From Chloroflexota bacterium (GTDB lineage Bacteria; Chloroflexota; Anaerolineae; UBA4142), in the NCBI GenBank assembly GCA_037440625.1, contig JBBITT010000017.1:1767-65766 (forward strand): 64,000 nucleotides of DNA. Reading direction: 5' to 3'. Of the stretch, positions 1 to 64,000 are shown one piece after another. The notes under the pieces were generated by a model, which did not search any database, was not told the origin of the DNA, and worked only from the letters and a program-made list of their open reading frames with translations. Both the position numbers and the translations under genes were made by a program. How positions within the stretch are numbered: the stretch's first letter is position 1; the number at the start of each line of letters is the position of its first letter.

Positions 1-705
1 GGCGCGAATGGCTCGGGCAAAAGTACGCTCTTGAAAATTCTGGATGCGTTGTACTTTCCGCAAACCGGTACCGTGCACGCGTTTGGTGAACCCTTAACCG
101 AAGCGGCGATGCAAGACCAAGCGCGCGCGTTTGAATTTCGGCGACGGGTAGGGCTGGTCTTTCAAGACCCAGACGTGCAACTCTTTTCGCCAACGGTGTG
201 GGACGAGGTAACCTTTGCGCCGTTGCATCTAGGCTTGCCAAAAAATGAAATCATCGAACGCAGCGAATGGGCGATGGACTTGTTGGGGATCACCAAACTA
301 CGCGACCGTGCGCCGCATCGCCTGAGTGGCGGCGAAAAGAAAAAAGTCGCGCTGGCTTCGATTTTATCGCTCCGTCCCGATGTGTGGTTACTTGATGAGC
401 CGACGGGGTCACTCGATCCACGCAGTCAATCGCGTTTACTCGACTTTATTGGCGAGTTGACCAAAGAAGGCAAGACGATCATCACGGCGACGCACGACCT
501 GGACATCGTTGAAGAGATTGCGGACCGGGTGGTAATGTTTTGCGAGGATCACGAAATTACTGGCGAGGGCGCACCGCGCGAGGTCTTGTCCGATTACGAT
601 CGGCTCATCGAATGCAACTTGATTCACGAGCATCGCCACAAACACGCCGACACCGAACACGTGCATCATCATTTGCACAAACCACCGCACGAACACGAAC
701 ATTGA
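1..705 (+). CDS. ECF/CbiO-type ABC transporter ATP-binding protein, 5' end cut by window edge, with His-rich C-terminal tail
   Basis: Frame 1 from nt 1 encodes Walker A GANGSGKST upstream of the listed ORF; ABC signature LSGGEKKK; Walker B VWLLDEPT; tail HEHRHKHADTEHVHHHLHKPPHEHEH. Confidence 0.85.
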   Translation, partial: GANGSGKSTLLKILDALYFPQTGTVHAFGEPLTEAAMQDQARAFEFRRRVGLVFQDPDVQLFSPTVWDEVTFAPLHLGLPKNEIIERSEWAMDLLGITKLRDRAPHRLSGGEKKKVALASILSLRPDVWLLDEPTGSLDPRSQSRLLDFIGELTKEGKTIITATHDLDIVEEIADRVVMFCEDHEITGEGAPREVLSDYDRLIECNLIHEHRHKHADTEHVHHHLHKPPHEHEH

Positions 706-734
706 AAAAGGGCTTGGAGATTCCAAGCCCTTTT
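706..734. terminator. Bidirectional hairpin between convergent ABC ATPase and rplS
   Basis: aaaagggcttgg-agatt-ccaagccctttt, 12-bp perfect stem with A/T runs on both sides. Confidence 0.7.
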
Positions 735-736
735 GC

Positions 737-1135
737 TTACTCTTCCGTTTTAGATTCAGTGGCTTCCGTTGGTTCGGCGGTTGCGACGACGCGCTTTTCA
801 CGCAGGCGAGCGGCTTTGCCGTGACGTCCACGCAAATAATACAACTGCGCCCGTCGAACGTGAGTGTGTCCCAACACTTCAATCTTTTCGATGCGCGGCG
901 AATTGAGCAAGAAGGTGCGCTCGACACCAATGCCGTGCGTCGCAATGCGGCGCACCGTAAAGCGACCATTCGCACCCTTGCCTTTATTCAGACGCATCAC
1001 CACACCCGGGAAAACCTGAATCCGTTCGCGATCCCCTTCGATGATACGCGTATGCACTTTGACACGATCGCCCGGTTGCAAATCGGGTAAATTTGATTTG
1101 AGTTGAGGTTTGGTCAGAGCCGAAACGAGATCCAT
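737..1135 (-). CDS. rplS: 50S ribosomal protein L19
   Basis: [30 protein letters not shown]...[14 protein letters not shown]...[11 protein letters not shown] is typical L19; acidic C-terminal extension. Confidence 0.95.
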
Positions 1136-1213
1136 CGCAACAACCTTCCTTCTAGATGATTCCTGTGAAACGGGCGCGATTATAACACGGAAACCCTAAT
1201 CACGCAAATACAA

Positions 1214-1239
1214 ACCTCAGAGCGACACGACTCTGAGGT
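1214..1239 (-). terminator. Rho-independent terminator downstream of tRNA-Leu
   Basis: acctcagag-cgacacga-ctctgaggt; on the minus strand the stem is followed by tttgtatttg. Confidence 0.6.
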
Positions 1240-1242
1240 CAG

Positions 1243-1326
1243 TGCCGAGCCAGGGACTTGAACCCTGATGGACTCTCGTCCACACGCCCCTGAAACGTGC
1301 GCGTCTGCCAATTCCGCCAGCTCGGC
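1243..1326 (-). tRNA. tRNA-Leu (anticodon CAG), class II with long variable arm, no encoded CCA
   Basis: Reverse complement GCCGAGC-TG-GCGGAATTGGCAGACGC-GCACGT/TTCAGGG/GCGTG-TGGACGAGAGTCCAT-CAGGGTTCAAGTCCCTG-GCTCGGC-A; 7-bp acceptor, TPsiC loop TTCAAGT, anticodon loop TTCAGGG. Confidence 0.92.
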
Positions 1327-1387
1327 GTTCAAGCGCATTGTATTCTAAATATCCGATTTGTCAAACCTACCGTTCCTAAAAACAAAG

Positions 1388-1415
1388 AAAACTTCCCAAG
1401 AATCTGGGAAGTTTT
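1388..1415. other. Orphan 11-bp hairpin in the 5' region of the cupredoxin gene
   Basis: aaaacttccca-agaatc-tgggaagtttt; lies inside the N-terminal extension of ORF 1358, arguing for the downstream start. Confidence 0.4.
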
Positions 1416-1486
1416 GCTCTTGTGCTTGGGATGTTCCATCAATTAGGATCAGTCTACAAAATCAAAATTCCCCCAAGGAGGAGAAT

Positions 1487-2362
1487 GTGAACCAGCAAAA
1501 ATCATATTGGCTCGGAGCAATTGCTATCATTGCGATAGCGATGCTCGTGCTGACGAGTGCATGTGCACCCACCCCCACGCCGACCCCCGTGCCGCCCACG
1601 GCCACAGTCGCGCCGGCGATTCCAGAGGTAACGATCAACGCCGCCGATTTTAGTTACACGGCGCCTGATTCGATCAATGCCGGTTGGGTCCGCATCAAAT
1701 TGACCAACACGGGGCAGGAACCACACCATGTCCAGTTCTTACGTTTGAATGACGGCGTAACGCTCGCCCAATTCCAGGACGCTTTGAAACAAGGACCTGG
1801 TCCCGCTTTGGCGATTACAAAAGAGATGGGCGGCGTAGGCGCGATTGCACCGAATGGCACCGCTCAAGTCGTCATCAACTTGACGGCGGGCGACTATGTG
1901 ATCTTGTGCTTTGTTGAATCGCCAAGCGATCATTTGCCGCATCTCGCAAAAGGTATGATCAAGCCCATTAGTGTCAAAGCCGGGACTGGGTCAGCCAACG
2001 AACCCGTCGCGACGACGACATTGCGATTAAAAGATTTCCAATTTGAGATGGCGGATACCTTGTCCGCCGGCAAGACGGTGATCAAAGTAGTCAACGAAGG
2101 CAAGGAAGGACACGAATGGAATATTCTCCAACTTGCCGAAGGTAAAACGTTACAAGACGTAACGCAATTCATGTCCAAGCCGGCAGGTCCGCCCCCCTTT
2201 GTCCCGGTGGGAGGAATGAACGGGTTGGCACCTGGTGGGGTGGGCTATGCCGAACTCGATCTCAAGCCCGGCAAGTACGTGGCGATCTGCAACATCCCCG
2301 AACCGAATAGCGGCAAAGCCCATTCAGAATTGGGAATGATCAAAGAATTCACCGTGAAATAG
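1487..2362 (+). CDS. Lipoprotein with two tandem cupredoxin-like (type-1 copper) domains
   Basis: GTG at 1487 is 4 nt after AAGGAGGA; signal plus lipobox LTSAC and Pro/Thr tether; each half has an upstream His (EPHHVQF / EGHEWNI) and C-x10-H-x4-M (CFVESPSDHLPHLAKGM / CNIPEPNSGKAHSELGM). Confidence 0.6.
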   Translation: MNQQKSYWLGAIAIIAIAMLVLTSACAPTPTPTPVPPTATVAPAIPEVTINAADFSYTAPDSINAGWVRIKLTNTGQEPHHVQFLRLNDGVTLAQFQDALKQGPGPALAITKEMGGVGAIAPNGTAQVVINLTAGDYVILCFVESPSDHLPHLAKGMIKPISVKAGTGSANEPVATTTLRLKDFQFEMADTLSAGKTVIKVVNEGKEGHEWNILQLAEGKTLQDVTQFMSKPAGPPPFVPVGGMNGLAPGGVGYAELDLKPGKYVAICNIPEPNSGKAHSELGMIKEFTVK

Positions 2363-2389
2363 TTCGCTTATACATTGCTTTTGCGCGCA

Positions 2390-2421
2390 AGACCCGAAGG
2401 GTTTAAAAGCCCTTTGGGTCT
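2390..2421 (+). terminator. Hairpin terminator after the cupredoxin gene
   Basis: agacccgaaggg-tttaaaag-ccctttgggtct. Confidence 0.55.
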
Positions 2422-2429
2422 GCTACAAT
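2421..2429 (+). promoter_or_regulatory. Candidate extended -10 (TGcTACAAT) upstream of the histidine kinase
   Basis: tgctacaat immediately after the terminator hairpin; no clear -35. Confidence 0.3.
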
Positions 2430-2531
2430 CGGATATGCCATTGTAAAACCTATCTACCTATGGTATCCTCTTGGCCACGTTAACCCCAACGGTATCGTTG
2501 AAACGAAGCTGTGGGATTTCAGGAGTGGCAT

Positions 2532-4850
2532 GTGCGTGTGAGGCACTTTCGTGTTGCTGGATGGGTGCTGGCGCTTTCGATCGTGATGCTGTTTCTGGCG
2601 GCGATTCGCGTATGGCGCGTGGTTGCTCAGCCATCCGATGGCGCACGGTTGGACTATGGGGACTCGCCGGTCATTTGGACACGCGAAGGTGTGGTCATCG
2701 TCCCGATCGAGTCGCAACCCGATGGATTGCACCGGAACGATATAGTGACCGCGCTAGATGGGCAACGTTTGGAAAATTGGGCGCGTCTCTTTTTTCAACC
2801 GGCGCTCACCGACACGCAATTCGATTTTAATCAAACGGTGGCGTACACGATTCTGCGCAATGGACACACGCTGAATCGAGCCATAACATTGGGCGCGTTT
2901 CCACTCGGAGCGTTTTTGGCGCAGCAGTGGGGAAATCTGCTTTTCATTTTGCCCGCGCTGGCGATTGCCGGGTTCGTCTTTGCCCGTCGCCCTAACGAAC
3001 TTGCCGCTCAATTGTTTCTGCTCTTGGTGACTTGCCTTTCTTCCGCCGGCGTGATTTGGGTTTTGGGAACCGGCGTGCCGGAATTTGCCGCGCCATTCGA
3101 TTTCTGGTTTTTTCGATTGACATCGTACGGGCTTGCCTTGCTGTTGCCGGGACTCACACTTCACTTTGCATTAATTTTTCCGCGCCCACATCCCTTCCTT
3201 ACTCGTTACCGTTTTATTGTTCCCCTGGGGTACGCGATGCCTTATCTGGTGCTGGCTCTGCACTTGGGCGCAATGCCCAGAGGCGAGGGACAATGGCTGG
3301 AATGGCTAGGCGGATGGGCAATCGCCAGCGACCGGGTCAATGCCGGATATTTGGTTTTAGCGATTCTGGGCTTGGTGTCCAACTATCGTAACATCCGGCA
3401 CGATACGACGGCGCGTTTGCAGGCACGCTGGGTCGTGTTGGGCTTGAGCATCACTTGCGGATTATTCTTGATGCTGACAGTTCTCCCCAAGTTAGTGTTG
3501 GGTTATCCACAACTTGATCGGACGCGCTTTGGACTGCTCACGCTGCCGGTCCCAGTCTGTATGGGAGTTGCCATTTTGCGTTCTCACTTGTTCGACCTAG
3601 ACCTGATTATCAACCGAGCGTTGGTCTATACCGCCCTCAGTGCCGTCACGATGGGAATGTACATCGCGATTGTTGGCGCGCTGGGGATGGCATTCGAAGC
3701 AAGTGGAAGCCCCCTCGCGTTCTTTTTGGCGACTGGGGTGGTCGCGGTGCTGTTCCAACCGATTCGCGAACGCCTTCAGCGCGGGGTCAATCGTCTGATG
3801 TACGGCGAACGCGATGATCCATACGCGGTGCTGGCGCAATTGGGGCAACGCTTGGAAACGACCTTGGCGCCGGACGCCGTCTTGCCTACCATCGTTGAAA
3901 CAATCGCGCGCGCCCTCAAATTACCCTACGTCGCGCTCGCGGTGCCAACCTCCGAGGGGAATCTGCAAACCGTCGCGGAATTCCGGCAATCGCCAAGCGC
4001 AAACGAGGCTCCGGCGGAATTGAAATTACCGTTGACCTACCAAGGCGAAATGGTCGGACAACTGGGTCTTGCCCCGCGCGCGCCCGGCGAATCGTTCTCT
4101 TTTGCCGATCGGCGTTTGCTGGACGATCTGGCACGCCGAGCCGGCGCGGCGGTGTATGCCGTGGGCTTGTCGCGCGATCTGCAACGTTCCCGCGAACGAC
4201 TGGTTCTTGCGCGCGAAGAAGAACGGCGCCGTTTGCGTCGCGATTTGCATGATGATCTGGCACCCACCCTTGCCTCACTCGGTTTGACTGCCAGCACAGC
4301 GGCTGATTTGATTCCAACAGACCCGGCAACAGCGACGATGCTGGTCCAAGAGTTACACGCCGAGATTCGTGCAGCCGTTGGGAACATTCGCCGGCTGGTG
4401 TACGATCTGCGCCCGCCAACGCTCGATGAACTGGGGTTGCTAGCCGCCGTACGCGAACGCGCCGCTCACTATTCGAATGCGCCAGGCGGTTTGCGCGTTA
4501 CAGTGGAGGCATCTGCCGAATTGCTGTCCTTGCCGGCGGCGGTCGAAGTGGCGGCCTATCGCATTGTGCAAGAAGCCTTGGAGAATGTTGCCCGGCATGC
4601 CCAAGCGCGCCACTGTTCCGTTCGATTCGTGTACGATGATGCGCTGGAAATCCAAGTGAACGACGATGGCATCGGATTGCCGCTCCACTTGAAACCGGGG
4701 GTGGGTTTGCGTTCGATGCGTGAGCGTGCAGCAGAATTGGGGGGGAATTGTGTGATCGAACGCGGCGCGAACGGCGGCACCATGGTGCGCGCACGTTTGC
4801 CGTGTTGTGGAGATTACGATGGAACCGTTATGCGTATTGATCGCGGATGA
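2532..4850 (+). CDS. Polytopic membrane sensor histidine kinase, NarL/HisKA_3 type
   Basis: Many N-terminal hydrophobic helices; H-box LRRDLHDDLAPTLASL; HATPase region EALENVARHA...DDGIGL...GVGLRSMRERA; GTG 2532 follows AGGAG (the ORF track starts at 2511). Confidence 0.85.
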   Translation: MRVRHFRVAGWVLALSIVMLFLAAIRVWRVVAQPSDGARLDYGDSPVIWTREGVVIVPIESQPDGLHRNDIVTALDGQRLENWARLFFQPALTDTQFDFNQTVAYTILRNGHTLNRAITLGAFPLGAFLAQQWGNLLFILPALAIAGFVFARRPNELAAQLFLLLVTCLSSAGVIWVLGTGVPEFAAPFDFWFFRLTSYGLALLLPGLTLHFALIFPRPHPFLTRYRFIVPLGYAMPYLVLALHLGAMPRGEGQWLEWLGGWAIASDRVNAGYLVLAILGLVSNYRNIRHDTTARLQARWVVLGLSITCGLFLMLTVLPKLVLGYPQLDRTRFGLLTLPVPVCMGVAILRSHLFDLDLIINRALVYTALSAVTMGMYIAIVGALGMAFEASGSPLAFFLATGVVAVLFQPIRERLQRGVNRLMYGERDDPYAVLAQLGQRLETTLAPDAVLPTIVETIARALKLPYVALAVPTSEGNLQTVAEFRQSPSANEAPAELKLPLTYQGEMVGQLGLAPRAPGESFSFADRRLLDDLARRAGAAVYAVGLSRDLQRSRERLVLAREEERRRLRRDLHDDLAPTLASLGLTASTAADLIPTDPATATMLVQELHAEIRAAVGNIRRLVYDLRPPTLDELGLLAAVRERAAHYSNAPGGLRVTVEASAELLSLPAAVEVAAYRIVQEALENVARHAQARHCSVRFVYDDALEIQVNDDGIGLPLHLKPGVGLRSMRERAAELGGNCVIERGANGGTMVRARLPCCGDYDGTVMRIDRG

Positions 4851-5466
4851 TCATCCGCTTTTTCGTCACGGCTTGCGCGAGTTTTTGAATCTTGCGCCCG
4901 ATATTCAATGGGTTGGCGAAGCCGCCAGCGGTGAGGAAGCGATTGCTCAAGCCGAAGCCCTTCAGCCCGATGTGGTTTTGATGGATGTCAAGATGCCGGG
5001 CATCAATGGCATTGAGGCGACGCGGCGCATCTTGCACGATTCGCCCCATATTCGCGTTCTGGTCGTTACCATGTTCGAGGATGATGGCTCGGTCTTTGCG
5101 GCGATGCGGGCCGGTGCACGTGGATACATTCTCAAAGACGCGGAGAAGGAAAACATCCTGCGCGCGATTCGTGCGGTGGGGAATGGCGAGGCGATTTTTA
5201 GTCCAACGATTGCAACGCGCTTGATGGATTATTTTGCTTCGCAATCGTCGGCGCTGCCCAAAGAAATCTTTCCATCGCTCACGGAACGCGAGCGCGAAAT
5301 TCTCCATCTCATCGCGCGCGGTCAATCGAATGCCGAAATCGCACGCGAACTCGCACTGAGCCCCAAGACGGTGTACAACTATGTCTCGAACATTCTGAGC
5401 AAACTGCAGGTGGCGGATCGTGCGCAAGCCATCATTCGCGCGCGTGAAGCCGGGTTGGGCAAGTAG
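4819..5466 (+). CDS. NarL/LuxR-family response regulator
   Basis: Receiver VLIADDHPLF...DVVLMDVKMPG; C-terminal HTH LTEREREILHLIARGQSNAEIARELALSPKTVYNYVSNI; ATG 4819 is preceded by GGAG. Confidence 0.9.
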   Translation: MEPLCVLIADDHPLFRHGLREFLNLAPDIQWVGEAASGEEAIAQAEALQPDVVLMDVKMPGINGIEATRRILHDSPHIRVLVVTMFEDDGSVFAAMRAGARGYILKDAEKENILRAIRAVGNGEAIFSPTIATRLMDYFASQSSALPKEIFPSLTEREREILHLIARGQSNAEIARELALSPKTVYNYVSNILSKLQVADRAQAIIRAREAGLGK

Positions 5467-5508
5467 CTTCCTCTTTGCGGTGGAATGTTCTAGACTGTGT
5501 GCGCCAAC

Positions 5509-6132
5509 TTATGAAAATCGTTCTTCGACCCACGGGTCACCGCGCATGTGGTATCCGTATCCTTCCCAGAATCCCGGCTTGTCGTTCGCCATAAACTCGA
5601 TGCCGCGCAGCCATTTGGCGGATTTCCAAAAATAGAGATGCGGAACCAACAAGCGCAATGGGTAACCGTGCTCCGGCTCCAACGGTTTGTCGTCGTACTT
5701 GTACGCGAGCATGACGTTGGGCTTGAGCATTTCGTCAAGCGGAACGTTCGCGGTGAATCCATACTCGCAATGCGCCATAATGAATTTCGCTTCAGGTTTT
5801 GGTTTCGTGTTTTCCATCACCCACGACCACGGCACACCTTCCCACGCCGTATCGAACTTGCTCCAGCGCGTAACGCAATGAATGTCGGTTACCACACGCA
5901 CGGTCGGTAATCTTAAAAACTCTTCCCAGGTGAGCCGAATTGGGTTTTCCACCCAGCCCCAGATTTTGAAATCCCACGTCTTGGGATCGAACGGTGGCAC
6001 ACTGCCGTAATGCAAGACCGGAAATTTCTCCGTGAGGTATTGACCGGGCGGAAGCCGTCCGCCCTTGGGATCAAATGGGCGCGAGGGATTGGCGCGTTTT
6101 AATCGCAGAACTTTATCGAGTGGATTATCCAT
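5509..6132 (-). CDS. Sulfite-oxidase-like molybdopterin-binding oxidoreductase (small soluble type)
   Basis: PPGQYLTEKFPVLHYG...TWDFKIWGWV...TDIHCVTRWSK...GYPLRLLVPHLYFWKSAKWL; AGGAG before the ATG. Confidence 0.75.
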   Translation of the reverse strand: MDNPLDKVLRLKRANPSRPFDPKGGRLPPGQYLTEKFPVLHYGSVPPFDPKTWDFKIWGWVENPIRLTWEEFLRLPTVRVVTDIHCVTRWSKFDTAWEGVPWSWVMENTKPKPEAKFIMAHCEYGFTANVPLDEMLKPNVMLAYKYDDKPLEPEHGYPLRLLVPHLYFWKSAKWLRGIEFMANDKPGFWEGYGYHMRGDPWVEERFS

Positions 6133-6154
6133 CGGTTACTCCTGAAAGAAAATA

Positions 6155-6212
6155 GGTTCGTCGTGGCACAATTCATCGCGCTGTCTGAATTGGCGATAAA
6201 TCGCTACAAACC
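6155..6212. repeat. Structured dispersed repeat, copy 1 (GGTTCGT...ACAAACC family)
   Basis: ggttcgtcgtggcacaattcatcgcg...ggcgataaatcgctacaaacc aligns with 19211..19274. Confidence 0.55.
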
Positions 6213-6337
6213 AAACGCATTTTTCGCCGCACGGCGAATGAACAACGCTGGCTATCACATTACGCACCAATTATAGATTTTGGTTTGTCCTTGTCAATAG
6301 GTTATGGCTTTTGGCGGGATTGTTGTATAATGATGCC

Positions 6338-6958
6338 ATGCACCCAGTCCTGATTGGCGTGGCCGGTGGTTCCGGCTCTGGCAAGACCACTGTTTCGCAA
6401 GCGATTCTTGATCAAGTGGGGCGCGATCGCATTGCGTACCTTCAGCACGATGCGTACTATCACGACCGCAGTCATTTGCCGCTTGAAGCGCGCGCCCAAA
6501 TCAATTACGATCATCCCGATTCGCTCGATACCGATTTGTTGATTGAGCATCTCCGCGCGTTGCGGGCGGGGCAACCGATTCAAGCCCCGGTGTACGATTT
6601 TGCGCAACACGTTCGCAAAGCGGAAACGCGCCGCATCGAACCTCGACCGATTATTCTGCTCGAAGGCATTTTGATTTTTGTGGATCGCACCTTGCGCGAA
6701 CTGTTTGATATTAAAATCTTTGTGGACACGGATGCCGACATTCGCTTTATTCGCCGTCTGCAACGGGATATTACCGAGCGCGGGCGCACGATGGAATCGG
6801 TGGTGGCACAATATCAAGCCACGGTCCGCCCGATGCACCTTGAATTTGTCGAGCCGAGCAAACGTTACGCCGATATTATCATTCCCGAAGGTGGCTTTAA
6901 CACCATCGCGATTGATATGATTGTCGCGCGCATCAACGCGATGCTGCGCGAACGCTAA
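6338..6958 (+). CDS. udk: Uridine kinase
   Basis: P-loop VLIGVAGGSGSGKTT, YDHPDSLD, FVDTDADIRFIRRLQRDI; ATG 6338 lies 7 nt after TATAAT (6326-6331), so a leaderless start is possible; the ORF track starts at TTG 6311. Confidence 0.9.
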   Translation: MHPVLIGVAGGSGSGKTTVSQAILDQVGRDRIAYLQHDAYYHDRSHLPLEARAQINYDHPDSLDTDLLIEHLRALRAGQPIQAPVYDFAQHVRKAETRRIEPRPIILLEGILIFVDRTLRELFDIKIFVDTDADIRFIRRLQRDITERGRTMESVVAQYQATVRPMHLEFVEPSKRYADIIIPEGGFNTIAIDMIVARINAMLRER

Positions 6959-7075
6959 GCCTCGCTTTCGTACCCTCGCCTGACCAATAAGAATGGGCGT
7001 GCCTTGAGCGGCTGGGCTAGCCACATTGCCTATTTGACAGCGCAGGTGCGAAATCTAGGCTAAGAGCAAAGCGAG

Positions 7076-8566
7076 TTGTCAACCTCATCTGCTGTGACAC
7101 CGGAATCCCCTCTGGCTCACCGAGTTGTTCGGGGTGGCTTGGTGGTTGCCATCGCATCCTACGCGACCATTGTCATCGGTTTTATCGCCACGATTGTTAT
7201 GGCGCGCCTGGTTGCCCCGCGCGATTTTGGCACGCTCGCCATCGCCTCTTTTTTGTTTGGCATTCTCAATGTACGCACCAAGATCGGCATCGGCCAAGCC
7301 TTTGTTCATCATTCCGAGACGAATGAACGTACCGCCGGCACCTTGCTTACGCTCGATCTGGGGGCTGGCGCGCTGAGTCTGTTGCTTGCTCTCATTGCCG
7401 CGCCGATTCTGCGTTGGCTGGGTTACGCGGATGAGGTCGTCTGGGTGACGCTTGCCCTCGCGCTGATCGGGATGATGGATGCTGGGGCTGGCACGCCCGG
7501 CATTCTGCTCGATAAAAATTTGCGGCTGGGTCAAACGACAACGGTGACAGCGTTGAGTCTAGCCCTCTCGTACGTGCCAACATTTTATTTAGCGTGGCGC
7601 GGGTGGGGGGTGTGGAGTCTGGTCGCGCAATCTGCGCTCCAAACCTTTTTGATCTTGCTGGGCGTTTGGTGGCTGGTACGCCGACATTTGCCGGCATTAG
7701 TGTGCGTGCGTTGGAGATGGGACGCGCCGCTCGCCAAAACGTACCTGCGTTTTGGTGTGATTGCCGGGAGTGCGATGATTGCCGGCTTTCTCACGACCCA
7801 GTTTGATAATTTTCTCGTCGGCACGTTCGTCGGTTTGACGACGCTGGGCTTTTATGATCGCGCGTACCGCTTTGCGTCATGGCCCAACTTGCTTGTCTCG
7901 AACGTGGTGGCGCGCACGTCGTTCTTTGCGTACGCACGGCTGCAAGACGACCGCGCGCGTTTATCGAAAACGTTGGAGATGACGTTGTGGATCATTACGA
8001 CGCTGGCATTGCCGTTGGCATTGGTCATCTTTGTAACCGCGCCTGACCTCATCGTTTTTTTGATTGGTGAACAATGGTTACCATCCGCCATCTTTTTGCG
8101 TTTTCTCGTCATCTTTTCGTTGATTCGACCGTTGCAGGATGACATTGGCGGACTTTTGATTGCGCTCGGCAAGCCGCATCTCGTTTCGATTTCGGCGTGG
8201 TTTCAATCCTTCGTGTTGATTATCGTCGCAACGATCTTGACCTGGATGTTTGGCGCAGTCGGCACAGCGATTGGCGTGGGCGTTGCGTTTATCGTGGGGT
8301 GTGCGCTGTTTTACGTTTGGGTCGCACGCGCGGTGGATATTCCCTGGAGACGCGCGCTCATTCGGCCGATAGGGATTACCGTATTGACCATTGCGCTGTA
8401 TCTCTGGGTTGTCGCATGGCTGGATTGGAATGCACTGCCGTTAATCGTTCGGCTTGCACTCAAAACGGGTTTCACGTTGCTTGTGTTCTATGGCTTGACG
8501 TTGCTCACGCAAGCGAAATTGTTTTTTGAACGCGTGCGCTATGTGTGGCAATTGGCGCGGGGATAG
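7076..8566 (+). CDS. Wzx-type polysaccharide flippase (MOP superfamily)
   Basis: 496 aa, about 12-14 hydrophobic helices, first gene of a glycosyltransferase cluster; TTGACA-16-TAGGCT at 7034..7061 is a possible promoter. Confidence 0.7.
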   Translation: MSTSSAVTPESPLAHRVVRGGLVVAIASYATIVIGFIATIVMARLVAPRDFGTLAIASFLFGILNVRTKIGIGQAFVHHSETNERTAGTLLTLDLGAGALSLLLALIAAPILRWLGYADEVVWVTLALALIGMMDAGAGTPGILLDKNLRLGQTTTVTALSLALSYVPTFYLAWRGWGVWSLVAQSALQTFLILLGVWWLVRRHLPALVCVRWRWDAPLAKTYLRFGVIAGSAMIAGFLTTQFDNFLVGTFVGLTTLGFYDRAYRFASWPNLLVSNVVARTSFFAYARLQDDRARLSKTLEMTLWIITTLALPLALVIFVTAPDLIVFLIGEQWLPSAIFLRFLVIFSLIRPLQDDIGGLLIALGKPHLVSISAWFQSFVLIIVATILTWMFGAVGTAIGVGVAFIVGCALFYVWVARAVDIPWRRALIRPIGITVLTIALYLWVVAWLDWNALPLIVRLALKTGFTLLVFYGLTLLTQAKLFFERVRYVWQLARG

Positions 8567-8567
8567 A

Positions 8568-10016
8568 ATGAGGGCAATGGTTACTCCCAAGGATTGTTGC
8601 GTTTGTGCGATTATTGCGACCTTCAATCGGCGGGAACTCTTACGCCGATTGTTGAACTCGTTGGCGGTTCAGACCTTTCGCGATTTTGATGTCGTAGTCG
8701 TGGATAATGCTTCGACGGACGGAACTGCCGAGATGGTTCGTCGGGATTTCCCAGCCGTGCATCTGATCGCACTTGATCGCAACACTGGCGCAAGCGGCGG
8801 GAATAATGTCGGCTTGCGTTACGCAATAACGCAAGGTTATCGCTTTGGGTGGCTCTTGGACAATGATGCGGTTACCGAACCGACCACCCTCGCCAAACTG
8901 ATCGAAGTTGCCGAACACTATCCTCGCGCTGCGATGATCGCTTCCAAAATTCTGGTGTTGGATGGAAATGGGGCTTTAACTCAATGCATTCATGAAGTCG
9001 GCGGAGCGATTGATTGGTGGCATGGGGCATTGATCTCGTGTGGTAACGGCCAACTGGATGACCTAACATGCGCCAATACCTTCATCAATGCCGAATATGT
9101 TGCTATGACCTCGTTGTTGTTGCGGAGCGATATGTTGCGCCAGCATGGCTTGTTACGTGACGAGTTCTTTGTGTTTGGTGAAGATGTGGACCTCTCATTG
9201 CGTTATCGCCGGCGGGGTTATCCGGTGGGGGTTGCTTCCGCCTCGCGCGTCTGGCATTTACAAGGTGCGCACAAATCCACCACACCCCTTCGCGAGTATT
9301 ACACAGCACGCAACTATTCGTTTCTCTTTTGGGAAGCGGCACCCGGTCTATGCAAGATTCCCAGTTTGTTTCATCATCTCCGGCGCAGTCTCAATCTGAT
9401 GTTCACTTTTTGGCTGGATGGTCAGCTTGAATTTGCGCTGGCAATTTGGAATGCCATTGCCAGTTTTTATCGTCGTCAATGGTTGCCCTATCAGCCCACG
9501 TGGACCAGAGCCCAACCCAAGCGTACGCGCTTATCCGATTTATCTTTTGCAAAACAGATTTTGATTGTCGCGCGCAGTGGAATTCCCCAACTCACTGAAA
9601 CATTATCACGCGCACGCGCCGCGTTTCCGCAAAGTACGCTCGACGTTTTGTTGCTCCATGATTTTGGCGAACAAGTTGACTGGACAGCTCAAAGAGTCCG
9701 TCGTGTGTGGCGACGACCATCCGATTGGCGCGCCCAACTGTACCGTGTCTGGCAATTGGCACGCCAGCATTACGATCTGGCTATCCCTACCGATCCCGCC
9801 TTGACCTTGCTTTACGAGTCCACCGCGCGCTACATTCTCGAATGGCAGACCGAGGAATGGCAGATTCGGCAAGTCCATTGGGCACGCAAACTGAGCGAAC
9901 GTGTTTTGGCATCCTTGACAAGTTATCTGATTGCCATCGTGTTGATGCTCGCTCTTCCGTTGCGTGCGTTGCCCTCCCCAATACGCCGGTACCCCCGGCG
10001 AGGAGTGTGGCAATGA
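8568..10016 (+). CDS. Family-2 glycosyltransferase with long C-terminal extension
   Basis: AIIATFNRRELLRRLLNSLAVQTFRDFDVVVVDNASTDGT, LDNDA, FGEDVDL; ATG 8568 lies 2 nt after the Wzx stop. Confidence 0.8.
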   Translation: MRAMVTPKDCCVCAIIATFNRRELLRRLLNSLAVQTFRDFDVVVVDNASTDGTAEMVRRDFPAVHLIALDRNTGASGGNNVGLRYAITQGYRFGWLLDNDAVTEPTTLAKLIEVAEHYPRAAMIASKILVLDGNGALTQCIHEVGGAIDWWHGALISCGNGQLDDLTCANTFINAEYVAMTSLLLRSDMLRQHGLLRDEFFVFGEDVDLSLRYRRRGYPVGVASASRVWHLQGAHKSTTPLREYYTARNYSFLFWEAAPGLCKIPSLFHHLRRSLNLMFTFWLDGQLEFALAIWNAIASFYRRQWLPYQPTWTRAQPKRTRLSDLSFAKQILIVARSGIPQLTETLSRARAAFPQSTLDVLLLHDFGEQVDWTAQRVRRVWRRPSDWRAQLYRVWQLARQHYDLAIPTDPALTLLYESTARYILEWQTEEWQIRQVHWARKLSERVLASLTSYLIAIVLMLALPLRALPSPIRRYPRRGVWQ

Positions 10017-10639
10017 ACAAGGCATCGCAGCGGGACCAGCGTGTGACGCCCCTCCGCGTACTGGTCATTGATTTGGGATGTGGGCGCCAAAAAACGCCGG
10101 GAAGTTTTGGGGTGGATCAAGCCCCGTTGGAAAATGTTGACCTCGTGTGGAATCTGCTCGACTTTCCGTACCCTTTTGAATCCAACTCGGCAGAGCAGAT
10201 TATCTCACAACACACGCTCGAACATTTTGCGCCAGACGATGTGCTACGCATCCTTGCTGAAATCTACCGCGTGCTCAAGCCGGGCGGCACTCTGACCTTG
10301 ACATGTCCTCATGCTTTTAGTGTCGGCGCCATGCTCGATCCTACCCACAAATCATTTTGGACCTTTCGTTCCTTTGACTATTTTGATCGGCGCTATCCAT
10401 ATAGTTATTATGCCACAGCAGGATTTCATTTTGAGACGGTCGCACGCAAAGCATTCATCAACTTGTGGTTTCGCTGGGATCGCCCGCCGCGATGGAAACA
10501 ATGGATCAATGCGGCGCTCAGTCGAATGTTCAACTGGCTGCTTGCCCACAGTGAGACCTTGCCTGACGTACTCATCAAAGTGTTGCCTTTCTATCGCGTG
10601 GATATTTTTGTTACGTTGAGAAAAGGGGGAGATGACTAA
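10013..10639 (+). CDS. Class I SAM-dependent methyltransferase
   Basis: VLVIDLGCGRQK (motif I), VLKPGGTLTL; ATGA overlap with the upstream GT2 stop. Confidence 0.7.
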   Translation: MNKASQRDQRVTPLRVLVIDLGCGRQKTPGSFGVDQAPLENVDLVWNLLDFPYPFESNSAEQIISQHTLEHFAPDDVLRILAEIYRVLKPGGTLTLTCPHAFSVGAMLDPTHKSFWTFRSFDYFDRRYPYSYYATAGFHFETVARKAFINLWFRWDRPPRWKQWINAALSRMFNWLLAHSETLPDVLIKVLPFYRVDIFVTLRKGGDD

Positions 10640-11537
10640 CCCGCTCGTCTCCATTGTCATCATCACGCGCCAGCGTCCGCATCTCATCGGCAATTGTGTG
10701 CAACACGTCTTGGCGCAGGATTATGCACCATTCGAAATCATCGTCGTGGATGCTTCTGAGGATGATGCCACAGCGCGCGCGCTCTCCAACGATGCACGCG
10801 TACGTTATGTGCATCTGGAAAATGCCGCGCATCAAATTCCGCGCTCGCGCAATGAAGGCATTCGCCACAGTCACGGCGACATCATCGCCTTTATTGATGA
10901 CGATAGTCTGGTTCAGCCCGGCTGGTTGCGACATCTCGTTGCCAATTACACCTCGCCACACGTTGGCGGCGTGGGCGGCTTGGTGTTGGCACCGGGCGAA
11001 GCGGTGCGAACAAGTGGCACGCTTCCACACATCACGCCTACCGGCTCGGTGCTGGGCGATTTCAACATTCAAACCAAGCCGGTACCGGTGGGTCATTTAC
11101 GCGGATGCAATATGTCGTTCACACGTCAAGCGCTGGAGGCAGTCGGCGGCTTTGATGTTCGGCTCGATCAATCCAACTTTCGCGATGAAACGGATGTGTG
11201 TGTGAGCGTTCGCCGCCTGGGTTTTCAACTCCTTTACGATTCAAAGGTTGCGGTGATCCACTTGTATTCGGCGAAAGATGGTTTTCAACGCGACGAGTGG
11301 CAAGACCCGTCACATTATTTTTCGATTACCAAAAACATCACCTACTTTCGGCTCAAACATTTCTTCTCGCTCCAGACTTTGCTGGCTGTGTTTATCGGCG
11401 CACCCATTCTGACAGCAATCACCAACGTGCGTCGCTATGGCGCGCGCGGCGGCTTGTTGATCTGGAACGACTGGCGCGGGCGCCTTGCCGGCTGGCAAAC
11501 TTTTTTCGAATATCGTCGGTCAAAGCACAATGCCTAA
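10632..11537 (+). CDS. Family-2 glycosyltransferase
   Basis: VSIVIITRQRPHLIGNCVQHVLAQDYAPFEIIVVDAS, IAFIDDDS, GCNMSF. Confidence 0.8.
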   Translation: MTNPLVSIVIITRQRPHLIGNCVQHVLAQDYAPFEIIVVDASEDDATARALSNDARVRYVHLENAAHQIPRSRNEGIRHSHGDIIAFIDDDSLVQPGWLRHLVANYTSPHVGGVGGLVLAPGEAVRTSGTLPHITPTGSVLGDFNIQTKPVPVGHLRGCNMSFTRQALEAVGGFDVRLDQSNFRDETDVCVSVRRLGFQLLYDSKVAVIHLYSAKDGFQRDEWQDPSHYFSITKNITYFRLKHFFSLQTLLAVFIGAPILTAITNVRRYGARGGLLIWNDWRGRLAGWQTFFEYRRSKHNA

Positions 11538-12402
11538 ACGCGCATTCCTCTCGGTGGTCATTGCCACCTTTCAACGTGAGACGCTCTTGCGCGAAACCAT
11601 CGCCGATGCGTTGGCGCAAGAGTATCCGGCTTTTGAAATCATCGTCGTTGATCAATCGCCAACGCCGATCACCCATCTCGACGCGCGCGTACGGGTGATT
11701 CCAACGCAACCGCCGCATCTGCCGCGCGCGCGCAACCTCGGTGTGCGTGCCGCGCGCGGCGAGATGGTTGTGTTGGTGGACGACGACGTGGCGCTACCGC
11801 CCAATTTTTTGGCGATGCACGCGCAGTGCTATGCCGATGCGCGCGTGGGCGGTGTGGCGGGACGCGTAATTCTCGATCCCAATCCGGCGCGCCCACTCGT
11901 TGCGCCGCCAGCCACCGGGATTGATTTTGATCGCGCGCAACCCGGCAACGTTCCTTTTGCGCGCGGATGCAATATGTCGTTTCGGCGCGCGGCACTGCAC
12001 CAAGCCGGCTTGTTCGATGAACATTTTTCGGCGATTGCGTGGAGCGAGGAAGAAGATCTGTGTTTCGGCATCCGCCGCCTGGGTTTTCAGATTCGATTCG
12101 AACCACGCGCGTGGCTCATTCATCGTCAAGCCCGCACGGGCGGAATGCGTACTCAGAGGCAAGCACCAGCCGACCGCGCCGATTTTTATCGCGACCGAGT
12201 TTATTTCGCGCTCAAAAATGTCGGCGGATCCGATTTTTGGCGCGTGTTGGGGGATGCGTATCGCCATGCATTGCCGCCGCGCGCGCACGGCGCGCAAATT
12301 GTCCAACGTCAATTCACATGGCTGCGTGGTTCGTTGAACGGACTGGTTCACTTTGTTCGCTATGCTAAACGCCAACGCCCGTTGCCGTATCGGATCGAAT
12401 AA
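11530..12402 (+). CDS. Family-2 glycosyltransferase (paralogue of 10632..11537)
   Basis: LSVVIATFQRETLL...EYPAFEIIVVDQS, VVLVDDDV, GCNMSF; ATG 11530 overlaps the upstream stop. Confidence 0.8.
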   Translation: MPKRAFLSVVIATFQRETLLRETIADALAQEYPAFEIIVVDQSPTPITHLDARVRVIPTQPPHLPRARNLGVRAARGEMVVLVDDDVALPPNFLAMHAQCYADARVGGVAGRVILDPNPARPLVAPPATGIDFDRAQPGNVPFARGCNMSFRRAALHQAGLFDEHFSAIAWSEEEDLCFGIRRLGFQIRFEPRAWLIHRQARTGGMRTQRQAPADRADFYRDRVYFALKNVGGSDFWRVLGDAYRHALPPRAHGAQIVQRQFTWLRGSLNGLVHFVRYAKRQRPLPYRIE

Positions 12403-12404
12403 AA

Positions 12405-13499
12405 ATGAAGCCACGTCTCGCCATCGTCAGTACCGGCATTCGCGGCGATCTGATCGCGCCACTGAAATATTTTTCCCAGTTCGATCTCGTTCATCTCTAT
12501 CGCTTCGCCGAGTATGGCGATCTTGCCGATGCCGATTTCGATGCTACGTTGCGGCAGTATCACTCGCCGCGCGATCTCTATCGTCAACTCATTGCGACGC
12601 ATGCAAATGTGATTCAAGGCGTCGAACCGTTTTCGCTGGCGCTCCAACCGTACTTGTGGGCGTGTTATTTTGCGGCGCGCAGAATCGGCGCACGCTTGCT
12701 TGCGGTAACGCTCGAAAATCGCCCGCTCGAAATTAAATTCGGCCGTGTTCTTGCCGTTGCGTTGCGCGCGCTGTTGCGCATCTATTTTGCACGCGCGTGC
12801 CTCATCATCGTCTTGAACGAAGGTGCGCGCCAAAATGTTTTATCTTGCGGTGTCGCGTGGCGTCGCATCGAAAAAATGATGTGGGGCACGTGGGGCGTGG
12901 AGGTCAACGAATTTTCGCCGGGCGCACGCGCGCGCTCAATGCCCACCATTCTCTTTGCCGGGCGACTCCACGCCGAGAAAGGGATTTTTGTTTTGCTCGA
13001 TGCGTTCGCGCGCGTGCGCCCGCAGATGCCCAATGCGCGTTTGGTGATCGTGGGTGATGGTCCCGCACGTTCACAAATCGAAAAGCGCGCGCGTGAATTT
13101 GGTGACGCCATCACGCTCACCGGCGTTGTCAAACATCGTGCGATGCCGGAAATTTTTCGCGCCGCCGATGTGTTGGTGATGCCTTCGCTCACCACGCGCA
13201 AATGGGCAGAGCAAGTGGGCATGGTGGCGTTGCAAGCGCTGGCATCCGGCGTGCCGATTGTTGCTACCCAAAGCGGCGCGATTCCGGACTATGTGCCGGC
13301 AAATGCTGGCGTGCTTGTGCCGGAAAACGATGCGCCCGCCCTCGCCGATGCGCTGATTGAAATGTTGCGCAACCCAGAGCGCCGTACACCGTTCAGTCGC
13401 GCCGCGCGCGAGTATGCGGTTGAACATTACGATGCGCGCAAAAATATCGCGCGCGCCGAACAGGTTTTGTTGGAGCGGTGTGGTGCGAATCGCGTTTGA
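12405..13499 (+). CDS. GT4-type (GT-B fold) glycosyltransferase
   Basis: C-terminal half ILFAGRLHAEKG...VIVGDGP...DVLVMPS...EQVGMVALQALASGVPIVA. Confidence 0.75.
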   Translation: MKPRLAIVSTGIRGDLIAPLKYFSQFDLVHLYRFAEYGDLADADFDATLRQYHSPRDLYRQLIATHANVIQGVEPFSLALQPYLWACYFAARRIGARLLAVTLENRPLEIKFGRVLAVALRALLRIYFARACLIIVLNEGARQNVLSCGVAWRRIEKMMWGTWGVEVNEFSPGARARSMPTILFAGRLHAEKGIFVLLDAFARVRPQMPNARLVIVGDGPARSQIEKRAREFGDAITLTGVVKHRAMPEIFRAADVLVMPSLTTRKWAEQVGMVALQALASGVPIVATQSGAIPDYVPANAGVLVPENDAPALADALIEMLRNPERRTPFSRAAREYAVEHYDARKNIARAEQVLLERCGANRV

Positions 13500-14532
13500 T
13501 GCGAGTTCGATGCGCGGCGCAAAAACCGGCATCGGCGTGTACACCGAGAATTTGATTCGCGCCTTGCGCCGCTTTGCGCCCGAGATCGAAATGATTGAAC
13601 TGGATGATGGGACCACCGCGCATCAGCGAACTGATCGCCGCATCATCCGCGAGCAAATCGGTTTGCCGCGTCTTGCGCGCCAAGCGCGTGCCGATGTGTT
13701 GCATCTGACCGGTTTTGCTGCGCCGGTTCGCGCGCCGATGCCGGTGGTGCTGACCGTGATGGATTTGATTGGGGTATTGTTTGCGGCAAACTTTCCGCCG
13801 ATCGCGCGTTTTTACTGGAGTCGTTATCTGCCGTTCACGTTGCGTTTTCCGGCGCATTTGATTACACTTTCGGAACACACACGGCAAGATATTGTGCGCT
13901 TGACCAAGATTCCGGCGGCGCGGGTGTGGGTCATTCCGCCGGGACGCGATGAAAAATTTCGGCCCATCGAAAATGTCCGCGCCAAGGTGGCGTTGCCGGA
14001 AAACTTCTTTCTCTTTGTCAGCACCCTTGAGCCGCGTAAAGGCGTGGACACATTGATCGCCGCGTTTGCGCGCGCGGCAAACACCCTTGCCGAAGATTTG
14101 GTGATTGTGGGAAAACGCGGCTGGGACGCCGAAAAATTTTTTGCCCAAGTTGAACGCGAAGGATTATCCGCGCGCGTACATTTTCTCGATTATGTTGCCG
14201 ATGAGGAAATGCCAGCGGTGTACAATTTGGCGCGTGCGCTGGTGTTTCCTTCGCGGTATGAAGGGTTTGGGTTGCCGCTGCTCGAAGCGATGGCGTGTGG
14301 GACACCGGTGATTTGTTCCAACGCGGCGTCGTTGCCGGAAGTCGTGGGCGATGCCGGGGTCTTGCTTACGCCAAACGATGTGGATGGCTTTGCTCAAACG
14401 ATGGTGCGCCTCGCGCGCGATGAGTCTTGGCGCAACGAATTGCGCGAACGGGGTTTGCGCCAAGCGCAAAAATTTTCGTGGGAGCATGCGGCGCGCAAGA
14501 TGATAGAGGTGTACGCCCAAGTGATGACGTAG
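13480..14532 (+). CDS. GT4 glycosyltransferase
   Basis: [58 protein letters not shown]; GTG start overlaps the upstream gene end. Confidence 0.8.
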
Positions 14533-14548
14533 GACAAATTTGTCCTAC
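14529..14548. repeat. Perfect 20-nt palindrome GTAGGACAAATTTGTCCTAC
   Basis: Covers the TAG stop of the GT4 gene; a related copy with a 7-nt duplication is at 42034..42060. Confidence 0.6.
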
Positions 14549-14567
14549 CTTTTCGAGAGAGCCGAAC

Positions 14568-15839
14568 TTGCAAATCTGTTTCGATATTTCGCCCGCCGTG
14601 CATCGCCATGCCGGGTTGGGACGGTACGCGCACGAACTCTTGTCCGCGTTGCTGACCCAGAATCAGACAAACGAATATATCGCGTTGTACAACTCGCCGC
14701 GGGCCGATCTGAGACCGGCAGCGCCACTGGATCGCTTGCCAACGCAACGGGTTCCGTTAGACGCCAAGCCGTGGCGAATGAGTGTGTGGTTGGCGCACGT
14801 GTTCAATCTTGGAATGGATCGCTGGTTGCCGCGTTGCGATGTGTTCCACGCCACCGATCATCTCTTGCCACCTTTCAAACACGCCAAAACCGTGTTCACG
14901 TTGCACGATTTGATCTTTCGCTTTTATCCCGAATATCACTTGCCGCTCAATCGGTGGTTTCTCACCATGGCGGTTCCACATTTTCTTCATCGTGCGGATG
15001 CGATCATCGCGGTGTCGGAATGCACCAAGCGCGACGCTGTGCGTTTGTACAACATCGCGCCGGAAAAAATTGCGGTCATTTACGAAGGTGTCAACCCAAC
15101 CTTGCAACCAGTAACCGATTCGAATCGTCTGGCTGAGATACGCGTGCGCTATGCCCGGCAACAACCGTTTATCCTTTTGGTCAGCACGATCGAACCGCGC
15201 AAAAATATTTCTGCGCTGGTGGACGCGTTGAAAATTTTGCGCGCGCGCGGTTTGCCGCATCGTTTGTTGATCGCTGGGCGCAAGGGGTGGCTCTATCAAC
15301 CCATCTTCGATCACGTCAAACAAGCCGGGATGAGTGAGGCGGTGGATTTCTTGGATTTTGTGCCGGATGATGATTTAGCGGCGTTGTTATCGGCGTGCGA
15401 TGGGTTTGTGTTTCCATCGTTGTACGAGGGCTTTGGCTTGCCGCCGCTCGAAGCGATGGCGTGCGGTGCGCCAGTGATTTGCGCCAACACGTCATCGTTG
15501 CCCGAAGTGGTGGGCGATGCCGCATTGTTGGTCAACCCGCGCAACATCGGCGAGATGGCGAATGCGATTGAGCGCGTGATCACAGATTCGATGTTACGCG
15601 ACACATTGCGCGCGAAAGGTTTAGTGCAAGCGAAAAAATTTTCGTGGGAGCGCGCGGCGCGCGAGACGCTCGCCGTCTATGAACGTGTGATAGTACCTTC
15701 CCACTTGAATCAGTGCACAAAAACCAAGGGTTCTTCATCCACGAAGGACACGAAGGTCAAGAAGAAGAAAACTATTTTTCGCGTTTCTTCGTGTGCTTCG
15801 TGGAAAAAAATCTGTTCAGTTTCGGCTTGTCCGAGTTAG
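14568..15839 (+). CDS. GT4 glycosyltransferase with an about 49-aa C-terminal tail encoded by a hairpin repeat
   Basis: TTG start LQICFDISPAVHRHAGLGRYAHE; FPSLYEGFGLPPLEAMACGAPVICAN; similarity to the other GT4 C-termini ends at AVYERVI (about nt 15692), then the frame reads through element 15739..15803. Confidence 0.75.
   Translation: MQICFDISPAVHRHAGLGRYAHELLSALLTQNQTNEYIALYNSPRADLRPAAPLDRLPTQRVPLDAKPWRMSVWLAHVFNLGMDRWLPRCDVFHATDHLLPPFKHAKTVFTLHDLIFRFYPEYHLPLNRWFLTMAVPHFLHRADAIIAVSECTKRDAVRLYNIAPEKIAVIYEGVNPTLQPVTDSNRLAEIRVRYARQQPFILLVSTIEPRKNISALVDALKILRARGLPHRLLIAGRKGWLYQPIFDHVKQAGMSEAVDFLDFVPDDDLAALLSACDGFVFPSLYEGFGLPPLEAMACGAPVICANTSSLPEVVGDAALLVNPRNIGEMANAIERVITDSMLRDTLRAKGLVQAKKFSWERAARETLAVYERVIVPSHLNQCTKTKGSSSTKDTKVKKKKTIFRVSSCASWKKICSVSACPS
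15739..15803. repeat. Imperfect inverted-repeat element (GAAGGACACGAAG family)
   Basis: ccacgaaggacacgaagg ... cttcgtgtgcttcgtgg, one mismatch; related arms at 18011..18046 and 38451..38519. Confidence 0.6.
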
Positions 15840-15847
15840 GGATAAGT

Positions 15848-16945
15848 ATGTTGCGAATCGTACTCGATGCGCGCTGTGCGACGACGCACTTTCCCGGCAT
15901 CGGACGCTATATCGTTAATCTGGCATGCGGATTGCACGCGCTTGCGCCGGAACTGGATTTGTGTTTGCTCGTGGATTCATCGGCGCGCGGCGGAATGCCT
16001 TTGCCGGCGTTGCCGCAAATCGAATGCGATGTCTCGCCGTTTTCGCTTAGCCAGCAATGGCGTGTGCCGCTCGCTTTGCGCCGCGCGGGCGCGACCCTGT
16101 ATCACAGTCCATACTATGGGATGCCGTACGCGCCCGGCGTGCCATCGGTTTTCACGTGCTATGATTTCATCCCCTTACTTTTGCCGGCGTACTTTTCCGC
16201 CGCGCAACGATTCATTTATCGGTTGGCACATTGGCTGGCATTGCACGCGACGCGTGGCGTGATTACGATTTCAGAAACCACCCGCGCTGACCTCGCTCGC
16301 TTTTTCGATTTGAAGCAACGCCGTGTAGTTGTAACGCCGCTCGCGCCCGATTCACATTTTGCGCCACCCACGCATTCGGCGATTGAGGCGGTGCGCCAGA
16401 AATATAATTTGCCGAATGAGTATGTGTTATACTTGGGCAGCAACAAGCCGCACAAGAATCTGCCGCTGCTGGTCCGGGCATTTGCGCAATCGGCGATTGC
16501 CCACCAGACGACGTTGGTGATTGCCGGTCAATGGGATGTCCGTTATCCGGACGCGCAAAACATCGCGGCGAAAACCTCGGCGCGGATTTTGTTTTTGGGT
16601 GCCGTTGCGGAGGCTGATTTGCCGGCGTTGTACGGCGGCGCAACGTTGTTTGTGTTTCCCTCGCAGTACGAAGGATTTGGTTTGCCGCCGCTCGAAGCGA
16701 TGGCGTGCGGTACGCCGGTGGCGTGCAGCCACATTCCCAGTTTGCACGATGTGGTGGGCGAGGCGGGCGCGTTTTTCGATTTGAACGTGAACGCGGTGCA
16801 AACCACCTTGGAACATCTTTTGAGCGATGCTGGCTGGCGCAAACGTTTGCGCGAGCGTGGTCTAGCACGCGCGGCGCAATTTTCATGGGAGCAGACCGCA
16901 CGCAAAACGTTGCAAATTTATCGAGACATCCTAGGTGAAAAATGA
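15848..16945 (+). CDS. GT4 glycosyltransferase
   Basis: [59 protein letters not shown]. Confidence 0.8.
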   Translation: MLRIVLDARCATTHFPGIGRYIVNLACGLHALAPELDLCLLVDSSARGGMPLPALPQIECDVSPFSLSQQWRVPLALRRAGATLYHSPYYGMPYAPGVPSVFTCYDFIPLLLPAYFSAAQRFIYRLAHWLALHATRGVITISETTRADLARFFDLKQRRVVVTPLAPDSHFAPPTHSAIEAVRQKYNLPNEYVLYLGSNKPHKNLPLLVRAFAQSAIAHQTTLVIAGQWDVRYPDAQNIAAKTSARILFLGAVAEADLPALYGGATLFVFPSQYEGFGLPPLEAMACGTPVACSHIPSLHDVVGEAGAFFDLNVNAVQTTLEHLLSDAGWRKRLRERGLARAAQFSWEQTARKTLQIYRDILGEK

Positions 16946-17991
16946 GCGAACAAATTCGATTTGGTTTGATTGGTTGTGGACGGGTCTCCCCTCGACACGT
17001 GCAATCTATCGCCGAGTTAGAGGGCGCGCGGCTGGTTGCCGTTGCCGATGTGATTGCATCCCGCGCCGAGCGAGTTGCCAAAGAGCAACGCGCGGAAGCG
17101 TACACGGATTATCGGCGAATGTTGGAACGCAACGATATTGATGTGATCAATATTTGCACGCCGAGCGGAATGCACGCGCCAATGACGATTGAGGCACTCC
17201 AAGCCGGCAAACATGTCATTGTGGAAAAACCGATGGCGTTGAATTTGCCCGACGCGGATCGGATGATCGCCACCGCGCGCGCAACCGGGAAAAAGCTGTG
17301 CGTGGTGTTGCAAAATCGCTACAATCCGCCGATGCTTGATCTGCGGCGCGTGGTGGATGAAAATCGGTTGGGCAAACTTTTGCTGGGGAATGCCACAGTG
17401 CGTTGGTATCGTCCGCAAGAATATTACGAGGATGGCTGGCACGGGACGTGGGCGATGGATGGCGGCGCGCTGATGAATCAGTCTATTCATCACATTGATG
17501 CGTTGCAATGGTTGATGGGCGAAGTCGAAAGTGTGTTTGCGTACACGGCGACGCTGGCGCACAAAATGCAAGCCGAAGATATTGGCGTCGCAACGCTTCG
17601 CTTTGTAAGTGGCGCGCTCGGTGTGGTAGAAGGTTCGACCGTGACGTACCCGGAAAATTTGGAAGGGTCGGTGGCGTTGTTTGGTGAACGCGGCTCGGTG
17701 AAGGTGGGCGGCACGGCGTTGAATCGCAAAGTGTTTTGGAAAATCGAAGGGGAGTTGGAACACGAACGCGAATTGTTGACCCGTGATCAGGTGGATCCGC
17801 CCTCGGTGTATGGGTATAGCCACAAAGCCGTGATTGCCGATATGCTCCAAGCCATCCTCGAAAATCGTGAACCCAAGACGAATGGCTACGCGGCACGCAA
17901 ATCGGTGGCGTTGGTGTTGGCGATGTACGAATCGGCGCGGACGGGCAAGCCGGTGAATATGCGTGATGGGATTTGGAACGGCGCGGCTTAA
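16942..17991 (+). CDS. Gfo/Idh/MocA-family NAD-dependent sugar oxidoreductase (WbpB/WlbA-like)
   Basis: IRFGLIGCGRVSPRH, VINICTPSGMHAPM, GKHVIVEKPMAL; ATGA overlap with the upstream GT4. Confidence 0.75.
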   Translation: MSEQIRFGLIGCGRVSPRHVQSIAELEGARLVAVADVIASRAERVAKEQRAEAYTDYRRMLERNDIDVINICTPSGMHAPMTIEALQAGKHVIVEKPMALNLPDADRMIATARATGKKLCVVLQNRYNPPMLDLRRVVDENRLGKLLLGNATVRWYRPQEYYEDGWHGTWAMDGGALMNQSIHHIDALQWLMGEVESVFAYTATLAHKMQAEDIGVATLRFVSGALGVVEGSTVTYPENLEGSVALFGERGSVKVGGTALNRKVFWKIEGELEHERELLTRDQVDPPSVYGYSHKAVIADMLQAILENREPKTNGYAARKSVALVLAMYESARTGKPVNMRDGIWNGAA

Positions 17992-18010
17992 ACGGCAAGT
18001 CGCAAATCTA

Positions 18011-18046
18011 CCACCGAGGACACAGAGAACCTTTTTCTGTGTTCTC
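18011..18046. repeat. Degenerate member of the GAGGACAC-AGAGAAC hairpin family
   Basis: ccaccgaggacacagagaac-ctttt-tctgtgttctc in a 74-nt intergenic gap. Confidence 0.4.
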
Positions 18047-18065
18047 ATTGGCTAAAATTCCTTGA

Positions 18066-19157
18066 ATGAAAATCCTCCACGTCTATAAAGATTATTTTCC
18101 GGTGGTTGGCGGGATTGAAAATCATATCAAGATGCTGGCAGAAGCCCAAGTGGCGCGCGGACACACAGTCAGCGTGTTGGTCACCAGCCGAGACCATCAC
18201 ACGCACATCGAGTATCTCAACGGCGTGCGCATCATTTTTGCCTCACGCCTTGCCACAATTTCTTCTGCACCCCTCAGCCTCGCCTTGTTCGATTTAATTC
18301 GCCGCGAATCGCCGGACGTAACGCATTTGCACTTTCCGTACCCGCTCGGCGAAATGGCAAACTTTTTTTTCGGACGTGCGCGCAAGACAATCCTCACGTA
18401 TCACAGCGACATTATTCGACAAAAATTTTTGCGCGTGCTATATCATCCGTTGATGGAGCGCATGCTTGCGCGCGCGGACCGCATTATCGCGACGAGTCCA
18501 AACTATATCGTCTCGTCGCCGGTCTTATCGCGTTACCAAAACAAATGCGTTGTCGTGCCGCTCGGCATTGATCCTGCTCCGTTTGAAAATGGGGTGCCAG
18601 CCAAATCACGTGTTATGCCTCACGCCTCACTTTTGTTTGTCGGTCATTTGCGCTATTACAAAGGCATCCACTATTTGCTTCAAGCGATGCGTGAGGTTCC
18701 GTGCGCGCACTTGACGATTGTGGGTACGGGACCGATGGAACGCGCGTGGCGCGAGTTGGCACAACGTTTGAACGTGAGCGACCGAGTTAGTTTTGCCGGC
18801 GTGGTGAGCGATGCCGAGTTGCCGGCGTACTACGCGGCGGCGGATCTTTTTGTGTTGCCAGCGTCGGAACGGAGCGAAGCGTTTGGCGCGGTGCAACTCG
18901 AAGCGATGGCAGCAGGCAAGCCGGTCATCTGTACCGAACTGGGAACGGGAACTAGTTTTGTGAACATCCACGAAGAGACCGGCTTGGTTGTGCCGGCACG
19001 TGATGCACACGCGCTTGCAGCGGCGATCCATCGGTTGCTGGCTGACCCGGCGTTACGCGTGCGAATGGGAAACGCCGGGCGCGCCCGCGTGCAATCCGAA
19101 TTTACTTTGGAAAAGATGGTTGAGCGAGTGCTGGAGGTGTACCAAGCCGTGCTGTGA
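18066..19157 (+). CDS. GT4 glycosyltransferase
   Basis: MKILHVYKDYFPVVGGIENH, LLFVGHLRYYKG, LPASERSEAFGAVQLEAMAAGKPVICTE. Confidence 0.8.
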   Translation: MKILHVYKDYFPVVGGIENHIKMLAEAQVARGHTVSVLVTSRDHHTHIEYLNGVRIIFASRLATISSAPLSLALFDLIRRESPDVTHLHFPYPLGEMANFFFGRARKTILTYHSDIIRQKFLRVLYHPLMERMLARADRIIATSPNYIVSSPVLSRYQNKCVVVPLGIDPAPFENGVPAKSRVMPHASLLFVGHLRYYKGIHYLLQAMREVPCAHLTIVGTGPMERAWRELAQRLNVSDRVSFAGVVSDAELPAYYAAADLFVLPASERSEAFGAVQLEAMAAGKPVICTELGTGTSFVNIHEETGLVVPARDAHALAAAIHRLLADPALRVRMGNAGRARVQSEFTLEKMVERVLEVYQAVL

Positions 19158-19210
19158 ACTTGCTTTATGGCGAGATGTGTGCAATCAAACTAACGTTCGA
19201 TGAAAAGGAA

Positions 19211-19274
19211 GGTTCGTAGTACGGCGATTGATCGCCACGTTGATGCAGCGCGATGAATCGCACGACTACAAACC
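19211..19274. repeat. Structured dispersed repeat, copy 2 (GGTTCGT...ACAAACC family)
   Basis: ggttcgtagt-acGGCGATtgATCGCC-acgttgatgcagc-GCGATgaATCGC-acgactacaaacc; two internal mini-hairpins closed by an outer stem. Confidence 0.55.
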
Positions 19275-19411
19275 TGAAACTTGCCCCTAAACTGAAATGC
19301 ACCCGTCATCACTCGCAATTTGAATCTACGGTGTGTTTAGGGTAAAATTAAAGGGACAAAGGTGCTTGCCATACTTGGCGTTGAGTCGCAACAATGTTCT
19401 TGGAGGAAATT

Positions 19412-20287
19412 GTGCAGCAAAACATCCGGCAAAAATTCTTCTCCGTCTTAATTGCGCTCATTCTCGGTTTGGCTTGGCTCGGTATCGTTGCGCCGGCGCA
19501 GGCGGTTACAGGTGGCACCGGCACAATCCGTCTGACCGGCTTGGGGATCACGTACACACAAAATTTTGACACGCTGGCTTATACGACGCAAACAACTCAT
19601 ACGCTCTCGATTGAAGGGTGGTATTTGGACGAGACGAGTACCAATGCAAACGGCTTGTATGCAGGCGGGACCGGCTCTGCCACTACTGGCGATACGTACA
19701 GTTTTGGAACGAGTGGTAGCACGGAACGCGCTTTTGGGACATTGTTGAGCAACTCGCTCACGCCGATGATTGGCGCGCAATTTACCAACAACACCGGACA
19801 AACCATCACAACGCTGTCCATCACCTACACAGGAGAGCAATGGCGATTAGGACAAAGCCGGGCAAGCCCGCCCGATCGCTTGGATTTTCAACTCAGTACG
19901 ACGGCTATCACGATCACGGCGCCCATTACTTACTGGGTGGATTACGACGCTCTCGATTTCTCTAGCCCGGTCACAAGCGGCACGGTGGGCGCGCTGGATG
20001 GGAATGCCGCCGCCAACCGCACGACTCTCAGTTACACCATCACGGGCTTGAGCATTGCCAATGGGGCATCGTTTTGGATTCGCTGGGTGGATTGGAATTT
20101 GAGCCCGGGTGCCGATGATGGACTTGGCATTGATGATTTTTCGCTCACGCCCAACAACCCAACCGCTGTAACGCTCTCTAATTTCAGTGCAATTCCTCTC
20201 GAAACCGGAGGGCTAGGATGGATTTTGGGTGGCTTGGGCGTGGCAGGATTGATGCTTGTGATGCGCCCGGTTGTCCGTCGTGAGTGA
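19412..20287 (+). CDS. Secreted beta-rich surface protein with C-terminal TM anchor and basic tail
   Basis: GTG 19412 after GGAGGA; signal peptide ending APAQA; Thr/Gly-rich body; C-terminus TAVTLSNFSAIPLETGGLGWILGGLGVAGLMLVMRPVVRRE. Confidence 0.6.
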   Translation: MQQNIRQKFFSVLIALILGLAWLGIVAPAQAVTGGTGTIRLTGLGITYTQNFDTLAYTTQTTHTLSIEGWYLDETSTNANGLYAGGTGSATTGDTYSFGTSGSTERAFGTLLSNSLTPMIGAQFTNNTGQTITTLSITYTGEQWRLGQSRASPPDRLDFQLSTTAITITAPITYWVDYDALDFSSPVTSGTVGALDGNAAANRTTLSYTITGLSIANGASFWIRWVDWNLSPGADDGLGIDDFSLTPNNPTAVTLSNFSAIPLETGGLGWILGGLGVAGLMLVMRPVVRRE

Positions 20288-20332
20288 CTGTGCCGAGTCG
20301 CATTGACAGAGACCTATTTCCTCCGCAGAGAT

Positions 20333-20372
20333 AAACACCCGGTTGGCTTGACCACGCCGGGTGTTTGCTTTT
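20333..20372 (+). terminator. Rho-independent terminator after the surface-protein gene
   Basis: aaacacccgg-(14 nt)-ccgggtgttt followed by gcttttcc. Confidence 0.65.
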
Positions 20373-20381
20373 CCGCGATAA

Positions 20382-20411
20382 TTTGCGCGCCGTTGGCAAC
20401 CGTCGTATAAT
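20382..20411 (+). promoter_or_regulatory. Candidate promoter TTTGCG-18-TATAAT for the Wzy-TPR operon
   Basis: tataat at 20406..20411, 27 nt before ATG 20439. Confidence 0.35.
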
Positions 20412-20438
20412 GGCGCAAACTTGTTTGCGGGAACGTGA

Positions 20439-23400
20439 ATGGGAACTCGTCTCTCAACTTTTTGCGATAAACTTTTGGAAGCCGGCTGGCTGGTGGCGCT
20501 CATCGTTGCGCCGCTCTTTTTCAACATCTATTCTAGCCGCGTGTTCGAGCCGGACAAGATTACGCTGGTGCGCTCGCTGGCATTGGTGATGGTCGGCGCG
20601 TGGCTCATCAAACAAATCGAAACCGGGTTGCCACGCGGCGCACTCCCCGATCTTTTCCGCGCTGTGTGGCAAGCCAACCCGCTAGTTCTGCCCACCTTTG
20701 CCGTCGTGATCGTCTATCTCGTTTCAACGATTTTGTCCGTCGCGCCGAACGTGAGTTTGTGGGGATCGTACCAACGTTTGCAAGGAACGTACACCACGTT
20801 TTCGTACATCACGATCTTTTTCTGCGCCGCGAGTACGCTACGCACGCGCGCGCAACTCGATCGTGCGATCAGTGTCATCATCGCAACGAGTTTTCCGATT
20901 GCGTTGTTTGGCATCCTCCAACATTTCAAACTCGATCCGCTGCCGTGGGGCGGCGACACGACGGAACGCGTCGCCGCCAATATGGGGAACTCGATTTTTG
21001 TTTCCGCGTACCTCATTATGATCGTACCGCTGACGCTCGCGCGCTGGATCGAAACGCTCGGTCGCCTCACGCGCAACCAGCCCCGCCGCTTGACATTCAT
21101 CGGACTTGGTGTGGTCATGTTGTTCGTCCTCCTCGTGGTATGGGCATTCAATTTTGCGTTCGGTATCGGTTTGGCGATTGGATTCATTGGGCTAGCATTG
21201 ATCGCTGGTTTGATGCGCCGACTTGTCTTGCGTGAAGCGTTGCTCGTTGCCACCCTAACGGTGATTCTTGCCACGCAACTGTTGACCATTTTCTTTTCGC
21301 AAAGTCGCGGTCCGTGGCTAGGCTTGGGCGCAGGTCTGTTTGCGTTTGGTCTGCTCGGCGCGTTGATGATTATGCATCGCTTGCCCCAACGATGGCGTGT
21401 GGTTACGTTGAGCGGCATTATCGGACTGGCGGTCTTGGCGATGGCGTTCCTCGTTGTCTTTAACTTACCCGCCTCACCACTCGAATCGCTCAAGCGGGTG
21501 CCGTATGTGGGGCGGCTGGGTCAAATTCTCGATCCCAACTCGCCGACGGCGCGCGTGCGTGAACTCATTTGGCAAGGTGCGCTCAAACTTGTTTTGCCGC
21601 ACGATCCCTTGTGGTCGCCGGTCACGGGCAATGACCCCTTTAATCTCATTCGTCCGTTGGTGGGTTATGGACCCGAAACCATGTATGTGGTCTATAATCC
21701 CTTCTATCCGCCGGAACTGGGAACGTTGGAAGCGCGCAACGCCTCGCCCGATCGTTCGCACAACGAGACCTTTGATTCGTTGGTCATCACTGGCTTGTTT
21801 GGCTTTGGCGCATACATCTTGGTGTTCGTTTCGATTTTTTACTTTGGCTTGAAATCGTTGGGGTTTATTACCACGACGGCGGAACGGAATGTGTTTGTTG
21901 CCTTGTGGCTCGTCACCGGCTTTGCCTTTGCGATTTTCTTTGGTGCGTGGCGCGGTTGGCATTGGATCGGCGTGGCGCTCCCCGCCGGTATGATCGTGGG
22001 CTTTCTCATCTTTCTGGTCGCGGAGGCGGTGCGCCGGTATCGCGCCGGCGGCGCGGTGCCGGAAGCATGGCGATCCTTATGGCTGAGCGCGCTGATTGCC
22101 GCGTTCATCGCGCACTTTGTCGAGATTCACTTTGGCATTGCCATCGTTTCGACGCGCACATATTTTTGGTTTTACGCGGCATTGTTGGTTGTGATTGGAA
22201 TGAATCACATCACCGAACACGCCACCACACCCGCCGCGCCCGAAGAATCGCCGCGTTCAATCGCCACGCGTCGTCGCTCACGTCGCCGCCCCAGCGAACA
22301 CGCGAATGCATCCGCCCCCGCGTCGCGCGAAGTTTCACCCGCCCCGGTCGTTGTGTGGACGATGATCGCCACACTCGTGATGATCACGCTCGCGTTCGAG
22401 TTCATCACCAATCGCACCGGCACACCCAGCCCCATCGAGATGATCAAAGAGTCGCTCTTTTACAAAGACAATCAAGTATCGTACGGCATCTTGGTGTTGT
22501 TCGTGCTGACGTGGGGTGTTACCGGCATCCTGGGTTTGGTGGAGCGTGCCTCAAAAGAGACGTGGCTCTATGATGTGTTGTTGTATTTGATCTTGTCGCT
22601 CACCGCGTTGTTGTGGTTTGTGTTGTTGCAAACGCGCTTGATCACCACCCCCGGCGATCTCACCGAAGCCTTCATCGCGTTGTTGGGCGAGTACTATATC
22701 GCCTTGTTCTTGGTGGTTGCCGTGCTAGCTTTGGCATTGTGGTTCGATCTGGTTCCGCGCCCCACGCTCGCGTTTCGGTCTGGGCTTGGCGCCGTGTTGG
22801 TACCAATCCTAGGGATCGGTTTGCTGTGGGGCGCGATGGTTACCAATTACGATGGCATCAAAGCCGATATTTTGTACAAAGCCGGCACCAACTTGGATGC
22901 GTCGGGGGCGTGGAACTTGAGCGCGCAAGCGTACAAACGCGCCTTCGAGCTACAGCCCGCGCAAGATTTCTATGCCTTGTTCTTGGGGCGCGCGTATTTG
23001 GAAAGTGCGCGCACGAGCACCGATGCAACGCAACGTCAGAAATTTCTTGCCGAGGCAGAAAGCACTTTGCTGCGCGCGCAACGCCTCAATCCGTTGAATG
23101 CCGATCACACCGCCAATCTGGCGCGAATGGAACGGGTCGTCGCTACGTTGATGGACAAGCCCGCCGATCGCGCGGAACATTTCCAACGGTCATCCAAATA
23201 TTACGCCGATACCTTACGGATCAGTCCTTACACCGCGCATCTGTGGAATGAATGGGCGTTGACGTTGATGCAAAGTGGCGATCTGCCGCAAGCGTTGGAA
23301 AAGCTCAATCAATCGCTCCGCATTGATCCAACCTTTGTGCAAACGTACGTGTACTTGGGCGATTATTATTTTTTGGCGCAAGACCCAGCCCATGCCGCCG

Positions 23401-24209
23401 AAAATTATTTCAAGGCATTAGAACGTGATCCCAACGCGCTCTCGGACGCAAATGGTGATTTGCAAGCCAACCCAGCCGCGCTCTTCAAGTTGCCCGAGTA
23501 TGCACCGCGCGCCATCGAGACCTATCGCGTGTTGGCAACCAAGTCTCCTTCCTTGTATCGCATTCTTGCCCAGTTGTATAAACAAAATGGCCAATTGGAC
23601 TTGGCGCGCCAAGCGTTCGAGCAAGCCGTGCGGAGCAACCCCAACGATTGGCTAGCCAGTCTCGATCTGGTCAACTTTTTATCCGAAGTCGGCGATATTG
23701 ATGCGGCGGTCAACGCGATGAAACATTTGATGACCTTGGTGCCGCAGAATCGTCCCGATTACGCGCGCTTTCAGGATTTCTACAACCAGTTGTTGGCACT
23801 GCAACGCGATTTGCAAGCCGCGCAAAAATCACCCAACGATGTGAACGCCCAACGCACTGTGGCGGCACGTTGGAAAGCACGCGGGCAACCCCAATTCGCG
23901 GTACCCGCCTATCAAGCCGTGGCGCGCCTTGTCCCCAACGATTACGATGCGCAAAAAAATCTCGTGTTGCTGAATTTGCAGTTGAATCGTTTGGAGGAAG
24001 CGCAAAACGCGTTGACGGCGGCAGTTGCGCTTGCACCTGAGAGCGACAAACCCTTGTGGCAAAATGTTCAAGTTGCGCTCAATGCCCACAAAGCCGGCAA
24101 GTTTGCCGAAGCGCAACAAGCAGCCCAGGCCGTCCTTGCCTTAGCCGCAGATGCAGACAAGCCGGTGGTGCAAGCCTACCTTGCCTTGTTACAAGAGAAA
24201 GCCAAATAG
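20439..24209 (+). CDS. Giant O-antigen ligase/polymerase-like (Wzy_C) membrane protein fused to C-terminal TPR repeats
   Basis: About 20 hydrophobic helices, SQSRGPWLGLG motif region, Arg-rich linker RRRSRRRPSEH, then about 400 aa of TPR-like helical repeats. Confidence 0.7.
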   Translation: MGTRLSTFCDKLLEAGWLVALIVAPLFFNIYSSRVFEPDKITLVRSLALVMVGAWLIKQIETGLPRGALPDLFRAVWQANPLVLPTFAVVIVYLVSTILSVAPNVSLWGSYQRLQGTYTTFSYITIFFCAASTLRTRAQLDRAISVIIATSFPIALFGILQHFKLDPLPWGGDTTERVAANMGNSIFVSAYLIMIVPLTLARWIETLGRLTRNQPRRLTFIGLGVVMLFVLLVVWAFNFAFGIGLAIGFIGLALIAGLMRRLVLREALLVATLTVILATQLLTIFFSQSRGPWLGLGAGLFAFGLLGALMIMHRLPQRWRVVTLSGIIGLAVLAMAFLVVFNLPASPLESLKRVPYVGRLGQILDPNSPTARVRELIWQGALKLVLPHDPLWSPVTGNDPFNLIRPLVGYGPETMYVVYNPFYPPELGTLEARNASPDRSHNETFDSLVITGLFGFGAYILVFVSIFYFGLKSLGFITTTAERNVFVALWLVTGFAFAIFFGAWRGWHWIGVALPAGMIVGFLIFLVAEAVRRYRAGGAVPEAWRSLWLSALIAAFIAHFVEIHFGIAIVSTRTYFWFYAALLVVIGMNHITEHATTPAAPEESPRSIATRRRSRRRPSEHANASAPASREVSPAPVVVWTMIATLVMITLAFEFITNRTGTPSPIEMIKESLFYKDNQVSYGILVLFVLTWGVTGILGLVERASKETWLYDVLLYLILSLTALLWFVLLQTRLITTPGDLTEAFIALLGEYYIALFLVVAVLALALWFDLVPRPTLAFRSGLGAVLVPILGIGLLWGAMVTNYDGIKADILYKAGTNLDASGAWNLSAQAYKRAFELQPAQDFYALFLGRAYLESARTSTDATQRQKFLAEAESTLLRAQRLNPLNADHTANLARMERVVATLMDKPADRAEHFQRSSKYYADTLRISPYTAHLWNEWALTLMQSGDLPQALEKLNQSLRIDPTFVQTYVYLGDYYFLAQDPAHAAENYFKALERDPNALSDANGDLQANPAALFKLPEYAPRAIETYRVLATKSPSLYRILAQLYKQNGQLDLARQAFEQAVRSNPNDWLASLDLVNFLSEVGDIDAAVNAMKHLMTLVPQNRPDYARFQDFYNQLLALQRDLQAAQKSPNDVNAQRTVAARWKARGQPQFAVPAYQAVARLVPNDYDAQKNLVLLNLQLNRLEEAQNALTAAVALAPESDKPLWQNVQVALNAHKAGKFAEAQQAAQAVLALAADADKPVVQAYLALLQEKAK

Positions 24210-24210
24210 G

Positions 24211-25206
24211 ATGACCACGCTCGTACTCATCTTTGCGACTGCCCTCGTCTTTGCCATAGGCGCAACGCCGATCGCGCGCCGCATTGCTGTGCATACCGGG
24301 ATGATAGACCAACCGAATGCGCGCAAAGTCCACACGACCCCCATTCCCCGTTTGGGCGGCGTGGCGATCTATGGCGCATTTATGCTCGGGCTGATTTTGT
24401 TCGCCGATCGGTTTTACATTCCCCAGTTGATTAGCATCATCGTTGGCGCAACGTGGGTGTCGTTTCTAGGATTGTGGGATGATCGCGTGGGCTTGAATGC
24501 GTGGATCAAACTGTTGGGCCAGGTCTTGGCCGCCGTGTTGCTCATTCTCACCGGCGTTTCGGTGGATTTGGTTCATCAACCTATCGTGGATGCGGCGATT
24601 GCGCTTGTTTGGATTGTGGGCATTACCAACGCGATGAACTTGCTCGATAATATGGATGGCCTCTCCGGCGGCGTGGCTGCCATCGCCTCCGGTTTTTTTC
24701 TGTTGATCGCCTGGCTCAACGGCCAGTATCTGGTGGGCAGTTTGTGTGCAGCACTCTTTGGTGCGTCCATCGGTTTTTTGATTTACAATTTTAACCCCGC
24801 TTCTATTTTTATGGGCGATGCGGGGAGTCTCTTTCTCGGCTTTGTGTTGGCGGCGGTTGGATTGAAATTACGCTTTGTCACGCAACCACTGGCAGAAACC
24901 TGGTTCATTCCGATTCTGGTGCTGGGGCTTCCTATTTTCGATACGACTCTTGTCTTTGTCTCGCGTTTGCGGCGCGGGTTGAATCCGTTGATGCATCCCG
25001 GCAAAGATCACATTTCGCATCGTTTGGTCGAACGCGGGATGACGCGCCGCGAAGCCGTCTTGCTCTTGTATCTCGTGGCGTGTGCCCTCGGCATCATTGC
25101 GATGTTTAGTGTGCGGATCGGGACGTGGCAGGCACAAGGAGTATTTGCGCTGGTCATCCTAGCGGGGCTCGTTGCCTTGTACGAATTTGAATTTCGCCGG
25201 GTGTGA
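24211..25206 (+). CDS. WecA/MraY-family polyprenyl-phosphate N-acetylhexosamine-1-phosphate transferase (initiating enzyme)
   Basis: DQPNARKVHTTPIPRLGG, ITNAMNLLDNMDGL, NFNPASIFMGDAGSLFLGF. Confidence 0.85.
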   Translation: MTTLVLIFATALVFAIGATPIARRIAVHTGMIDQPNARKVHTTPIPRLGGVAIYGAFMLGLILFADRFYIPQLISIIVGATWVSFLGLWDDRVGLNAWIKLLGQVLAAVLLILTGVSVDLVHQPIVDAAIALVWIVGITNAMNLLDNMDGLSGGVAAIASGFFLLIAWLNGQYLVGSLCAALFGASIGFLIYNFNPASIFMGDAGSLFLGFVLAAVGLKLRFVTQPLAETWFIPILVLGLPIFDTTLVFVSRLRRGLNPLMHPGKDHISHRLVERGMTRREAVLLLYLVACALGIIAMFSVRIGTWQAQGVFALVILAGLVALYEFEFRRV

Positions 25207-28028
25207 GGGAGGATGGTGTGACACTGGAACAACGCATTGCTCAAAAGACAGCGCGCCTTGCCGTGGTGGGCTTGGGGTATGTGGGTTTGCCTTTGGCAAC
25301 TGAATTTGCGCGCGAAGGTTTTTCGGTGGTTGGCATAGACATTGATGCGCGCAAAGTGGAGAAACTGAATCGTGGCATCAGTTACATTCCCGATGTCGAA
25401 ACCCGGACGGTCAAGCACTTGGTCGCCCGCAAAAAATTTTCCGCCACAACCGATTATGCCGCCATTGCGAATAGCGATGTCATTTTCATTTGCGTCCCCA
25501 CCCCGTTCGATGAAATGAAGGCACCCGATCTCAAACCGGTGATTGCAGCGACCCAGAGTATCACGCCCCACTTGAAGCAAGGGCAACTGGTCATCTTGCA
25601 AAGCACAACCTACCCGGGAACGACGGAAGAAGTCTGCCTGCCGATTCTGGAAACCAGCGGCTTGAAAGCCGGCAAAGATTTCCATCTTGCGTTTTCACCG
25701 GAACGAATTGATCCGGGCGCGACAAGTAGTCAAGGTTGGAACGTCAAGAACACGCCCAAGACCTTGGGCGGACTCACGCCGAAATGCACTCGTTTGGCAA
25801 AAGCGTTACTTGTTCATCTCACACCTCAGGTCTTTGCCGTCTCTTCGCCGCGGGTGGCGGAGATGAGCAAACTTTTGGAAAACATCTTTCGCGCCGTGAA
25901 CATCGCCTTGGTCAACGAATTAGCCCTCTTGTCCGAGCGAATGGGGATTGATTTTTGGGAAGTGATCGAAGCGGCCAAGACCAAGCCGTTTGGTTTTATG
26001 GCGTTCTATCCCGGTGCGGGGGTCGGTGGCCATTGTCTAGGCGAGAACGAATTCCTCTTCGTCAAGAATGGGCGTGGACTGACGAGCGTCCGCGTCGGCG
26101 AGTACTTTACAGAGATACAGCAACAACAGCCGACCACGGCGCGGCAAGTTGGCGAGGTAACGCTGCTGGAGCCAGAGGGCATCCATGCGCTTTCATTTGA
26201 TCCTGAGCGGCAAAAAGTTTGTCTCAAACCACTGGTGGCATTGTCGCGTCGCACGTATCATGGAACGCTCGTGGATGTTACCACCATTGATCGTCGTCGC
26301 CTCATGGTGACAGATGGTCATCCGATGGTCGTATGGAAAGAAGGCGCGCTACACGTCCAGCGCGCGGATACGCTCCAAGTCGGCGATGAGTTGATCGTGG
26401 CAACGCATTGGCTTGACAGTACGGCCACCCCCACCATTGATCTGATTCCTCATCTGACGCCAGAGGAAATTGCCAAGATTCGCGTCATGCCCCAGCACGG
26501 GCGTTTCGCTGACTATCGCGAGCAGTTCACACCGGGTCTCAAGGCACTCGGTGTTGATCCTCACCAAGTCTATCGCTCGAATCGGATGCCGCTGGCAATT
26601 TACTTGGCGCTGGAGAAGCAAGGCATCACGCCGTTCTCTCGTCGCGATATCGTGTTGCGGACTGGGCGTGGTCCATCGTGGAATGCGATGCCCGCCGTGA
26701 TCGTTGTGGACGAAGCATTCGCTCGCTTGGTTGGTTACTATCTGAGCGAAGGGTGCATTACGCGAGACAAATCGTTGCGGACGCGTTGGACCTTCAACGC
26801 CGATGAACGCGAGTATCTTGACGATGTTTGTCGCATCCTGAGCGGGCTGGGGGTCCGCTTCTCCAAGCGCAAGGATAGAATTTGGAATGCTGTCCAAATC
26901 AAGGTGTCCTCTCATTTGTTCGCGCGTCTGTTGCGTGATGTATTACAATGCGGCACACGCTCGACCAATATGCAGATTCCCGGCATCTTGATGGAAGCCC
27001 CCGCGCCAATCCGCCTGGGCGTGCTGGCAGGATTGTTGCGCGGCGATGGCGATGTAAATTTGGAACAGCGTGTCCGGCATTATTATCACCAGAAGAAGCG
27101 GCGCGCCTATGACCATCATATCAACGTCGCAACGGTCGGCTATTTCTCGAGCAGTCCACACCTTTTTCAACAGACCGTTTTGCTCGCGCAAGGACTGGGT
27201 TTCGTTCCAACGTTCAAGCAAGGCAAACCGTACTTGCGATTCTACGGCGAGCAGCAACTGGCGCGCCTCTTGCCGCTCTTCGAAGGGGATAAACGCGCCG
27301 CCTTGAAAAAGTATGCGGAGGGACGACGGAAGCGGATGCCCACCAAGAGCTTCGGCGCACACCGCAACTTGGCAACAGTCAAGGTGGCAGCGGTTTCGCA
27401 CCAAGTTGGAACGCACACCGTCTATTCCGCCGAAATTAAAGATACGCACACCTTTGTCACCTCCTACGGCATTGTCACACACAATTGTATCCCCGTGGAC
27501 CCGTACTATCTTTCGTGGAAGGCGCGCGAGTACGATTTTTATACAAAGTTCATCGAACTCGCCGCCGAGATCAATCAAGGCATGCCGTATCACGTGGTCA
27601 AACTGGCGCACGATCTCTTGAGCCAACACGGCAAAGCGATCAAGAACGCGCGCGTGCTCGTCTTGGGGGTGGCGTTCAAACCGAACGTGGACGATGCGCG
27701 CAACTCACCCGCCGAGCGCGTCATTGAATTGTTGCTCAACAATGGCGCGCAGGTCCGTTATCACGATCCGTACGTGCCGACGTTTCGCGTGGGGAACAAT
27801 GTGTTCTTGCGCGAAACCATCGAATTGAAATCCGTGCCACTCACACGCGACGAATTGCGCCGCAACGATCTCGTCGTCATTGTAACCGCGCATCGCAAGG
27901 TCAACTATCGTTGGGTCACACGCCATGCGCCATTGATCGTGGATTCGGCGAACGCGACCAAAGGATTGGGCGACCCCGCCAAAATCATTCGTGTGGGCGC
28001 GCCCTTTGCTAAGAAAGGCAAGCAATGA
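25203..28028 (+). CDS. Nucleotide-sugar (UDP-N-acetylhexosamine/UDP-glucose family) 6-dehydrogenase interrupted by an intein
   Basis: Rossmann LAVVGLGYVGLP; exteins join as GAGVGGH/CIPVDPYYL; 941 aa in total, 457 aa without the insert; GTGA overlap with the upstream gene (alternative GTG at 25218). Confidence 0.9.
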   Translation: MREDGVTLEQRIAQKTARLAVVGLGYVGLPLATEFAREGFSVVGIDIDARKVEKLNRGISYIPDVETRTVKHLVARKKFSATTDYAAIANSDVIFICVPTPFDEMKAPDLKPVIAATQSITPHLKQGQLVILQSTTYPGTTEEVCLPILETSGLKAGKDFHLAFSPERIDPGATSSQGWNVKNTPKTLGGLTPKCTRLAKALLVHLTPQVFAVSSPRVAEMSKLLENIFRAVNIALVNELALLSERMGIDFWEVIEAAKTKPFGFMAFYPGAGVGGHCLGENEFLFVKNGRGLTSVRVGEYFTEIQQQQPTTARQVGEVTLLEPEGIHALSFDPERQKVCLKPLVALSRRTYHGTLVDVTTIDRRRLMVTDGHPMVVWKEGALHVQRADTLQVGDELIVATHWLDSTATPTIDLIPHLTPEEIAKIRVMPQHGRFADYREQFTPGLKALGVDPHQVYRSNRMPLAIYLALEKQGITPFSRRDIVLRTGRGPSWNAMPAVIVVDEAFARLVGYYLSEGCITRDKSLRTRWTFNADEREYLDDVCRILSGLGVRFSKRKDRIWNAVQIKVSSHLFARLLRDVLQCGTRSTNMQIPGILMEAPAPIRLGVLAGLLRGDGDVNLEQRVRHYYHQKKRRAYDHHINVATVGYFSSSPHLFQQTVLLAQGLGFVPTFKQGKPYLRFYGEQQLARLLPLFEGDKRAALKKYAEGRRKRMPTKSFGAHRNLATVKVAAVSHQVGTHTVYSAEIKDTHTFVTSYGIVTHNCIPVDPYYLSWKAREYDFYTKFIELAAEINQGMPYHVVKLAHDLLSQHGKAIKNARVLVLGVAFKPNVDDARNSPAERVIELLLNNGAQVRYHDPYVPTFRVGNNVFLRETIELKSVPLTRDELRRNDLVVIVTAHRKVNYRWVTRHAPLIVDSANATKGLGDPAKIIRVGAPFAKKGKQ
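26034..27485 (+). mobile_element. Intein with LAGLIDADG homing-endonuclease domain (484 codons)
   Basis: Cys1 CLGENEF; block B TDGHP; LVGYYLSEGC and LAGLLRGDGD; C-terminal IVTHN followed by +1 Cys. Confidence 0.9.
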
Positions 28029-28645
28029 CTGAATTACCGATTCAACTTCCCCAACCCCCTCCGTTACTCATCGTCGTCTCGGGTCCATCGGGCGTGGGCA
28101 AAGATGCCGCCTTGCGCCGGATGCGCGAGTTGAACTATCCGTTTCATTTTCTGGTCACCAACACCACGCGCCCCCAGCGCCCCAATGAGGTGGATGGCAA
28201 GGATTATCACTTTATCACCAAGGAACAATTTGCGGCGATGGAAGCGCGCGGGGAATTTTTGGAACGCGCGGTGGTCTATGGTTACGATTACGGCAACTCA
28301 CGCCGCGAAGTGCGCGAAGCATTAGAACGTGGGCAAGACGTGATCATGCGGATTGACGTGCAAGGCGCGGCGACGATCAAACGCATCGTGCCCGAGGCGG
28401 TGTTTATTTTTCTGATGCCGCCCTCAATGCAAGCACTCGAAGCCCGGCTACGCCGACGGCGTACCGAGCCCGAAGACTATTTGCGCTTGCGGCTTCATGC
28501 CGCACGCCTTGAGATGAACGAGTTTGAAAAATTCGATTACGTGATTGTGAATGAGGACGATCAGTTGGACGATACCGCCCAATTGATCCATTCGATCATT
28601 CGAGCGGAAAAGTGCCGGGTCAAGCCGCGGCAGATTATTTTGTGA
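28025..28645 (+). CDS. gmk: Guanylate kinase
   Basis: LLIVVSGPSGVGKDA, TTRPQRPNEVDGKDYHF, AVVYGYDYG; ATGA overlap with the dehydrogenase. Confidence 0.92.
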   Translation: MTELPIQLPQPPPLLIVVSGPSGVGKDAALRRMRELNYPFHFLVTNTTRPQRPNEVDGKDYHFITKEQFAAMEARGEFLERAVVYGYDYGNSRREVREALERGQDVIMRIDVQGAATIKRIVPEAVFIFLMPPSMQALEARLRRRRTEPEDYLRLRLHAARLEMNEFEKFDYVIVNEDDQLDDTAQLIHSIIRAEKCRVKPRQIIL

Positions 28646-28656
28646 GCCGCACCCAA

Positions 28657-28695
28657 GAAGGCAGCCGCTCTTTTTGAGCGACTGCCTCGTTTTTT
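28657..28695. terminator. Bidirectional terminator between gmk and the GH1 gene
   Basis: gaaggcagccgctc-ttttt-gagcgactgcctc followed by gtttttt. Confidence 0.6.
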
Positions 28696-30001
28696 AGCAA
28701 CCATTTTGCGCGATCACATTGGCGTACCACTCGCCGCTGTCTTTGATGATACGTTGTTGCGTTGCAAAATCCACATAAACGATTCCAAAGCGTTTGGAGA
28801 AACCGTACGACCACTCAAAGTTGTCGAGCAAGGACCACACAAAGTAGCCGCGCACATCCACGCCATCTTGGATCGCACCGTGCAACTCGCGCAAATGCTC
28901 GCGCACATAGTTGATGCGACGCGGATCATGGACGCGCCCATCCGCGCTCACCTCATCGCGGAACGCCGCTCCGTTTTCGGTGATGTAAATCGGCGGCAAG
29001 CGATACGTGCGCTGGAGGCGACGCAACAATCTGCCTAACGCCGGCGCGTGAACTTCCCAGCCCATTTCGGTGTATTCAGAACCGGGGACGGGATGAACAC
29101 GCACCCCATTTTGGATCAATTGCCGCGAATAATAATTCACGCCGAGAAAATCAAGGTGTTGCGCGATCAATGCAAAATCGCCCGGCAAAACGCGCGGGGT
29201 ATTCTCGCCAAGGGTTTGCCACGTCTCGGTTGGATAATTGCCGCACAACACCGGTTCGATAAACCATCCCGTGCCCATTTGCCACGCCTGCCTGGCAAGC
29301 GCGTGATCCTGCGGCGAATCGGTGCCGGCTTCGGTGGGGAACATATCGAGGACGATCCCGGCGTTCACCGGCGGTGCGATGGCGCGAATCGCTTGCATGC
29401 CCAGCCCGTGCGCGATGAGCAAATGATGGGCGGCTTGGTACGCGAGTTTTTCATCCATGATTCCCGGCGCGTGGCGGCCCTCGCGATAACCAATGAACGC
29501 TGCCACCCAAGGTTCGTTGAGCGTGATCCAGTTTTGGACGCGATCGCCTAGGCGGCGCACGACGATGGCGGCGTAATCGGCAAAATAGCCCGCTGTATCT
29601 CGATTCAACCAACCGCCGTCCAACGCTTGCGGCAAATCCCAATGATACAGGGTGATGTACGGCGTGATGTTCGCGGCGAGCAATTCATCTACCAAGCGGC
29701 TGTAAAAATCGAGACCGCGTTGATTCACCGCCCCACGCCCATTGGGCAGAATACGGGTCCACGCCATCGAAAAGCGATACGCGCGCAAACCCAGTCGGCG
29801 CATCAATGCCACATCCTCGCGCCAACGATGATAGTGATCGCAGGCGACATCGCCGGTATCACCATTTTCGATTTTGCCGGGCGTGTGTGAAAAACGATCC
29901 CAAATGGATTCGCCCTTGCCATCCTCGTTCCACGCCCCTTCGATTTGATACGACGCGGTTGCCGCGCCCCACACAAAATCTTTGGGAAAAGTCAAGGTCA
30001 T
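28694..30001 (-). CDS. GH1 beta-glucosidase
   Basis: FVWGAATASYQIEGA, TLNEPW (acid/base), ITENGAA (nucleophile). Confidence 0.92.
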   Translation of the reverse strand: MTLTFPKDFVWGAATASYQIEGAWNEDGKGESIWDRFSHTPGKIENGDTGDVACDHYHRWREDVALMRRLGLRAYRFSMAWTRILPNGRGAVNQRGLDFYSRLVDELLAANITPYITLYHWDLPQALDGGWLNRDTAGYFADYAAIVVRRLGDRVQNWITLNEPWVAAFIGYREGRHAPGIMDEKLAYQAAHHLLIAHGLGMQAIRAIAPPVNAGIVLDMFPTEAGTDSPQDHALARQAWQMGTGWFIEPVLCGNYPTETWQTLGENTPRVLPGDFALIAQHLDFLGVNYYSRQLIQNGVRVHPVPGSEYTEMGWEVHAPALGRLLRRLQRTYRLPPIYITENGAAFRDEVSADGRVHDPRRINYVREHLRELHGAIQDGVDVRGYFVWSLLDNFEWSYGFSKRFGIVYVDFATQQRIIKDSGEWYANVIAQNGC

Positions 30002-30867
30002 TTTGTCCGCTCCTGAATTTGTTCAAGAGTTTGTACGTGGGTGTGAAATTCCCACGTCTCCGTATGCGCGACGCTTTGTTGGGGTTCAAGCCATTGCAGC
30101 GGCGCCAATGTCTCTAGTTCAATAAATTCATCGTTGCAATACACCTCGGCGTTGCAATTCAAATCTGGGTGCAGCGCGCTAGGATGTGGTGTAAATCGTT
30201 TAACGAAAAGAATTTCGTTGCGCCAGTATGCCATCCATCCGGCGCGATTCAAGTAACCGATTTTGCACGGTGGCAGTTCAGCGCGCGCGTGAATGCGAAC
30301 AACATCGTCGCGCAATTCGAGACGTGGGTCATTGACGCGGGTATAGCGCCACAAAACCAAATTGCGATTCGGGAGTAAACCGTGTTCATCCACCGGCTCT
30401 CTCGTTTGTGGCAGAATAGCGACGCCGCCCAGTTTCAACATCGTCAGTGACCAGGGGGCAAGTTCGATGCTTTGCGTGCCCGTGTTTTCGAGCGAGTGTG
30501 TTAAGGTGAGTGCAGCGTGTCCGGCGCGTAGATGAATTTCGATGTGTTTGCGAATCCCGGTGAGTGGTTCGGGCGATTGGTGCAACCTCACGCCGTCTGC
30601 CAGTGGTTCGAGGCGGATCGGTGCGTTATCGGGTTGGTAGGTTTGGGGTATTTTTTCCGGCGCGTACCACAAACGATGCCCGCCCCGGAAAAAATAATCG
30701 CCGAGCGGTGTGGCTATTTTTTTCTGCGGCACTTCGGCAAACCAATTTTCTTCCGAACCGCGCAGGAACAAGCGCACGAGGCGTGGACCCGCCTCCACCA
30801 GAAATTCCAATCGCAGAAAATCATTTTCGAGGCTGCGTGTTGCGAGTCCGTAATAATCGTTGCTCAT
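29998..30867 (-). CDS. Conserved hypothetical protein, possibly with a mutarotase-like beta-sandwich
   Basis: FRGGHRLWYAPE motif; overlaps both neighbours by 4 nt; no catalytic assignment possible by eye. Confidence 0.4.
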   Translation of the reverse strand: MSNDYYGLATRSLENDFLRLEFLVEAGPRLVRLFLRGSEENWFAEVPQKKIATPLGDYFFRGGHRLWYAPEKIPQTYQPDNAPIRLEPLADGVRLHQSPEPLTGIRKHIEIHLRAGHAALTLTHSLENTGTQSIELAPWSLTMLKLGGVAILPQTREPVDEHGLLPNRNLVLWRYTRVNDPRLELRDDVVRIHARAELPPCKIGYLNRAGWMAYWRNEILFVKRFTPHPSALHPDLNCNAEVYCNDEFIELETLAPLQWLEPQQSVAHTETWEFHTHVQTLEQIQERTK

Positions 30868-33302
30868 TGCAGTGTAACCTCGACCGTGATGTGTGTGCGG
30901 CCATCGGTGGGAAGCGGCACCAGATTGCCCTCGATCGCTTTGCCTTCTACGGTGAGGGATGCGTGATTGCCTTCTCCTACTCGTTCAACATCAATGAGGT
31001 ACGTTACCCCGCGAAAGAGGCGGGTGGCGCGGAACCTTTTCCACGCGCGCGGAATCACCGGCGCAATCTGCAAGCCATCGTACGTAGGGCGAATGCCTAG
31101 GATATACTGTGTGATGGCAATGTAATTCCACGCCGCTGTGCCGGTGAGCCAAGAATTTTTGGCTTCGCCAAAGGTGGGCGCATCGCGTCCGGCAATCATT
31201 TGGGCGTACACATACGGTTCGCACCGATGCACCTCGCTGAGGGCTTCGCGCACGGAAGGATTGATGCGCGCGTAATAATCGTGTGCACGGTCGCCGTTGC
31301 CCACCAACGTTTCGGCGATCATGATCCAAGGATTGGTGTGGCAAAAAATGCCGGCGTTCTCTTTATAGCCCGGCGGATAGGATGAAATTTCGCCCAAATG
31401 TAAATAATAGCGCGAGAACGCCGGCTGTTGCAAAATGATTCCGTGCGGCGTCGCCAAATATTTTTCCACCGAATCGAGCGCGCGTTGGGCATAGCCATTC
31501 TTCAAGCCAACGCCTGCCATCACACACCACCCTTGCGTCTCGATAAAAATTTTCCCCTCTGGATTTTCGCGCGACCCTACCGGGCGTCCCAGGTCATCGT
31601 ACGCACGCAAGAACCATTCGCCATCCCAGCCATGCTGTAAAATAGTCGCGCGCATTTTTTCTGCGGCTTGGCAATACCCCGCATCGTTGCCGGTGTATCG
31701 TTGGGCAATTTCTGCCATCTCTGTCGCTGCCACGACAAACAAACCGGCGATCATCAATGATTCTGCAATCTTGCCATCCTTGTGGGTAGTGGTTTGAAAC
31801 GATTCGCCCGGTGTGGCGGAGAAACAATTGAGATTGAGGCAATCGTTCCAATCTGCCCGTCCGATGAGTGGCAAACCATGCGGTCCCAAGCGATCCAACG
31901 TGTATTGCATACTGCGTTGCAAATGATCGAACAAGGGCTGTTCCGTACCGGGATGTTGATCGTAGGGCACCGGTTCGGCGAGGATGCTCCAATCGCCGGT
32001 CTCTTTGAGATATGCGGCAACGCCCAGCACGAGCCACAAGGGATCATCGTTGAAATTCGAACCAATGTCATTATTGCCTTGTTTGGTGAGGGGTTGATAT
32101 TGATGATAGGCACCGCCATTTTCCAGTTGCGTCGCCGCCAGATCAAGCAGGCGTTCGCGGACGCGGGCAGGCACCATCTGCACACAACCCATCAAGTCTT
32201 GATTCGAGTCTCGAAAACCGATGCCGCGTCCAATCCCGGCTTCATACAACGATGCCGAGCGCGCGAGGTTGAACGTCACCATACATTGGTACGCGTTCCA
32301 AATATTTACCATTCGATTGGTGTGGGCGTCCGGCGTTTCGATGTGCAAACGCGCTAGCCATTTGTCCCACGCGGCGCGCAACTCGGCGAAGGCGGCGTCC
32401 ACGCTTTGCGGATTGAGATATTTTTCGATGATGGGCTTGACCGTGCGCTTGTTGATGATCTGGGAATGCGGCGGATCGAATTTCTGGTCGGGCGGGTTTT
32501 CGTGATACCCCAACACAAAAATGATTTGGCGCGATTCGTTGGGTGCCAGTGTAACCCGAACATGATGCGAGCCAATGGGCTGCCAGCCATGCGCCATCGA
32601 ATTGCACGATTCACCGCGTTCTACCACAATGGGCTGATCCCAGCCGCGGTACGCGCCCAGAAAATCGTCGCGTTGTGTGTCAAAGCCAGCCAGCGGCTCG
32701 GAGCAAGCAAAGTACGCAAAATGATTGCGGCGTTCGCGGTATTCGGTCTTGTGGTAGATCACGCCTTGATCCACTTCGACTTCGCCCGTGTTCCAGTTGC
32801 GTTGAAAATTGGTGGCGTCGTCTTGCGCGTCCCACAAACAAAATTCGATGGCAGAGAAAATGGCGCATTGGGCGGGCGTAGAGCGTTGATTGGTCAAGGT
32901 GAGTTGCCAAATTTCTAGATTTTCATCGAGCGGGACGAAATAGCGGATGGACGCGCGAATCTGTTGATAAGTTGAGGTGATGATCGTGTACCCAAGTCCA
33001 TGCCGACACGTGTACTCTGCGAGAGGCGAGCGCGTGGGTTGCCAAGTGGGCGACCAAAAGTGATGGTTAGCGTTATCGCGCAGATAAAGGTAGCGTCCGC
33101 CTAAATCGAGCGGGGCGTTGTTGTAGCGATAGCGAGTGAGCCGGCGCAAGCGCGCATCGCGGTAAAAGGAATATCCCCCGGCGGTGTTCGAAATCAATCC
33201 AAAATACTCGCGCGTGCCAAGATAGTTGATCCAGGGCAAGGGTGTGTTGGGTTGCGTAATGACATACTCGCGTTGTTCGTCGTCAAAGAATCCGTAACGC
33301 AT
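30864..33302 (-). CDS. GH94 cellobiose/cellodextrin phosphorylase
   Basis: MRYGFFDDEQREYVITQPNTPLPWINYLG N-terminus, 812 aa, FRDSNQD region typical of GH94. Confidence 0.88.
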   Translation of the reverse strand: MRYGFFDDEQREYVITQPNTPLPWINYLGTREYFGLISNTAGGYSFYRDARLRRLTRYRYNNAPLDLGGRYLYLRDNANHHFWSPTWQPTRSPLAEYTCRHGLGYTIITSTYQQIRASIRYFVPLDENLEIWQLTLTNQRSTPAQCAIFSAIEFCLWDAQDDATNFQRNWNTGEVEVDQGVIYHKTEYRERRNHFAYFACSEPLAGFDTQRDDFLGAYRGWDQPIVVERGESCNSMAHGWQPIGSHHVRVTLAPNESRQIIFVLGYHENPPDQKFDPPHSQIINKRTVKPIIEKYLNPQSVDAAFAELRAAWDKWLARLHIETPDAHTNRMVNIWNAYQCMVTFNLARSASLYEAGIGRGIGFRDSNQDLMGCVQMVPARVRERLLDLAATQLENGGAYHQYQPLTKQGNNDIGSNFNDDPLWLVLGVAAYLKETGDWSILAEPVPYDQHPGTEQPLFDHLQRSMQYTLDRLGPHGLPLIGRADWNDCLNLNCFSATPGESFQTTTHKDGKIAESLMIAGLFVVAATEMAEIAQRYTGNDAGYCQAAEKMRATILQHGWDGEWFLRAYDDLGRPVGSRENPEGKIFIETQGWCVMAGVGLKNGYAQRALDSVEKYLATPHGIILQQPAFSRYYLHLGEISSYPPGYKENAGIFCHTNPWIMIAETLVGNGDRAHDYYARINPSVREALSEVHRCEPYVYAQMIAGRDAPTFGEAKNSWLTGTAAWNYIAITQYILGIRPTYDGLQIAPVIPRAWKRFRATRLFRGVTYLIDVERVGEGNHASLTVEGKAIEGNLVPLPTDGRTHITVEVTLQ

Positions 33303-33325
33303 AAAGGTCCTTGAAAACGCAAACT

Positions 33326-34660
33326 CTATTTCCCAGGCATCGTCAAAAGGGTCACCGAAGTTGGTGGCATAGTATATGAGAATTCAGAAGGAATGTCTAT
33401 GGGTGATTCTTCCGTCGCGTTGTGTGTTGGATCGAATAGGCGCACGGTGGCGCGCCCAATCGGTGTCCAATGATCGAGAGTGAGTGGGCGGGTTTGGATT
33501 TGATCACTCAGGTTGATGAGCATCAAGGTCAATGCCTCGCCTTGGCGCGCGGCGTAAATCGAAATTTGAGAATCGTCTGATGAAGCATAGACCAATTCAT
33601 TGCCAAAGCGTTTCCACATTTGGTACGTGTAGTACGCTGGGCGCACCGTGTCGCGCGCGAGCAAACCATAGCCGCCGATATTTGAATTGCTTTGCAAACT
33701 AAACTGTGCGACGATGTCTACGCGTGCATGAATCAAACGCCCCAGCACATCGGCGAGCCACAGCGCATTGTTGAACGTATCCATCCCCGTTTCGCCTCCC
33801 ATCGTGCCCGACCAACTCGAATTGAATTCGGTGATGGCAATGGGCAGATCGCGTTTAGCGTGCTCGCGCACGACGGCGCGTAAATTTGTGGCGATGGTAT
33901 CCCAGCGTGCGGCATCGGCAAAGAGTTCAGCCCGCGTGGGCCGGACACCCATTTGGGTGGGAAACGGATAGCGATGCACGGCAACCACATCTACCAGATC
34001 ACCGTTCGCTTTCAGAAATTCACGCAGCCAATCGCGCCCGGCGGAATCTTTGGGGTCCATATTCGGTTCGCCGGTGAATTGATGGATGTCGGGTCCGACG
34101 AGCAGAATCGAGGGATCAGCCGCTTTCATGGCTTGCGCAAACGTGCGCCACTCGATGTTGTATTTTTCTGCATCGTAATCTTTGTAGAGTGAAGGTTCGT
34201 TGCCAATGCTCCAATATTTGATGCGATAATTTTGTGCGCGCGCATAATGGATGAGCGCCACAGCTTTTTCGGGTGTGCCGCCGCGCAAGCGTACACTGAC
34301 GAGCGGCTCGGCATTGATTTGGCGTGCCTGTGCAATGAACAAATCGAATTGCCATGGCTCGATGTCATTTTCATCGCCCCAGTTCCCGCCGGGAAATCGA
34401 ATCAGCGTGATACCCGAAGCGAGAAATTCCTTTTGCACATCTTCGGTGATGATTGCCCAGGGTCCGTGATTCGTCCCGAGCACCAATCGGCTGATGGTGC
34501 CTAGGTTGCGTGTTGTATCAACATACAAGCCCACCGGTCTCGGTGTGGCGGTTGGTGCCAAGCGCGTGGAGGTGGGACTCGCCGCGTTTTGCGGCGCCAC
34601 GCAAGCGGCGAGTCCCGATATAAGGAGAAGAAGTGGTTCAAGCGGTATGCATCGTTTCAT
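33326..34660 (-). CDS. Secreted clan GH-A (TIM-barrel) glycoside hydrolase lipoprotein
   Basis: Start MKRCIPLEPLLLLISGLAAC (lipobox); RFPGGNWGDE, SIGNEP (acid/base), ITEFN (nucleophile). Confidence 0.65.
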   Translation of the reverse strand: MKRCIPLEPLLLLISGLAACVAPQNAASPTSTRLAPTATPRPVGLYVDTTRNLGTISRLVLGTNHGPWAIITEDVQKEFLASGITLIRFPGGNWGDENDIEPWQFDLFIAQARQINAEPLVSVRLRGGTPEKAVALIHYARAQNYRIKYWSIGNEPSLYKDYDAEKYNIEWRTFAQAMKAADPSILLVGPDIHQFTGEPNMDPKDSAGRDWLREFLKANGDLVDVVAVHRYPFPTQMGVRPTRAELFADAARWDTIATNLRAVVREHAKRDLPIAITEFNSSWSGTMGGETGMDTFNNALWLADVLGRLIHARVDIVAQFSLQSNSNIGGYGLLARDTVRPAYYTYQMWKRFGNELVYASSDDSQISIYAARQGEALTLMLINLSDQIQTRPLTLDHWTPIGRATVRLFDPTHNATEESPIDIPSEFSYTMPPTSVTLLTMPGK

Positions 34661-34751
34661 CGTGATTTTGCAAAACACATCCGAGTCGCAAGACTCGGAT
34701 GCCCGTCGAGGTGTGTTCCCTTCTTGAAACCCAGGCGTGTCCAAGCACAAA

Positions 34752-35804
34752 CTATTTTTCCACGCCGGTAATCACCACGCCGCGCATAAACTGGCGTTGT
34801 GCGAAAAAGAACATCAACGCGGGCAGAACGAGCGTCAATGCCGCGGTCGCCGCGGCGCGTCCCGGGTAGATGGTGTAGGTCTGCACAAAGCGAGCGATGC
34901 CGACCGAGACCGGGAACAACTCGTCTTTGCCTGCCAAATAGACCAGCGGTTCAAAGTATTGATTCCAACGATAGAAAAAGTGAAAGAGCGTTACGGCAGT
35001 GATCGCTGGGATGGCTTGGGGCACAATGACCGAGACAAGGATGCGCAGTGGGCTGGCACCATCAATCATTGCGGCTTCGTCCATCTCGCGTGGAATAGTC
35101 ATCAGGTACTGCCGTAGCAAAAAGACATCGTAGGCATTGGCAAAGAAGGCGGGTACAATCAAGGGAAGCCATGTGCCCGTCCACCCCAGTTTGTTGAAAA
35201 AGATGTACATCGGGATGATGGTGGCTTGGGGCGGCAGCATAATTGTTGCCATGAGGATAAGGAACATGAAATTCTTGCCGGGAATCCGGAACCGTGCGAA
35301 ACCGTACGCGACCAGAATGCAGGAAGCCAAGTCTCCAATCGTACTCAGGATCGCAATCGTCAGAGTATTGCGGAAGAGCAGCGTAAAGTTGACTTCATTC
35401 CAGGCTTTGATGAAATTTTCGAGGGTGGGGGAAAACTGGTAAACGGGATTCCACGTGCGCCACCGTCCTTGGATATTAAAGATGCCTGCTTCCGGATTTG
35501 CCGGATCGAGCACATCGCTGTCTTCACGATAGGGATGAACCAGAACTAAGCGTTTGATACCTTGTTCGGTGGGAACATCGTACAGGGGATAGTCCGTACC
35601 TTGATAGTTATACGTAACCGCCCGGGCGGGCCACAGCGGCGCGTTCTGTGCCGAAAGTTGCGCATCGAGTTTGAAAGCGGTGGCAAGCATGTAACCCAAC
35701 GGCATCAAGAATAAGAGCATCGTTGCCAGCCCCAAACCGGTCACGCCTATGGTTGCGCCGAGTTCGCGCAGAAAACGACGTGGATGAAACGAGAATCTTG
35801 TCAT
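34752..35804 (-). CDS. Carbohydrate ABC transporter permease (MalG-like)
   Basis: EAA-type loop DEAAMIDGASPLRILVSVIVP; 6 TM helices. Confidence 0.85.
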   Translation of the reverse strand: MTRFSFHPRRFLRELGATIGVTGLGLATMLLFLMPLGYMLATAFKLDAQLSAQNAPLWPARAVTYNYQGTDYPLYDVPTEQGIKRLVLVHPYREDSDVLDPANPEAGIFNIQGRWRTWNPVYQFSPTLENFIKAWNEVNFTLLFRNTLTIAILSTIGDLASCILVAYGFARFRIPGKNFMFLILMATIMLPPQATIIPMYIFFNKLGWTGTWLPLIVPAFFANAYDVFLLRQYLMTIPREMDEAAMIDGASPLRILVSVIVPQAIPAITAVTLFHFFYRWNQYFEPLVYLAGKDELFPVSVGIARFVQTYTIYPGRAAATAALTLVLPALMFFFAQRQFMRGVVITGVEK

Positions 35805-35820
35805 AGTTTCTAACCAATGC

Positions 35821-36780
35821 TCAATCGGCGCCGGCGTAGTACACCAGGCGTTGCACAAAAAAGAACAACAATCCCGTTGCGATCATCGTAACGACAAAGA
35901 TCAACAGTGCCAATACCGAGGCGTACCCCATCTCGCTAAACGAGAACGCTTCGCGATAAAAATGGAGTGGAAAGAAAAGTAACGATCGTTGGGGATCGCC
36001 ATTCAATCCGCCAATCAACATAGCAGGCACAAAGTACTGGAATGCGCCAATCACTCCCAGCGTAACATTGTAAAAGATCACGGGGGAAATCATCGGAACG
36101 GTGATGTTGAAAAACTTGGTGATGGCGTTTGCGCCATCCACCGTTGCCGCTTCATACAGCTCGGTGGGCACGCCTTGGAGTGCGGCAAGCAAAATCAACA
36201 TGGCATTGCCCACGCCCCAGATTCCCAGGAGATTGAGTGCGGGCACTGCCCAGAACGGATCGCTGAACCAGCGAGGCGGGTCTTCAATGCCGATGGCTTT
36301 GAGGGAAAGATTGATCCAGCCGGATTGTGCGTTCAGCACGCCACCAAAAATAATTGTCCCCGCAACGACCGGGATGACGGTGGGCATAAAAAAGAGGGTG
36401 CGGAAAAGATTTGAAGCGATGAGATAACGCGAATTGACCAACACCGCAAAATAGAGGGGAACAATGAGACCCAGCGGAATGCCGATGAGTGCAAATTTGA
36501 GTGTGACTCCCATCGCCGGGACGGCGTAGAGATCGCTGAACAAGCGCGCATAATTGTCCAAGCCCACAAAGTTGAAATTGCCCGGCGCAAATTCTTTGGT
36601 CCCGGTATAATCGGTGAACGATAGAAAGATGGTCATCAGGATGGGCAACAATTGAAAACCGAAAAAACCGATGATCCAAGGGGTGAGGAATAGAAATCCC
36701 CAGAACACTTCGCGCCGGCGAAGCGCCGAAGTGCGAACCTGACGCAACCGAAAAGGAATCGCGATGACTTTGTCTAACAT
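35821..36780 (-). CDS. Carbohydrate ABC transporter permease (MalF-like)
   Basis: YEAATVDGANAITKFFNITVPM loop; start uncertain (the ORF track extends to 36846). Confidence 0.8.
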   Translation of the reverse strand: MLDKVIAIPFRLRQVRTSALRRREVFWGFLFLTPWIIGFFGFQLLPILMTIFLSFTDYTGTKEFAPGNFNFVGLDNYARLFSDLYAVPAMGVTLKFALIGIPLGLIVPLYFAVLVNSRYLIASNLFRTLFFMPTVIPVVAGTIIFGGVLNAQSGWINLSLKAIGIEDPPRWFSDPFWAVPALNLLGIWGVGNAMLILLAALQGVPTELYEAATVDGANAITKFFNITVPMISPVIFYNVTLGVIGAFQYFVPAMLIGGLNGDPQRSLLFFPLHFYREAFSFSEMGYASVLALLIFVVTMIATGLLFFFVQRLVYYAGAD

Positions 36781-36852
36781 TAGCCCGCCCCCAATGCCTC
36801 CTTGCGCCGCCGAAGTTTTCGTACGGCGCAAGGAGGTCAAGCCCAACGCATC

Positions 36853-38334
36853 CTAGGGCGCTGCCTTGAAGACGGCGTCCAAGTCTTTACGCAGTTTCTC
36901 GATTTCTTCATCCATGTTCAGGTTGGGGGTTTGATCCATCTTGGTGCGGAACGCCGTGAACAAGTCGTTGGCTTTGATCATGTTGGGGAGCCACGCTTCG
37001 TGGTTCGGCAGATCGGGATACTTGAGCATTTCTTCTGCCACGCTCCAGTTAATCTTGTTCGGTGCGGCTTTCTTATCTAGCGCGGCGAAGAACGCCGGCC
37101 GATCTTTCGGATCGGCGGGCATACCACCGTAAAACTCCATCAAGCCTGTGTCGGTAACCATCTTGGTCAGCACTTTGAAGGCAACCTTCTGATTCTTGCT
37201 GGCTTTCATAATGGCAAAGGTATCGCCGTGCAGTTTAGCCGTCACTTTGCCATTGATCGTCGGCAAGACCGCAATGTCCCACTTGGTCTTGCTCAGATCA
37301 AAACAGCAGGTGTACCACGTATGACACCACCACATGGCCACGTTGCCAGACGAACCGGGGTTGCCTTTGGCGAGCAGGTCGCTGTTTTGATAGTCGGCGT
37401 TCGGCATAAAATAGTTCTTCCAGACGCCGTCATAGTACCATTTCCACGATTGTTTCCAGTGCTCTGGAATGACCGCCGTCTTGGGATCTTTGGGATCGTA
37501 CGGCAAACCGCCGCCAAAGAACACGGCAACGCCGCGCGCATCGGTCCATTGCTCAAAGAAACCAAATTGCTTGATGTTCTTGGGATCGAATTTGGTACTC
37601 GTGGCATCGTTACCGTTCTTGTCCACCGTGAGTTTCCGAGCCAGTTCGGTGAATGTATCCAGATTCCAATCCTTGCCCTGATATTTTTCGCCGACTTTTT
37701 GCGGAGGATAGGGCAATTTGGCTTCATCAAACAGGGCTTTGTTGTAGTAGATCATCGAAGGGAACAAGGCAAACGGGATACCGACGAGCACGCCTTCATC
37801 CTTGGTGAACTCGAGCAAAGCAGGATCGTACTTGGCGAGATCAAAGCCGGCTTCTTTGGCAAGCGGTTCGATGTCCGCCCAAGCACCTTGGAAACTGGCG
37901 CGGCCCATCTTGCCCACCGGTCCCACAATGTCCGGTGCATTGCCAGCCGCGATCATCGCCTTGAGCGCGTCGTACGAGTTGGTGCCGGTGTTGTAGACGA
38001 CGGTCAAGACCACGCACGCTTCGGTCTGTGATTTGTTGAATTTTTCAGCCCACGCCTTTTCGACCGGAATCTGATCCGGTTGCGATCCGGTGCCCAGCCC
38101 GATGTACCAAACGATCTTGGTTGAGCCGGGAGCGCAGCCTTCCGTGCTGGTTACAACGGTAGGCGGAATGGTGGGGGTTGGAACAGCGGTAGGGGCTTTG
38201 GTGGCAGTGGGTGCCGGCGGCTGGGTGGGTGCTGCAGCAGGCGGTTGCGTAGGTGCCGGCGTTGGCGTTGCGCAGCCCGCGATGATCAAAACCATCACCA
38301 CAACGAGCGTGCCCAGAGAAAACAACTTGCGCAT
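36853..38334 (-). CDS. Sugar ABC transporter substrate-binding lipoprotein with Pro/Thr/Ala tether
   Basis: ATG 38334 after AGGAGA; MRKLFSLGTLVVVMVLIIAGC lipobox; PTPAPTQPPAAAPTQPPAPT linker. Confidence 0.85.
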   Translation of the reverse strand: MRKLFSLGTLVVVMVLIIAGCATPTPAPTQPPAAAPTQPPAPTATKAPTAVPTPTIPPTVVTSTEGCAPGSTKIVWYIGLGTGSQPDQIPVEKAWAEKFNKSQTEACVVLTVVYNTGTNSYDALKAMIAAGNAPDIVGPVGKMGRASFQGAWADIEPLAKEAGFDLAKYDPALLEFTKDEGVLVGIPFALFPSMIYYNKALFDEAKLPYPPQKVGEKYQGKDWNLDTFTELARKLTVDKNGNDATSTKFDPKNIKQFGFFEQWTDARGVAVFFGGGLPYDPKDPKTAVIPEHWKQSWKWYYDGVWKNYFMPNADYQNSDLLAKGNPGSSGNVAMWWCHTWYTCCFDLSKTKWDIAVLPTINGKVTAKLHGDTFAIMKASKNQKVAFKVLTKMVTDTGLMEFYGGMPADPKDRPAFFAALDKKAAPNKINWSVAEEMLKYPDLPNHEAWLPNMIKANDLFTAFRTKMDQTPNLNMDEEIEKLRKDLDAVFKAAP

Positions 38335-38450
38335 GGTAATCTTCTCCTCTCTCAGAAATCCAAAGATTGTTAAACCATCAAACGGAGACCGGTAGACGTT
38401 TTTGAGTTTGACCACCTCCTCCAGAGTAACTGCTCAGCCCTTCTCAAATT

Positions 38451-38519
38451 ACCGCAGAGACGCCGAGGGCGCGGAGAAAAAAACAAAATGAAACTCGGCG
38501 TTCTCTGCGCCTCTGCGGT
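38451..38519. repeat. Imperfect hairpin element of the CGCAGAG/GAGAAC family
   Basis: accgcagagacgccgag ... ctcggcgttctctgcgcctctgcggt between lacI and the binding-protein gene. Confidence 0.5.
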
Positions 38520-38566
38520 GAGTAGTTACCTCCAGAATCCCATGGCAGAGCGTTGCCAGGGAAGAA

Positions 38567-39577
38567 TCACATTACATTTAAGTCGGTTGATGCACGAACG
38601 ATCAACTGGGTAGGCAAGATAATATGACGCGGTTGCGCTGATGGGTTGGCAATCAGTTCGATCAACGTTTCCGCCGCCGTGAACCCGGCTTGATAGGTTG
38701 GTTGATGCACCGTTGTCAGGGGTGGATCGGTGCGTTCGGCAAATGGCATATCATCATAACCTGCCAGCGCAATGTCTTGTGGCACTTGCAAGCCCGCCGC
38801 GCGAATCGCGCGAAGTGCGCCCAATGCCATCGCATCGCTGGCAACGAACACGGCGTCCGGTTTCAACGGAATCAACTCTTGCATCCGAGCATAGCCGCCG
38901 TTCTCAGAAAAATCGCCCACCACGATTAGGTTGGGATCTATGGCAACCCCCGCATCGCGCAGCGCTCGTTTATAACCCTCCAAACGATCTATCCCGGCAA
39001 TCATATTGAGAGGACCGGTGATCGTCGCAATCCGCCGATACCCCCTCGCGATGAGATACGCCACCAATTCGCGTGCGCTGTTGATATTGTCAACATCCAC
39101 GTAATTCACGCGCGGATTGGTGGGGTGTCGCCCGACCAAAATAAACGGCAGATCGCTTTCGATGAGAGACAACATCAACGAATCGTCCACCAACATCGAA
39201 GCCATGATCACGCCGTCAATCAAACTATTGTGGAGAACTTGCGAAATCATCCGGCGTTCATATTCCGGCTCTGCCAACCAGAGCATCACCGAATGATCAT
39301 GTGCATTACAGGCGGAGGTAATCCCTTGAATCAAAATGGGAAAGTAGGGATCGCTAAAGAGGCCCGTAACACGTTCAGGGATAACGAGACCTAGGATGCG
39401 GGTGCGTCCGGCAGCGAGGGAGCGAGCGGCGAGGTTGGGGTGATAATTGAGTCGCTGGACGACTGTGAGGACACGCTGGCGTGTCTCATCGCTGACACGC
39501 GGATCGTTATTGATCACGCGCGACACCGTCGAGCGAGATACTTTGGCGCGCTTGGCAATCTCTTCCAGGGTTGCCAC
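38567..39577 (-). CDS. LacI-family transcriptional repressor
   Basis: HTH ATLEEIAKRAKVSRSTVSRVINN; periplasmic-binding-fold core; GTG 39577 is 5 nt after GGAGG (the ORF track ATG at 39640 lacks an SD and would cover an operator). Confidence 0.88.
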   Translation of the reverse strand: MATLEEIAKRAKVSRSTVSRVINNDPRVSDETRQRVLTVVQRLNYHPNLAARSLAAGRTRILGLVIPERVTGLFSDPYFPILIQGITSACNAHDHSVMLWLAEPEYERRMISQVLHNSLIDGVIMASMLVDDSLMLSLIESDLPFILVGRHPTNPRVNYVDVDNINSARELVAYLIARGYRRIATITGPLNMIAGIDRLEGYKRALRDAGVAIDPNLIVVGDFSENGGYARMQELIPLKPDAVFVASDAMALGALRAIRAAGLQVPQDIALAGYDDMPFAERTDPPLTTVHQPTYQAGFTAAETLIELIANPSAQPRHIILPTQLIVRASTDLNVM

Positions 39578-39612
39578 TGCCACCTCCGTCCCGGGCGTTT
39601 CGAATACTTTTG

Positions 39613-39626
39613 TGGGAGCGCTCCCA
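39613..39626. promoter_or_regulatory. LacI-type operator O2, perfect palindrome TGGGAGCGCTCCCA
   Basis: 14-bp perfect dyad in the lacI 5' UTR; core GAGCGCTC as in the symmetric lac operator. Confidence 0.7.
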
Positions 39627-39675
39627 AATAATTGCGCCATTTATGGATGAAAAAGGTATTTTGGGGAGTTTTCTG

Positions 39676-39689
39676 TGGGAGCGCTCCCA
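39676..39689. promoter_or_regulatory. LacI-type operator O1, perfect palindrome TGGGAGCGCTCCCA
   Basis: Identical 14-mer, 63 bp centre-to-centre from O2, abutting the -10 box. Confidence 0.7.
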
Positions 39690-39717
39690 TTATACGATGA
39701 AATGGTGTGCTTGTCAA
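39689..39717 (-). promoter_or_regulatory. Consensus sigma-70-type promoter TTGACA-17-TATAAT driving lacI (and possibly the whole sugar operon)
   Basis: Minus strand reads ggtcTTGACAagcacaccatttcatcgTATAATgggagcgctccca. Confidence 0.65.
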
Positions 39718-39731
39718 GACCTTTTCTGAAT

Positions 39732-39760
39732 TTGCCGGCACAGACGAATTGAGGCATAAT
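39732..39760 (+). promoter_or_regulatory. Candidate icd promoter TTGCCG-17-CATAAT
   Basis: Divergent from the lacI promoter, 36 nt before ATG 39796. Confidence 0.4.
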
Positions 39761-39795
39761 GTCGCTTGAAAATTTCTGATGATTGGAGATTATTT

Positions 39796-41094
39796 ATGCC
39801 TAGTCCTAAACCGATCGTGCCCAGCGATGGTGCCAAGATTACGATCCAGAATGGCAAATTGAATGTACCAGACCATCCCATCATCCCTTTTATCGAAGGG
39901 GATGGGACGGGCCGGGATATTTGGCGCGCTTCCGTCCGCGTCATTGATGCGGCGGTTGCCAAAGCGTATCAAGGCAAACGCCAGATCAAGTGGATGGAAG
40001 TTTATGCCGGCGAAAAGTCGTTCAATCTCTTTAACACGTGGTTGCCAGATGAAACGGTCGAGGCTTATCGTGATTTTCTGGTAGGCATCAAAGGACCATT
40101 GACTACGCCGGTCGGCGGTGGCATTCGTTCGCTGAATGTAGCGTTGCGTCAATTGCTTGACCTGTATGTGTGTTTGCGCCCGGTGCGCTGGTTTAAGGGC
40201 GTTCCTTCGCCGGTCAAGCATCCCGAAAAAGTAGATATGGTGATCTTTCGCGAAAACACGGAAGATATTTACGCTGGCATCGAATTCGAAGCCGGTAGCC
40301 CCAAGGTCAAGAAATTCCTTGCCCTGTTCAAAGAAGCGTTCCCCGAAGAGTACGCCAAGATTCGTTTCCCAGAAACATCCGCCATTGGGATCAAGCCGAT
40401 TTCACGCGAAGGGAGCGAGCGTCTCATCCGTGCGGCGATTCGATATGCTATCCTCAACAAACGCAAGAGTGTAACGTTTTCGCACAAGGGAAACATTATG
40501 AAGTACACCGAAGGTGCGTTCCGCAATTGGGGTTACGAGTTAGCTGAACGCGAGTTTGGTGATTACGTTTACACATGGGAACAGTGGAATCGTACCAAAG
40601 ATGCCAAAGGAGAAGACGCCGCGAACGCAGAACAAAAAGCTGCGCTAGCGGCAGGTAAGATTCTGATCAAAGACGCCATCGCCGATATTACCCTTCAACA
40701 AGTCCTAACGCGCGCCGACGAATTTGATGTGATCGCGACCATGAATTTGAATGGCGATTATCAATCTGATGCGATTGCGGCGCAAGTGGGTGGGATTGGC
40801 ATTGCGCCCGGCGGCAATATCAATTACGAAACCGGCCACGCCGTGTTCGAAGCCACGCATGGCACAGCACCCAAGTATGCCGATCTCGATGTGGTCAATC
40901 CCGGTTCGGTGATTCTTTCCGGCGAGATGATGCTCCGCCATATGGGCTGGACCGAGGCGGCCGATTTGATCATCAAGGGGATGGATGGCGCAATTGGTGA
41001 AAAAATCGTGACGTACGATTTTGCTCGTTTGATGGAAGGAGCCAAAAAAGTCAAATGTAGCGAATTTGGCGACGCCGTCATCGCGCGGATGTGA
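39796..41094 (+). CDS. icd: NADP-dependent isocitrate dehydrogenase
   Basis: [52 protein letters not shown]; ATG after GGAGA. Confidence 0.93.
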
Positions 41095-41099
41095 AATGA

Positions 41100-41139
41100 A
41101 TCCGCCGATTCCTCGACCAGGAATCGGCGGATGTTTTTT
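41100..41139 (+). terminator. Rho-independent terminator of icd
   Basis: tccgccgattcc-tcgacca-ggaatcggcgga followed by tgtttttt. Confidence 0.8.
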
Positions 41140-41159
41140 GAGGGCAGAGCGAGGTTGGG

Positions 41160-42014
41160 TTATGGATGCGTAATCACCGGCGTGCCGATCTCTGCCCAAT
41201 CGTAAAACCATTTGGCGTCGGCAATCGTCAGGTTGACGCAACCGTGGCTCATCGGCTTGCCAAAGTTGTGATGCCAGTACGTCCCGTGAATCGCATACGC
41301 GCCGGTAAAGTACATCACCCACGGGACGCCGGGCAAATAGTACGCGCTGGCACCGTACCCACCACTCATCGTTTGCGAGGGAATCTTCATATAGATTTTG
41401 TAACGCCCCACCGGGGTGGGATACCACGAGACCCCGGTGGATACCAAAACGGTTTTGAGCGGTGTGCTCCCTTGATACGCCGTGATCGTTTGTGAACCGA
41501 TGTCAATATCAATCCATTTGCCATCTAGCGCAGTTGGCACCGGATTGGGTTTGGGCGGTGGGTTCTTGCTTGGCGCGGTTGCCGGTTGCGGTGCGGGCAG
41601 CGCGCTCTTGCCGGGAATAGCGAGCCGTTGCCCCGTGTAAATGAAATTAGGATTGTAGATACCGTTCGCGCGCATCAACTCGCTGGTGGTGGTGCCAAAG
41701 CGGGCGGCAATCGTTGCGAGTGTGTCGCCACGCACAACGATGTAGATACTCCCGGTCGTGGGGGCAGGGTTTGCCGGCGCGTAATTGAGCGTGGGCAAAG
41801 CGATGCGCTGACCCGCGTAAATAAAGTTGGGATTGGGGATATTGTTCGCGCGCATCAAGGCATCCACCGTTGTGCCATAACGCGCGGCGATTTTGTAGAG
41901 TGTGTCGCCGTAGCCGACGACAACAAAACTAGGACTCGCGGCGGCAACCGGCTGAACGAGTGTCAGCAGAGTTGCGGTCAGGACGATCAGTATAAGAACG
42001 CGGAGATACTTCAT
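41160..42014 (-). CDS. Secreted protein with two LysM domains and an L,D-transpeptidase (YkuD) domain
   Basis: Two YVVxxGDTLxxIAARFGTT repeats; catalytic SHGCVNL. Confidence 0.88.
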   Translation of the reverse strand: MKYLRVLILIVLTATLLTLVQPVAAASPSFVVVGYGDTLYKIAARYGTTVDALMRANNIPNPNFIYAGQRIALPTLNYAPANPAPTTGSIYIVVRGDTLATIAARFGTTTSELMRANGIYNPNFIYTGQRLAIPGKSALPAPQPATAPSKNPPPKPNPVPTALDGKWIDIDIGSQTITAYQGSTPLKTVLVSTGVSWYPTPVGRYKIYMKIPSQTMSGGYGASAYYLPGVPWVMYFTGAYAIHGTYWHHNFGKPMSHGCVNLTIADAKWFYDWAEIGTPVITHP

Positions 42015-42033
42015 CGGACACTCCCTTGAAAAT

Positions 42034-42060
42034 GTGGGACAAATTTCAAATTTGTCCTAC
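42034..42060. repeat. Palindromic element GTGGGACAAATTTCAAATTTGTCCTAC
   Basis: Same arms as 14529..14548 plus an internal 7-nt duplication (CAAATTT). Confidence 0.55.
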
Positions 42061-42165
42061 GCGTGGTTCATTTTCATCCGACCGCTGGTGCGCCAACGGC
42101 GAATGAACAACTCCTTAATGGGTCTTGTGTTACCAATATCATCTTAGCATAGTTGCCCACATCCA

Positions 42166-43038
42166 TCAAGCCCCGCCAAATCGCTTGCGCAAGAAATCGA
42201 GCACCACGCGATCAATGCGCGCACCCTCTAGCAAACGATCCTCCACATTCTCGACGCCGGCAAATTCGCGGAATGCTTTTTGCGTTGCCTCGTCCCACAC
42301 GCCATTGATCGCGCCCGCGTAATAGTTCAGACGTTGCATCATCGTTTGCAATTCCCGCGCGATGTTCGCATCAATCGGCAAAACATCGGCGGGATTGGTC
42401 TTGCCCAAATACAAATGATGCAGATCGAGCAAGCGTTTCAACTCATCAATCGGGGTCGGATGATCGTCCACGCGCAAGTCAATGTAGCGATCGTTGAAAC
42501 CGCCATAACCGCCCTTCTCGCGGACGATGAGCAATACTGCGCTCTCCTGTCCGCGCCGATCGCCGCCGGCGGCTTGCCCGGCGGCAAGCGCCGCGACCAA
42601 TCGTTCTGCCAAGGTGCCGCTTGTTTTCTGAAACGTGTTTGCCAACGCCTCAACGACCGCCGCACCAGCCAGAATATTTCCCTGCGCCGCAAAATTTTTT
42701 CCGATGACGCCACCCGCCCAATCGAAACATCCTTTGCCGGTGTACGTGAACGCACGCCCTTTGGCATCCACGATGCCAAATTGACGTTGATGCGCGTTGG
42801 GATCGGTGGCGATCAACTTGGCACCCACTTGTTTGGGTGTCAATCCTTGCTTCAACATTCGCAAGCCGCGTGGACCATACGATGTGTTCGCCCACGATTG
42901 CGTGGCAATCGCGCCGACGCCGGCTTGCGCCCACGGCACCACCGCACCCACCGCCAGAAATTTCGATTCAACGGCAACGCCGAGTTCTTTGGTCTTGGGA
43001 TCGAATGCCACAATCGAAAAAGTGGAAAGATGACTCAT
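42166..43038 (-). CDS. DUF1028 (Ntn-hydrolase-like) protein with C-terminal peptidoglycan-binding-like domain
   Basis: N-terminus STFSIVAFDPKTKELGVAV...; C-terminus LQTMMQRLNYYAGAINGVWDEATQKAF. Confidence 0.6.
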   Translation of the reverse strand: MSHLSTFSIVAFDPKTKELGVAVESKFLAVGAVVPWAQAGVGAIATQSWANTSYGPRGLRMLKQGLTPKQVGAKLIATDPNAHQRQFGIVDAKGRAFTYTGKGCFDWAGGVIGKNFAAQGNILAGAAVVEALANTFQKTSGTLAERLVAALAAGQAAGGDRRGQESAVLLIVREKGGYGGFNDRYIDLRVDDHPTPIDELKRLLDLHHLYLGKTNPADVLPIDANIARELQTMMQRLNYYAGAINGVWDEATQKAFREFAGVENVEDRLLEGARIDRVVLDFLRKRFGGA

Positions 43039-43847
43039 CGTTGATCTCCAAACGTGATGCGCGTGAGCGCGGTGAAGAGAAATGCGCCCATCGCAAAAAA
43101 GGTAATCATTGCCGGTGCGCGTTGTTCAGCAACGATCGCGGCAATGATCGTTGCCGTCCCTTGCACCGCGTACGCCGCAATCGGCAAACGAGGAAAGGAT
43201 TGGTCAAAACGCCATTCGCGCGGGGCTTGAGTTCTTTCGTACAAAAGATAGAGCAAGAATACGGTGAAGGTTGTGGCGAGCCAGCCCACAAAATTGCGCA
43301 CCGGGATTCCAAAGTACGCGCCGCCTGCTGTCCAGACCCAATGCCCGCGTGCGACCATCTGCGGGTCCATCCCCAAGTCCCATGCCGTCATCGCCATCGC
43401 GCCGAGCAATGCCAGCCAGATGATTCCCAGGAACGATTGCCGGGACATACCGGCGAATGCGCGCACAATCGCATACGAAGCATAGATCATCATAAACCAC
43501 GCCAGCGGAATGAGGAGCGGCACCACGCCTAGTTTGAGACCTAACCGATTGGTGTAATAGTAGGGTCCATAAATCAGCCCCGTGAGCACCCCAATCGTTT
43601 CAAAGATAAAACTCACGCCGAAAGTGATCCCAAGGAACACCAGCATCGAACGCGCACCGAGTTGCACGGCGGCGTGACACAGCGCAAAAAGGAAAAACAA
43701 CAACGTGGTAGATGAGAGCATCCAATGCGGCGGTTCAATGCCAATGAGAAGACTGGCGATTGTATAAGCGACGCTGACGGCGTACAAGATGAACGCGATG
43801 ATGGCGATGCGTCTGGCCCATACCATTGCGTCTGCGGCGCGGGTCAT
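43035..43847 (-). CDS. DUF422/CruF-like polytopic membrane protein (carotenoid-biosynthesis family)
   Basis: GITFGVSFIFETIGVLTGLIYGPYYYTNRLGLKLGVVPLLIPLAWFMM. Confidence 0.5.
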   Translation of the reverse strand: MTRAADAMVWARRIAIIAFILYAVSVAYTIASLLIGIEPPHWMLSSTTLLFFLFALCHAAVQLGARSMLVFLGITFGVSFIFETIGVLTGLIYGPYYYTNRLGLKLGVVPLLIPLAWFMMIYASYAIVRAFAGMSRQSFLGIIWLALLGAMAMTAWDLGMDPQMVARGHWVWTAGGAYFGIPVRNFVGWLATTFTVFLLYLLYERTQAPREWRFDQSFPRLPIAAYAVQGTATIIAAIVAEQRAPAMITFFAMGAFLFTALTRITFGDQR

Positions 43848-44329
43848 AGTTTATATCCAAACTTGCGCAACAAGCCCTTGCGCCATTCCACGCCGGCTTC
43901 ATCTTCGATGCCTTTGGATTTTGCACCGTCAATGACTCCGAGGATACCGCGTCCTTGTTCCGTTTCGGCAAGAATCACTTGAACGGGATTAGCCGTGGCA
44001 CAAAAGATATTCACGACTTCGGGGACATTTTTGATGGCGTGCAAAACGTTGATGGGGAAAAACCCGGCGCCTAGGAAAACGATGAAAGAGTGTCCCGCGC
44101 TTAGCGCAAACGCATTCTTTTTCGCCAATTCGATCAACGCGGGGTTCGTGCCGCTCGCCCGTACGAGCGTGTGCCCCGAGGCTTCGCAAAAAGCCAATCC
44201 AAATTGGATGCCGGGCACGGCGGTTACCAATGCCTCGTGCATGTCTTCCACCGTTTTGATGAAATGTGATTGACCGAGAATCACATTGAGCGAATCAGGA
44301 TTTTCGATCTGAACCAATTTGAGTTCCAT
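43844..44329 (-). CDS. Adenosine-specific-kinase-like protein (PF04008-type)
   Basis: NVILGQSHFIKTVEDMHEALV...FGLAFCEASG...FPINVLHAIKNVPEVVNIFCATANP. Confidence 0.55.
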   Translation of the reverse strand: MELKLVQIENPDSLNVILGQSHFIKTVEDMHEALVTAVPGIQFGLAFCEASGHTLVRASGTNPALIELAKKNAFALSAGHSFIVFLGAGFFPINVLHAIKNVPEVVNIFCATANPVQVILAETEQGRGILGVIDGAKSKGIEDEAGVEWRKGLLRKFGYKL

Positions 44330-44374
44330 GTTTGCCTCCCACGTTGCCGGGAATCTTTAGGTTGGGACGGCGCA

Positions 44375-45583
44375 CTAGGGTAACACTCGGCGCGTCCATT
44401 CGAGCGGGTCCACGTACTCGCCGTTGACCCACATACTCCAATGCAGGTGATTGCCGGTGGACAAGCCGGTGGTGCCCACCTTGCCGATCAATGTTCCCGG
44501 TTGTACCATCTGTCCCACCGTCACATTGATTTCGGATTGATGATAGTATGCGCTGAACACGCCCAAGCCGTGATCAATCACCGTCAAGTTGCCGCGCACT
44601 TGAGTGAGTCCCGCAAAAACCACTTGGCCGCGCGCCGGCGCATAAATCGGCGTGCCGCCCGGCATGGCCAAATCTACGCCTTCGTGTCCGCACGCGCCAA
44701 CCGGTCCGCCGTTATAGGATCGCCGCGTGCCGAAAAATTCCGAGATCGTGCCGTAAATCGGTTGGCGAAATGCGCCGCTCCACAAACGGGTGGGCGTGTA
44801 ATGCTTGACGATTGCCGCGAGTTCCGCGGCTTCGCGATTGATCAACGCGGTGTCTTGGAGAATGGTAACTTTGGCGGGAGGCAAATTGATTGCTGTGATG
44901 GGAAACGCCGTAGCAGCGATGTTGACGTTCGCGTTATCGCTGGAGGATTGTCCCTGGATGTCGAGCATGGTCAACGTGAGAGGCGTGTTGCCAAGTTTGG
45001 CACAGCGCGAGATACCCACGAGGGCGTACCAATAACCCGCCGCGCGCGTGAACGTAATCGGCTTGCCATTGAACAAGCCGCTCACTGAAGTCAGCGCAGG
45101 GCGCGCCACTTTGATCATCAAGGTCCCGCCTTGGCGTGCGCTCGGCGGGTCCAGAATCAAGCCGGGCTTGCTCACCGAGGCACTCGTTGGAATCGCGAGC
45201 GAATCGCCAACATAGATCAGGTTAGGGTTGGGAAGATCGTTCAATTGCATCAACTCGCGCAGGGTGATGCCGTAGCGCAACGCAATCGAGTACAGCGAAT
45301 CGCCGGGTTGAACGATGTACGAGGTTGATTTGACGGTTGGGCTGGCGGCTTCGGTGGGGATGAGCAGTTTTTGTCCGACGAGTATCGTATCGGAGGTGAG
45401 TTTGTTCAATTGCTTGATCGCGGCAACGGTGGTGTTGTAGCGTAACGCAATCGAAAACAGCGTATCGCCGGCTTGGACGACGTAGGTTTCCGGGGCAGCG
45501 TGGGGGGGTGCGGCTTCAATCGAAATCGGGGCGAGGGCGAGCGTGAGTGCACCCACTACTACAAGCAAGAAAGCCAATCGCAT
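44375..45583 (-). CDS. Secreted protein with two LysM domains and an M23 metallopeptidase domain
   Basis: Two LysM repeats; HEGVDLA and TGNHLHWSMWVNGEYVDP. Confidence 0.88.
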   Translation of the reverse strand: MRLAFLLVVVGALTLALAPISIEAAPPHAAPETYVVQAGDTLFSIALRYNTTVAAIKQLNKLTSDTILVGQKLLIPTEAASPTVKSTSYIVQPGDSLYSIALRYGITLRELMQLNDLPNPNLIYVGDSLAIPTSASVSKPGLILDPPSARQGGTLMIKVARPALTSVSGLFNGKPITFTRAAGYWYALVGISRCAKLGNTPLTLTMLDIQGQSSSDNANVNIAATAFPITAINLPPAKVTILQDTALINREAAELAAIVKHYTPTRLWSGAFRQPIYGTISEFFGTRRSYNGGPVGACGHEGVDLAMPGGTPIYAPARGQVVFAGLTQVRGNLTVIDHGLGVFSAYYHQSEINVTVGQMVQPGTLIGKVGTTGLSTGNHLHWSMWVNGEYVDPLEWTRRVLP

Positions 45584-45643
45584 GCTGTTCTCCTTTCGCT
45601 GATCACATTATAGCATTTTTCGGAAACCCAAACAACCCAACGG

Positions 45644-45672
45644 TTGCCAAAACAATCCCGTTTGAGTAAAAT
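45644..45672 (+). promoter_or_regulatory. Candidate promoter TTGCCA-17-TAAAAT upstream of rel
   Basis: ggTTGCCAaaacaatcccgtttgagTAAAATtatgg. Confidence 0.45.
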
Positions 45673-45690
45673 TATGGCGAAGGGTGCAGG

Positions 45691-47841
45691 ATGGAGATCC
45701 AAGACCTGATCCGCAAAATTCAATCCTATAATCCCAACGCCGACATTGAACGGATTCGGCGGGCGTACGCTCTTGCCGCGCAAGCACACCAAGGGGTGAT
45801 GCGCTCGACCGGCGATCCGTACATCACCCATTGTCTCGAAGTCGCCAATATTCTGGCGGACCTCAACCTGGATGATGACACGCTGGTTGCCGCGCTCTTG
45901 CACGATGTCCCGGAAGATACCGATGTCTCACTCGAAACGATTCGTCAAGAATTTGGCGACAAGGTCGCAGAATTGGTGGATGGCGTTACAAAACTTTCCG
46001 GCTTGCGTTTGGGGATGGAGCAGACGCAAGCCGAATCTTTGCGCAAGATGTTTATGGCAATGGCGGAGGAAATCCGCGTCGTCATCATCAAACTCGCTGA
46101 TCGGTTGCACAATATGCGCACGCTCTACGCGCGTCCGCCGGACAAGCAACGCAAAATCGCGCGCGAGACGATGGAAATCTTTGCGCCACTCGCGAATCGC
46201 TTGGGGATGTACAACATCCGCCGCGAACTCGAAGACCTCTCGCTCAAGTACCTTGAACCGGACGAGTATCACAAAATCGAAACGCTGCTTGCGGATGACA
46301 AGGACGATAAACAAGCCTACATTCAACAAACGATTGCAATTCTGCGGGAACGCTTGGCGCAAGAGGGGATTCAGCCGATCGAAATCAGTGGGCGTCCAAA
46401 GCACATTTACAGCATCTATAACAAAATGATTCGCAAGGGGCGCGACTTTGATCAGATTTACGATATTCGTGCCATTCGGGTCATTGTAGATTCCGTACGC
46501 GATTGCTACGTGGTGTTGGGCATCGTTCATAGTTTGTGGACGCCCATCCCCGGCGAATTCGACGATTACATCGCCAAGCCCAAAGAAAACTTGTATCAAT
46601 CCTTGCATACGGCGGTCATTGGTCCCGCCGGCAAGCCGGTCGAAATCCAAATTCGCACCGCCCAGATGCACGAGATTGCCGAGTTTGGAATTGCGGCGCA
46701 TTGGCGCTACAAGGAAGCCGGCGCCAAACACGATGCGGCTTTGGAAAGCAAAATCAATTGGTTGCGTCAATTGATGGATTGGCGCAAAGACATTGCCGAT
46801 GCGCGCGTGTTTGTGGATTCGCTCAAGACCGATATTTTCCAAGACCAAGTGTACGTCTTTACGCCCAAAGGTGACATTATCGAATTGCCAGCCGGTGCCA
46901 CGCCGATTGACTTTGCGTACCACGTCCACACGGAGATTGGTCATCGTTGTCGTGGCGCCAAAGTGAACGGCCGCATCGTCCCGCTCGATTATCGCTTGAA
47001 AACCGGCGACCGCGTGGAGATCACGACGGCGAAAAAAGGCGGACCCAGCCGCGATTGGTTGAATCCCGGTTTGAATTTGGTGCATACTGCCCGCGCGCGC
47101 GAAAAGATTCGCTACTATTTCAAACATCAAGCACGTGAACAAGCCATCGCCGAAGGGCGCGCGTTGTTAGAAAAAGAATTGCACAAACTGGGTTGGGATC
47201 AACGCAATTGGGACGAACTCGCCAAATCGTTCAACTATAAAAACACCGATGACTTTTTAGAAGCCATTGGTCACGAGGACTTGTCCATTCAAACCATCAT
47301 CGTCAAGTTGTTGGAAGCCGAACGCGCCAAGTCGGAGACGGAAGAAGCCGGCGCACAACCGATTGCGCCGCGTATCCCGGAAACTTCGGCGACGGTGCAA
47401 GGCGTGGATAACTTGATGGTGCGGGTGGCGCGGTGTTGCAATCCCTTGCCCGGCGATGCCGTGGTGGGCTATATCACGCGCGGGCGGGGGATCGTCATTC
47501 ATCGTCGGAATTGCCGCAACGTGGTGAACTGGGAGGAGGGCGATGAACGCGCGCGTTTGATTGAGATTGATTGGCGGCAAACCGAACAGCAGACGTATCC
47601 GGTGTTGGTGCAAATCAAAGCCTTTGATCGCGCCGGGTTGGTGCACGATATTTCCGGCATCGTTGCCGCCGAAGGCGTGAACATGTCTTCGACCAGTGCG
47701 ACCTCGGGCCGCAAAGATCACATTGCGATGATTATGGCGACCTTGGAAATTTCCAGCGCAGATCAATTGACGCGCATTCTCAACAAGATTGATCATTTGC
47801 CTAATGTCATCGAAGCGCGCCGGGTAACCTCCAGTTCTTAA
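45691..47841 (+). CDS. rel: Bifunctional (p)ppGpp synthetase/hydrolase (RelA/SpoT homologue)
   Basis: HD domain HCLEVANIL...LHDVPEDT; synthetase RPKHIYSIYNKM; TGS and ACT regions. Confidence 0.95.
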   Translation: MEIQDLIRKIQSYNPNADIERIRRAYALAAQAHQGVMRSTGDPYITHCLEVANILADLNLDDDTLVAALLHDVPEDTDVSLETIRQEFGDKVAELVDGVTKLSGLRLGMEQTQAESLRKMFMAMAEEIRVVIIKLADRLHNMRTLYARPPDKQRKIARETMEIFAPLANRLGMYNIRRELEDLSLKYLEPDEYHKIETLLADDKDDKQAYIQQTIAILRERLAQEGIQPIEISGRPKHIYSIYNKMIRKGRDFDQIYDIRAIRVIVDSVRDCYVVLGIVHSLWTPIPGEFDDYIAKPKENLYQSLHTAVIGPAGKPVEIQIRTAQMHEIAEFGIAAHWRYKEAGAKHDAALESKINWLRQLMDWRKDIADARVFVDSLKTDIFQDQVYVFTPKGDIIELPAGATPIDFAYHVHTEIGHRCRGAKVNGRIVPLDYRLKTGDRVEITTAKKGGPSRDWLNPGLNLVHTARAREKIRYYFKHQAREQAIAEGRALLEKELHKLGWDQRNWDELAKSFNYKNTDDFLEAIGHEDLSIQTIIVKLLEAERAKSETEEAGAQPIAPRIPETSATVQGVDNLMVRVARCCNPLPGDAVVGYITRGRGIVIHRRNCRNVVNWEEGDERARLIEIDWRQTEQQTYPVLVQIKAFDRAGLVHDISGIVAAEGVNMSSTSATSGRKDHIAMIMATLEISSADQLTRILNKIDHLPNVIEARRVTSSS

Positions 47842-48071
47842 TCGCGCGCTGCGATTTCAACGATTTTCAAAAAACCCCAGACCAAGCCTACCAATCCCAT
47901 AAAGCCGGCAAAGCATCCCAGTGCCACCAACAACGCCGGCACGCCCCAGATCAACGCAATCAAGCCACCCCCGATGACCAAACCAATCAACGTGCCCCCC
48001 AGAATCAATTCGCGTTCCAAGCGTCCGCGATATGTGCGTGAATCAAACGAGCGTTTCGGCTTTGGCGTCAT
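47838..48071 (-). CDS. Small two-helix membrane protein
   Basis: GAGGAGG-4 nt-ATG; hydrophobic GGTLIGLVIGGGLIALIWGVPALLVALGCFAGFMGLVGLVWGFL; stop overlaps the rel stop by 4 nt. Confidence 0.5.
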   Translation of the reverse strand: MTPKPKRSFDSRTYRGRLERELILGGTLIGLVIGGGLIALIWGVPALLVALGCFAGFMGLVGLVWGFLKIVEIAARD

Positions 48072-48105
48072 AAATCCTCCTCGCCAATTATACCACTATT
48101 CGGAA

Positions 48106-48134
48106 TTGTCAATTCAATTTTCTTGCGGTAAAAT
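48106..48134 (+). promoter_or_regulatory. Candidate promoter TTGTCA-17-TAAAAT for the GNAT/GT-C operon
   Basis: gaaTTGTCAattcaattttcttgcggTAAAATaacac, 20 nt before GTG 48154. Confidence 0.45.
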
Positions 48135-48153
48135 AACACTACGGAGGAAAGCC

Positions 48154-49170
48154 GTGGCACGCTGGTTAAGCCCTGACGATTTATTTGCCATCAAACGCCT
48201 GCAAACGCGCGGCGTCCAACTTGATTTTGAACGTGCGGTATTGTGGCCCCACAGCGCGCTGCAAGCCGCGCTCTATGCGCACATTCCGATTAGTGCGATT
48301 GGTGCGGAGACAATTGTGTTGTACCCCTCCGCCACTCATCGCGCGAGTGCGGTGGGGTTCTTGCAGTTGCGTAGTCGCCGCGGCAGACCGGAAGCCGATA
48401 TTGTGTATCTTGCGCCCGCCTTGGACAGCGAAGAGGATGCCGTCGCGATTTGGTATCGCTTGCTCGCCGAAGCCGCGCAGGAGATTGGCGCGCAAGGTGT
48501 GCAACGTTTGTTTGCCCAAGTTACCAGTGGCAATAGTGTTGAGCAAGTATTTGCGCAAGCTGGTTTTGGCGCCTATTCGCGCGAAGAAATCTATTGCCTC
48601 CCCAAGTTGCCCGCCGATATGGCGCATCCGTCCCTGTTACGTCGGCAAACGACGCGGGATGGCTGGAATCTGTTGCGGCTCTACACCGAATTGACCCCGC
48701 GCCCGGTCCAGATCGCGGAGGGTATGTTATCGCCAGAAGGACAAGCCGGCAAGATGGGCGATTGGTGGGATCAATCGCGCGAAGCCGGCTTTATCCTCGA
48801 AGTGGAGGGCGAACTCGCCGGCGCGGTGCGCATTCGGCGAGGCAGCGCGGCGTACTGGTTGCGTTTTGGTTTGCATCCGCAAGCGCAAGAACACAGCGAT
48901 CGTTTGTTGCAAGGCGCGTTGGTTTTGCTGCATTCCATGCCGCCTCATCCGATCTATTGCGCCGTGCGCGATTACGAAAGTGGAATGGCGTTGGCGTTGG
49001 AACGCGCTGGCTTTCAACATGTCCAAATGCGCAGTCTGCTCGTCAAACACTTGACGGTGCGCGCCAAAGAGCCGCTTCTCAAACTTGCCCCCGCTCTGGA
49101 GAAACACGCCAAACCCGCGGCGAGTGTCTCGCATCACATTTCGACATTCGTTGATTCGCGTTCTTCGTGA
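48154..49170 (+). CDS. Putative tandem GNAT-fold acetyltransferase
   Basis: GTG after GGAGGA; two acyl-CoA-transferase-like segments (GVQRLFAQVTSGNSVEQVFAQAGF; IYCAVRDYESGMALALERAGF). Confidence 0.4.
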   Translation: MARWLSPDDLFAIKRLQTRGVQLDFERAVLWPHSALQAALYAHIPISAIGAETIVLYPSATHRASAVGFLQLRSRRGRPEADIVYLAPALDSEEDAVAIWYRLLAEAAQEIGAQGVQRLFAQVTSGNSVEQVFAQAGFGAYSREEIYCLPKLPADMAHPSLLRRQTTRDGWNLLRLYTELTPRPVQIAEGMLSPEGQAGKMGDWWDQSREAGFILEVEGELAGAVRIRRGSAAYWLRFGLHPQAQEHSDRLLQGALVLLHSMPPHPIYCAVRDYESGMALALERAGFQHVQMRSLLVKHLTVRAKEPLLKLAPALEKHAKPAASVSHHISTFVDSRSS

Positions 49171-49185
49171 TATAATTCCGCCGCC

Positions 49186-51096
49186 ATGAATCGGCAATCC
49201 ATCCATTCCCCCTTCATCGAACGCCTCGTGCTGGGGGCGATGCTCCTCCTTGCTTTGGCGGTGCGCCTTTATCGGTTGGAGGCGCAAGCCCTTTGGTGGG
49301 ACGAAAGTCTCAGCGTGTATCGTGCGACGCGCGATCTGGGCACCGTTTTATCGAACACGATTCTCATCCAGAATTTGGTTACGGTGGATACGTTGCCCCA
49401 GTTGTATTTTGTGCTCCTCAACGTGTGGGTGCGTGCGACGGGCATTAGCGAATACGCGCTCCGATTTTTCTCCGTGTTTGCCAACGTTGCCACGCTTCCG
49501 CTCATCTACGCGCTGGCGCGCCGATGGTTGAGCAAATCGGCGGCGTGGGTGGCGATGTTGCTGGGCGCGCTCTCGCCATTCTACACGTGGTACGCCCAAG
49601 AAGCACGACCGTATGCGTTGGTACTTTTTTGGAGCACGCTGGCGATTTATGCGTTGACGCGTGCATTGGATTCGCGCTCGCGTGTTTGGCTGATAACCTA
49701 TTTGCTCGCAGCCACGGCATCACTTTACACGCATTACTATTCGCTCTTTCTCTTGCCATTCCATTCGATTCTAATTGCAATGGCGTGGAGACCGAATATC
49801 AAGCGCGCGTGGATAGGGCTTCCCACGTTGCCGCTTCTCGGCGCGATTTTTTTGTTGCCGCAAATTCTTGCCAGCATGGCGGGCAACGTCAATTGGGGTC
49901 CCATCTTTGTCCCGCTCCCAACCATCTTGCTCGATCTGCTCAACTCGTTCAGCGTGGGCGTTACCGCTGATTTGAACGCGGTGTGGTGGATTGATGGGGC
50001 ATTACTGGTAGTGTTCGCCATCGGTCTAAGTCTCAAACCTCAAATCTCAAATCCCAAATTTGAGATTTGGAATTTGCGATTTGGGATTTTGGCTTTCGCC
50101 TATTTGCTGGTGCCGGTACTTGGAGTTTTTGTCGCGTCATTCATTCGCCCGTTGTATCAAAACTCGCGGTACCTCATTTCGATTAGCCCGGCGTTTTATC
50201 TGGGTGTGGCGGCGGGTATCGTTGTCTTGCGGCGGCGTTGGCAATGGATGGCGATCTCGGTAATTGCCGTGTACCTGCTTGGCGCGATCATCTCGCTGAA
50301 CAATTGGTATTTCAATCCACAGTTCGGCAAAGACGATCATCGCGGCTGGGCGGCGTCTCTGCGCGAGCGCGTGCTGCCCGGCGATTTTCTCATTCTCGAT
50401 TCGCCGCACACCGAAGAGCTGTATCGCTACTATGCTGACGATCTCGTGCCGATGATTACGCTACCGATTTTGCGCGCGGATGGTCAGCCCTCGCCCCAAG
50501 CCGATTTGGACGCCATCCGCCAAGCGTATCGCCAGCACGCGCGCGTGTGGTTTTTGGCTTTGCATGTCCCGTTCGATGATCCGTACCAACGCATCGAAAC
50601 ATTGTTGCATCAAGAAGGAGTGTTGATTGACCAAGCCCAATTTGCTGGCACGAGTACCGCGATCACCCTAGCGTTGTTTATGCCGACAATGCCGGTCGCA
50701 CAGCCCGGCGATGTTCCGTACCCACTCGATCTTGGATTTGCCGGCAATTTGCGTTTGCGCGGCTATGATGCGCCCACATCGTTGCGTACCAATCAACCCA
50801 ACTTCATCAAACTCTTTTGGCAACTGGACGAACCGGTGGGCGAAGATTATGCGGTATCGTTGCGCGTGGTGGATGACGCCGGTCAAGTCGTGATGCAACA
50901 CGATGCCGTGTTGTTGGGCAATCGTGCCGGCACATCCACATGGATGCCCAAGCAAATCCTGGTCGAGACGCGCGCCATCGTGTTGACGCATCCGATCGTT
51001 GCCGGAAAATATGCTTTGCAAGTGGTGCCTTATCACCTTGCGACCGGTAATGCGTTGGGCGAAGTGTTCACGCTGGCTGAGATTGAGGTACCGTGA
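49186..51096 (+). CDS. GT39/ArnT-type (GT-C fold) polyprenyl-phosphate-sugar-dependent glycosyltransferase, paralogue 1
   Basis: First-loop WWDESLSVY (D-E motif), about 11 TM helices, C-terminal beta-rich domain shared with 51868 and 57411. Confidence 0.75.
   Translation: MNRQSIHSPFIERLVLGAMLLLALAVRLYRLEAQALWWDESLSVYRATRDLGTVLSNTILIQNLVTVDTLPQLYFVLLNVWVRATGISEYALRFFSVFANVATLPLIYALARRWLSKSAAWVAMLLGALSPFYTWYAQEARPYALVLFWSTLAIYALTRALDSRSRVWLITYLLAATASLYTHYYSLFLLPFHSILIAMAWRPNIKRAWIGLPTLPLLGAIFLLPQILASMAGNVNWGPIFVPLPTILLDLLNSFSVGVTADLNAVWWIDGALLVVFAIGLSLKPQISNPKFEIWNLRFGILAFAYLLVPVLGVFVASFIRPLYQNSRYLISISPAFYLGVAAGIVVLRRRWQWMAISVIAVYLLGAIISLNNWYFNPQFGKDDHRGWAASLRERVLPGDFLILDSPHTEELYRYYADDLVPMITLPILRADGQPSPQADLDAIRQAYRQHARVWFLALHVPFDDPYQRIETLLHQEGVLIDQAQFAGTSTAITLALFMPTMPVAQPGDVPYPLDLGFAGNLRLRGYDAPTSLRTNQPNFIKLFWQLDEPVGEDYAVSLRVVDDAGQVVMQHDAVLLGNRAGTSTWMPKQILVETRAIVLTHPIVAGKYALQVVPYHLATGNALGEVFTLAEIEVP
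50032..50094. repeat. Inverted arrays of heptanucleotide repeats (CTCAAAT x4 / ATTTGAG-type x4-5) inside the coding sequence
   Basis: ctcaaac ctcaaat ctcaaat cccaaat | ttgagat ttggaat ttgcgat ttgggat tttggct; 63 nt, in frame (KPQISNPKFEIWNLRFGILA). Confidence 0.75.
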
Positions 51097-51866
51097 CCCG
51101 ACCCGAAGAAATGTTGATGCACCCGGAGGAATACCGGGTGATGTTCCAAGTCGAGAATGGGTATTGGTGGTATCGTGGTTTGCGCAACTTGCTCAAGCAA
51201 TTATTGCCACGTTACCTTCCGCGGGATGCCAACGCTCTCATCCTCGATGCCGGGTGTGGGACGGGCGCCAACCTGCAATTGTTGCAAACGTGGGGGCGCG
51301 TGATTGGGATTGATATCGCGCGTGAGGCACTCGATTTTTGTCGTGTGCGCGGCGTGCCTAGCGATCGCCTGCTTGCCGCGTCCGTAACCGCGCTCCCGTT
51401 CGCGGCGCAATCGTTTGACGTGGTCGTTTCGTTCGATGTCATTTGCAATATTCCGGATGATGTGGATGCGTTCGAACAGGTGGTGCGCATTTTGAAACCG
51501 GGCGGCTATTTCATCGTCCAGTTACCAGCGTATCAATGGTTGTGGAGCATGCACGATGTTGCCGTGGGGCATCAACGGCGGTACTCGTCGCGCGAGACAC
51601 GCGCCAAACTGGAACGCGCCGGCTTGCACGTCGTTCGTGTGTTGCACACCAATGCGTTGTTGCTTCCGTTGGTGGCAATCGAACGTTTACTGCGCCGATA
51701 TGCGATGGAGCATCACGCCCCAGTGGTTTCCGATCTGCAATTGAATGTGCCCGCGTGGCTCAATCAACTGCTTTCGATCATTTATCAAATCGAGATCGCG
51801 TTTGCCGCGCGCGTGGATTTTCCGATTGGACTATCCCTGATTGCGGTGGCGCAAAAACAAGTGTGA
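51093..51866 (+). CDS. Class I SAM-dependent methyltransferase
   Basis: LILDAGCGTGANLQLL, ILKPGGYFIV; GTGA overlap with the upstream gene. Confidence 0.75.
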   Translation: MTRPEEMLMHPEEYRVMFQVENGYWWYRGLRNLLKQLLPRYLPRDANALILDAGCGTGANLQLLQTWGRVIGIDIAREALDFCRVRGVPSDRLLAASVTALPFAAQSFDVVVSFDVICNIPDDVDAFEQVVRILKPGGYFIVQLPAYQWLWSMHDVAVGHQRRYSSRETRAKLERAGLHVVRVLHTNALLLPLVAIERLLRRYAMEHHAPVVSDLQLNVPAWLNQLLSIIYQIEIAFAARVDFPIGLSLIAVAQKQV

Positions 51867-51867
51867 A

Positions 51868-53772
51868 ATGAAAAAGTTTTGGCTTTTAGGATTGATTCTG
51901 CTTGCCTTTGTCGTGCGCATGTATCGGCTGGATGCCTTTGCCCTCCGCGGCGATGAATCGTTCACGGTGCTGTTTGTTCAGCGAACCTGGGAAGGATTAT
52001 GGCGCGGGATTAGCACCATCGAACCGAATCCGCCGTTGATGTATCTCGCGTTGCGGGTCTGGGTGGCGATTGCCGGCACAAGCGAATTTGTTACGCGGCA
52101 CTTTTCCGTGTTCTTTGGCATGCTGGGCGTGCCACTAATCTATCGGCTGGCGCGCGAAATGTTCAAATCACAGACGATTGCACTGACCGCCGCCGCGCTC
52201 ATCGCGATCAATCCATATCAGATTTGGCATTCGCAAGATGTGCGCAACTATACGATGTGGCCCACGCTCAGTTTGCTGGCGTTGGTTTTCTTTTGGCAAT
52301 GGTGGCGAAAGGAGACTACCGACTACCGACTACCGACTACCGACTACCGACTAGCGACTAACAACTACCGACTAACGACTAACAACTACCGACTAATTCT
52401 TTATGTGGCCGCCACACTCGCCAGTCTCTACACCCATTATTACGACGTATTCATCCTTGCCGCACTCAATCTGTTTGTGCTCACCTTTGCCAGCGTGGCG
52501 CGGCGATGGCAAACTTTGGTGCGATGGATTGGTGCGCAAGCGGCGTTGGTCTTGCTCTACGCGCCCTGGGTGCTCGTTGGAACGAATCGGATCACGACGT
52601 ACAATGAAGCAAGTGCGGAGCAAAGCGTCTCTTTGCTCGATGTGTTCAGCCGCACGCTTGCCGCGTTCATCGTCAGCGAAACGGTCCCGCGCGATGTGTG
52701 GTCAATGGTGTGGTTGCCACTCTCGCTTGCCCTCGTCGCGATTCTGGTCTATCTCGCCAAACGAAATCACGAACGTGCGCTCTTTCTCGCGCTTTACATT
52801 GCGGTGCCGACGTTGGCGCTGTACATCATTTCGATGGGGCGCCCCTTGTTTTTGGAACGGTATCTCAACGGCATCGCGCCGGCGTATTATCTGGTGTTTG
52901 CGGTTGGTATCGCCGCGCTGATTCAGAGGCGCACCTCACTCGCCAAGGTTGGGTTGATCGTTGCCGCGCTGTTTTTTATCGGCACATCGGTGTATGCCAC
53001 GTGGAATGCCAACTTTGATCCGGCGTTTGCCAAAGCCCCCCTATGGCGCGAAATGGCGCAAACGATTATCGCCCAAATGCGACCGGGCGATCTGGTCGTT
53101 CAGAATTTTACCGAGGTGTCGCCGTACTATTATCTCAATCCGTACGTACCCGTGTTTACGCTCCCGAAAGATTACTGGTTCACGCCGGCGGACGAACCAC
53201 TCTTGCGCCAATGGACTACCGAATATCGGCGGATCTGGTTTATTCCAGCACAACCGAATCAGTGGGACCCGGATCAACAGGTGGAAAAATTCTTGGCGCA
53301 CCATGCGGAACGGGTTTTCGAACGGCGGATGGGAACGTTACGCGTGCAACTGTATCTGACCCCGCGCGAGTTTGCTGCCAAAATCAATCCGCTGAATGCG
53401 CGCGTGGGTAATGCGACATTGACCGGTTATCACATTGAGCGCGGCAACCCGGTGCGCGTGGTGTTGTATTGGCGCGCGGAGCAACCGATCACCCAAGCGT
53501 ATAGCGTCTTTGTGCATCTGGCTGATGCGCATAACCAGATCGTTGCGCAACAGGATCGTGCGCCGGCGTTTGGTTGGTATCCCACCACCGAGTGGCAACC
53601 CGGCGAATCCATTGTGGATGTGTACGAATTGACGGTGGATGCGCCGGGCACATTCACGCTCATCGTTGGAATGTACGATCCAAACACGCTTGAACGTGTG
53701 CCGGCGTTTGATGCAAACGGTACGCGATTCACGGATGATCGCATCGTCCTGACGCAAATCACAATTCCATAA
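51868..53772 (+). CDS. GT39/ArnT-type GT-C glycosyltransferase, paralogue 2
   Basis: LRGDESFTV first loop, EPNPPLMY, C-terminal domain LTGYHIE...VVLYWRAEQP...YPTTEWQPGE. Confidence 0.75.
   Translation: MKKFWLLGLILLAFVVRMYRLDAFALRGDESFTVLFVQRTWEGLWRGISTIEPNPPLMYLALRVWVAIAGTSEFVTRHFSVFFGMLGVPLIYRLAREMFKSQTIALTAAALIAINPYQIWHSQDVRNYTMWPTLSLLALVFFWQWWRKETTDYRLPTTDYRLATNNYRLTTNNYRLILYVAATLASLYTHYYDVFILAALNLFVLTFASVARRWQTLVRWIGAQAALVLLYAPWVLVGTNRITTYNEASAEQSVSLLDVFSRTLAAFIVSETVPRDVWSMVWLPLSLALVAILVYLAKRNHERALFLALYIAVPTLALYIISMGRPLFLERYLNGIAPAYYLVFAVGIAALIQRRTSLAKVGLIVAALFFIGTSVYATWNANFDPAFAKAPLWREMAQTIIAQMRPGDLVVQNFTEVSPYYYLNPYVPVFTLPKDYWFTPADEPLLRQWTTEYRRIWFIPAQPNQWDPDQQVEKFLAHHAERVFERRMGTLRVQLYLTPREFAAKINPLNARVGNATLTGYHIERGNPVRVVLYWRAEQPITQAYSVFVHLADAHNQIVAQQDRAPAFGWYPTTEWQPGESIVDVYELTVDAPGTFTLIVGMYDPNTLERVPAFDANGTRFTDDRIVLTQITIP
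52314..52397. repeat. Heptanucleotide tandem repeat, 12 units (GACTACC x5 perfect plus 7 variants) within the coding sequence
   Basis: gactacc x5, gactagc, gactaac, aactacc, gactaac, gactaac, aactacc, gactaat; encodes TTDYRLPTTDYRLATNNYRLTTNNYRLI. Confidence 0.9.
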
Positions 53773-55988
53773 TGTCCAAATCTCAAACCTCAACCCCCCA
53801 ATCCCAAATCATCAGTGATTTTGCTGCGCTGGTGTTCATCGCCGCGCTAGTTTTGCTTTTCTTTTGGCGCATCCTCACGCCGCGTTTGGAAGACCGCGCC
53901 GTCTTTCCGCCCGGCGATTTTACCGATCAGTTTTGGATGTTCCGTGTCTATGAAGCGCGCGCGTTTGCGCAAGGACGCTTGCCACTGTGGTCAGACAATT
54001 TCAACAGTGGGCATCCCTTCCTCGCTGATGTGCAGAGCGCGCTTTTTTATCCGATCGGTTTGGTGTGGACACTCCTTGTCGTTGCAACGCGCGGCGCAGA
54101 TTTTACATTGTTCGATTTAGAAGTTGAAGCGATTTTGCATTTCATACTTGCCGGCGCGTTCACGTATTTGTTTGCCAAACGCTTGCTCGGCTCGCGCATC
54201 CCTGCGTTGGTGAGCGCGCTCACTTTTACGTTCGGCGGTTATCTCACCTCCTATCCGCCGCAACAACTCGCCATTCTGGAAACGGCAACGTGGCTACCGC
54301 TAATTTTATTGTTGTTGGATTACGCCCTCGAACGCGGCTGGCGTTATTACCTTGGGGCAGGGGTCGCGCTGGGCGTTGCCGCGTTGGCGGGGCATCCGCA
54401 GACATTGATGTTTGTAGGTTATGCGAGCGTCATTTATTTTGTGTGGCGCGCCCGACAAAACTCAAATTCTCCATCTGCCAGGAATTGGATTTTGAGATTT
54501 GGACTTGATTTATCACTTGTTCTTTTCATCGCCGCCGGCATTGCCGCCGCGCAATGGCTCCCCAGTCTCGAATATCAAATGGTCTCAACGCGTGCCGCCC
54601 TTTCGTGGAAAGATGCCGCCAGCGGTTTCCCCACACTCGATCCTCTGCAAATGATTTTGCCGGGCTATGCTAGCGCGTTTCAATCGCCGTTGTATATCGG
54701 CATCTTGCCGCTGTGGTTTGCGCTCTTGGCTTTGTTCATTCAGCGTTCGCGCGAGAAAATATTTTGGCTTGGACTCGCGCTCGGCGCGCTCATTGTTTCA
54801 TTTGGTTTCTACGTGTTTGGGTACGCCTTGTTTTATCTCTTGGTGCCCGGCTTTGCGCTGTTTCGCGGTCAAGAACGACTTGCCTTCATCATTAGTTTTT
54901 CACTGGCGATCCTCGCCGGGTACGGTTTGCGCGATTTGATGCAAGCATCGTTCGATGGAAAACGGGCGCGCCGGCTGTGGGCATTGCTACCGGCCGGCAT
55001 CGTCGTCAGCGTGCTGATGCTGTTCACGATGTACATCGCCGCGCGCGAGTACCAAACCGGCCGATTATTCTTTCTCACGGATCGCGCCGGGCTGATGGCG
55101 TTATTGTTTGGGCTGGCAAGTGTGGTCGCGCTGGTGCTGATTCAACGCCGGCAAGGGGCTTTGGGACTCGCGCTTGCGCTAATCGTCTTTGATCTGTTTA
55201 GCATCAATAACGCCCTGTATAACGCTGACCCCACGCCACGATTCCCGGCGACGCCCATCATCGAAACAATTCAAAACGATGCCGGGATTTTCCGGGTGGT
55301 GGATGAAGGGACGCAACCCGGGCATTTTGGCATTGCGTATAATCTCGAAGAGATCGGCGGGATTAGCCCGCTGCGCATCGCCTACTATAATCAATTGCTG
55401 GACGAGTTGCCCGCAGAAAATTTGTGGCGCCTGCTGAATGTGCGGTACGTGCTGACCCAGCGCCCCAGTTTGGCGCACGCCGATTTGGTTACCCAAGACG
55501 GCGAGGCGCGCTTGTTTCGTTTGCAAACCCAAATGCCACGCGCGTGGCTAGTCGGCACAGCGCAACTGGCGGACGATGCGAACGCGCTTGCCGCGATGCA
55601 AAATGATTCCTTCGATCCGCGCGCCATCGTTTATCTCGCCGAGGCGCCGGCATTTTTGCCGGTGCCCAATGCTGCGTTCACCCCGGTTACCTTTGAACAA
55701 CGCGACCCGGAACATTTTACGCTGACCTTCAACACGCCCACTGATTCGATTTTGGTGTTGAGCCACACGTATTATCCCGGTTGGCGCGCGACGGTTGACG
55801 GCGACGCCGCGCCGATTCTGCGCGCTAACGTTGCGTTGCAAGCGATTGCCGTGCGCGCCGGCGCACATCGCGTTGAAATGAGTTTTGAGCCGTGGTCGGT
55901 GAAGGTGGGGATTGCGATTTCTATTTTGACCATCGGGGTGCTCGTGGTTGGGACCGTCTTGAAAGGTAGGAAGGCAAATGCAACTTGA
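53772..55988 (+). CDS. YfhO-like polytopic membrane glycosyltransferase (GT-C)
   Basis: GDFTDQFWMFRVYEARAFAQGRLPLWSDNFNSGHPFLADVQSALFYP resembles the YfhO N-terminal signature; TAATG overlap with the upstream gene. Confidence 0.55.
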   Translation: MSKSQTSTPQSQIISDFAALVFIAALVLLFFWRILTPRLEDRAVFPPGDFTDQFWMFRVYEARAFAQGRLPLWSDNFNSGHPFLADVQSALFYPIGLVWTLLVVATRGADFTLFDLEVEAILHFILAGAFTYLFAKRLLGSRIPALVSALTFTFGGYLTSYPPQQLAILETATWLPLILLLLDYALERGWRYYLGAGVALGVAALAGHPQTLMFVGYASVIYFVWRARQNSNSPSARNWILRFGLDLSLVLFIAAGIAAAQWLPSLEYQMVSTRAALSWKDAASGFPTLDPLQMILPGYASAFQSPLYIGILPLWFALLALFIQRSREKIFWLGLALGALIVSFGFYVFGYALFYLLVPGFALFRGQERLAFIISFSLAILAGYGLRDLMQASFDGKRARRLWALLPAGIVVSVLMLFTMYIAAREYQTGRLFFLTDRAGLMALLFGLASVVALVLIQRRQGALGLALALIVFDLFSINNALYNADPTPRFPATPIIETIQNDAGIFRVVDEGTQPGHFGIAYNLEEIGGISPLRIAYYNQLLDELPAENLWRLLNVRYVLTQRPSLAHADLVTQDGEARLFRLQTQMPRAWLVGTAQLADDANALAAMQNDSFDPRAIVYLAEAPAFLPVPNAAFTPVTFEQRDPEHFTLTFNTPTDSILVLSHTYYPGWRATVDGDAAPILRANVALQAIAVRAGAHRVEMSFEPWSVKVGIAISILTIGVLVVGTVLKGRKANAT
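53775..53809. repeat. Direct heptamer array (CCAAAT family), half element at the 5' end of the CDS
   Basis: tccaaat ctcaaac ctcaacc ccccaat cccaaat. Confidence 0.55.
54461..54505. repeat. Degenerate inverted heptamer element (CTCAAAT ... TTGAGAT TTGGACT) inside the CDS
   Basis: ctcaaat tctccat ctgccag gaattgg att ttgagat ttggact; encodes SNSPSARNWILRFGL. Confidence 0.45.
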
Positions 55989-57414
55989 TCGAACTGATTC
56001 ACGCGTGCGTAATGGGTTCATCGTCCTCGTTGCCATGCTGCTTGCCATTGCCGGCAGTGCCACCATCGCGTTCGTTCATCCACTTGTTCCGTTCGCGGTC
56101 ATCATTGGCATGGTCATCGGCGCGATCATTCTATCGAACATCGAGTTTGGGATGTACGCCGTGATGGCCATCGCGGTGCTATTGCCGTTCGCCGCGCTCC
56201 CGCTCAATATCGGTTTCAATCCAACCTTTCTCGATCTTGCGCTTGTCGCGGTGTACGCGATGTGGTTTACACGCGTGATGACGCGTCAAGCCGAACATGG
56301 TTTTGTCGCCACGGTATTAGGTTTGCCTATCCTGACGTTTCTCATTCTCGCTATCTTTTCATTCATCGCCGGCACCGCGCACGCACCGATTACCACGCAG
56401 GTCTTGCGCCAGTTCGCCGAAGTGCTGGCGGCGATTGCGTTCTTCTTCGTGATCGTGAACACCGTGCAGACGCGTGCAATGCTTAGACGCTATGTGACCG
56501 CGCTCATCCTTGCCGGCTTTGTCTCCGCGTTCATCGGGATCATTCTCTATGTGCTTCCCCGTGACCTGACGATCATGTTGCTCTCGTTGTTGCGCGTGTT
56601 CAAGTATCCTTCGGGTGAAGGGGTTTTGCGTTTCATCGAAGATGATCCCAACAATCCGATGCGTGCGATCTCGACCTCGATTGATCCGAACGTGTTGGGC
56701 GGTTTGATGATTTTGGTTACCGCGCTCGCCGCGCCGCAACTCTTTGCCGAGAAACCGTTGTTGCCGCGCAAACTTGTGCTCGTCATGGTTGGCACGATGT
56801 TTGTGTGTTTGGTGCTGACGTTTTCACGTGGAGCCCTGTTGGGCTTGGTGCTGGCATTGACCGTGATCGCCACCGTACGCTATCGTCCGATGATCGCCTT
56901 GATTTTGCTGGGCGCGATCGTGTTCTTGTTCTTGCCGTTCACGCAAGAATATCTTGGGCATCTTTTGGATGCGTTCACGCTGAGCGACCGAGCGACCCAA
57001 ATGCGACTGGGCGAATACAAAGATGCGCTCACGCTGATTTCGCGTTATCCATTTTTTGGCGTGGGCTTTGGCGGCTCACCCGATATTGACACCTACCTTG
57101 GTGTATCCAGTGTCTATTTGTTGATGGCAGAAGAAATGGGCTTGATTGGCTTGAGCGTGTTTCTCATCATTATGGGCACCTTCTTTTATCAAGCGCTCCA
57201 AGCGTGGTTTGCGCGGATTGCCCAAGACAAATTTCTCGCGCCGATTTTGTTGGGAATCGCCGGGGCGTTGCTCGGCGCGATGATCGGCGGTTTGGTGGAT
57301 CACTATTTCTTCAATCTCCGATTTCCGCACTCGGTCGTCTTGTTTTGGTTGTTCGTGGGGCTGGGGATGGTGACGATTCGATTGAGCAACCCTAACGCTG
57401 ACGAACTCCAATGA
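55978..57414 (+). CDS. O-antigen ligase/polymerase-family (Wzy_C) membrane protein
   Basis: About 11 TM helices, TFSRGALLGLVLAL motif, periplasmic loop region. Confidence 0.7.
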   Translation: MQLDRTDSRVRNGFIVLVAMLLAIAGSATIAFVHPLVPFAVIIGMVIGAIILSNIEFGMYAVMAIAVLLPFAALPLNIGFNPTFLDLALVAVYAMWFTRVMTRQAEHGFVATVLGLPILTFLILAIFSFIAGTAHAPITTQVLRQFAEVLAAIAFFFVIVNTVQTRAMLRRYVTALILAGFVSAFIGIILYVLPRDLTIMLLSLLRVFKYPSGEGVLRFIEDDPNNPMRAISTSIDPNVLGGLMILVTALAAPQLFAEKPLLPRKLVLVMVGTMFVCLVLTFSRGALLGLVLALTVIATVRYRPMIALILLGAIVFLFLPFTQEYLGHLLDAFTLSDRATQMRLGEYKDALTLISRYPFFGVGFGGSPDIDTYLGVSSVYLLMAEEMGLIGLSVFLIIMGTFFYQALQAWFARIAQDKFLAPILLGIAGALLGAMIGGLVDHYFFNLRFPHSVVLFWLFVGLGMVTIRLSNPNADELQ

Positions 57415-59477
57415 AGATTCCGCAGCGCGTTTGGGTCCCTGCAATTCTCCTCGCCGCGTTCGCCGTGCGAATGTTTCGGCTGGGCGCGGCAAGTTTGTGG
57501 TACGACGAGACGGTGAGCGTTTACCTTGCGCAACAGAATCTCGTCGAACTCACCTGCCACACCGCTGGCGATATTCATCCTCCGCTGTATTATTATCTCT
57601 TGCACTTTTGGGGCAACCTTGCCGGCTGGTCCGAATTGGCGATGGCGTTCGTCTCGCTCGGCTGCGATCTTTTGCTGATTGCCCTCGTTTATCGTGTGGC
57701 GCGCGCGTGGCTCGACAAACAGGTTGCCACCCTTGCCGCGTTTCTGGTAGCGATCTCGCCGTATCACGTGTGGTACTCGCAAGAAGTGCGAATGTACACG
57801 CTCGGCGCGCTGCTGGGACTGGCATCGGTTTATTTTCTTGTGCGGTTGATTAGTCGTCAGGCGTCAGGCACCACTCGCCAGTCCATTTTCTCGCGCGACT
57901 TGATCGCTTATGCGATTATCAGCGCGCTGGGTTTGTATACGCTCTACTATTTTGCTTTTCTGATTGTCTTTGAAAATCTTGTCGCCTTTGTTTGGCTTAT
58001 TCGCCATTCAAGATCACGGCTTGATTTGCGATTGGGAAATTGGAAGTTGGGATTGGTAACTTGGGTTTTCTCCCAACTTGCCATCCTTGCACTCTATCTG
58101 CCCTGGGCGCCCATCGCCTTCCGCCAAGCCACCGATCCCCCCGTTCCGCCGTGGCGTTCCTTCACCGCGCTCCCGCAAGTTCTGCTCGAATCGTTTTCCG
58201 CGCTCACGCTGGGACAATCCATTGACCCGCTGATAGCATCGCCGGTGCTATTCATCGTTGTGGTCGTGATGCTCATCGCATGGTGGCGGAACCGCTTACT
58301 GCCGACTACCTACCGCCGACTGCCTACTGTGTTGTTCCTACTTGGTTATACCTTGATCCCACTTGCGCTCATCTATACGCTTTCGCTTTGGAAACCGCTC
58401 TACCATGTCCGCTATGTTTTCATCTATTCGCCGGCGTTTTACATCCTGCTCGCAATGGGTTTAGAGAAGATTCGCCATTCGTCATTTGCCGTTCGCCGTT
58501 TGCGTTTTGCGTTTTACGCTTTACTCTTTATTCTGCTCACCGCCTCTGGCTTTTCGATCTACAATTTTTGGTTCAACCCTCGTTATGCCAAAGACGATTT
58601 GCGCGGCGCGGTGAATTATCTTGCGGAACGTTGGCGACCCGGCGATGCGATTCTCCTCAACGCCGGCTACACCTACACCGCGTTCGTGTACTATTATGAT
58701 CAACCGATCGCGTGGCGCGGACGATTGACTGCGTACACCGCGCAGAACGCCCAGGAGGGTGCAATCGTTTTGCAAACCGGCTCGATCGGCGGCGCACCGA
58801 ACCTGGGCTGGGGCGATCCGCGTTCCGATTTTTACGCGACGACCGCTGACGAAACGCGTGCCGCGCTCGATCGAGTCTTTGCCGCGCACCCGCGCGTGTG
58901 GATGCTCCGCTTGTACGATACGGTGGTTGACCCGGCCGGTATCATTCGCGATTATCTTGCCACACGTGGGCGCCTCATTGACGATCAAGGATTCGCTGGC
59001 GAATCCTACGCGCGTGTGCAAGGTTATCTCACCTCGCCTTTGCCAACGACGACCTTGCCCTCCACGCTCACACGCCGCGATGTGTTGCTGGGTAATCGAA
59101 TTGGGTTGCTGGGCTTTGAGCCGGCATCGTTGACAGTACACGCCGGGCAAACGATTGACGTGAACGTGTACTGGCAAGCCAAAGAACAAACGAATGTGGA
59201 CAGCCATCTTTTCATCGGGGTGTACGCAGAAGATGGTGCGCTGGTTGCTTCAACCGAAGAAATTCCCATCGGCAATGCGCTAGGCACATCACGTTGGACT
59301 CCCGGCGAAATTTTGCGCCACCCCATTCGTATGCGTCTCCCGGTGCATCTGGCACCGGGTCTTTACAACTTGCGCGTCACACTATACAATCCGCTCACCA
59401 ACGAACCCTTGAGCGCGCCGCCAAATGTTGCGGACGCAAGTCAAATTATGCTGACCCAGATTCGAATCGAAAAATGA
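57411..59477 (+). CDS. GT39/ArnT-type GT-C glycosyltransferase, paralogue 3
   Basis: LWYDETVSVY first loop, GDIHPPLYYYLLHFW, C-terminal LLGFEPA...VNVYWQAKEQ domain; ATGA overlap. Confidence 0.75.
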   Translation: MKIPQRVWVPAILLAAFAVRMFRLGAASLWYDETVSVYLAQQNLVELTCHTAGDIHPPLYYYLLHFWGNLAGWSELAMAFVSLGCDLLLIALVYRVARAWLDKQVATLAAFLVAISPYHVWYSQEVRMYTLGALLGLASVYFLVRLISRQASGTTRQSIFSRDLIAYAIISALGLYTLYYFAFLIVFENLVAFVWLIRHSRSRLDLRLGNWKLGLVTWVFSQLAILALYLPWAPIAFRQATDPPVPPWRSFTALPQVLLESFSALTLGQSIDPLIASPVLFIVVVVMLIAWWRNRLLPTTYRRLPTVLFLLGYTLIPLALIYTLSLWKPLYHVRYVFIYSPAFYILLAMGLEKIRHSSFAVRRLRFAFYALLFILLTASGFSIYNFWFNPRYAKDDLRGAVNYLAERWRPGDAILLNAGYTYTAFVYYYDQPIAWRGRLTAYTAQNAQEGAIVLQTGSIGGAPNLGWGDPRSDFYATTADETRAALDRVFAAHPRVWMLRLYDTVVDPAGIIRDYLATRGRLIDDQGFAGESYARVQGYLTSPLPTTTLPSTLTRRDVLLGNRIGLLGFEPASLTVHAGQTIDVNVYWQAKEQTNVDSHLFIGVYAEDGALVASTEEIPIGNALGTSRWTPGEILRHPIRMRLPVHLAPGLYNLRVTLYNPLTNEPLSAPPNVADASQIMLTQIRIEK
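58020..58070. repeat. Heptamer array (TTGNGAT family, inverted orientation only) inside the CDS
   Basis: ttgcgat tgggaaa ttggaag ttgggat tggtaac ttgggtt; shares atttgcgatt-ggga with 50073..50086. Confidence 0.5.
58297..58331. repeat. Degenerate GACTACC-family heptamer tract inside the CDS
   Basis: tactgcc gactacc taccgcc gactgcc tactgtg; encodes LLPTTYRRLPTV. Confidence 0.5.
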
Positions 59478-59493
59478 AATTCGCGGAGGAACT

Positions 59494-60810
59494 ATGAGCA
59501 CCCAACCCCAAGCCGATCTTGCACGCATCATCGAATCCGCGCGCCGGCTCGGCATCGAAATGGATGAAGCCGATGCCTTGCAATGGCTCACCGCGATGGC
59601 AGCCGCGTCAAGCGGCGGCGATATTGTAATGGACACGCGCAGTGGTGTGTTTGGTCATAAAGTAACGATGCTCGATTTTAGCGATGAGCAACTTGCGCAC
59701 TATCGCGCGATTGGTCGCTTGGTAGAGTTTGCCGATGTGCCCGGCGTCGTGGAAACCGCGCTCGCCTTGTCCGGCTCTGCCGCGCAATCCAAAATTCAAA
59801 CCTATCCCGGCGATTGCGATTATTTCGAACGCATCAACATTATCGCCGCAACCCGCGAAAAGGCGTGCGAAATTCTTGCCAAGATTATGCGTGAGAAAGC
59901 GTTGAGCACGCTCAAAGGGGCAACGTATCAACTCATCGAAGTGAAATTTGGTTCGTATCCGTACGAGGTGGTGAAAGGCGAACAGAGAATCAAAGCCGGG
60001 TCGCCGGTGTCGTGGGCGCCCGCCGAAATTCAAGCGGGTCAGATCGAAGCGTTCACGCCCGATGGAAAACCGGTGACGATTCGTTGGGACGATGTGGCGC
60101 AAAACCCGGGTTGGTGCAAACTCGATTGGGTCATTGCCGATCCGGCGCGCGGGCAACTGGCCAACGCCTCGAATATGCTCGATGTAACCTGGGAGGCACC
60201 GGACGGAACGATTACGCCGCTCGATGGTTATCTCGATCCATACTTTCAAGAAGTCTATCTCGATGCAACCTCCGTCCCGATTTTTTCCAAGTTAGCCAAA
60301 CACGTTTCGGCGGACGCGCTGGACGAGTACGTGGCGCAGTTGCAAAAGGAAATCAAAAAGTATTTGCAAAAAGAGCATCTCAACTATGGCAAGGTGGCTA
60401 AACGGATGTACAACATTTTTCGTTTGACCGGGCGTTACCAAGAAGCCGCGTTCGTGCGTGAATTGTTCGATGAGCCCGCCACGGTGTTGTACCAAGTTTG
60501 GTCGCTCATCCGCACGATTGACGATTGTTGCCAAGCCGGCTCGAGCATTTCCAGAGAAACGATGCTCGCGCAAACGGATCAACTCATCGTTCACGTGGTA
60601 GATGTGTTGGAAGGTGATCGGGAAGCCGAAATCGTCAAACGCCTTTTGCGTTTGCGCGATAGTTTGACACGCCAAGTGGCAGGGCAAGCATTGGATGCCC
60701 AAGCCGAAGCTGCCCGCGCCGAGGTGATCAACATCGTCAACAATTTTTTCTACGCCAAGTTGACTGCCTTGCCAACGATCAAAGAATATCTCGAAACGAT
60801 GGGGCAATAA
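59494..60810 (+). CDS. Hypothetical protein with a nucleotidyltransferase-type GS...DxD motif
   Basis: LALSGSAAQSKIQTYPGDCDYFERINI (G-S, 11 residues, D-x-D); later KLDWVIAD; helical C-terminal half; GGAGGA RBS 16 nt after the upstream stop. Confidence 0.35.
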   Translation: MSTQPQADLARIIESARRLGIEMDEADALQWLTAMAAASSGGDIVMDTRSGVFGHKVTMLDFSDEQLAHYRAIGRLVEFADVPGVVETALALSGSAAQSKIQTYPGDCDYFERINIIAATREKACEILAKIMREKALSTLKGATYQLIEVKFGSYPYEVVKGEQRIKAGSPVSWAPAEIQAGQIEAFTPDGKPVTIRWDDVAQNPGWCKLDWVIADPARGQLANASNMLDVTWEAPDGTITPLDGYLDPYFQEVYLDATSVPIFSKLAKHVSADALDEYVAQLQKEIKKYLQKEHLNYGKVAKRMYNIFRLTGRYQEAAFVRELFDEPATVLYQVWSLIRTIDDCCQAGSSISRETMLAQTDQLIVHVVDVLEGDREAEIVKRLLRLRDSLTRQVAGQALDAQAEAARAEVINIVNNFFYAKLTALPTIKEYLETMGQ

Positions 60811-60838
60811 TGTCGAAGCGCACCATCGCTCAAAAATG

Positions 60839-60847
60839 TGCTATAAT
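60839..60847 (+). promoter_or_regulatory. Extended -10 element TGCTATAAT upstream of ferritin
   Basis: tgctataat 32 nt before ATG 60880; AGGAGG RBS at 60869. Confidence 0.4.
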
Positions 60848-60879
60848 AACTTACAAATCGCTTACCCTAGGAGGACACG

Positions 60880-61374
60880 ATGAACATTAGTAAAACCATG
60901 CAAGATGCTTTTAACGAGCAAATCAAAAACGAGTTCTACTCCGCATATCTGTATCTTGCCATGTCGGCATACTTTGAATCGCTCAGTCTGCCCGGGTCCG
61001 CCAAGTGGATGCGCGCGCAGTTCGCCGAAGAGCAAACGCACGCGCTAAAAATGTTCGACTTTGTGAATGATCGCGGCGGGCGGGTAACGCTCAAGGCGAT
61101 TGACCAACCGACCTTCGAGTGGAAGTCGCCGCTGGCGGCATGGGAAAATGTTCTCGAGCACGAACGCAAAGTAACTGACTTGATCAACAAGATGTACGCC
61201 CAAGCCGTCGAAGAAAAAGATTACGCCAGCCAAGCCTTCCTTAGTTGGTTTGTGACCGAGCAGGTCGAAGAGGAAAAGAATGCCATGCTGATGGTCGAGC
61301 GATTCAAACAAGCCGGCGAACACCCTTCGACGTTGCTTTTGCTGGATGGGCATTTTACCAAGCGTGAGGAATAA
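60880..61374 (+). CDS. ftn: Non-haem ferritin
   Basis: NEQIKNEFYSAYLYLAMSAYF, AEEQTHALKMFDF, EHERKVT: ferroxidase-centre residues. Confidence 0.9.
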   Translation: MNISKTMQDAFNEQIKNEFYSAYLYLAMSAYFESLSLPGSAKWMRAQFAEEQTHALKMFDFVNDRGGRVTLKAIDQPTFEWKSPLAAWENVLEHERKVTDLINKMYAQAVEEKDYASQAFLSWFVTEQVEEEKNAMLMVERFKQAGEHPSTLLLLDGHFTKREE

Positions 61375-61379
61375 GAACG

Positions 61380-61408
61380 AGACCCGTTTTCCAAGCGAAA
61401 ACGGGTCT
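61380..61408 (+). terminator. Hairpin after ferritin
   Basis: agacccgtttt-ccaagcg-aaaacgggtct; no strong T tract. Confidence 0.45.
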
Positions 61409-61425
61409 TGAACATCGAGGCAACC

Positions 61426-61908
61426 ATGACCCGCAATGAAATTTTGCAAGCCATCCAAGCACAGCACGCCGAACTGAATGCGGTGCTGGCGACGCTTCCG
61501 ACGGAACAACTCCCGCAGCCGCTGGTGGCGTGGTGGAATGCCAAGGATTTGTTGGGGCACATCGCCTTGTGGGAGCAAGTCGCGCTCAAATTCATCCGCG
61601 AGTACAAGCACGAGGGTGTGCCCAAACAACTAGGCATTAAAGATGACGATGATCTGGATCGCTACAATAAACGCAGCGTTGCCATGCGCCGCGATCTGTC
61701 CTTTGACGTTGTGCGCGCCGAACTCGATGCCACGTACCACGATTTGATTGCCGAGATCGAATCACTCAACGACGCCGATCTCACCAAACCCTTGCCTGCA
61801 CCTTGGGGTAAAGGGGCAACCTTGGAACGGTTGATTGCGGTCAACTCGTACCAGCACGTACCCGAACACATCGAACAAATTGCCGCGCTCAAAAGAGGGA
61901 GAGTGTAG
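61426..61908 (+). CDS. DinB/ClbS-like four-helix-bundle protein
   Basis: W-x-AKDLLGHIALWE and C-terminal YQHVPEHIEQI His motifs. Confidence 0.4.
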   Translation: MTRNEILQAIQAQHAELNAVLATLPTEQLPQPLVAWWNAKDLLGHIALWEQVALKFIREYKHEGVPKQLGIKDDDDLDRYNKRSVAMRRDLSFDVVRAELDATYHDLIAEIESLNDADLTKPLPAPWGKGATLERLIAVNSYQHVPEHIEQIAALKRGRV

Positions 61909-61976
61909 AGTCAGGGAGGTTGACCAGAGCATCGAATTGATTACAATGAATGTAAACTCATCGAGGTGAGGCATCC

Positions 61977-62909
61977 ATGAAAATTGCAATTATGGCAGCG
62001 GGCGGTCTGGGGAGTTATTATGGCGCACTCCTCGCCAAAGATGGACACGAGGTGACGTTCATCGCACGCGGCGCGCACTTGCAAGCGATCCGCCAAAATG
62101 GTCTGGTGGTCAAAAGCATTCACGGCGATGTAACGATCAAGCCGGCGCGCGCCACTGATAACCCCGCCGAGGTGGGGGTGGTGGACTGGGTGATCTTGAG
62201 CGTCAAGACGTACGATAACGCGACCGCCATCCAAGCGATTAAACCGATGATCGGGGCGCACACGACCGTCGTTACGTTCCAGAATGGTGTGGATAACCAC
62301 GATCAAATTGGCGCGATCATTGGCAAGGAACACGTGATCGTCGCGCCCACGCAAATCGTCTCGAACATTACCGCGCCGGGAGTGGTGGAGCAAAAGAGTC
62401 CGTTCCGCATTTCGTTTGTGGGCGAGGTGTACGGGCAAGGTCTCACGCCGCGCGTGGAAGAATTTGTGACGATGCTCAAACGAACCGGCGTTGAGGCAAC
62501 GGCGGTGGCGGATGGGCGCACGCCGTTGTGGCACAAGTTTGTGTTCATTGCATCCGCCTCCGGCTTGGCATCGCTCGCGCGCACCGCCCCGTACGATTTG
62601 TTTCAAATGCCGGAAGCGCGCGCTACGTTGCGCGCGGCGATGGAAGAAGTGTACGCGGTGGGCAAAGCGCAAGGCGTGCAACTCGACGATGATATTGTTG
62701 AGCGGCAATATCAGTTCGCGCTCAATCTCAAACCCGGCGCCAAGCCCTCGATGCAACTCGATGTGGAGCAAGGCAAGCGTTTGGAGATTGATGCGATGAG
62801 CGGAACGATTGTGCGATTGGGTGCAGAGAAGAACATACCAACCCCGGTACACCAAACGATTTACATCGCGCTCAAGATGCACGATGAACAGGTCAAGGCA
62901 AAAAAGTAA
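61977..62909 (+). CDS. panE: 2-dehydropantoate 2-reductase (ketopantoate reductase)
   Basis: MKIAIMAAGGLGSYYGALLA, VILSVKTYD, FQNGV, SMQLDVEQGKRLEID. Confidence 0.85.
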   Translation: MKIAIMAAGGLGSYYGALLAKDGHEVTFIARGAHLQAIRQNGLVVKSIHGDVTIKPARATDNPAEVGVVDWVILSVKTYDNATAIQAIKPMIGAHTTVVTFQNGVDNHDQIGAIIGKEHVIVAPTQIVSNITAPGVVEQKSPFRISFVGEVYGQGLTPRVEEFVTMLKRTGVEATAVADGRTPLWHKFVFIASASGLASLARTAPYDLFQMPEARATLRAAMEEVYAVGKAQGVQLDDDIVERQYQFALNLKPGAKPSMQLDVEQGKRLEIDAMSGTIVRLGAEKNIPTPVHQTIYIALKMHDEQVKAKK

Positions 62910-62944
62910 ATGCAGCGAATGAGGGCACGAGAAAACTCCTGCCC

Positions 62945-63979
62945 TCAACTTTTGTACAACGTCTCACTCATTTCGCGCAGACGCGCGGCGGCCGTTTCCG
63001 GCGTAATGTCACGCTGCGGTTCGGCGAGCATCTCATAGCCCACCATAAATTTACGGATGGTGGCACTGCGCAAGAGTGGTGGATAGTAATGCGCGTGCAG
63101 ATGCATTGCCGGATGCGCCGTGCCATCGGTCGGCGATTGGTGAAACCCCATCGAGTACGGAAACGAGATGCGAAAGAGATTATCATAGCGCGTGGTCAAG
63201 CGTTTGATGATGTCGGCGAGGGCGGCGCATTCCGCATCATTCAGATCGGTGAGCGAGCCAAGATGCCGCCGCGCGAGGAGCATCGTTTCAAAGGGCCAGA
63301 TCGCCCAGAAAGGCACAATGACAACAAAGTGATCGTTCTGCACGACGATGCGTTCGGCGCGCGCCAATTCGATCGCCAAGTAATCGCAGAGCAAGCACGT
63401 GCGATGCGAGTGCCAATAATCGGATTGCGCGTGCAATTCTTTGGCGGGTTCGGTGGGAAGGTGTTCGGTTGCCCAAACCTGACAATGCGGATGTGGATTG
63501 CTCGCCCCCATCAACGCTCCTTTGTTTTCAAACACTTGGACGTAACTCACAAAATCGAGCGCGCCCAATTCCCGAGTTTGTTCACGCCACACCTCTATCA
63601 CGCGGCGAATATCAGCGAGCGGCATATCGGGTAGCGTCCAATCGTGACGCGGTGAAAAACAGACCACGCGACAGATGCCGCGTTCGGATGCTGCGTGGAG
63701 CAGCGCATCGTCTTGCGGCAAGGGGGCAGAGAACGCCGGCACGAGCGCGGCAAAATCGTTTTCAAAAACAAACGTGGAATCGTACACAGGGTTGCGTTTG
63801 CCGCCGGCGCGTGTGTTGCCGGGACAGAGATAACATTGTGGATCGTACTGTGGCAACGATTCTGCCGGCGGCGCTTCGATTTGCCCCAGCCAAGGTCGTT
63901 GGGTGCGCTGCGGCGACACCAAGACCCATTCATCGGTCAACGGATTGTAGCGACGATGCGGTTGCGTCAAAAGATTCAT
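62945..63979 (-). CDS. galT: Galactose-1-phosphate uridylyltransferase
   Basis: [32 protein letters not shown] (HPH active site). Confidence 0.9.
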
Positions 63980-64000
63980 TGGATCAGTTGCTCCGCCAGG

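Follow-up and report, generated by a model that had tools for sequence, protein, structure and literature searches.

A heptanucleotide tract in a loop of an ArnT-like glycosyltransferase gene as a candidate mutational on/off switch in a Chloroflexota bacterium

Phase variation driven by repeats has been documented mostly in host-adapted pathogens. The capsule O-acetyltransferase gene neuO of Escherichia coli K1 is ON only when its repeat units number a multiple of three. Within this open reading frame (ORF), a heptanucleotide repeat phase-varies by slipped-strand mispairing, according to PMC9659370, which cites the 2005 original. A heptanucleotide repeat likewise drives phase variation of the Neisseria pilin-glycan glycosyltransferase gene pglE, which belongs to a glycosylation module with several variable genes (PMC7157529), and the SSR contingency loci of Haemophilus, Neisseria, and Campylobacter consist of tetranucleotide or homopolymeric tracts in LOS or capsule genes (PMC11868660). 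Heptamer repeats as such are also known among prokaryotic long SSRs (Mrazek 2007 as cited) and from Calothrix and Nostoc, Xanthomonas (GGGAATC), and Beggiatoaceae (TAACTGA).

The tract considered here was found in a 64,000-nt stretch of a Chloroflexota genome (the window) and, like that of neuO, is a heptanucleotide repeat read in frame within the gene of a putative surface-glycan enzyme, where it gives rise to a heptad peptide. However, the neuO repeat (polyPsi) lies near the 5' end of a gene for a soluble acetyltransferase on the CUS-3 prophage of a host-associated proteobacterium, and its switching has been shown experimentally, whereas our tract begins well inside its chromosomal gene (codon 149 of 634), at a loop between two helices of a polytopic GT-C enzyme from a free-living member of the Anaerolineae, is partly degenerate, and is a candidate switch. 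With pglE it shares a glycosyltransferase gene with a heptanucleotide repeat in a module of putatively variable genes, but PglE belongs to another enzyme fold class in a host-adapted pathogen whose phasotypes were measured in carriage isolates, while our case is built on sequence. The classical SSR loci resemble the present one in their non-triplet repeats, their surface-glycan genes, the presence of several loci per cluster, and ON as well as OFF alleles among close relatives. They are usually pure, usually at the 5' end, and of measured switching rate, whereas the arrays here have a 7-nt unit, are often degenerate and internal, occur several to a gene, and differ in unit between orthologues. 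The first-pass annotation was not aware of such a switch having been described for GT-C enzymes of this kind of organism. Our literature search for heptamer repeats or phase variation in Chloroflexota or GT-C enzymes indeed found no relevant report, but the statement needs qualifying because neuO and pglE are already known as in-ORF heptanucleotide glycan switches.

Table 1. Features of the tract, its gene, and the surrounding cluster (positions in the window)
Feature	Position	Strand	Remark
Cluster: PMT_2, methyltransferase, PMT_2 (tract gene), YfhO, Wzy_C, PMT_2, unannotated ORF	49186..60810	+	
Degenerate (TCTCAAA)n abutting its own reverse complement (TTTGAGA)n, paralogue 1	50028..50089	+	Palindrome with 34-nt arms
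Host gene, 634-aa GT-C glycosyltransferase, PMT_2/PMT, ArnT-like fold	51868..53772	+	Pfam, AF2, Foldseek
GACTACC-type heptanucleotide array, 12 units	52314..52397	+	In frame in host gene
Perfect GACTACC run, units 1-5	52314..52348	+	Perfect periodicity up to 52353
Degenerate units 6-12 (n = 7)	52349..52397	+	Stop-bearing after upstream non-3n change (simulation)
Two tandem 21-nt blocks, 20/21 identical	52356..52397	+	GACTAAC AACTACC GACTAAC / GACTAAC AACTACC GACTAAT
TAATG stop/start overlap, tract gene to downstream YfhO gene	53770..53774	+	Sequence
Weak degenerate (CCAAATC)-type array just after YfhO start codon	53775..53809	+	Below TRF score in window
14-nt-period array with CGACTACC, paralogue 3	58297..58327	+	
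Drifting array ATTCGCC to TTTGCGT to CTTTACT, paralogue 3	58458..58545	+	

Coordinates, repeat unit, unit count, host gene, and protein length were all confirmed as first annotated, as was the translation TTDYRLPTTDYRLATNNYRLTTNNYRLI. The codon register runs from 52315, since 52314 is a third codon position, and the tract reads (TTDYRLP)(TTDYRLA)(TNNYRLT)(TNNYRLI). TRF assigned it a period of 7, 11.7 copies, and a score of 122; among tandem periods in the window, period 7 alone stands out, and CGACTACC was counted 5 times where 0.65 would be expected by chance. Units 6 to 12 (GACTAGC, GACTAAC, AACTACC, GACTAAC, GACTAAC, AACTACC, GACTAAT) had been called seven single-substitution variants. All seven are variants, but only six carry one substitution, and unit 12 has two substituted positions relative to GACTACC. 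The five-unit perfect run, the most slippage-prone part of the tract, is free of stops in all three frames, and a perfect heptamer array yields the identical cyclic 7-aa peptide from each of them. The TAG and TAA triplets of units 6 to 12 are now out of frame and become stops upon a non-3n change upstream. Hence the simulated loss or gain of one or two units ended the protein at residue 160 or 167, the loss of four units ended it at residue 153, and the loss or gain of three kept the full-length ORF, all in line with the predicted in-tract stops, truncation near residue 160, and three-unit tolerance. A hairpin at the tract was considered and rejected, the tract being without an inverted repeat.

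We lean towards the view that the tract is a hypermutable heptanucleotide in a permissive loop of an ArnT-like GT-C enzyme, in which slippage creates heritable ON, OFF, and loop-length states; as a candidate mutational on/off switch it is credible. Slipped-strand mispairing at replication would add or remove whole 7-nt units, chiefly in the perfect run. A change of three units, or of one 21-nt block, would change the length of the loop by 7 aa in either direction, with the enzyme still working, while other unit changes would bring the frame onto TAG or TAA in the degenerate 3' units and end the protein around residue 160, ahead of seven of the 11 predicted helices and the entire outer domain. 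The TAATG overlap suggests translational coupling, and a premature stop in the tract could therefore be polar and probably reduce expression of the coupled downstream genes as well. The resulting states would be heritable and in principle reversible, as at a contingency locus, and switching between them may benefit the cell.

In the host protein, Pfam matched PF13231 PMT_2 at 34.4 bits (cut-off, 26.1) and PF02366 PMT at 24.8 bits (cut-off, 22.7). The label GT39 is nominal; the nearest solved fold is ArnT (5EZM; Foldseek E, 2.7e-8; TM-score, 0.60), followed by AglB, ALG12, ALG9, PglB, and Pmt4; relatives are named GT39 or ArnT-like in some sources. The placement of the tract in a loop held up in three ways: the PMT_2 match ends at residue 150, the AF2 model (mean pLDDT, 91) falls below 50 only at residues 155 to 167, between helices 130-154 and 164-187, and the stretch is hypervariable in length among orthologues. 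We infer 11 transmembrane helices with the N terminus inside and the C-terminal domain outside; a topology with 12 was rejected, as it would turn the short K/R-rich loops outward and bring the C-terminal domain into the cell. The tract loop is probably cytoplasmic. R27, G28, D29, and E30 are invariant in 42 sequences, D29 and E30 lying in the first outer loop, and by analogy with other GT-C enzymes these conserved acidic residues of the first extracytoplasmic loop may be catalytic. One database protein, P0199, is identical to the tract-gene product, although an exact look-up of that product gave no match.

The main alternative, which we consider somewhat unlikely, is that the array is a neutral by-product of a strong mutational 7-nt slippage bias in this lineage, such arrays being born in many places but lasting only where an insertion of 7 to 28 aa does no harm (e.g., in short cytoplasmic loops and tails of GT-C enzymes, or in intergenic DNA). 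The tract would then be an old, partly decayed, and fairly stable in-frame insertion, and its broken relatives would be loss-of-function alleles of dispensable paralogues. The GACTACC-type alleles speak in its favour. Protein-seeded scans yielded a single locus from the metagenome collection and a single one from the genome collection, one being a distant relative and the other the MAG H63_652; in total, the alleles have 12 units (window), 9 units (L001/L002), or 6 units (L003, L008, and P0203). The first-pass annotation had proposed to look for unit-number heterogeneity among relatives and had taken an exclusive occurrence of multiples of three as refuting a switch; heterogeneity there is, but all five alleles are multiples of three and in frame, in a sample drawn partly by protein-based retrieval, which favours intact genes. 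(L008 ends in TAA, after two substitutions and 12 nt from the contig end, and we treated this stop as unreliable.) Over 18 kb of synteny with the 9-unit H63_652, no indel exceeds the 21-nt block, and the difference between 12 and 9 units can be read as one in-frame duplication of 21 nt that needs no OFF intermediate. Furthermore, 7 of the 12 units are degenerate, and their order is stable over about 6 to 7% DNA divergence. Genomes that differ at 13.9% of third codon positions keep the variant-unit order PPP[P/A]PGAN, and the identity between them is 96.8% in the tract but 92.7% elsewhere in the gene. Conservation of the order at this divergence argues that the GACTACC tract is not visibly hypervariable. 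A GACTGCC-type array even persists in a 59%-identical orthologue. When a synthetic (TTDYRLP)x6 peptide was used as the query, only ORFs of 36 to 74 aa from unrelated taxa were found, which we take as spurious calls over repeats and hence not as a dispersed coding GACTACC family.

The orthologues with other heptamer arrays at the same loop present a different picture, and three of them (L006, L014, and L015) are frame-disrupted by whole-unit changes. Over 5539 nt, L014 and L015 share 99.73% identity (15 SNPs), and their sole indels are 7 nt (TGTCATT) at the loop and 14 nt (AATTCACAATTCGC) in a second array of the gene. An intact allele needs four TGTCATT units, whereas L014 has three and L015 two. 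Adding two units to L015 in silico restored an ORF of 688 aa, 675 of which are identical to P0015, and the 90% cluster of P0015 holds 10 intact members next to 3 to 4 apparently disrupted contigs. L006, whose units are of another family, has an uninterrupted frame only with one unit more or two fewer. All three disrupted contigs fall in one ENA range (ERZ2724...) and possibly come from a single project. The proposal of a phase-variable locus is partly supported: its frame mechanics hold, and whole-unit frame breaking occurs at this loop in orthologues, whereas the five GACTACC alleles themselves are all in frame. The disrupted orthologues could be decaying pseudogenes instead of reversible OFF states; L014 carries two lesions, as a pseudogene would. 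Neighbouring array-bearing genes in the fetched loci were intact in 12 of 12 cases. In P0201/L016, whose flanks are about 95% identical, the array has been homogenised to ACGACAG, which would fit concerted evolution by repeated slippage. Two further candidates were set aside: L007/P0089 is not a split gene but has its N terminus replaced upstream of a palindromic element in another loop and is probably a chimera or truncation that we did not count, and the frameshift of P0194 lies in the other hotspot loop and not at the tract.

The distribution of the arrays likewise bears on the neutral explanation. In 149 kb, arrays of period 7, 14, or 21 numbered 31 against 1.2 in shuffled sequence, an over-representation of about 25-fold, while other periods were near background. 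Heptamers are reported as the most abundant class of long SSRs across prokaryotes, possibly for reasons of the polymerase, as neutrality would have it. Known heptamer SSRs resemble the present arrays in their heptamer-specific excess, their variation in length and sequence between close relatives, and their inverted arrays, but they are mostly intergenic and under-represented in coding DNA, whereas 26 of the 29 arrays that we mapped to genes in five loci lie, in frame, in GT-C coding sequence (binomial P = 6e-13) and the other 3 are intergenic. Their hotspots all fall in short K/R-rich loops, predicted to be cytoplasmic, with the invariant motifs on the opposite side, as one would expect of tolerated insertions. 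Permissiveness alone, however, does not obviously account for a density of 0.74 per kb in GT-C genes over 0.32 per kb in intergenic DNA (from only 3 intergenic arrays) and for their absence from the remaining 93 kb of coding DNA in the five loci, polytopic membrane proteins included. Nor were heptamer arrays found in a second polysaccharide cluster at 7 to 28 kb of the window, which also encodes polytopic membrane proteins. Also difficult to reconcile with neutrality are the "live" perfect runs at the same loops across orthologues (the window, L009, L010, L012, and the TGTCATT arrays of the P0015 cluster), with differing unit sequences, and a population-level cluster in which about a quarter of the alleles are OFF in otherwise intact genes.

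It is improbable, in our judgement, that the tract is instead a functional peptide spacer, a selected heptad extension of loop or helix whose 7-aa length steps tune activity or interactions, with frameshifts being incidental. Allele lengths do follow exact 7-aa steps (28, 21, and 14 aa), both flanking AF2 helices extend into the tract, and the length of the NeuO polyPsi repeat is reported to tune enzyme activity. A T-[TA]-D-x-R motif that opens the loop also recurs in many orthologues, but given the frame-independent cyclic peptide of a perfect array, its recurrence may stem from common descent of the DNA and not from selection for the peptide. Against a spacer, the centre of the tract has a pLDDT below 50, and orthologues carry unrelated peptides at this loop (ISDFRFQ, WRLEIGD, WKLEVGS, and FKVPSSKLRS among them) in inserts of roughly 10 to 40 aa. 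We give very little credence to the idea that the unit numbers, frame-broken ones included, are metagenome-assembly errors: all sequences do come from metagenome assemblies and five contigs (P0087, P0182, P0183, P0184, and P0200) end at or near the tract loop, but the arrays, at 14 to 84 nt, are typically spanned by one short read and are shorter than the 141-nt k-mer implied by k141 contig names, an NCBI MAG and a Logan assembly agree independently on the 9-unit allele, the 6-unit allele came from different samples (L003 and L008), and the whole-unit differences are exact in contigs otherwise 99.7% identical.

Returning to the slippage switch, its possible extension to the gene neighbourhood deserves mention. 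The cluster around the tract gene is tightly packed and conserved in relatives, and all heptamer arrays found in the window fall within it. The weak array behind the YfhO start codon has TRF-scored counterparts at the equivalent place in L001, L003, L009, L010, and L012, and a 94%-identical MAG has an unrelated (TCACGCC)n array in place of the drifting array of paralogue 3. Conceivably, though we think it unlikely, the arrays in cytoplasmic PMT_2 loops and at the YfhO N terminus, several to a gene and in several GT-C genes of the operon, form an operon-wide system of independent slippage switches that would set a surface-glycan pathway ON or OFF in combination, with second-order selection (e.g., by phage) holding the arrays to the same loops throughout the protein family while their units turn over.

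The confinement of the arrays to GT-C genes is relevant to how repeats originate and persist inside genes, and so is the exchange of one heptamer for an unrelated one between genomes that are 94% identical. Should the switch prove real, envelope glycans would be under stochastic on/off control in free-living, uncultured bacteria too, and the unit number in reads spanning the loop would provide metagenomics with a simple, countable marker.

The tract was found exactly where the first-pass annotation had placed it, as 12 heptamers of which five are perfect, and its in-frame reading within the host gene was likewise confirmed (positions are collected in the table; L numbers denote relatives' loci and P numbers orthologue proteins). 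Seven variant units follow as described, except that six carry a single substitution and the last one two. Translation in the register from 52315 gives TTDYRLP TTDYRLA TNNYRLT TNNYRLI, and the octamer CGACTACC occurs five times against 0.65 expected. Simulated unit changes within the perfect run bore out the claim that only three-unit steps spare the enzyme from truncation at about 160 residues: loss or gain of one or two units led to a stop at aa 160 or 167 and loss of four to a stop at aa 153, whereas three units lost or gained left a full-length protein (ON). Because all three frames of any perfect heptamer array encode the same cyclic 7-aa peptide, such an array has no frame-specific stop. 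The stops arise at TAG and TAA triplets of the degenerate 3' units, which do no harm as long as the current register is kept.

Heptamer arrays and other features (window coordinates unless a relative's locus or an orthologue is named)
Feature	Position	Remarks
Tract gene	51868..53772	634 aa
Heptanucleotide array (tract), 12 units	52314-52397	TRF score 122
Perfect GACTACC units 1-5	tract 5' part	
Units 6-12		GACTAGC, GACTAAC, AACTACC, GACTAAC, GACTAAC, AACTACC, GACTAAT
GACTGCC-type array	tract loop of 59%-identical orthologue	
ATTTCAG, 3 perfect units	tract loop, orthologue	
GGAAGTT array	tract loop, orthologue	
GTTCCAA array, then its reverse complement	tract loop, orthologue	
ACGACAG-type array	L016 tract loop	flanks about 95% identical to L003
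(CCAAATC)/(AAATCCC)-type array	53775-53809	directly 3' of YfhO start codon
Array adjoining its own reverse complement	50028-50089	palindrome in coding loop; 34-nt arms, 79% complementary
Drifting ATTCGCC, TTTGCGT, CTTTACT array	58458-58545	third PMT_2 paralogue; encodes loop and next membrane helix
(TCACGCC)/(TTTTACT) array	L001, about 16570-16650	same stretch of paralogue 3 in 94%-identical MAG; unrelated
MITE-like element	L007, about 960-1080	'REMF' loop
AbiEii toxin-family gene	L016, 8075-8737	between Wzy_C and last PMT_2; absent from window
UDP-glucose/GDP-mannose dehydrogenase gene	25203-28028	split by intein with LAGLIDADG homing-endonuclease domain (Pfam Intein_splicing, LAGLIDADG_3)

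The host protein matches Pfam PMT_2 and PMT, both above cut-offs, the PMT_2 match ending at residue 150, where the tract starts. Its AlphaFold2 model (42 orthologues, mean pLDDT 91) agrees with the proposed loop location, residues 155-167 in mid-tract being the only segment with pLDDT <50, between helices 130-154 and 164-187. The label GT39 is consistent with the Pfam matches but nominal, since Foldseek assigns the model to the GT-C fold and ranks ArnT (5EZM) first, ahead of AglB, ALG12, ALG9, PglB and Pmt4; 'ArnT-like GT-C enzyme' is the safer name. An inferred topology of 11 helices, N-terminus in and C-terminus out, best accommodates the helices of the AF2 model, the loop with the invariant D29/E30, the positive-inside rule and the C-terminal domain that GT-C enzymes should have on the outer side. 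With it, every array hotspot would fall in a short, K/R-rich loop on the cytoplasmic side, and every invariant motif outside. The cluster is tightly packed (PMT_2, methyltransferase, tract gene, YfhO, Wzy_C, PMT_2) and is conserved in relatives; the tract gene stop overlaps the YfhO start (TAATG).

At the tract position, a hypervariable insert is present in more than 100 orthologues from metagenomes of Chloroflexota/Anaerolineae; it is roughly 10 to 40 aa long in those inspected and is encoded by heptamer arrays of differing units. Orthologue fragments P0184 and P0185 have non-heptamer repeats there, PETTKVVTT (27 nt) and SLWSP (15 nt); in the loop after 'REMF' they have four copies of a repeat of 20 aa (60 nt). 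Within the 90%-identity cluster of P0015, 10 of the 15 members have the intact length of 688 aa; several others are fragments starting just after the tract loop. Two fragment-bearing contigs were inspected, L014 and L015, which are 99.73% identical over 5539 nt (15 SNPs); they differ in length at two sites only, the tract loop (7 nt, TGTCATT) and a second heptamer array of the gene (14 nt, AATTCACAATTCGC). The intact peptide LSFVICHLSLYV needs four TGTCATT units, of which L014 has three and L015 two. Adding two units to L015 yields a 688-aa ORF identical to P0015 at 675/688 positions, and adding one to L014 restores the frame as far as its second lesion. In L006 (AGACAAC unit family), the halves either side of the array lie in different frames and read through only with +1 or -2 units. 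Given these three alleles, frame-breaking whole-unit changes at this loop are real in natural populations, and far more frequent than other indels. The ENA accessions of the three fall in one range and may stem from a single project.

The GACTACC tract itself behaves more quietly. The window's protein recurs identically in an NCBI MAG contig (P0199); the closest genome, Anaerolineae MAG H63_652 (L001/L005), has 9 units, an independent Logan assembly (L002) gives the same allele, and 6 units are found in JGI contig L003 (P0002), in P0203 and in the independent contig L008 (P0182). The expected unit-number variation in related genomes is thus present, but only in multiples of three (12, 9, 6, 6, 6), with no frame-broken (OFF) allele among these five. 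Over 18 kb of shared synteny (94.2% identity), no indel between window and L001 is larger than the tract's 21 nt, a block duplication in the window (GACTAAC AACTACC GACTAAC twice, 20/21 identical). This duplication is in frame and requires no OFF intermediate. Since the unit order PPP[P/A]PGAN is kept and the tract is 96.8% identical, despite differences at 13.9% of third codon positions in the rest of the gene, the tract is length-polymorphic yet not visibly hypervariable. The frame-breaking alleles described above belong to orthologues with other unit sequences at this loop, not to this tract.

Arrays of period 7/14/21 number 31 against 1.2 in shuffles (149 kb: window plus six loci), other periods being near background. 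In the five gene-mapped loci, PMT_2/YfhO genes hold 26 of the 29 arrays (0.74 per kb), intergenic DNA three (0.32 per kb) and the remaining 93 kb of coding DNA none (binomial P = 6e-13, orthologous sites not being independent). The window's other polysaccharide cluster (7-28 kb; flippase, Wzy-TPR protein, WecA-like enzyme) has none. Array sites are fixed: the tract loop, the loops after 'REMF' and 'AIGLAA', a paralogue loop and the first YfhO codons. The array at the YfhO start recurs in L001, L003, L009, L010 and L012, every relative examined, and resembles G-rich GGGATTT-type heptamers of Nostoc and Xanthomonas.

The 'REMF' loop is a second insertion hotspot, where a palindromic MITE-like element reads in frame as VIAS..AKQSP...RFARNDT (P0008, P0009, P0014, P0015, P0022, P0056 and P0102; absent from the window gene); this loop is also the site of a frameshift in P0194 and the point at which P0191 and P0192 stop. 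Arrays joined to their reverse complement also occur at the L009 tract loop and in P0014. Slippage alone does not explain the array replacement in paralogue 3, where, by back-translation, the TCACGCC/ACGCCTC unit fits a TPHASRL x6 repeat of distant P0020. Arrays often drift to T-rich units (TTTTACG, CTTTACT), as in the L016 tract, window 58499-58545 and P0008/P0009; these encode F/L/Y/V runs merging into the adjacent membrane helix, which suggests that arrays can extend or rebuild helices.

Heptanucleotide switches within glycan-gene ORFs are known, namely Neisseria pglE (PMC7157529) and E. coli K1 neuO (PMC9659370), and the tract gene likewise has a heptamer array inside its ORF. Heptamers are the commonest reported long SSR in prokaryotes, mostly intergenic. 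In the literature searched, nothing comparable was reported for either Chloroflexota or GT-C enzymes, so any novelty would concern the enzyme and organism, not the type of switch.

The main rival, a possible though distinctly weaker reading, is a neutral bias toward heptamer slippage, with arrays kept only in permissive loops and broken alleles reflecting only the usual loss of paralogues that the cell can spare. The degenerate tract, its conserved unit order and the two lesions in L014 favor it. Three observations favor a switch: arrays are restricted to GT-C genes, the loops in question retain perfect runs, and roughly one allele in four is OFF in an otherwise intact gene. A selected peptide spacer is improbable, and an assembly artefact very improbable. 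Instability of the five-unit perfect run should equal or exceed that of the four-unit run that varies in relatives. On balance, the tract is somewhat more probably than otherwise a hypermutable, contingency-type locus, in which slipped-strand mispairing would change the unit number and give ON, OFF or loop-length variants of the enzyme.
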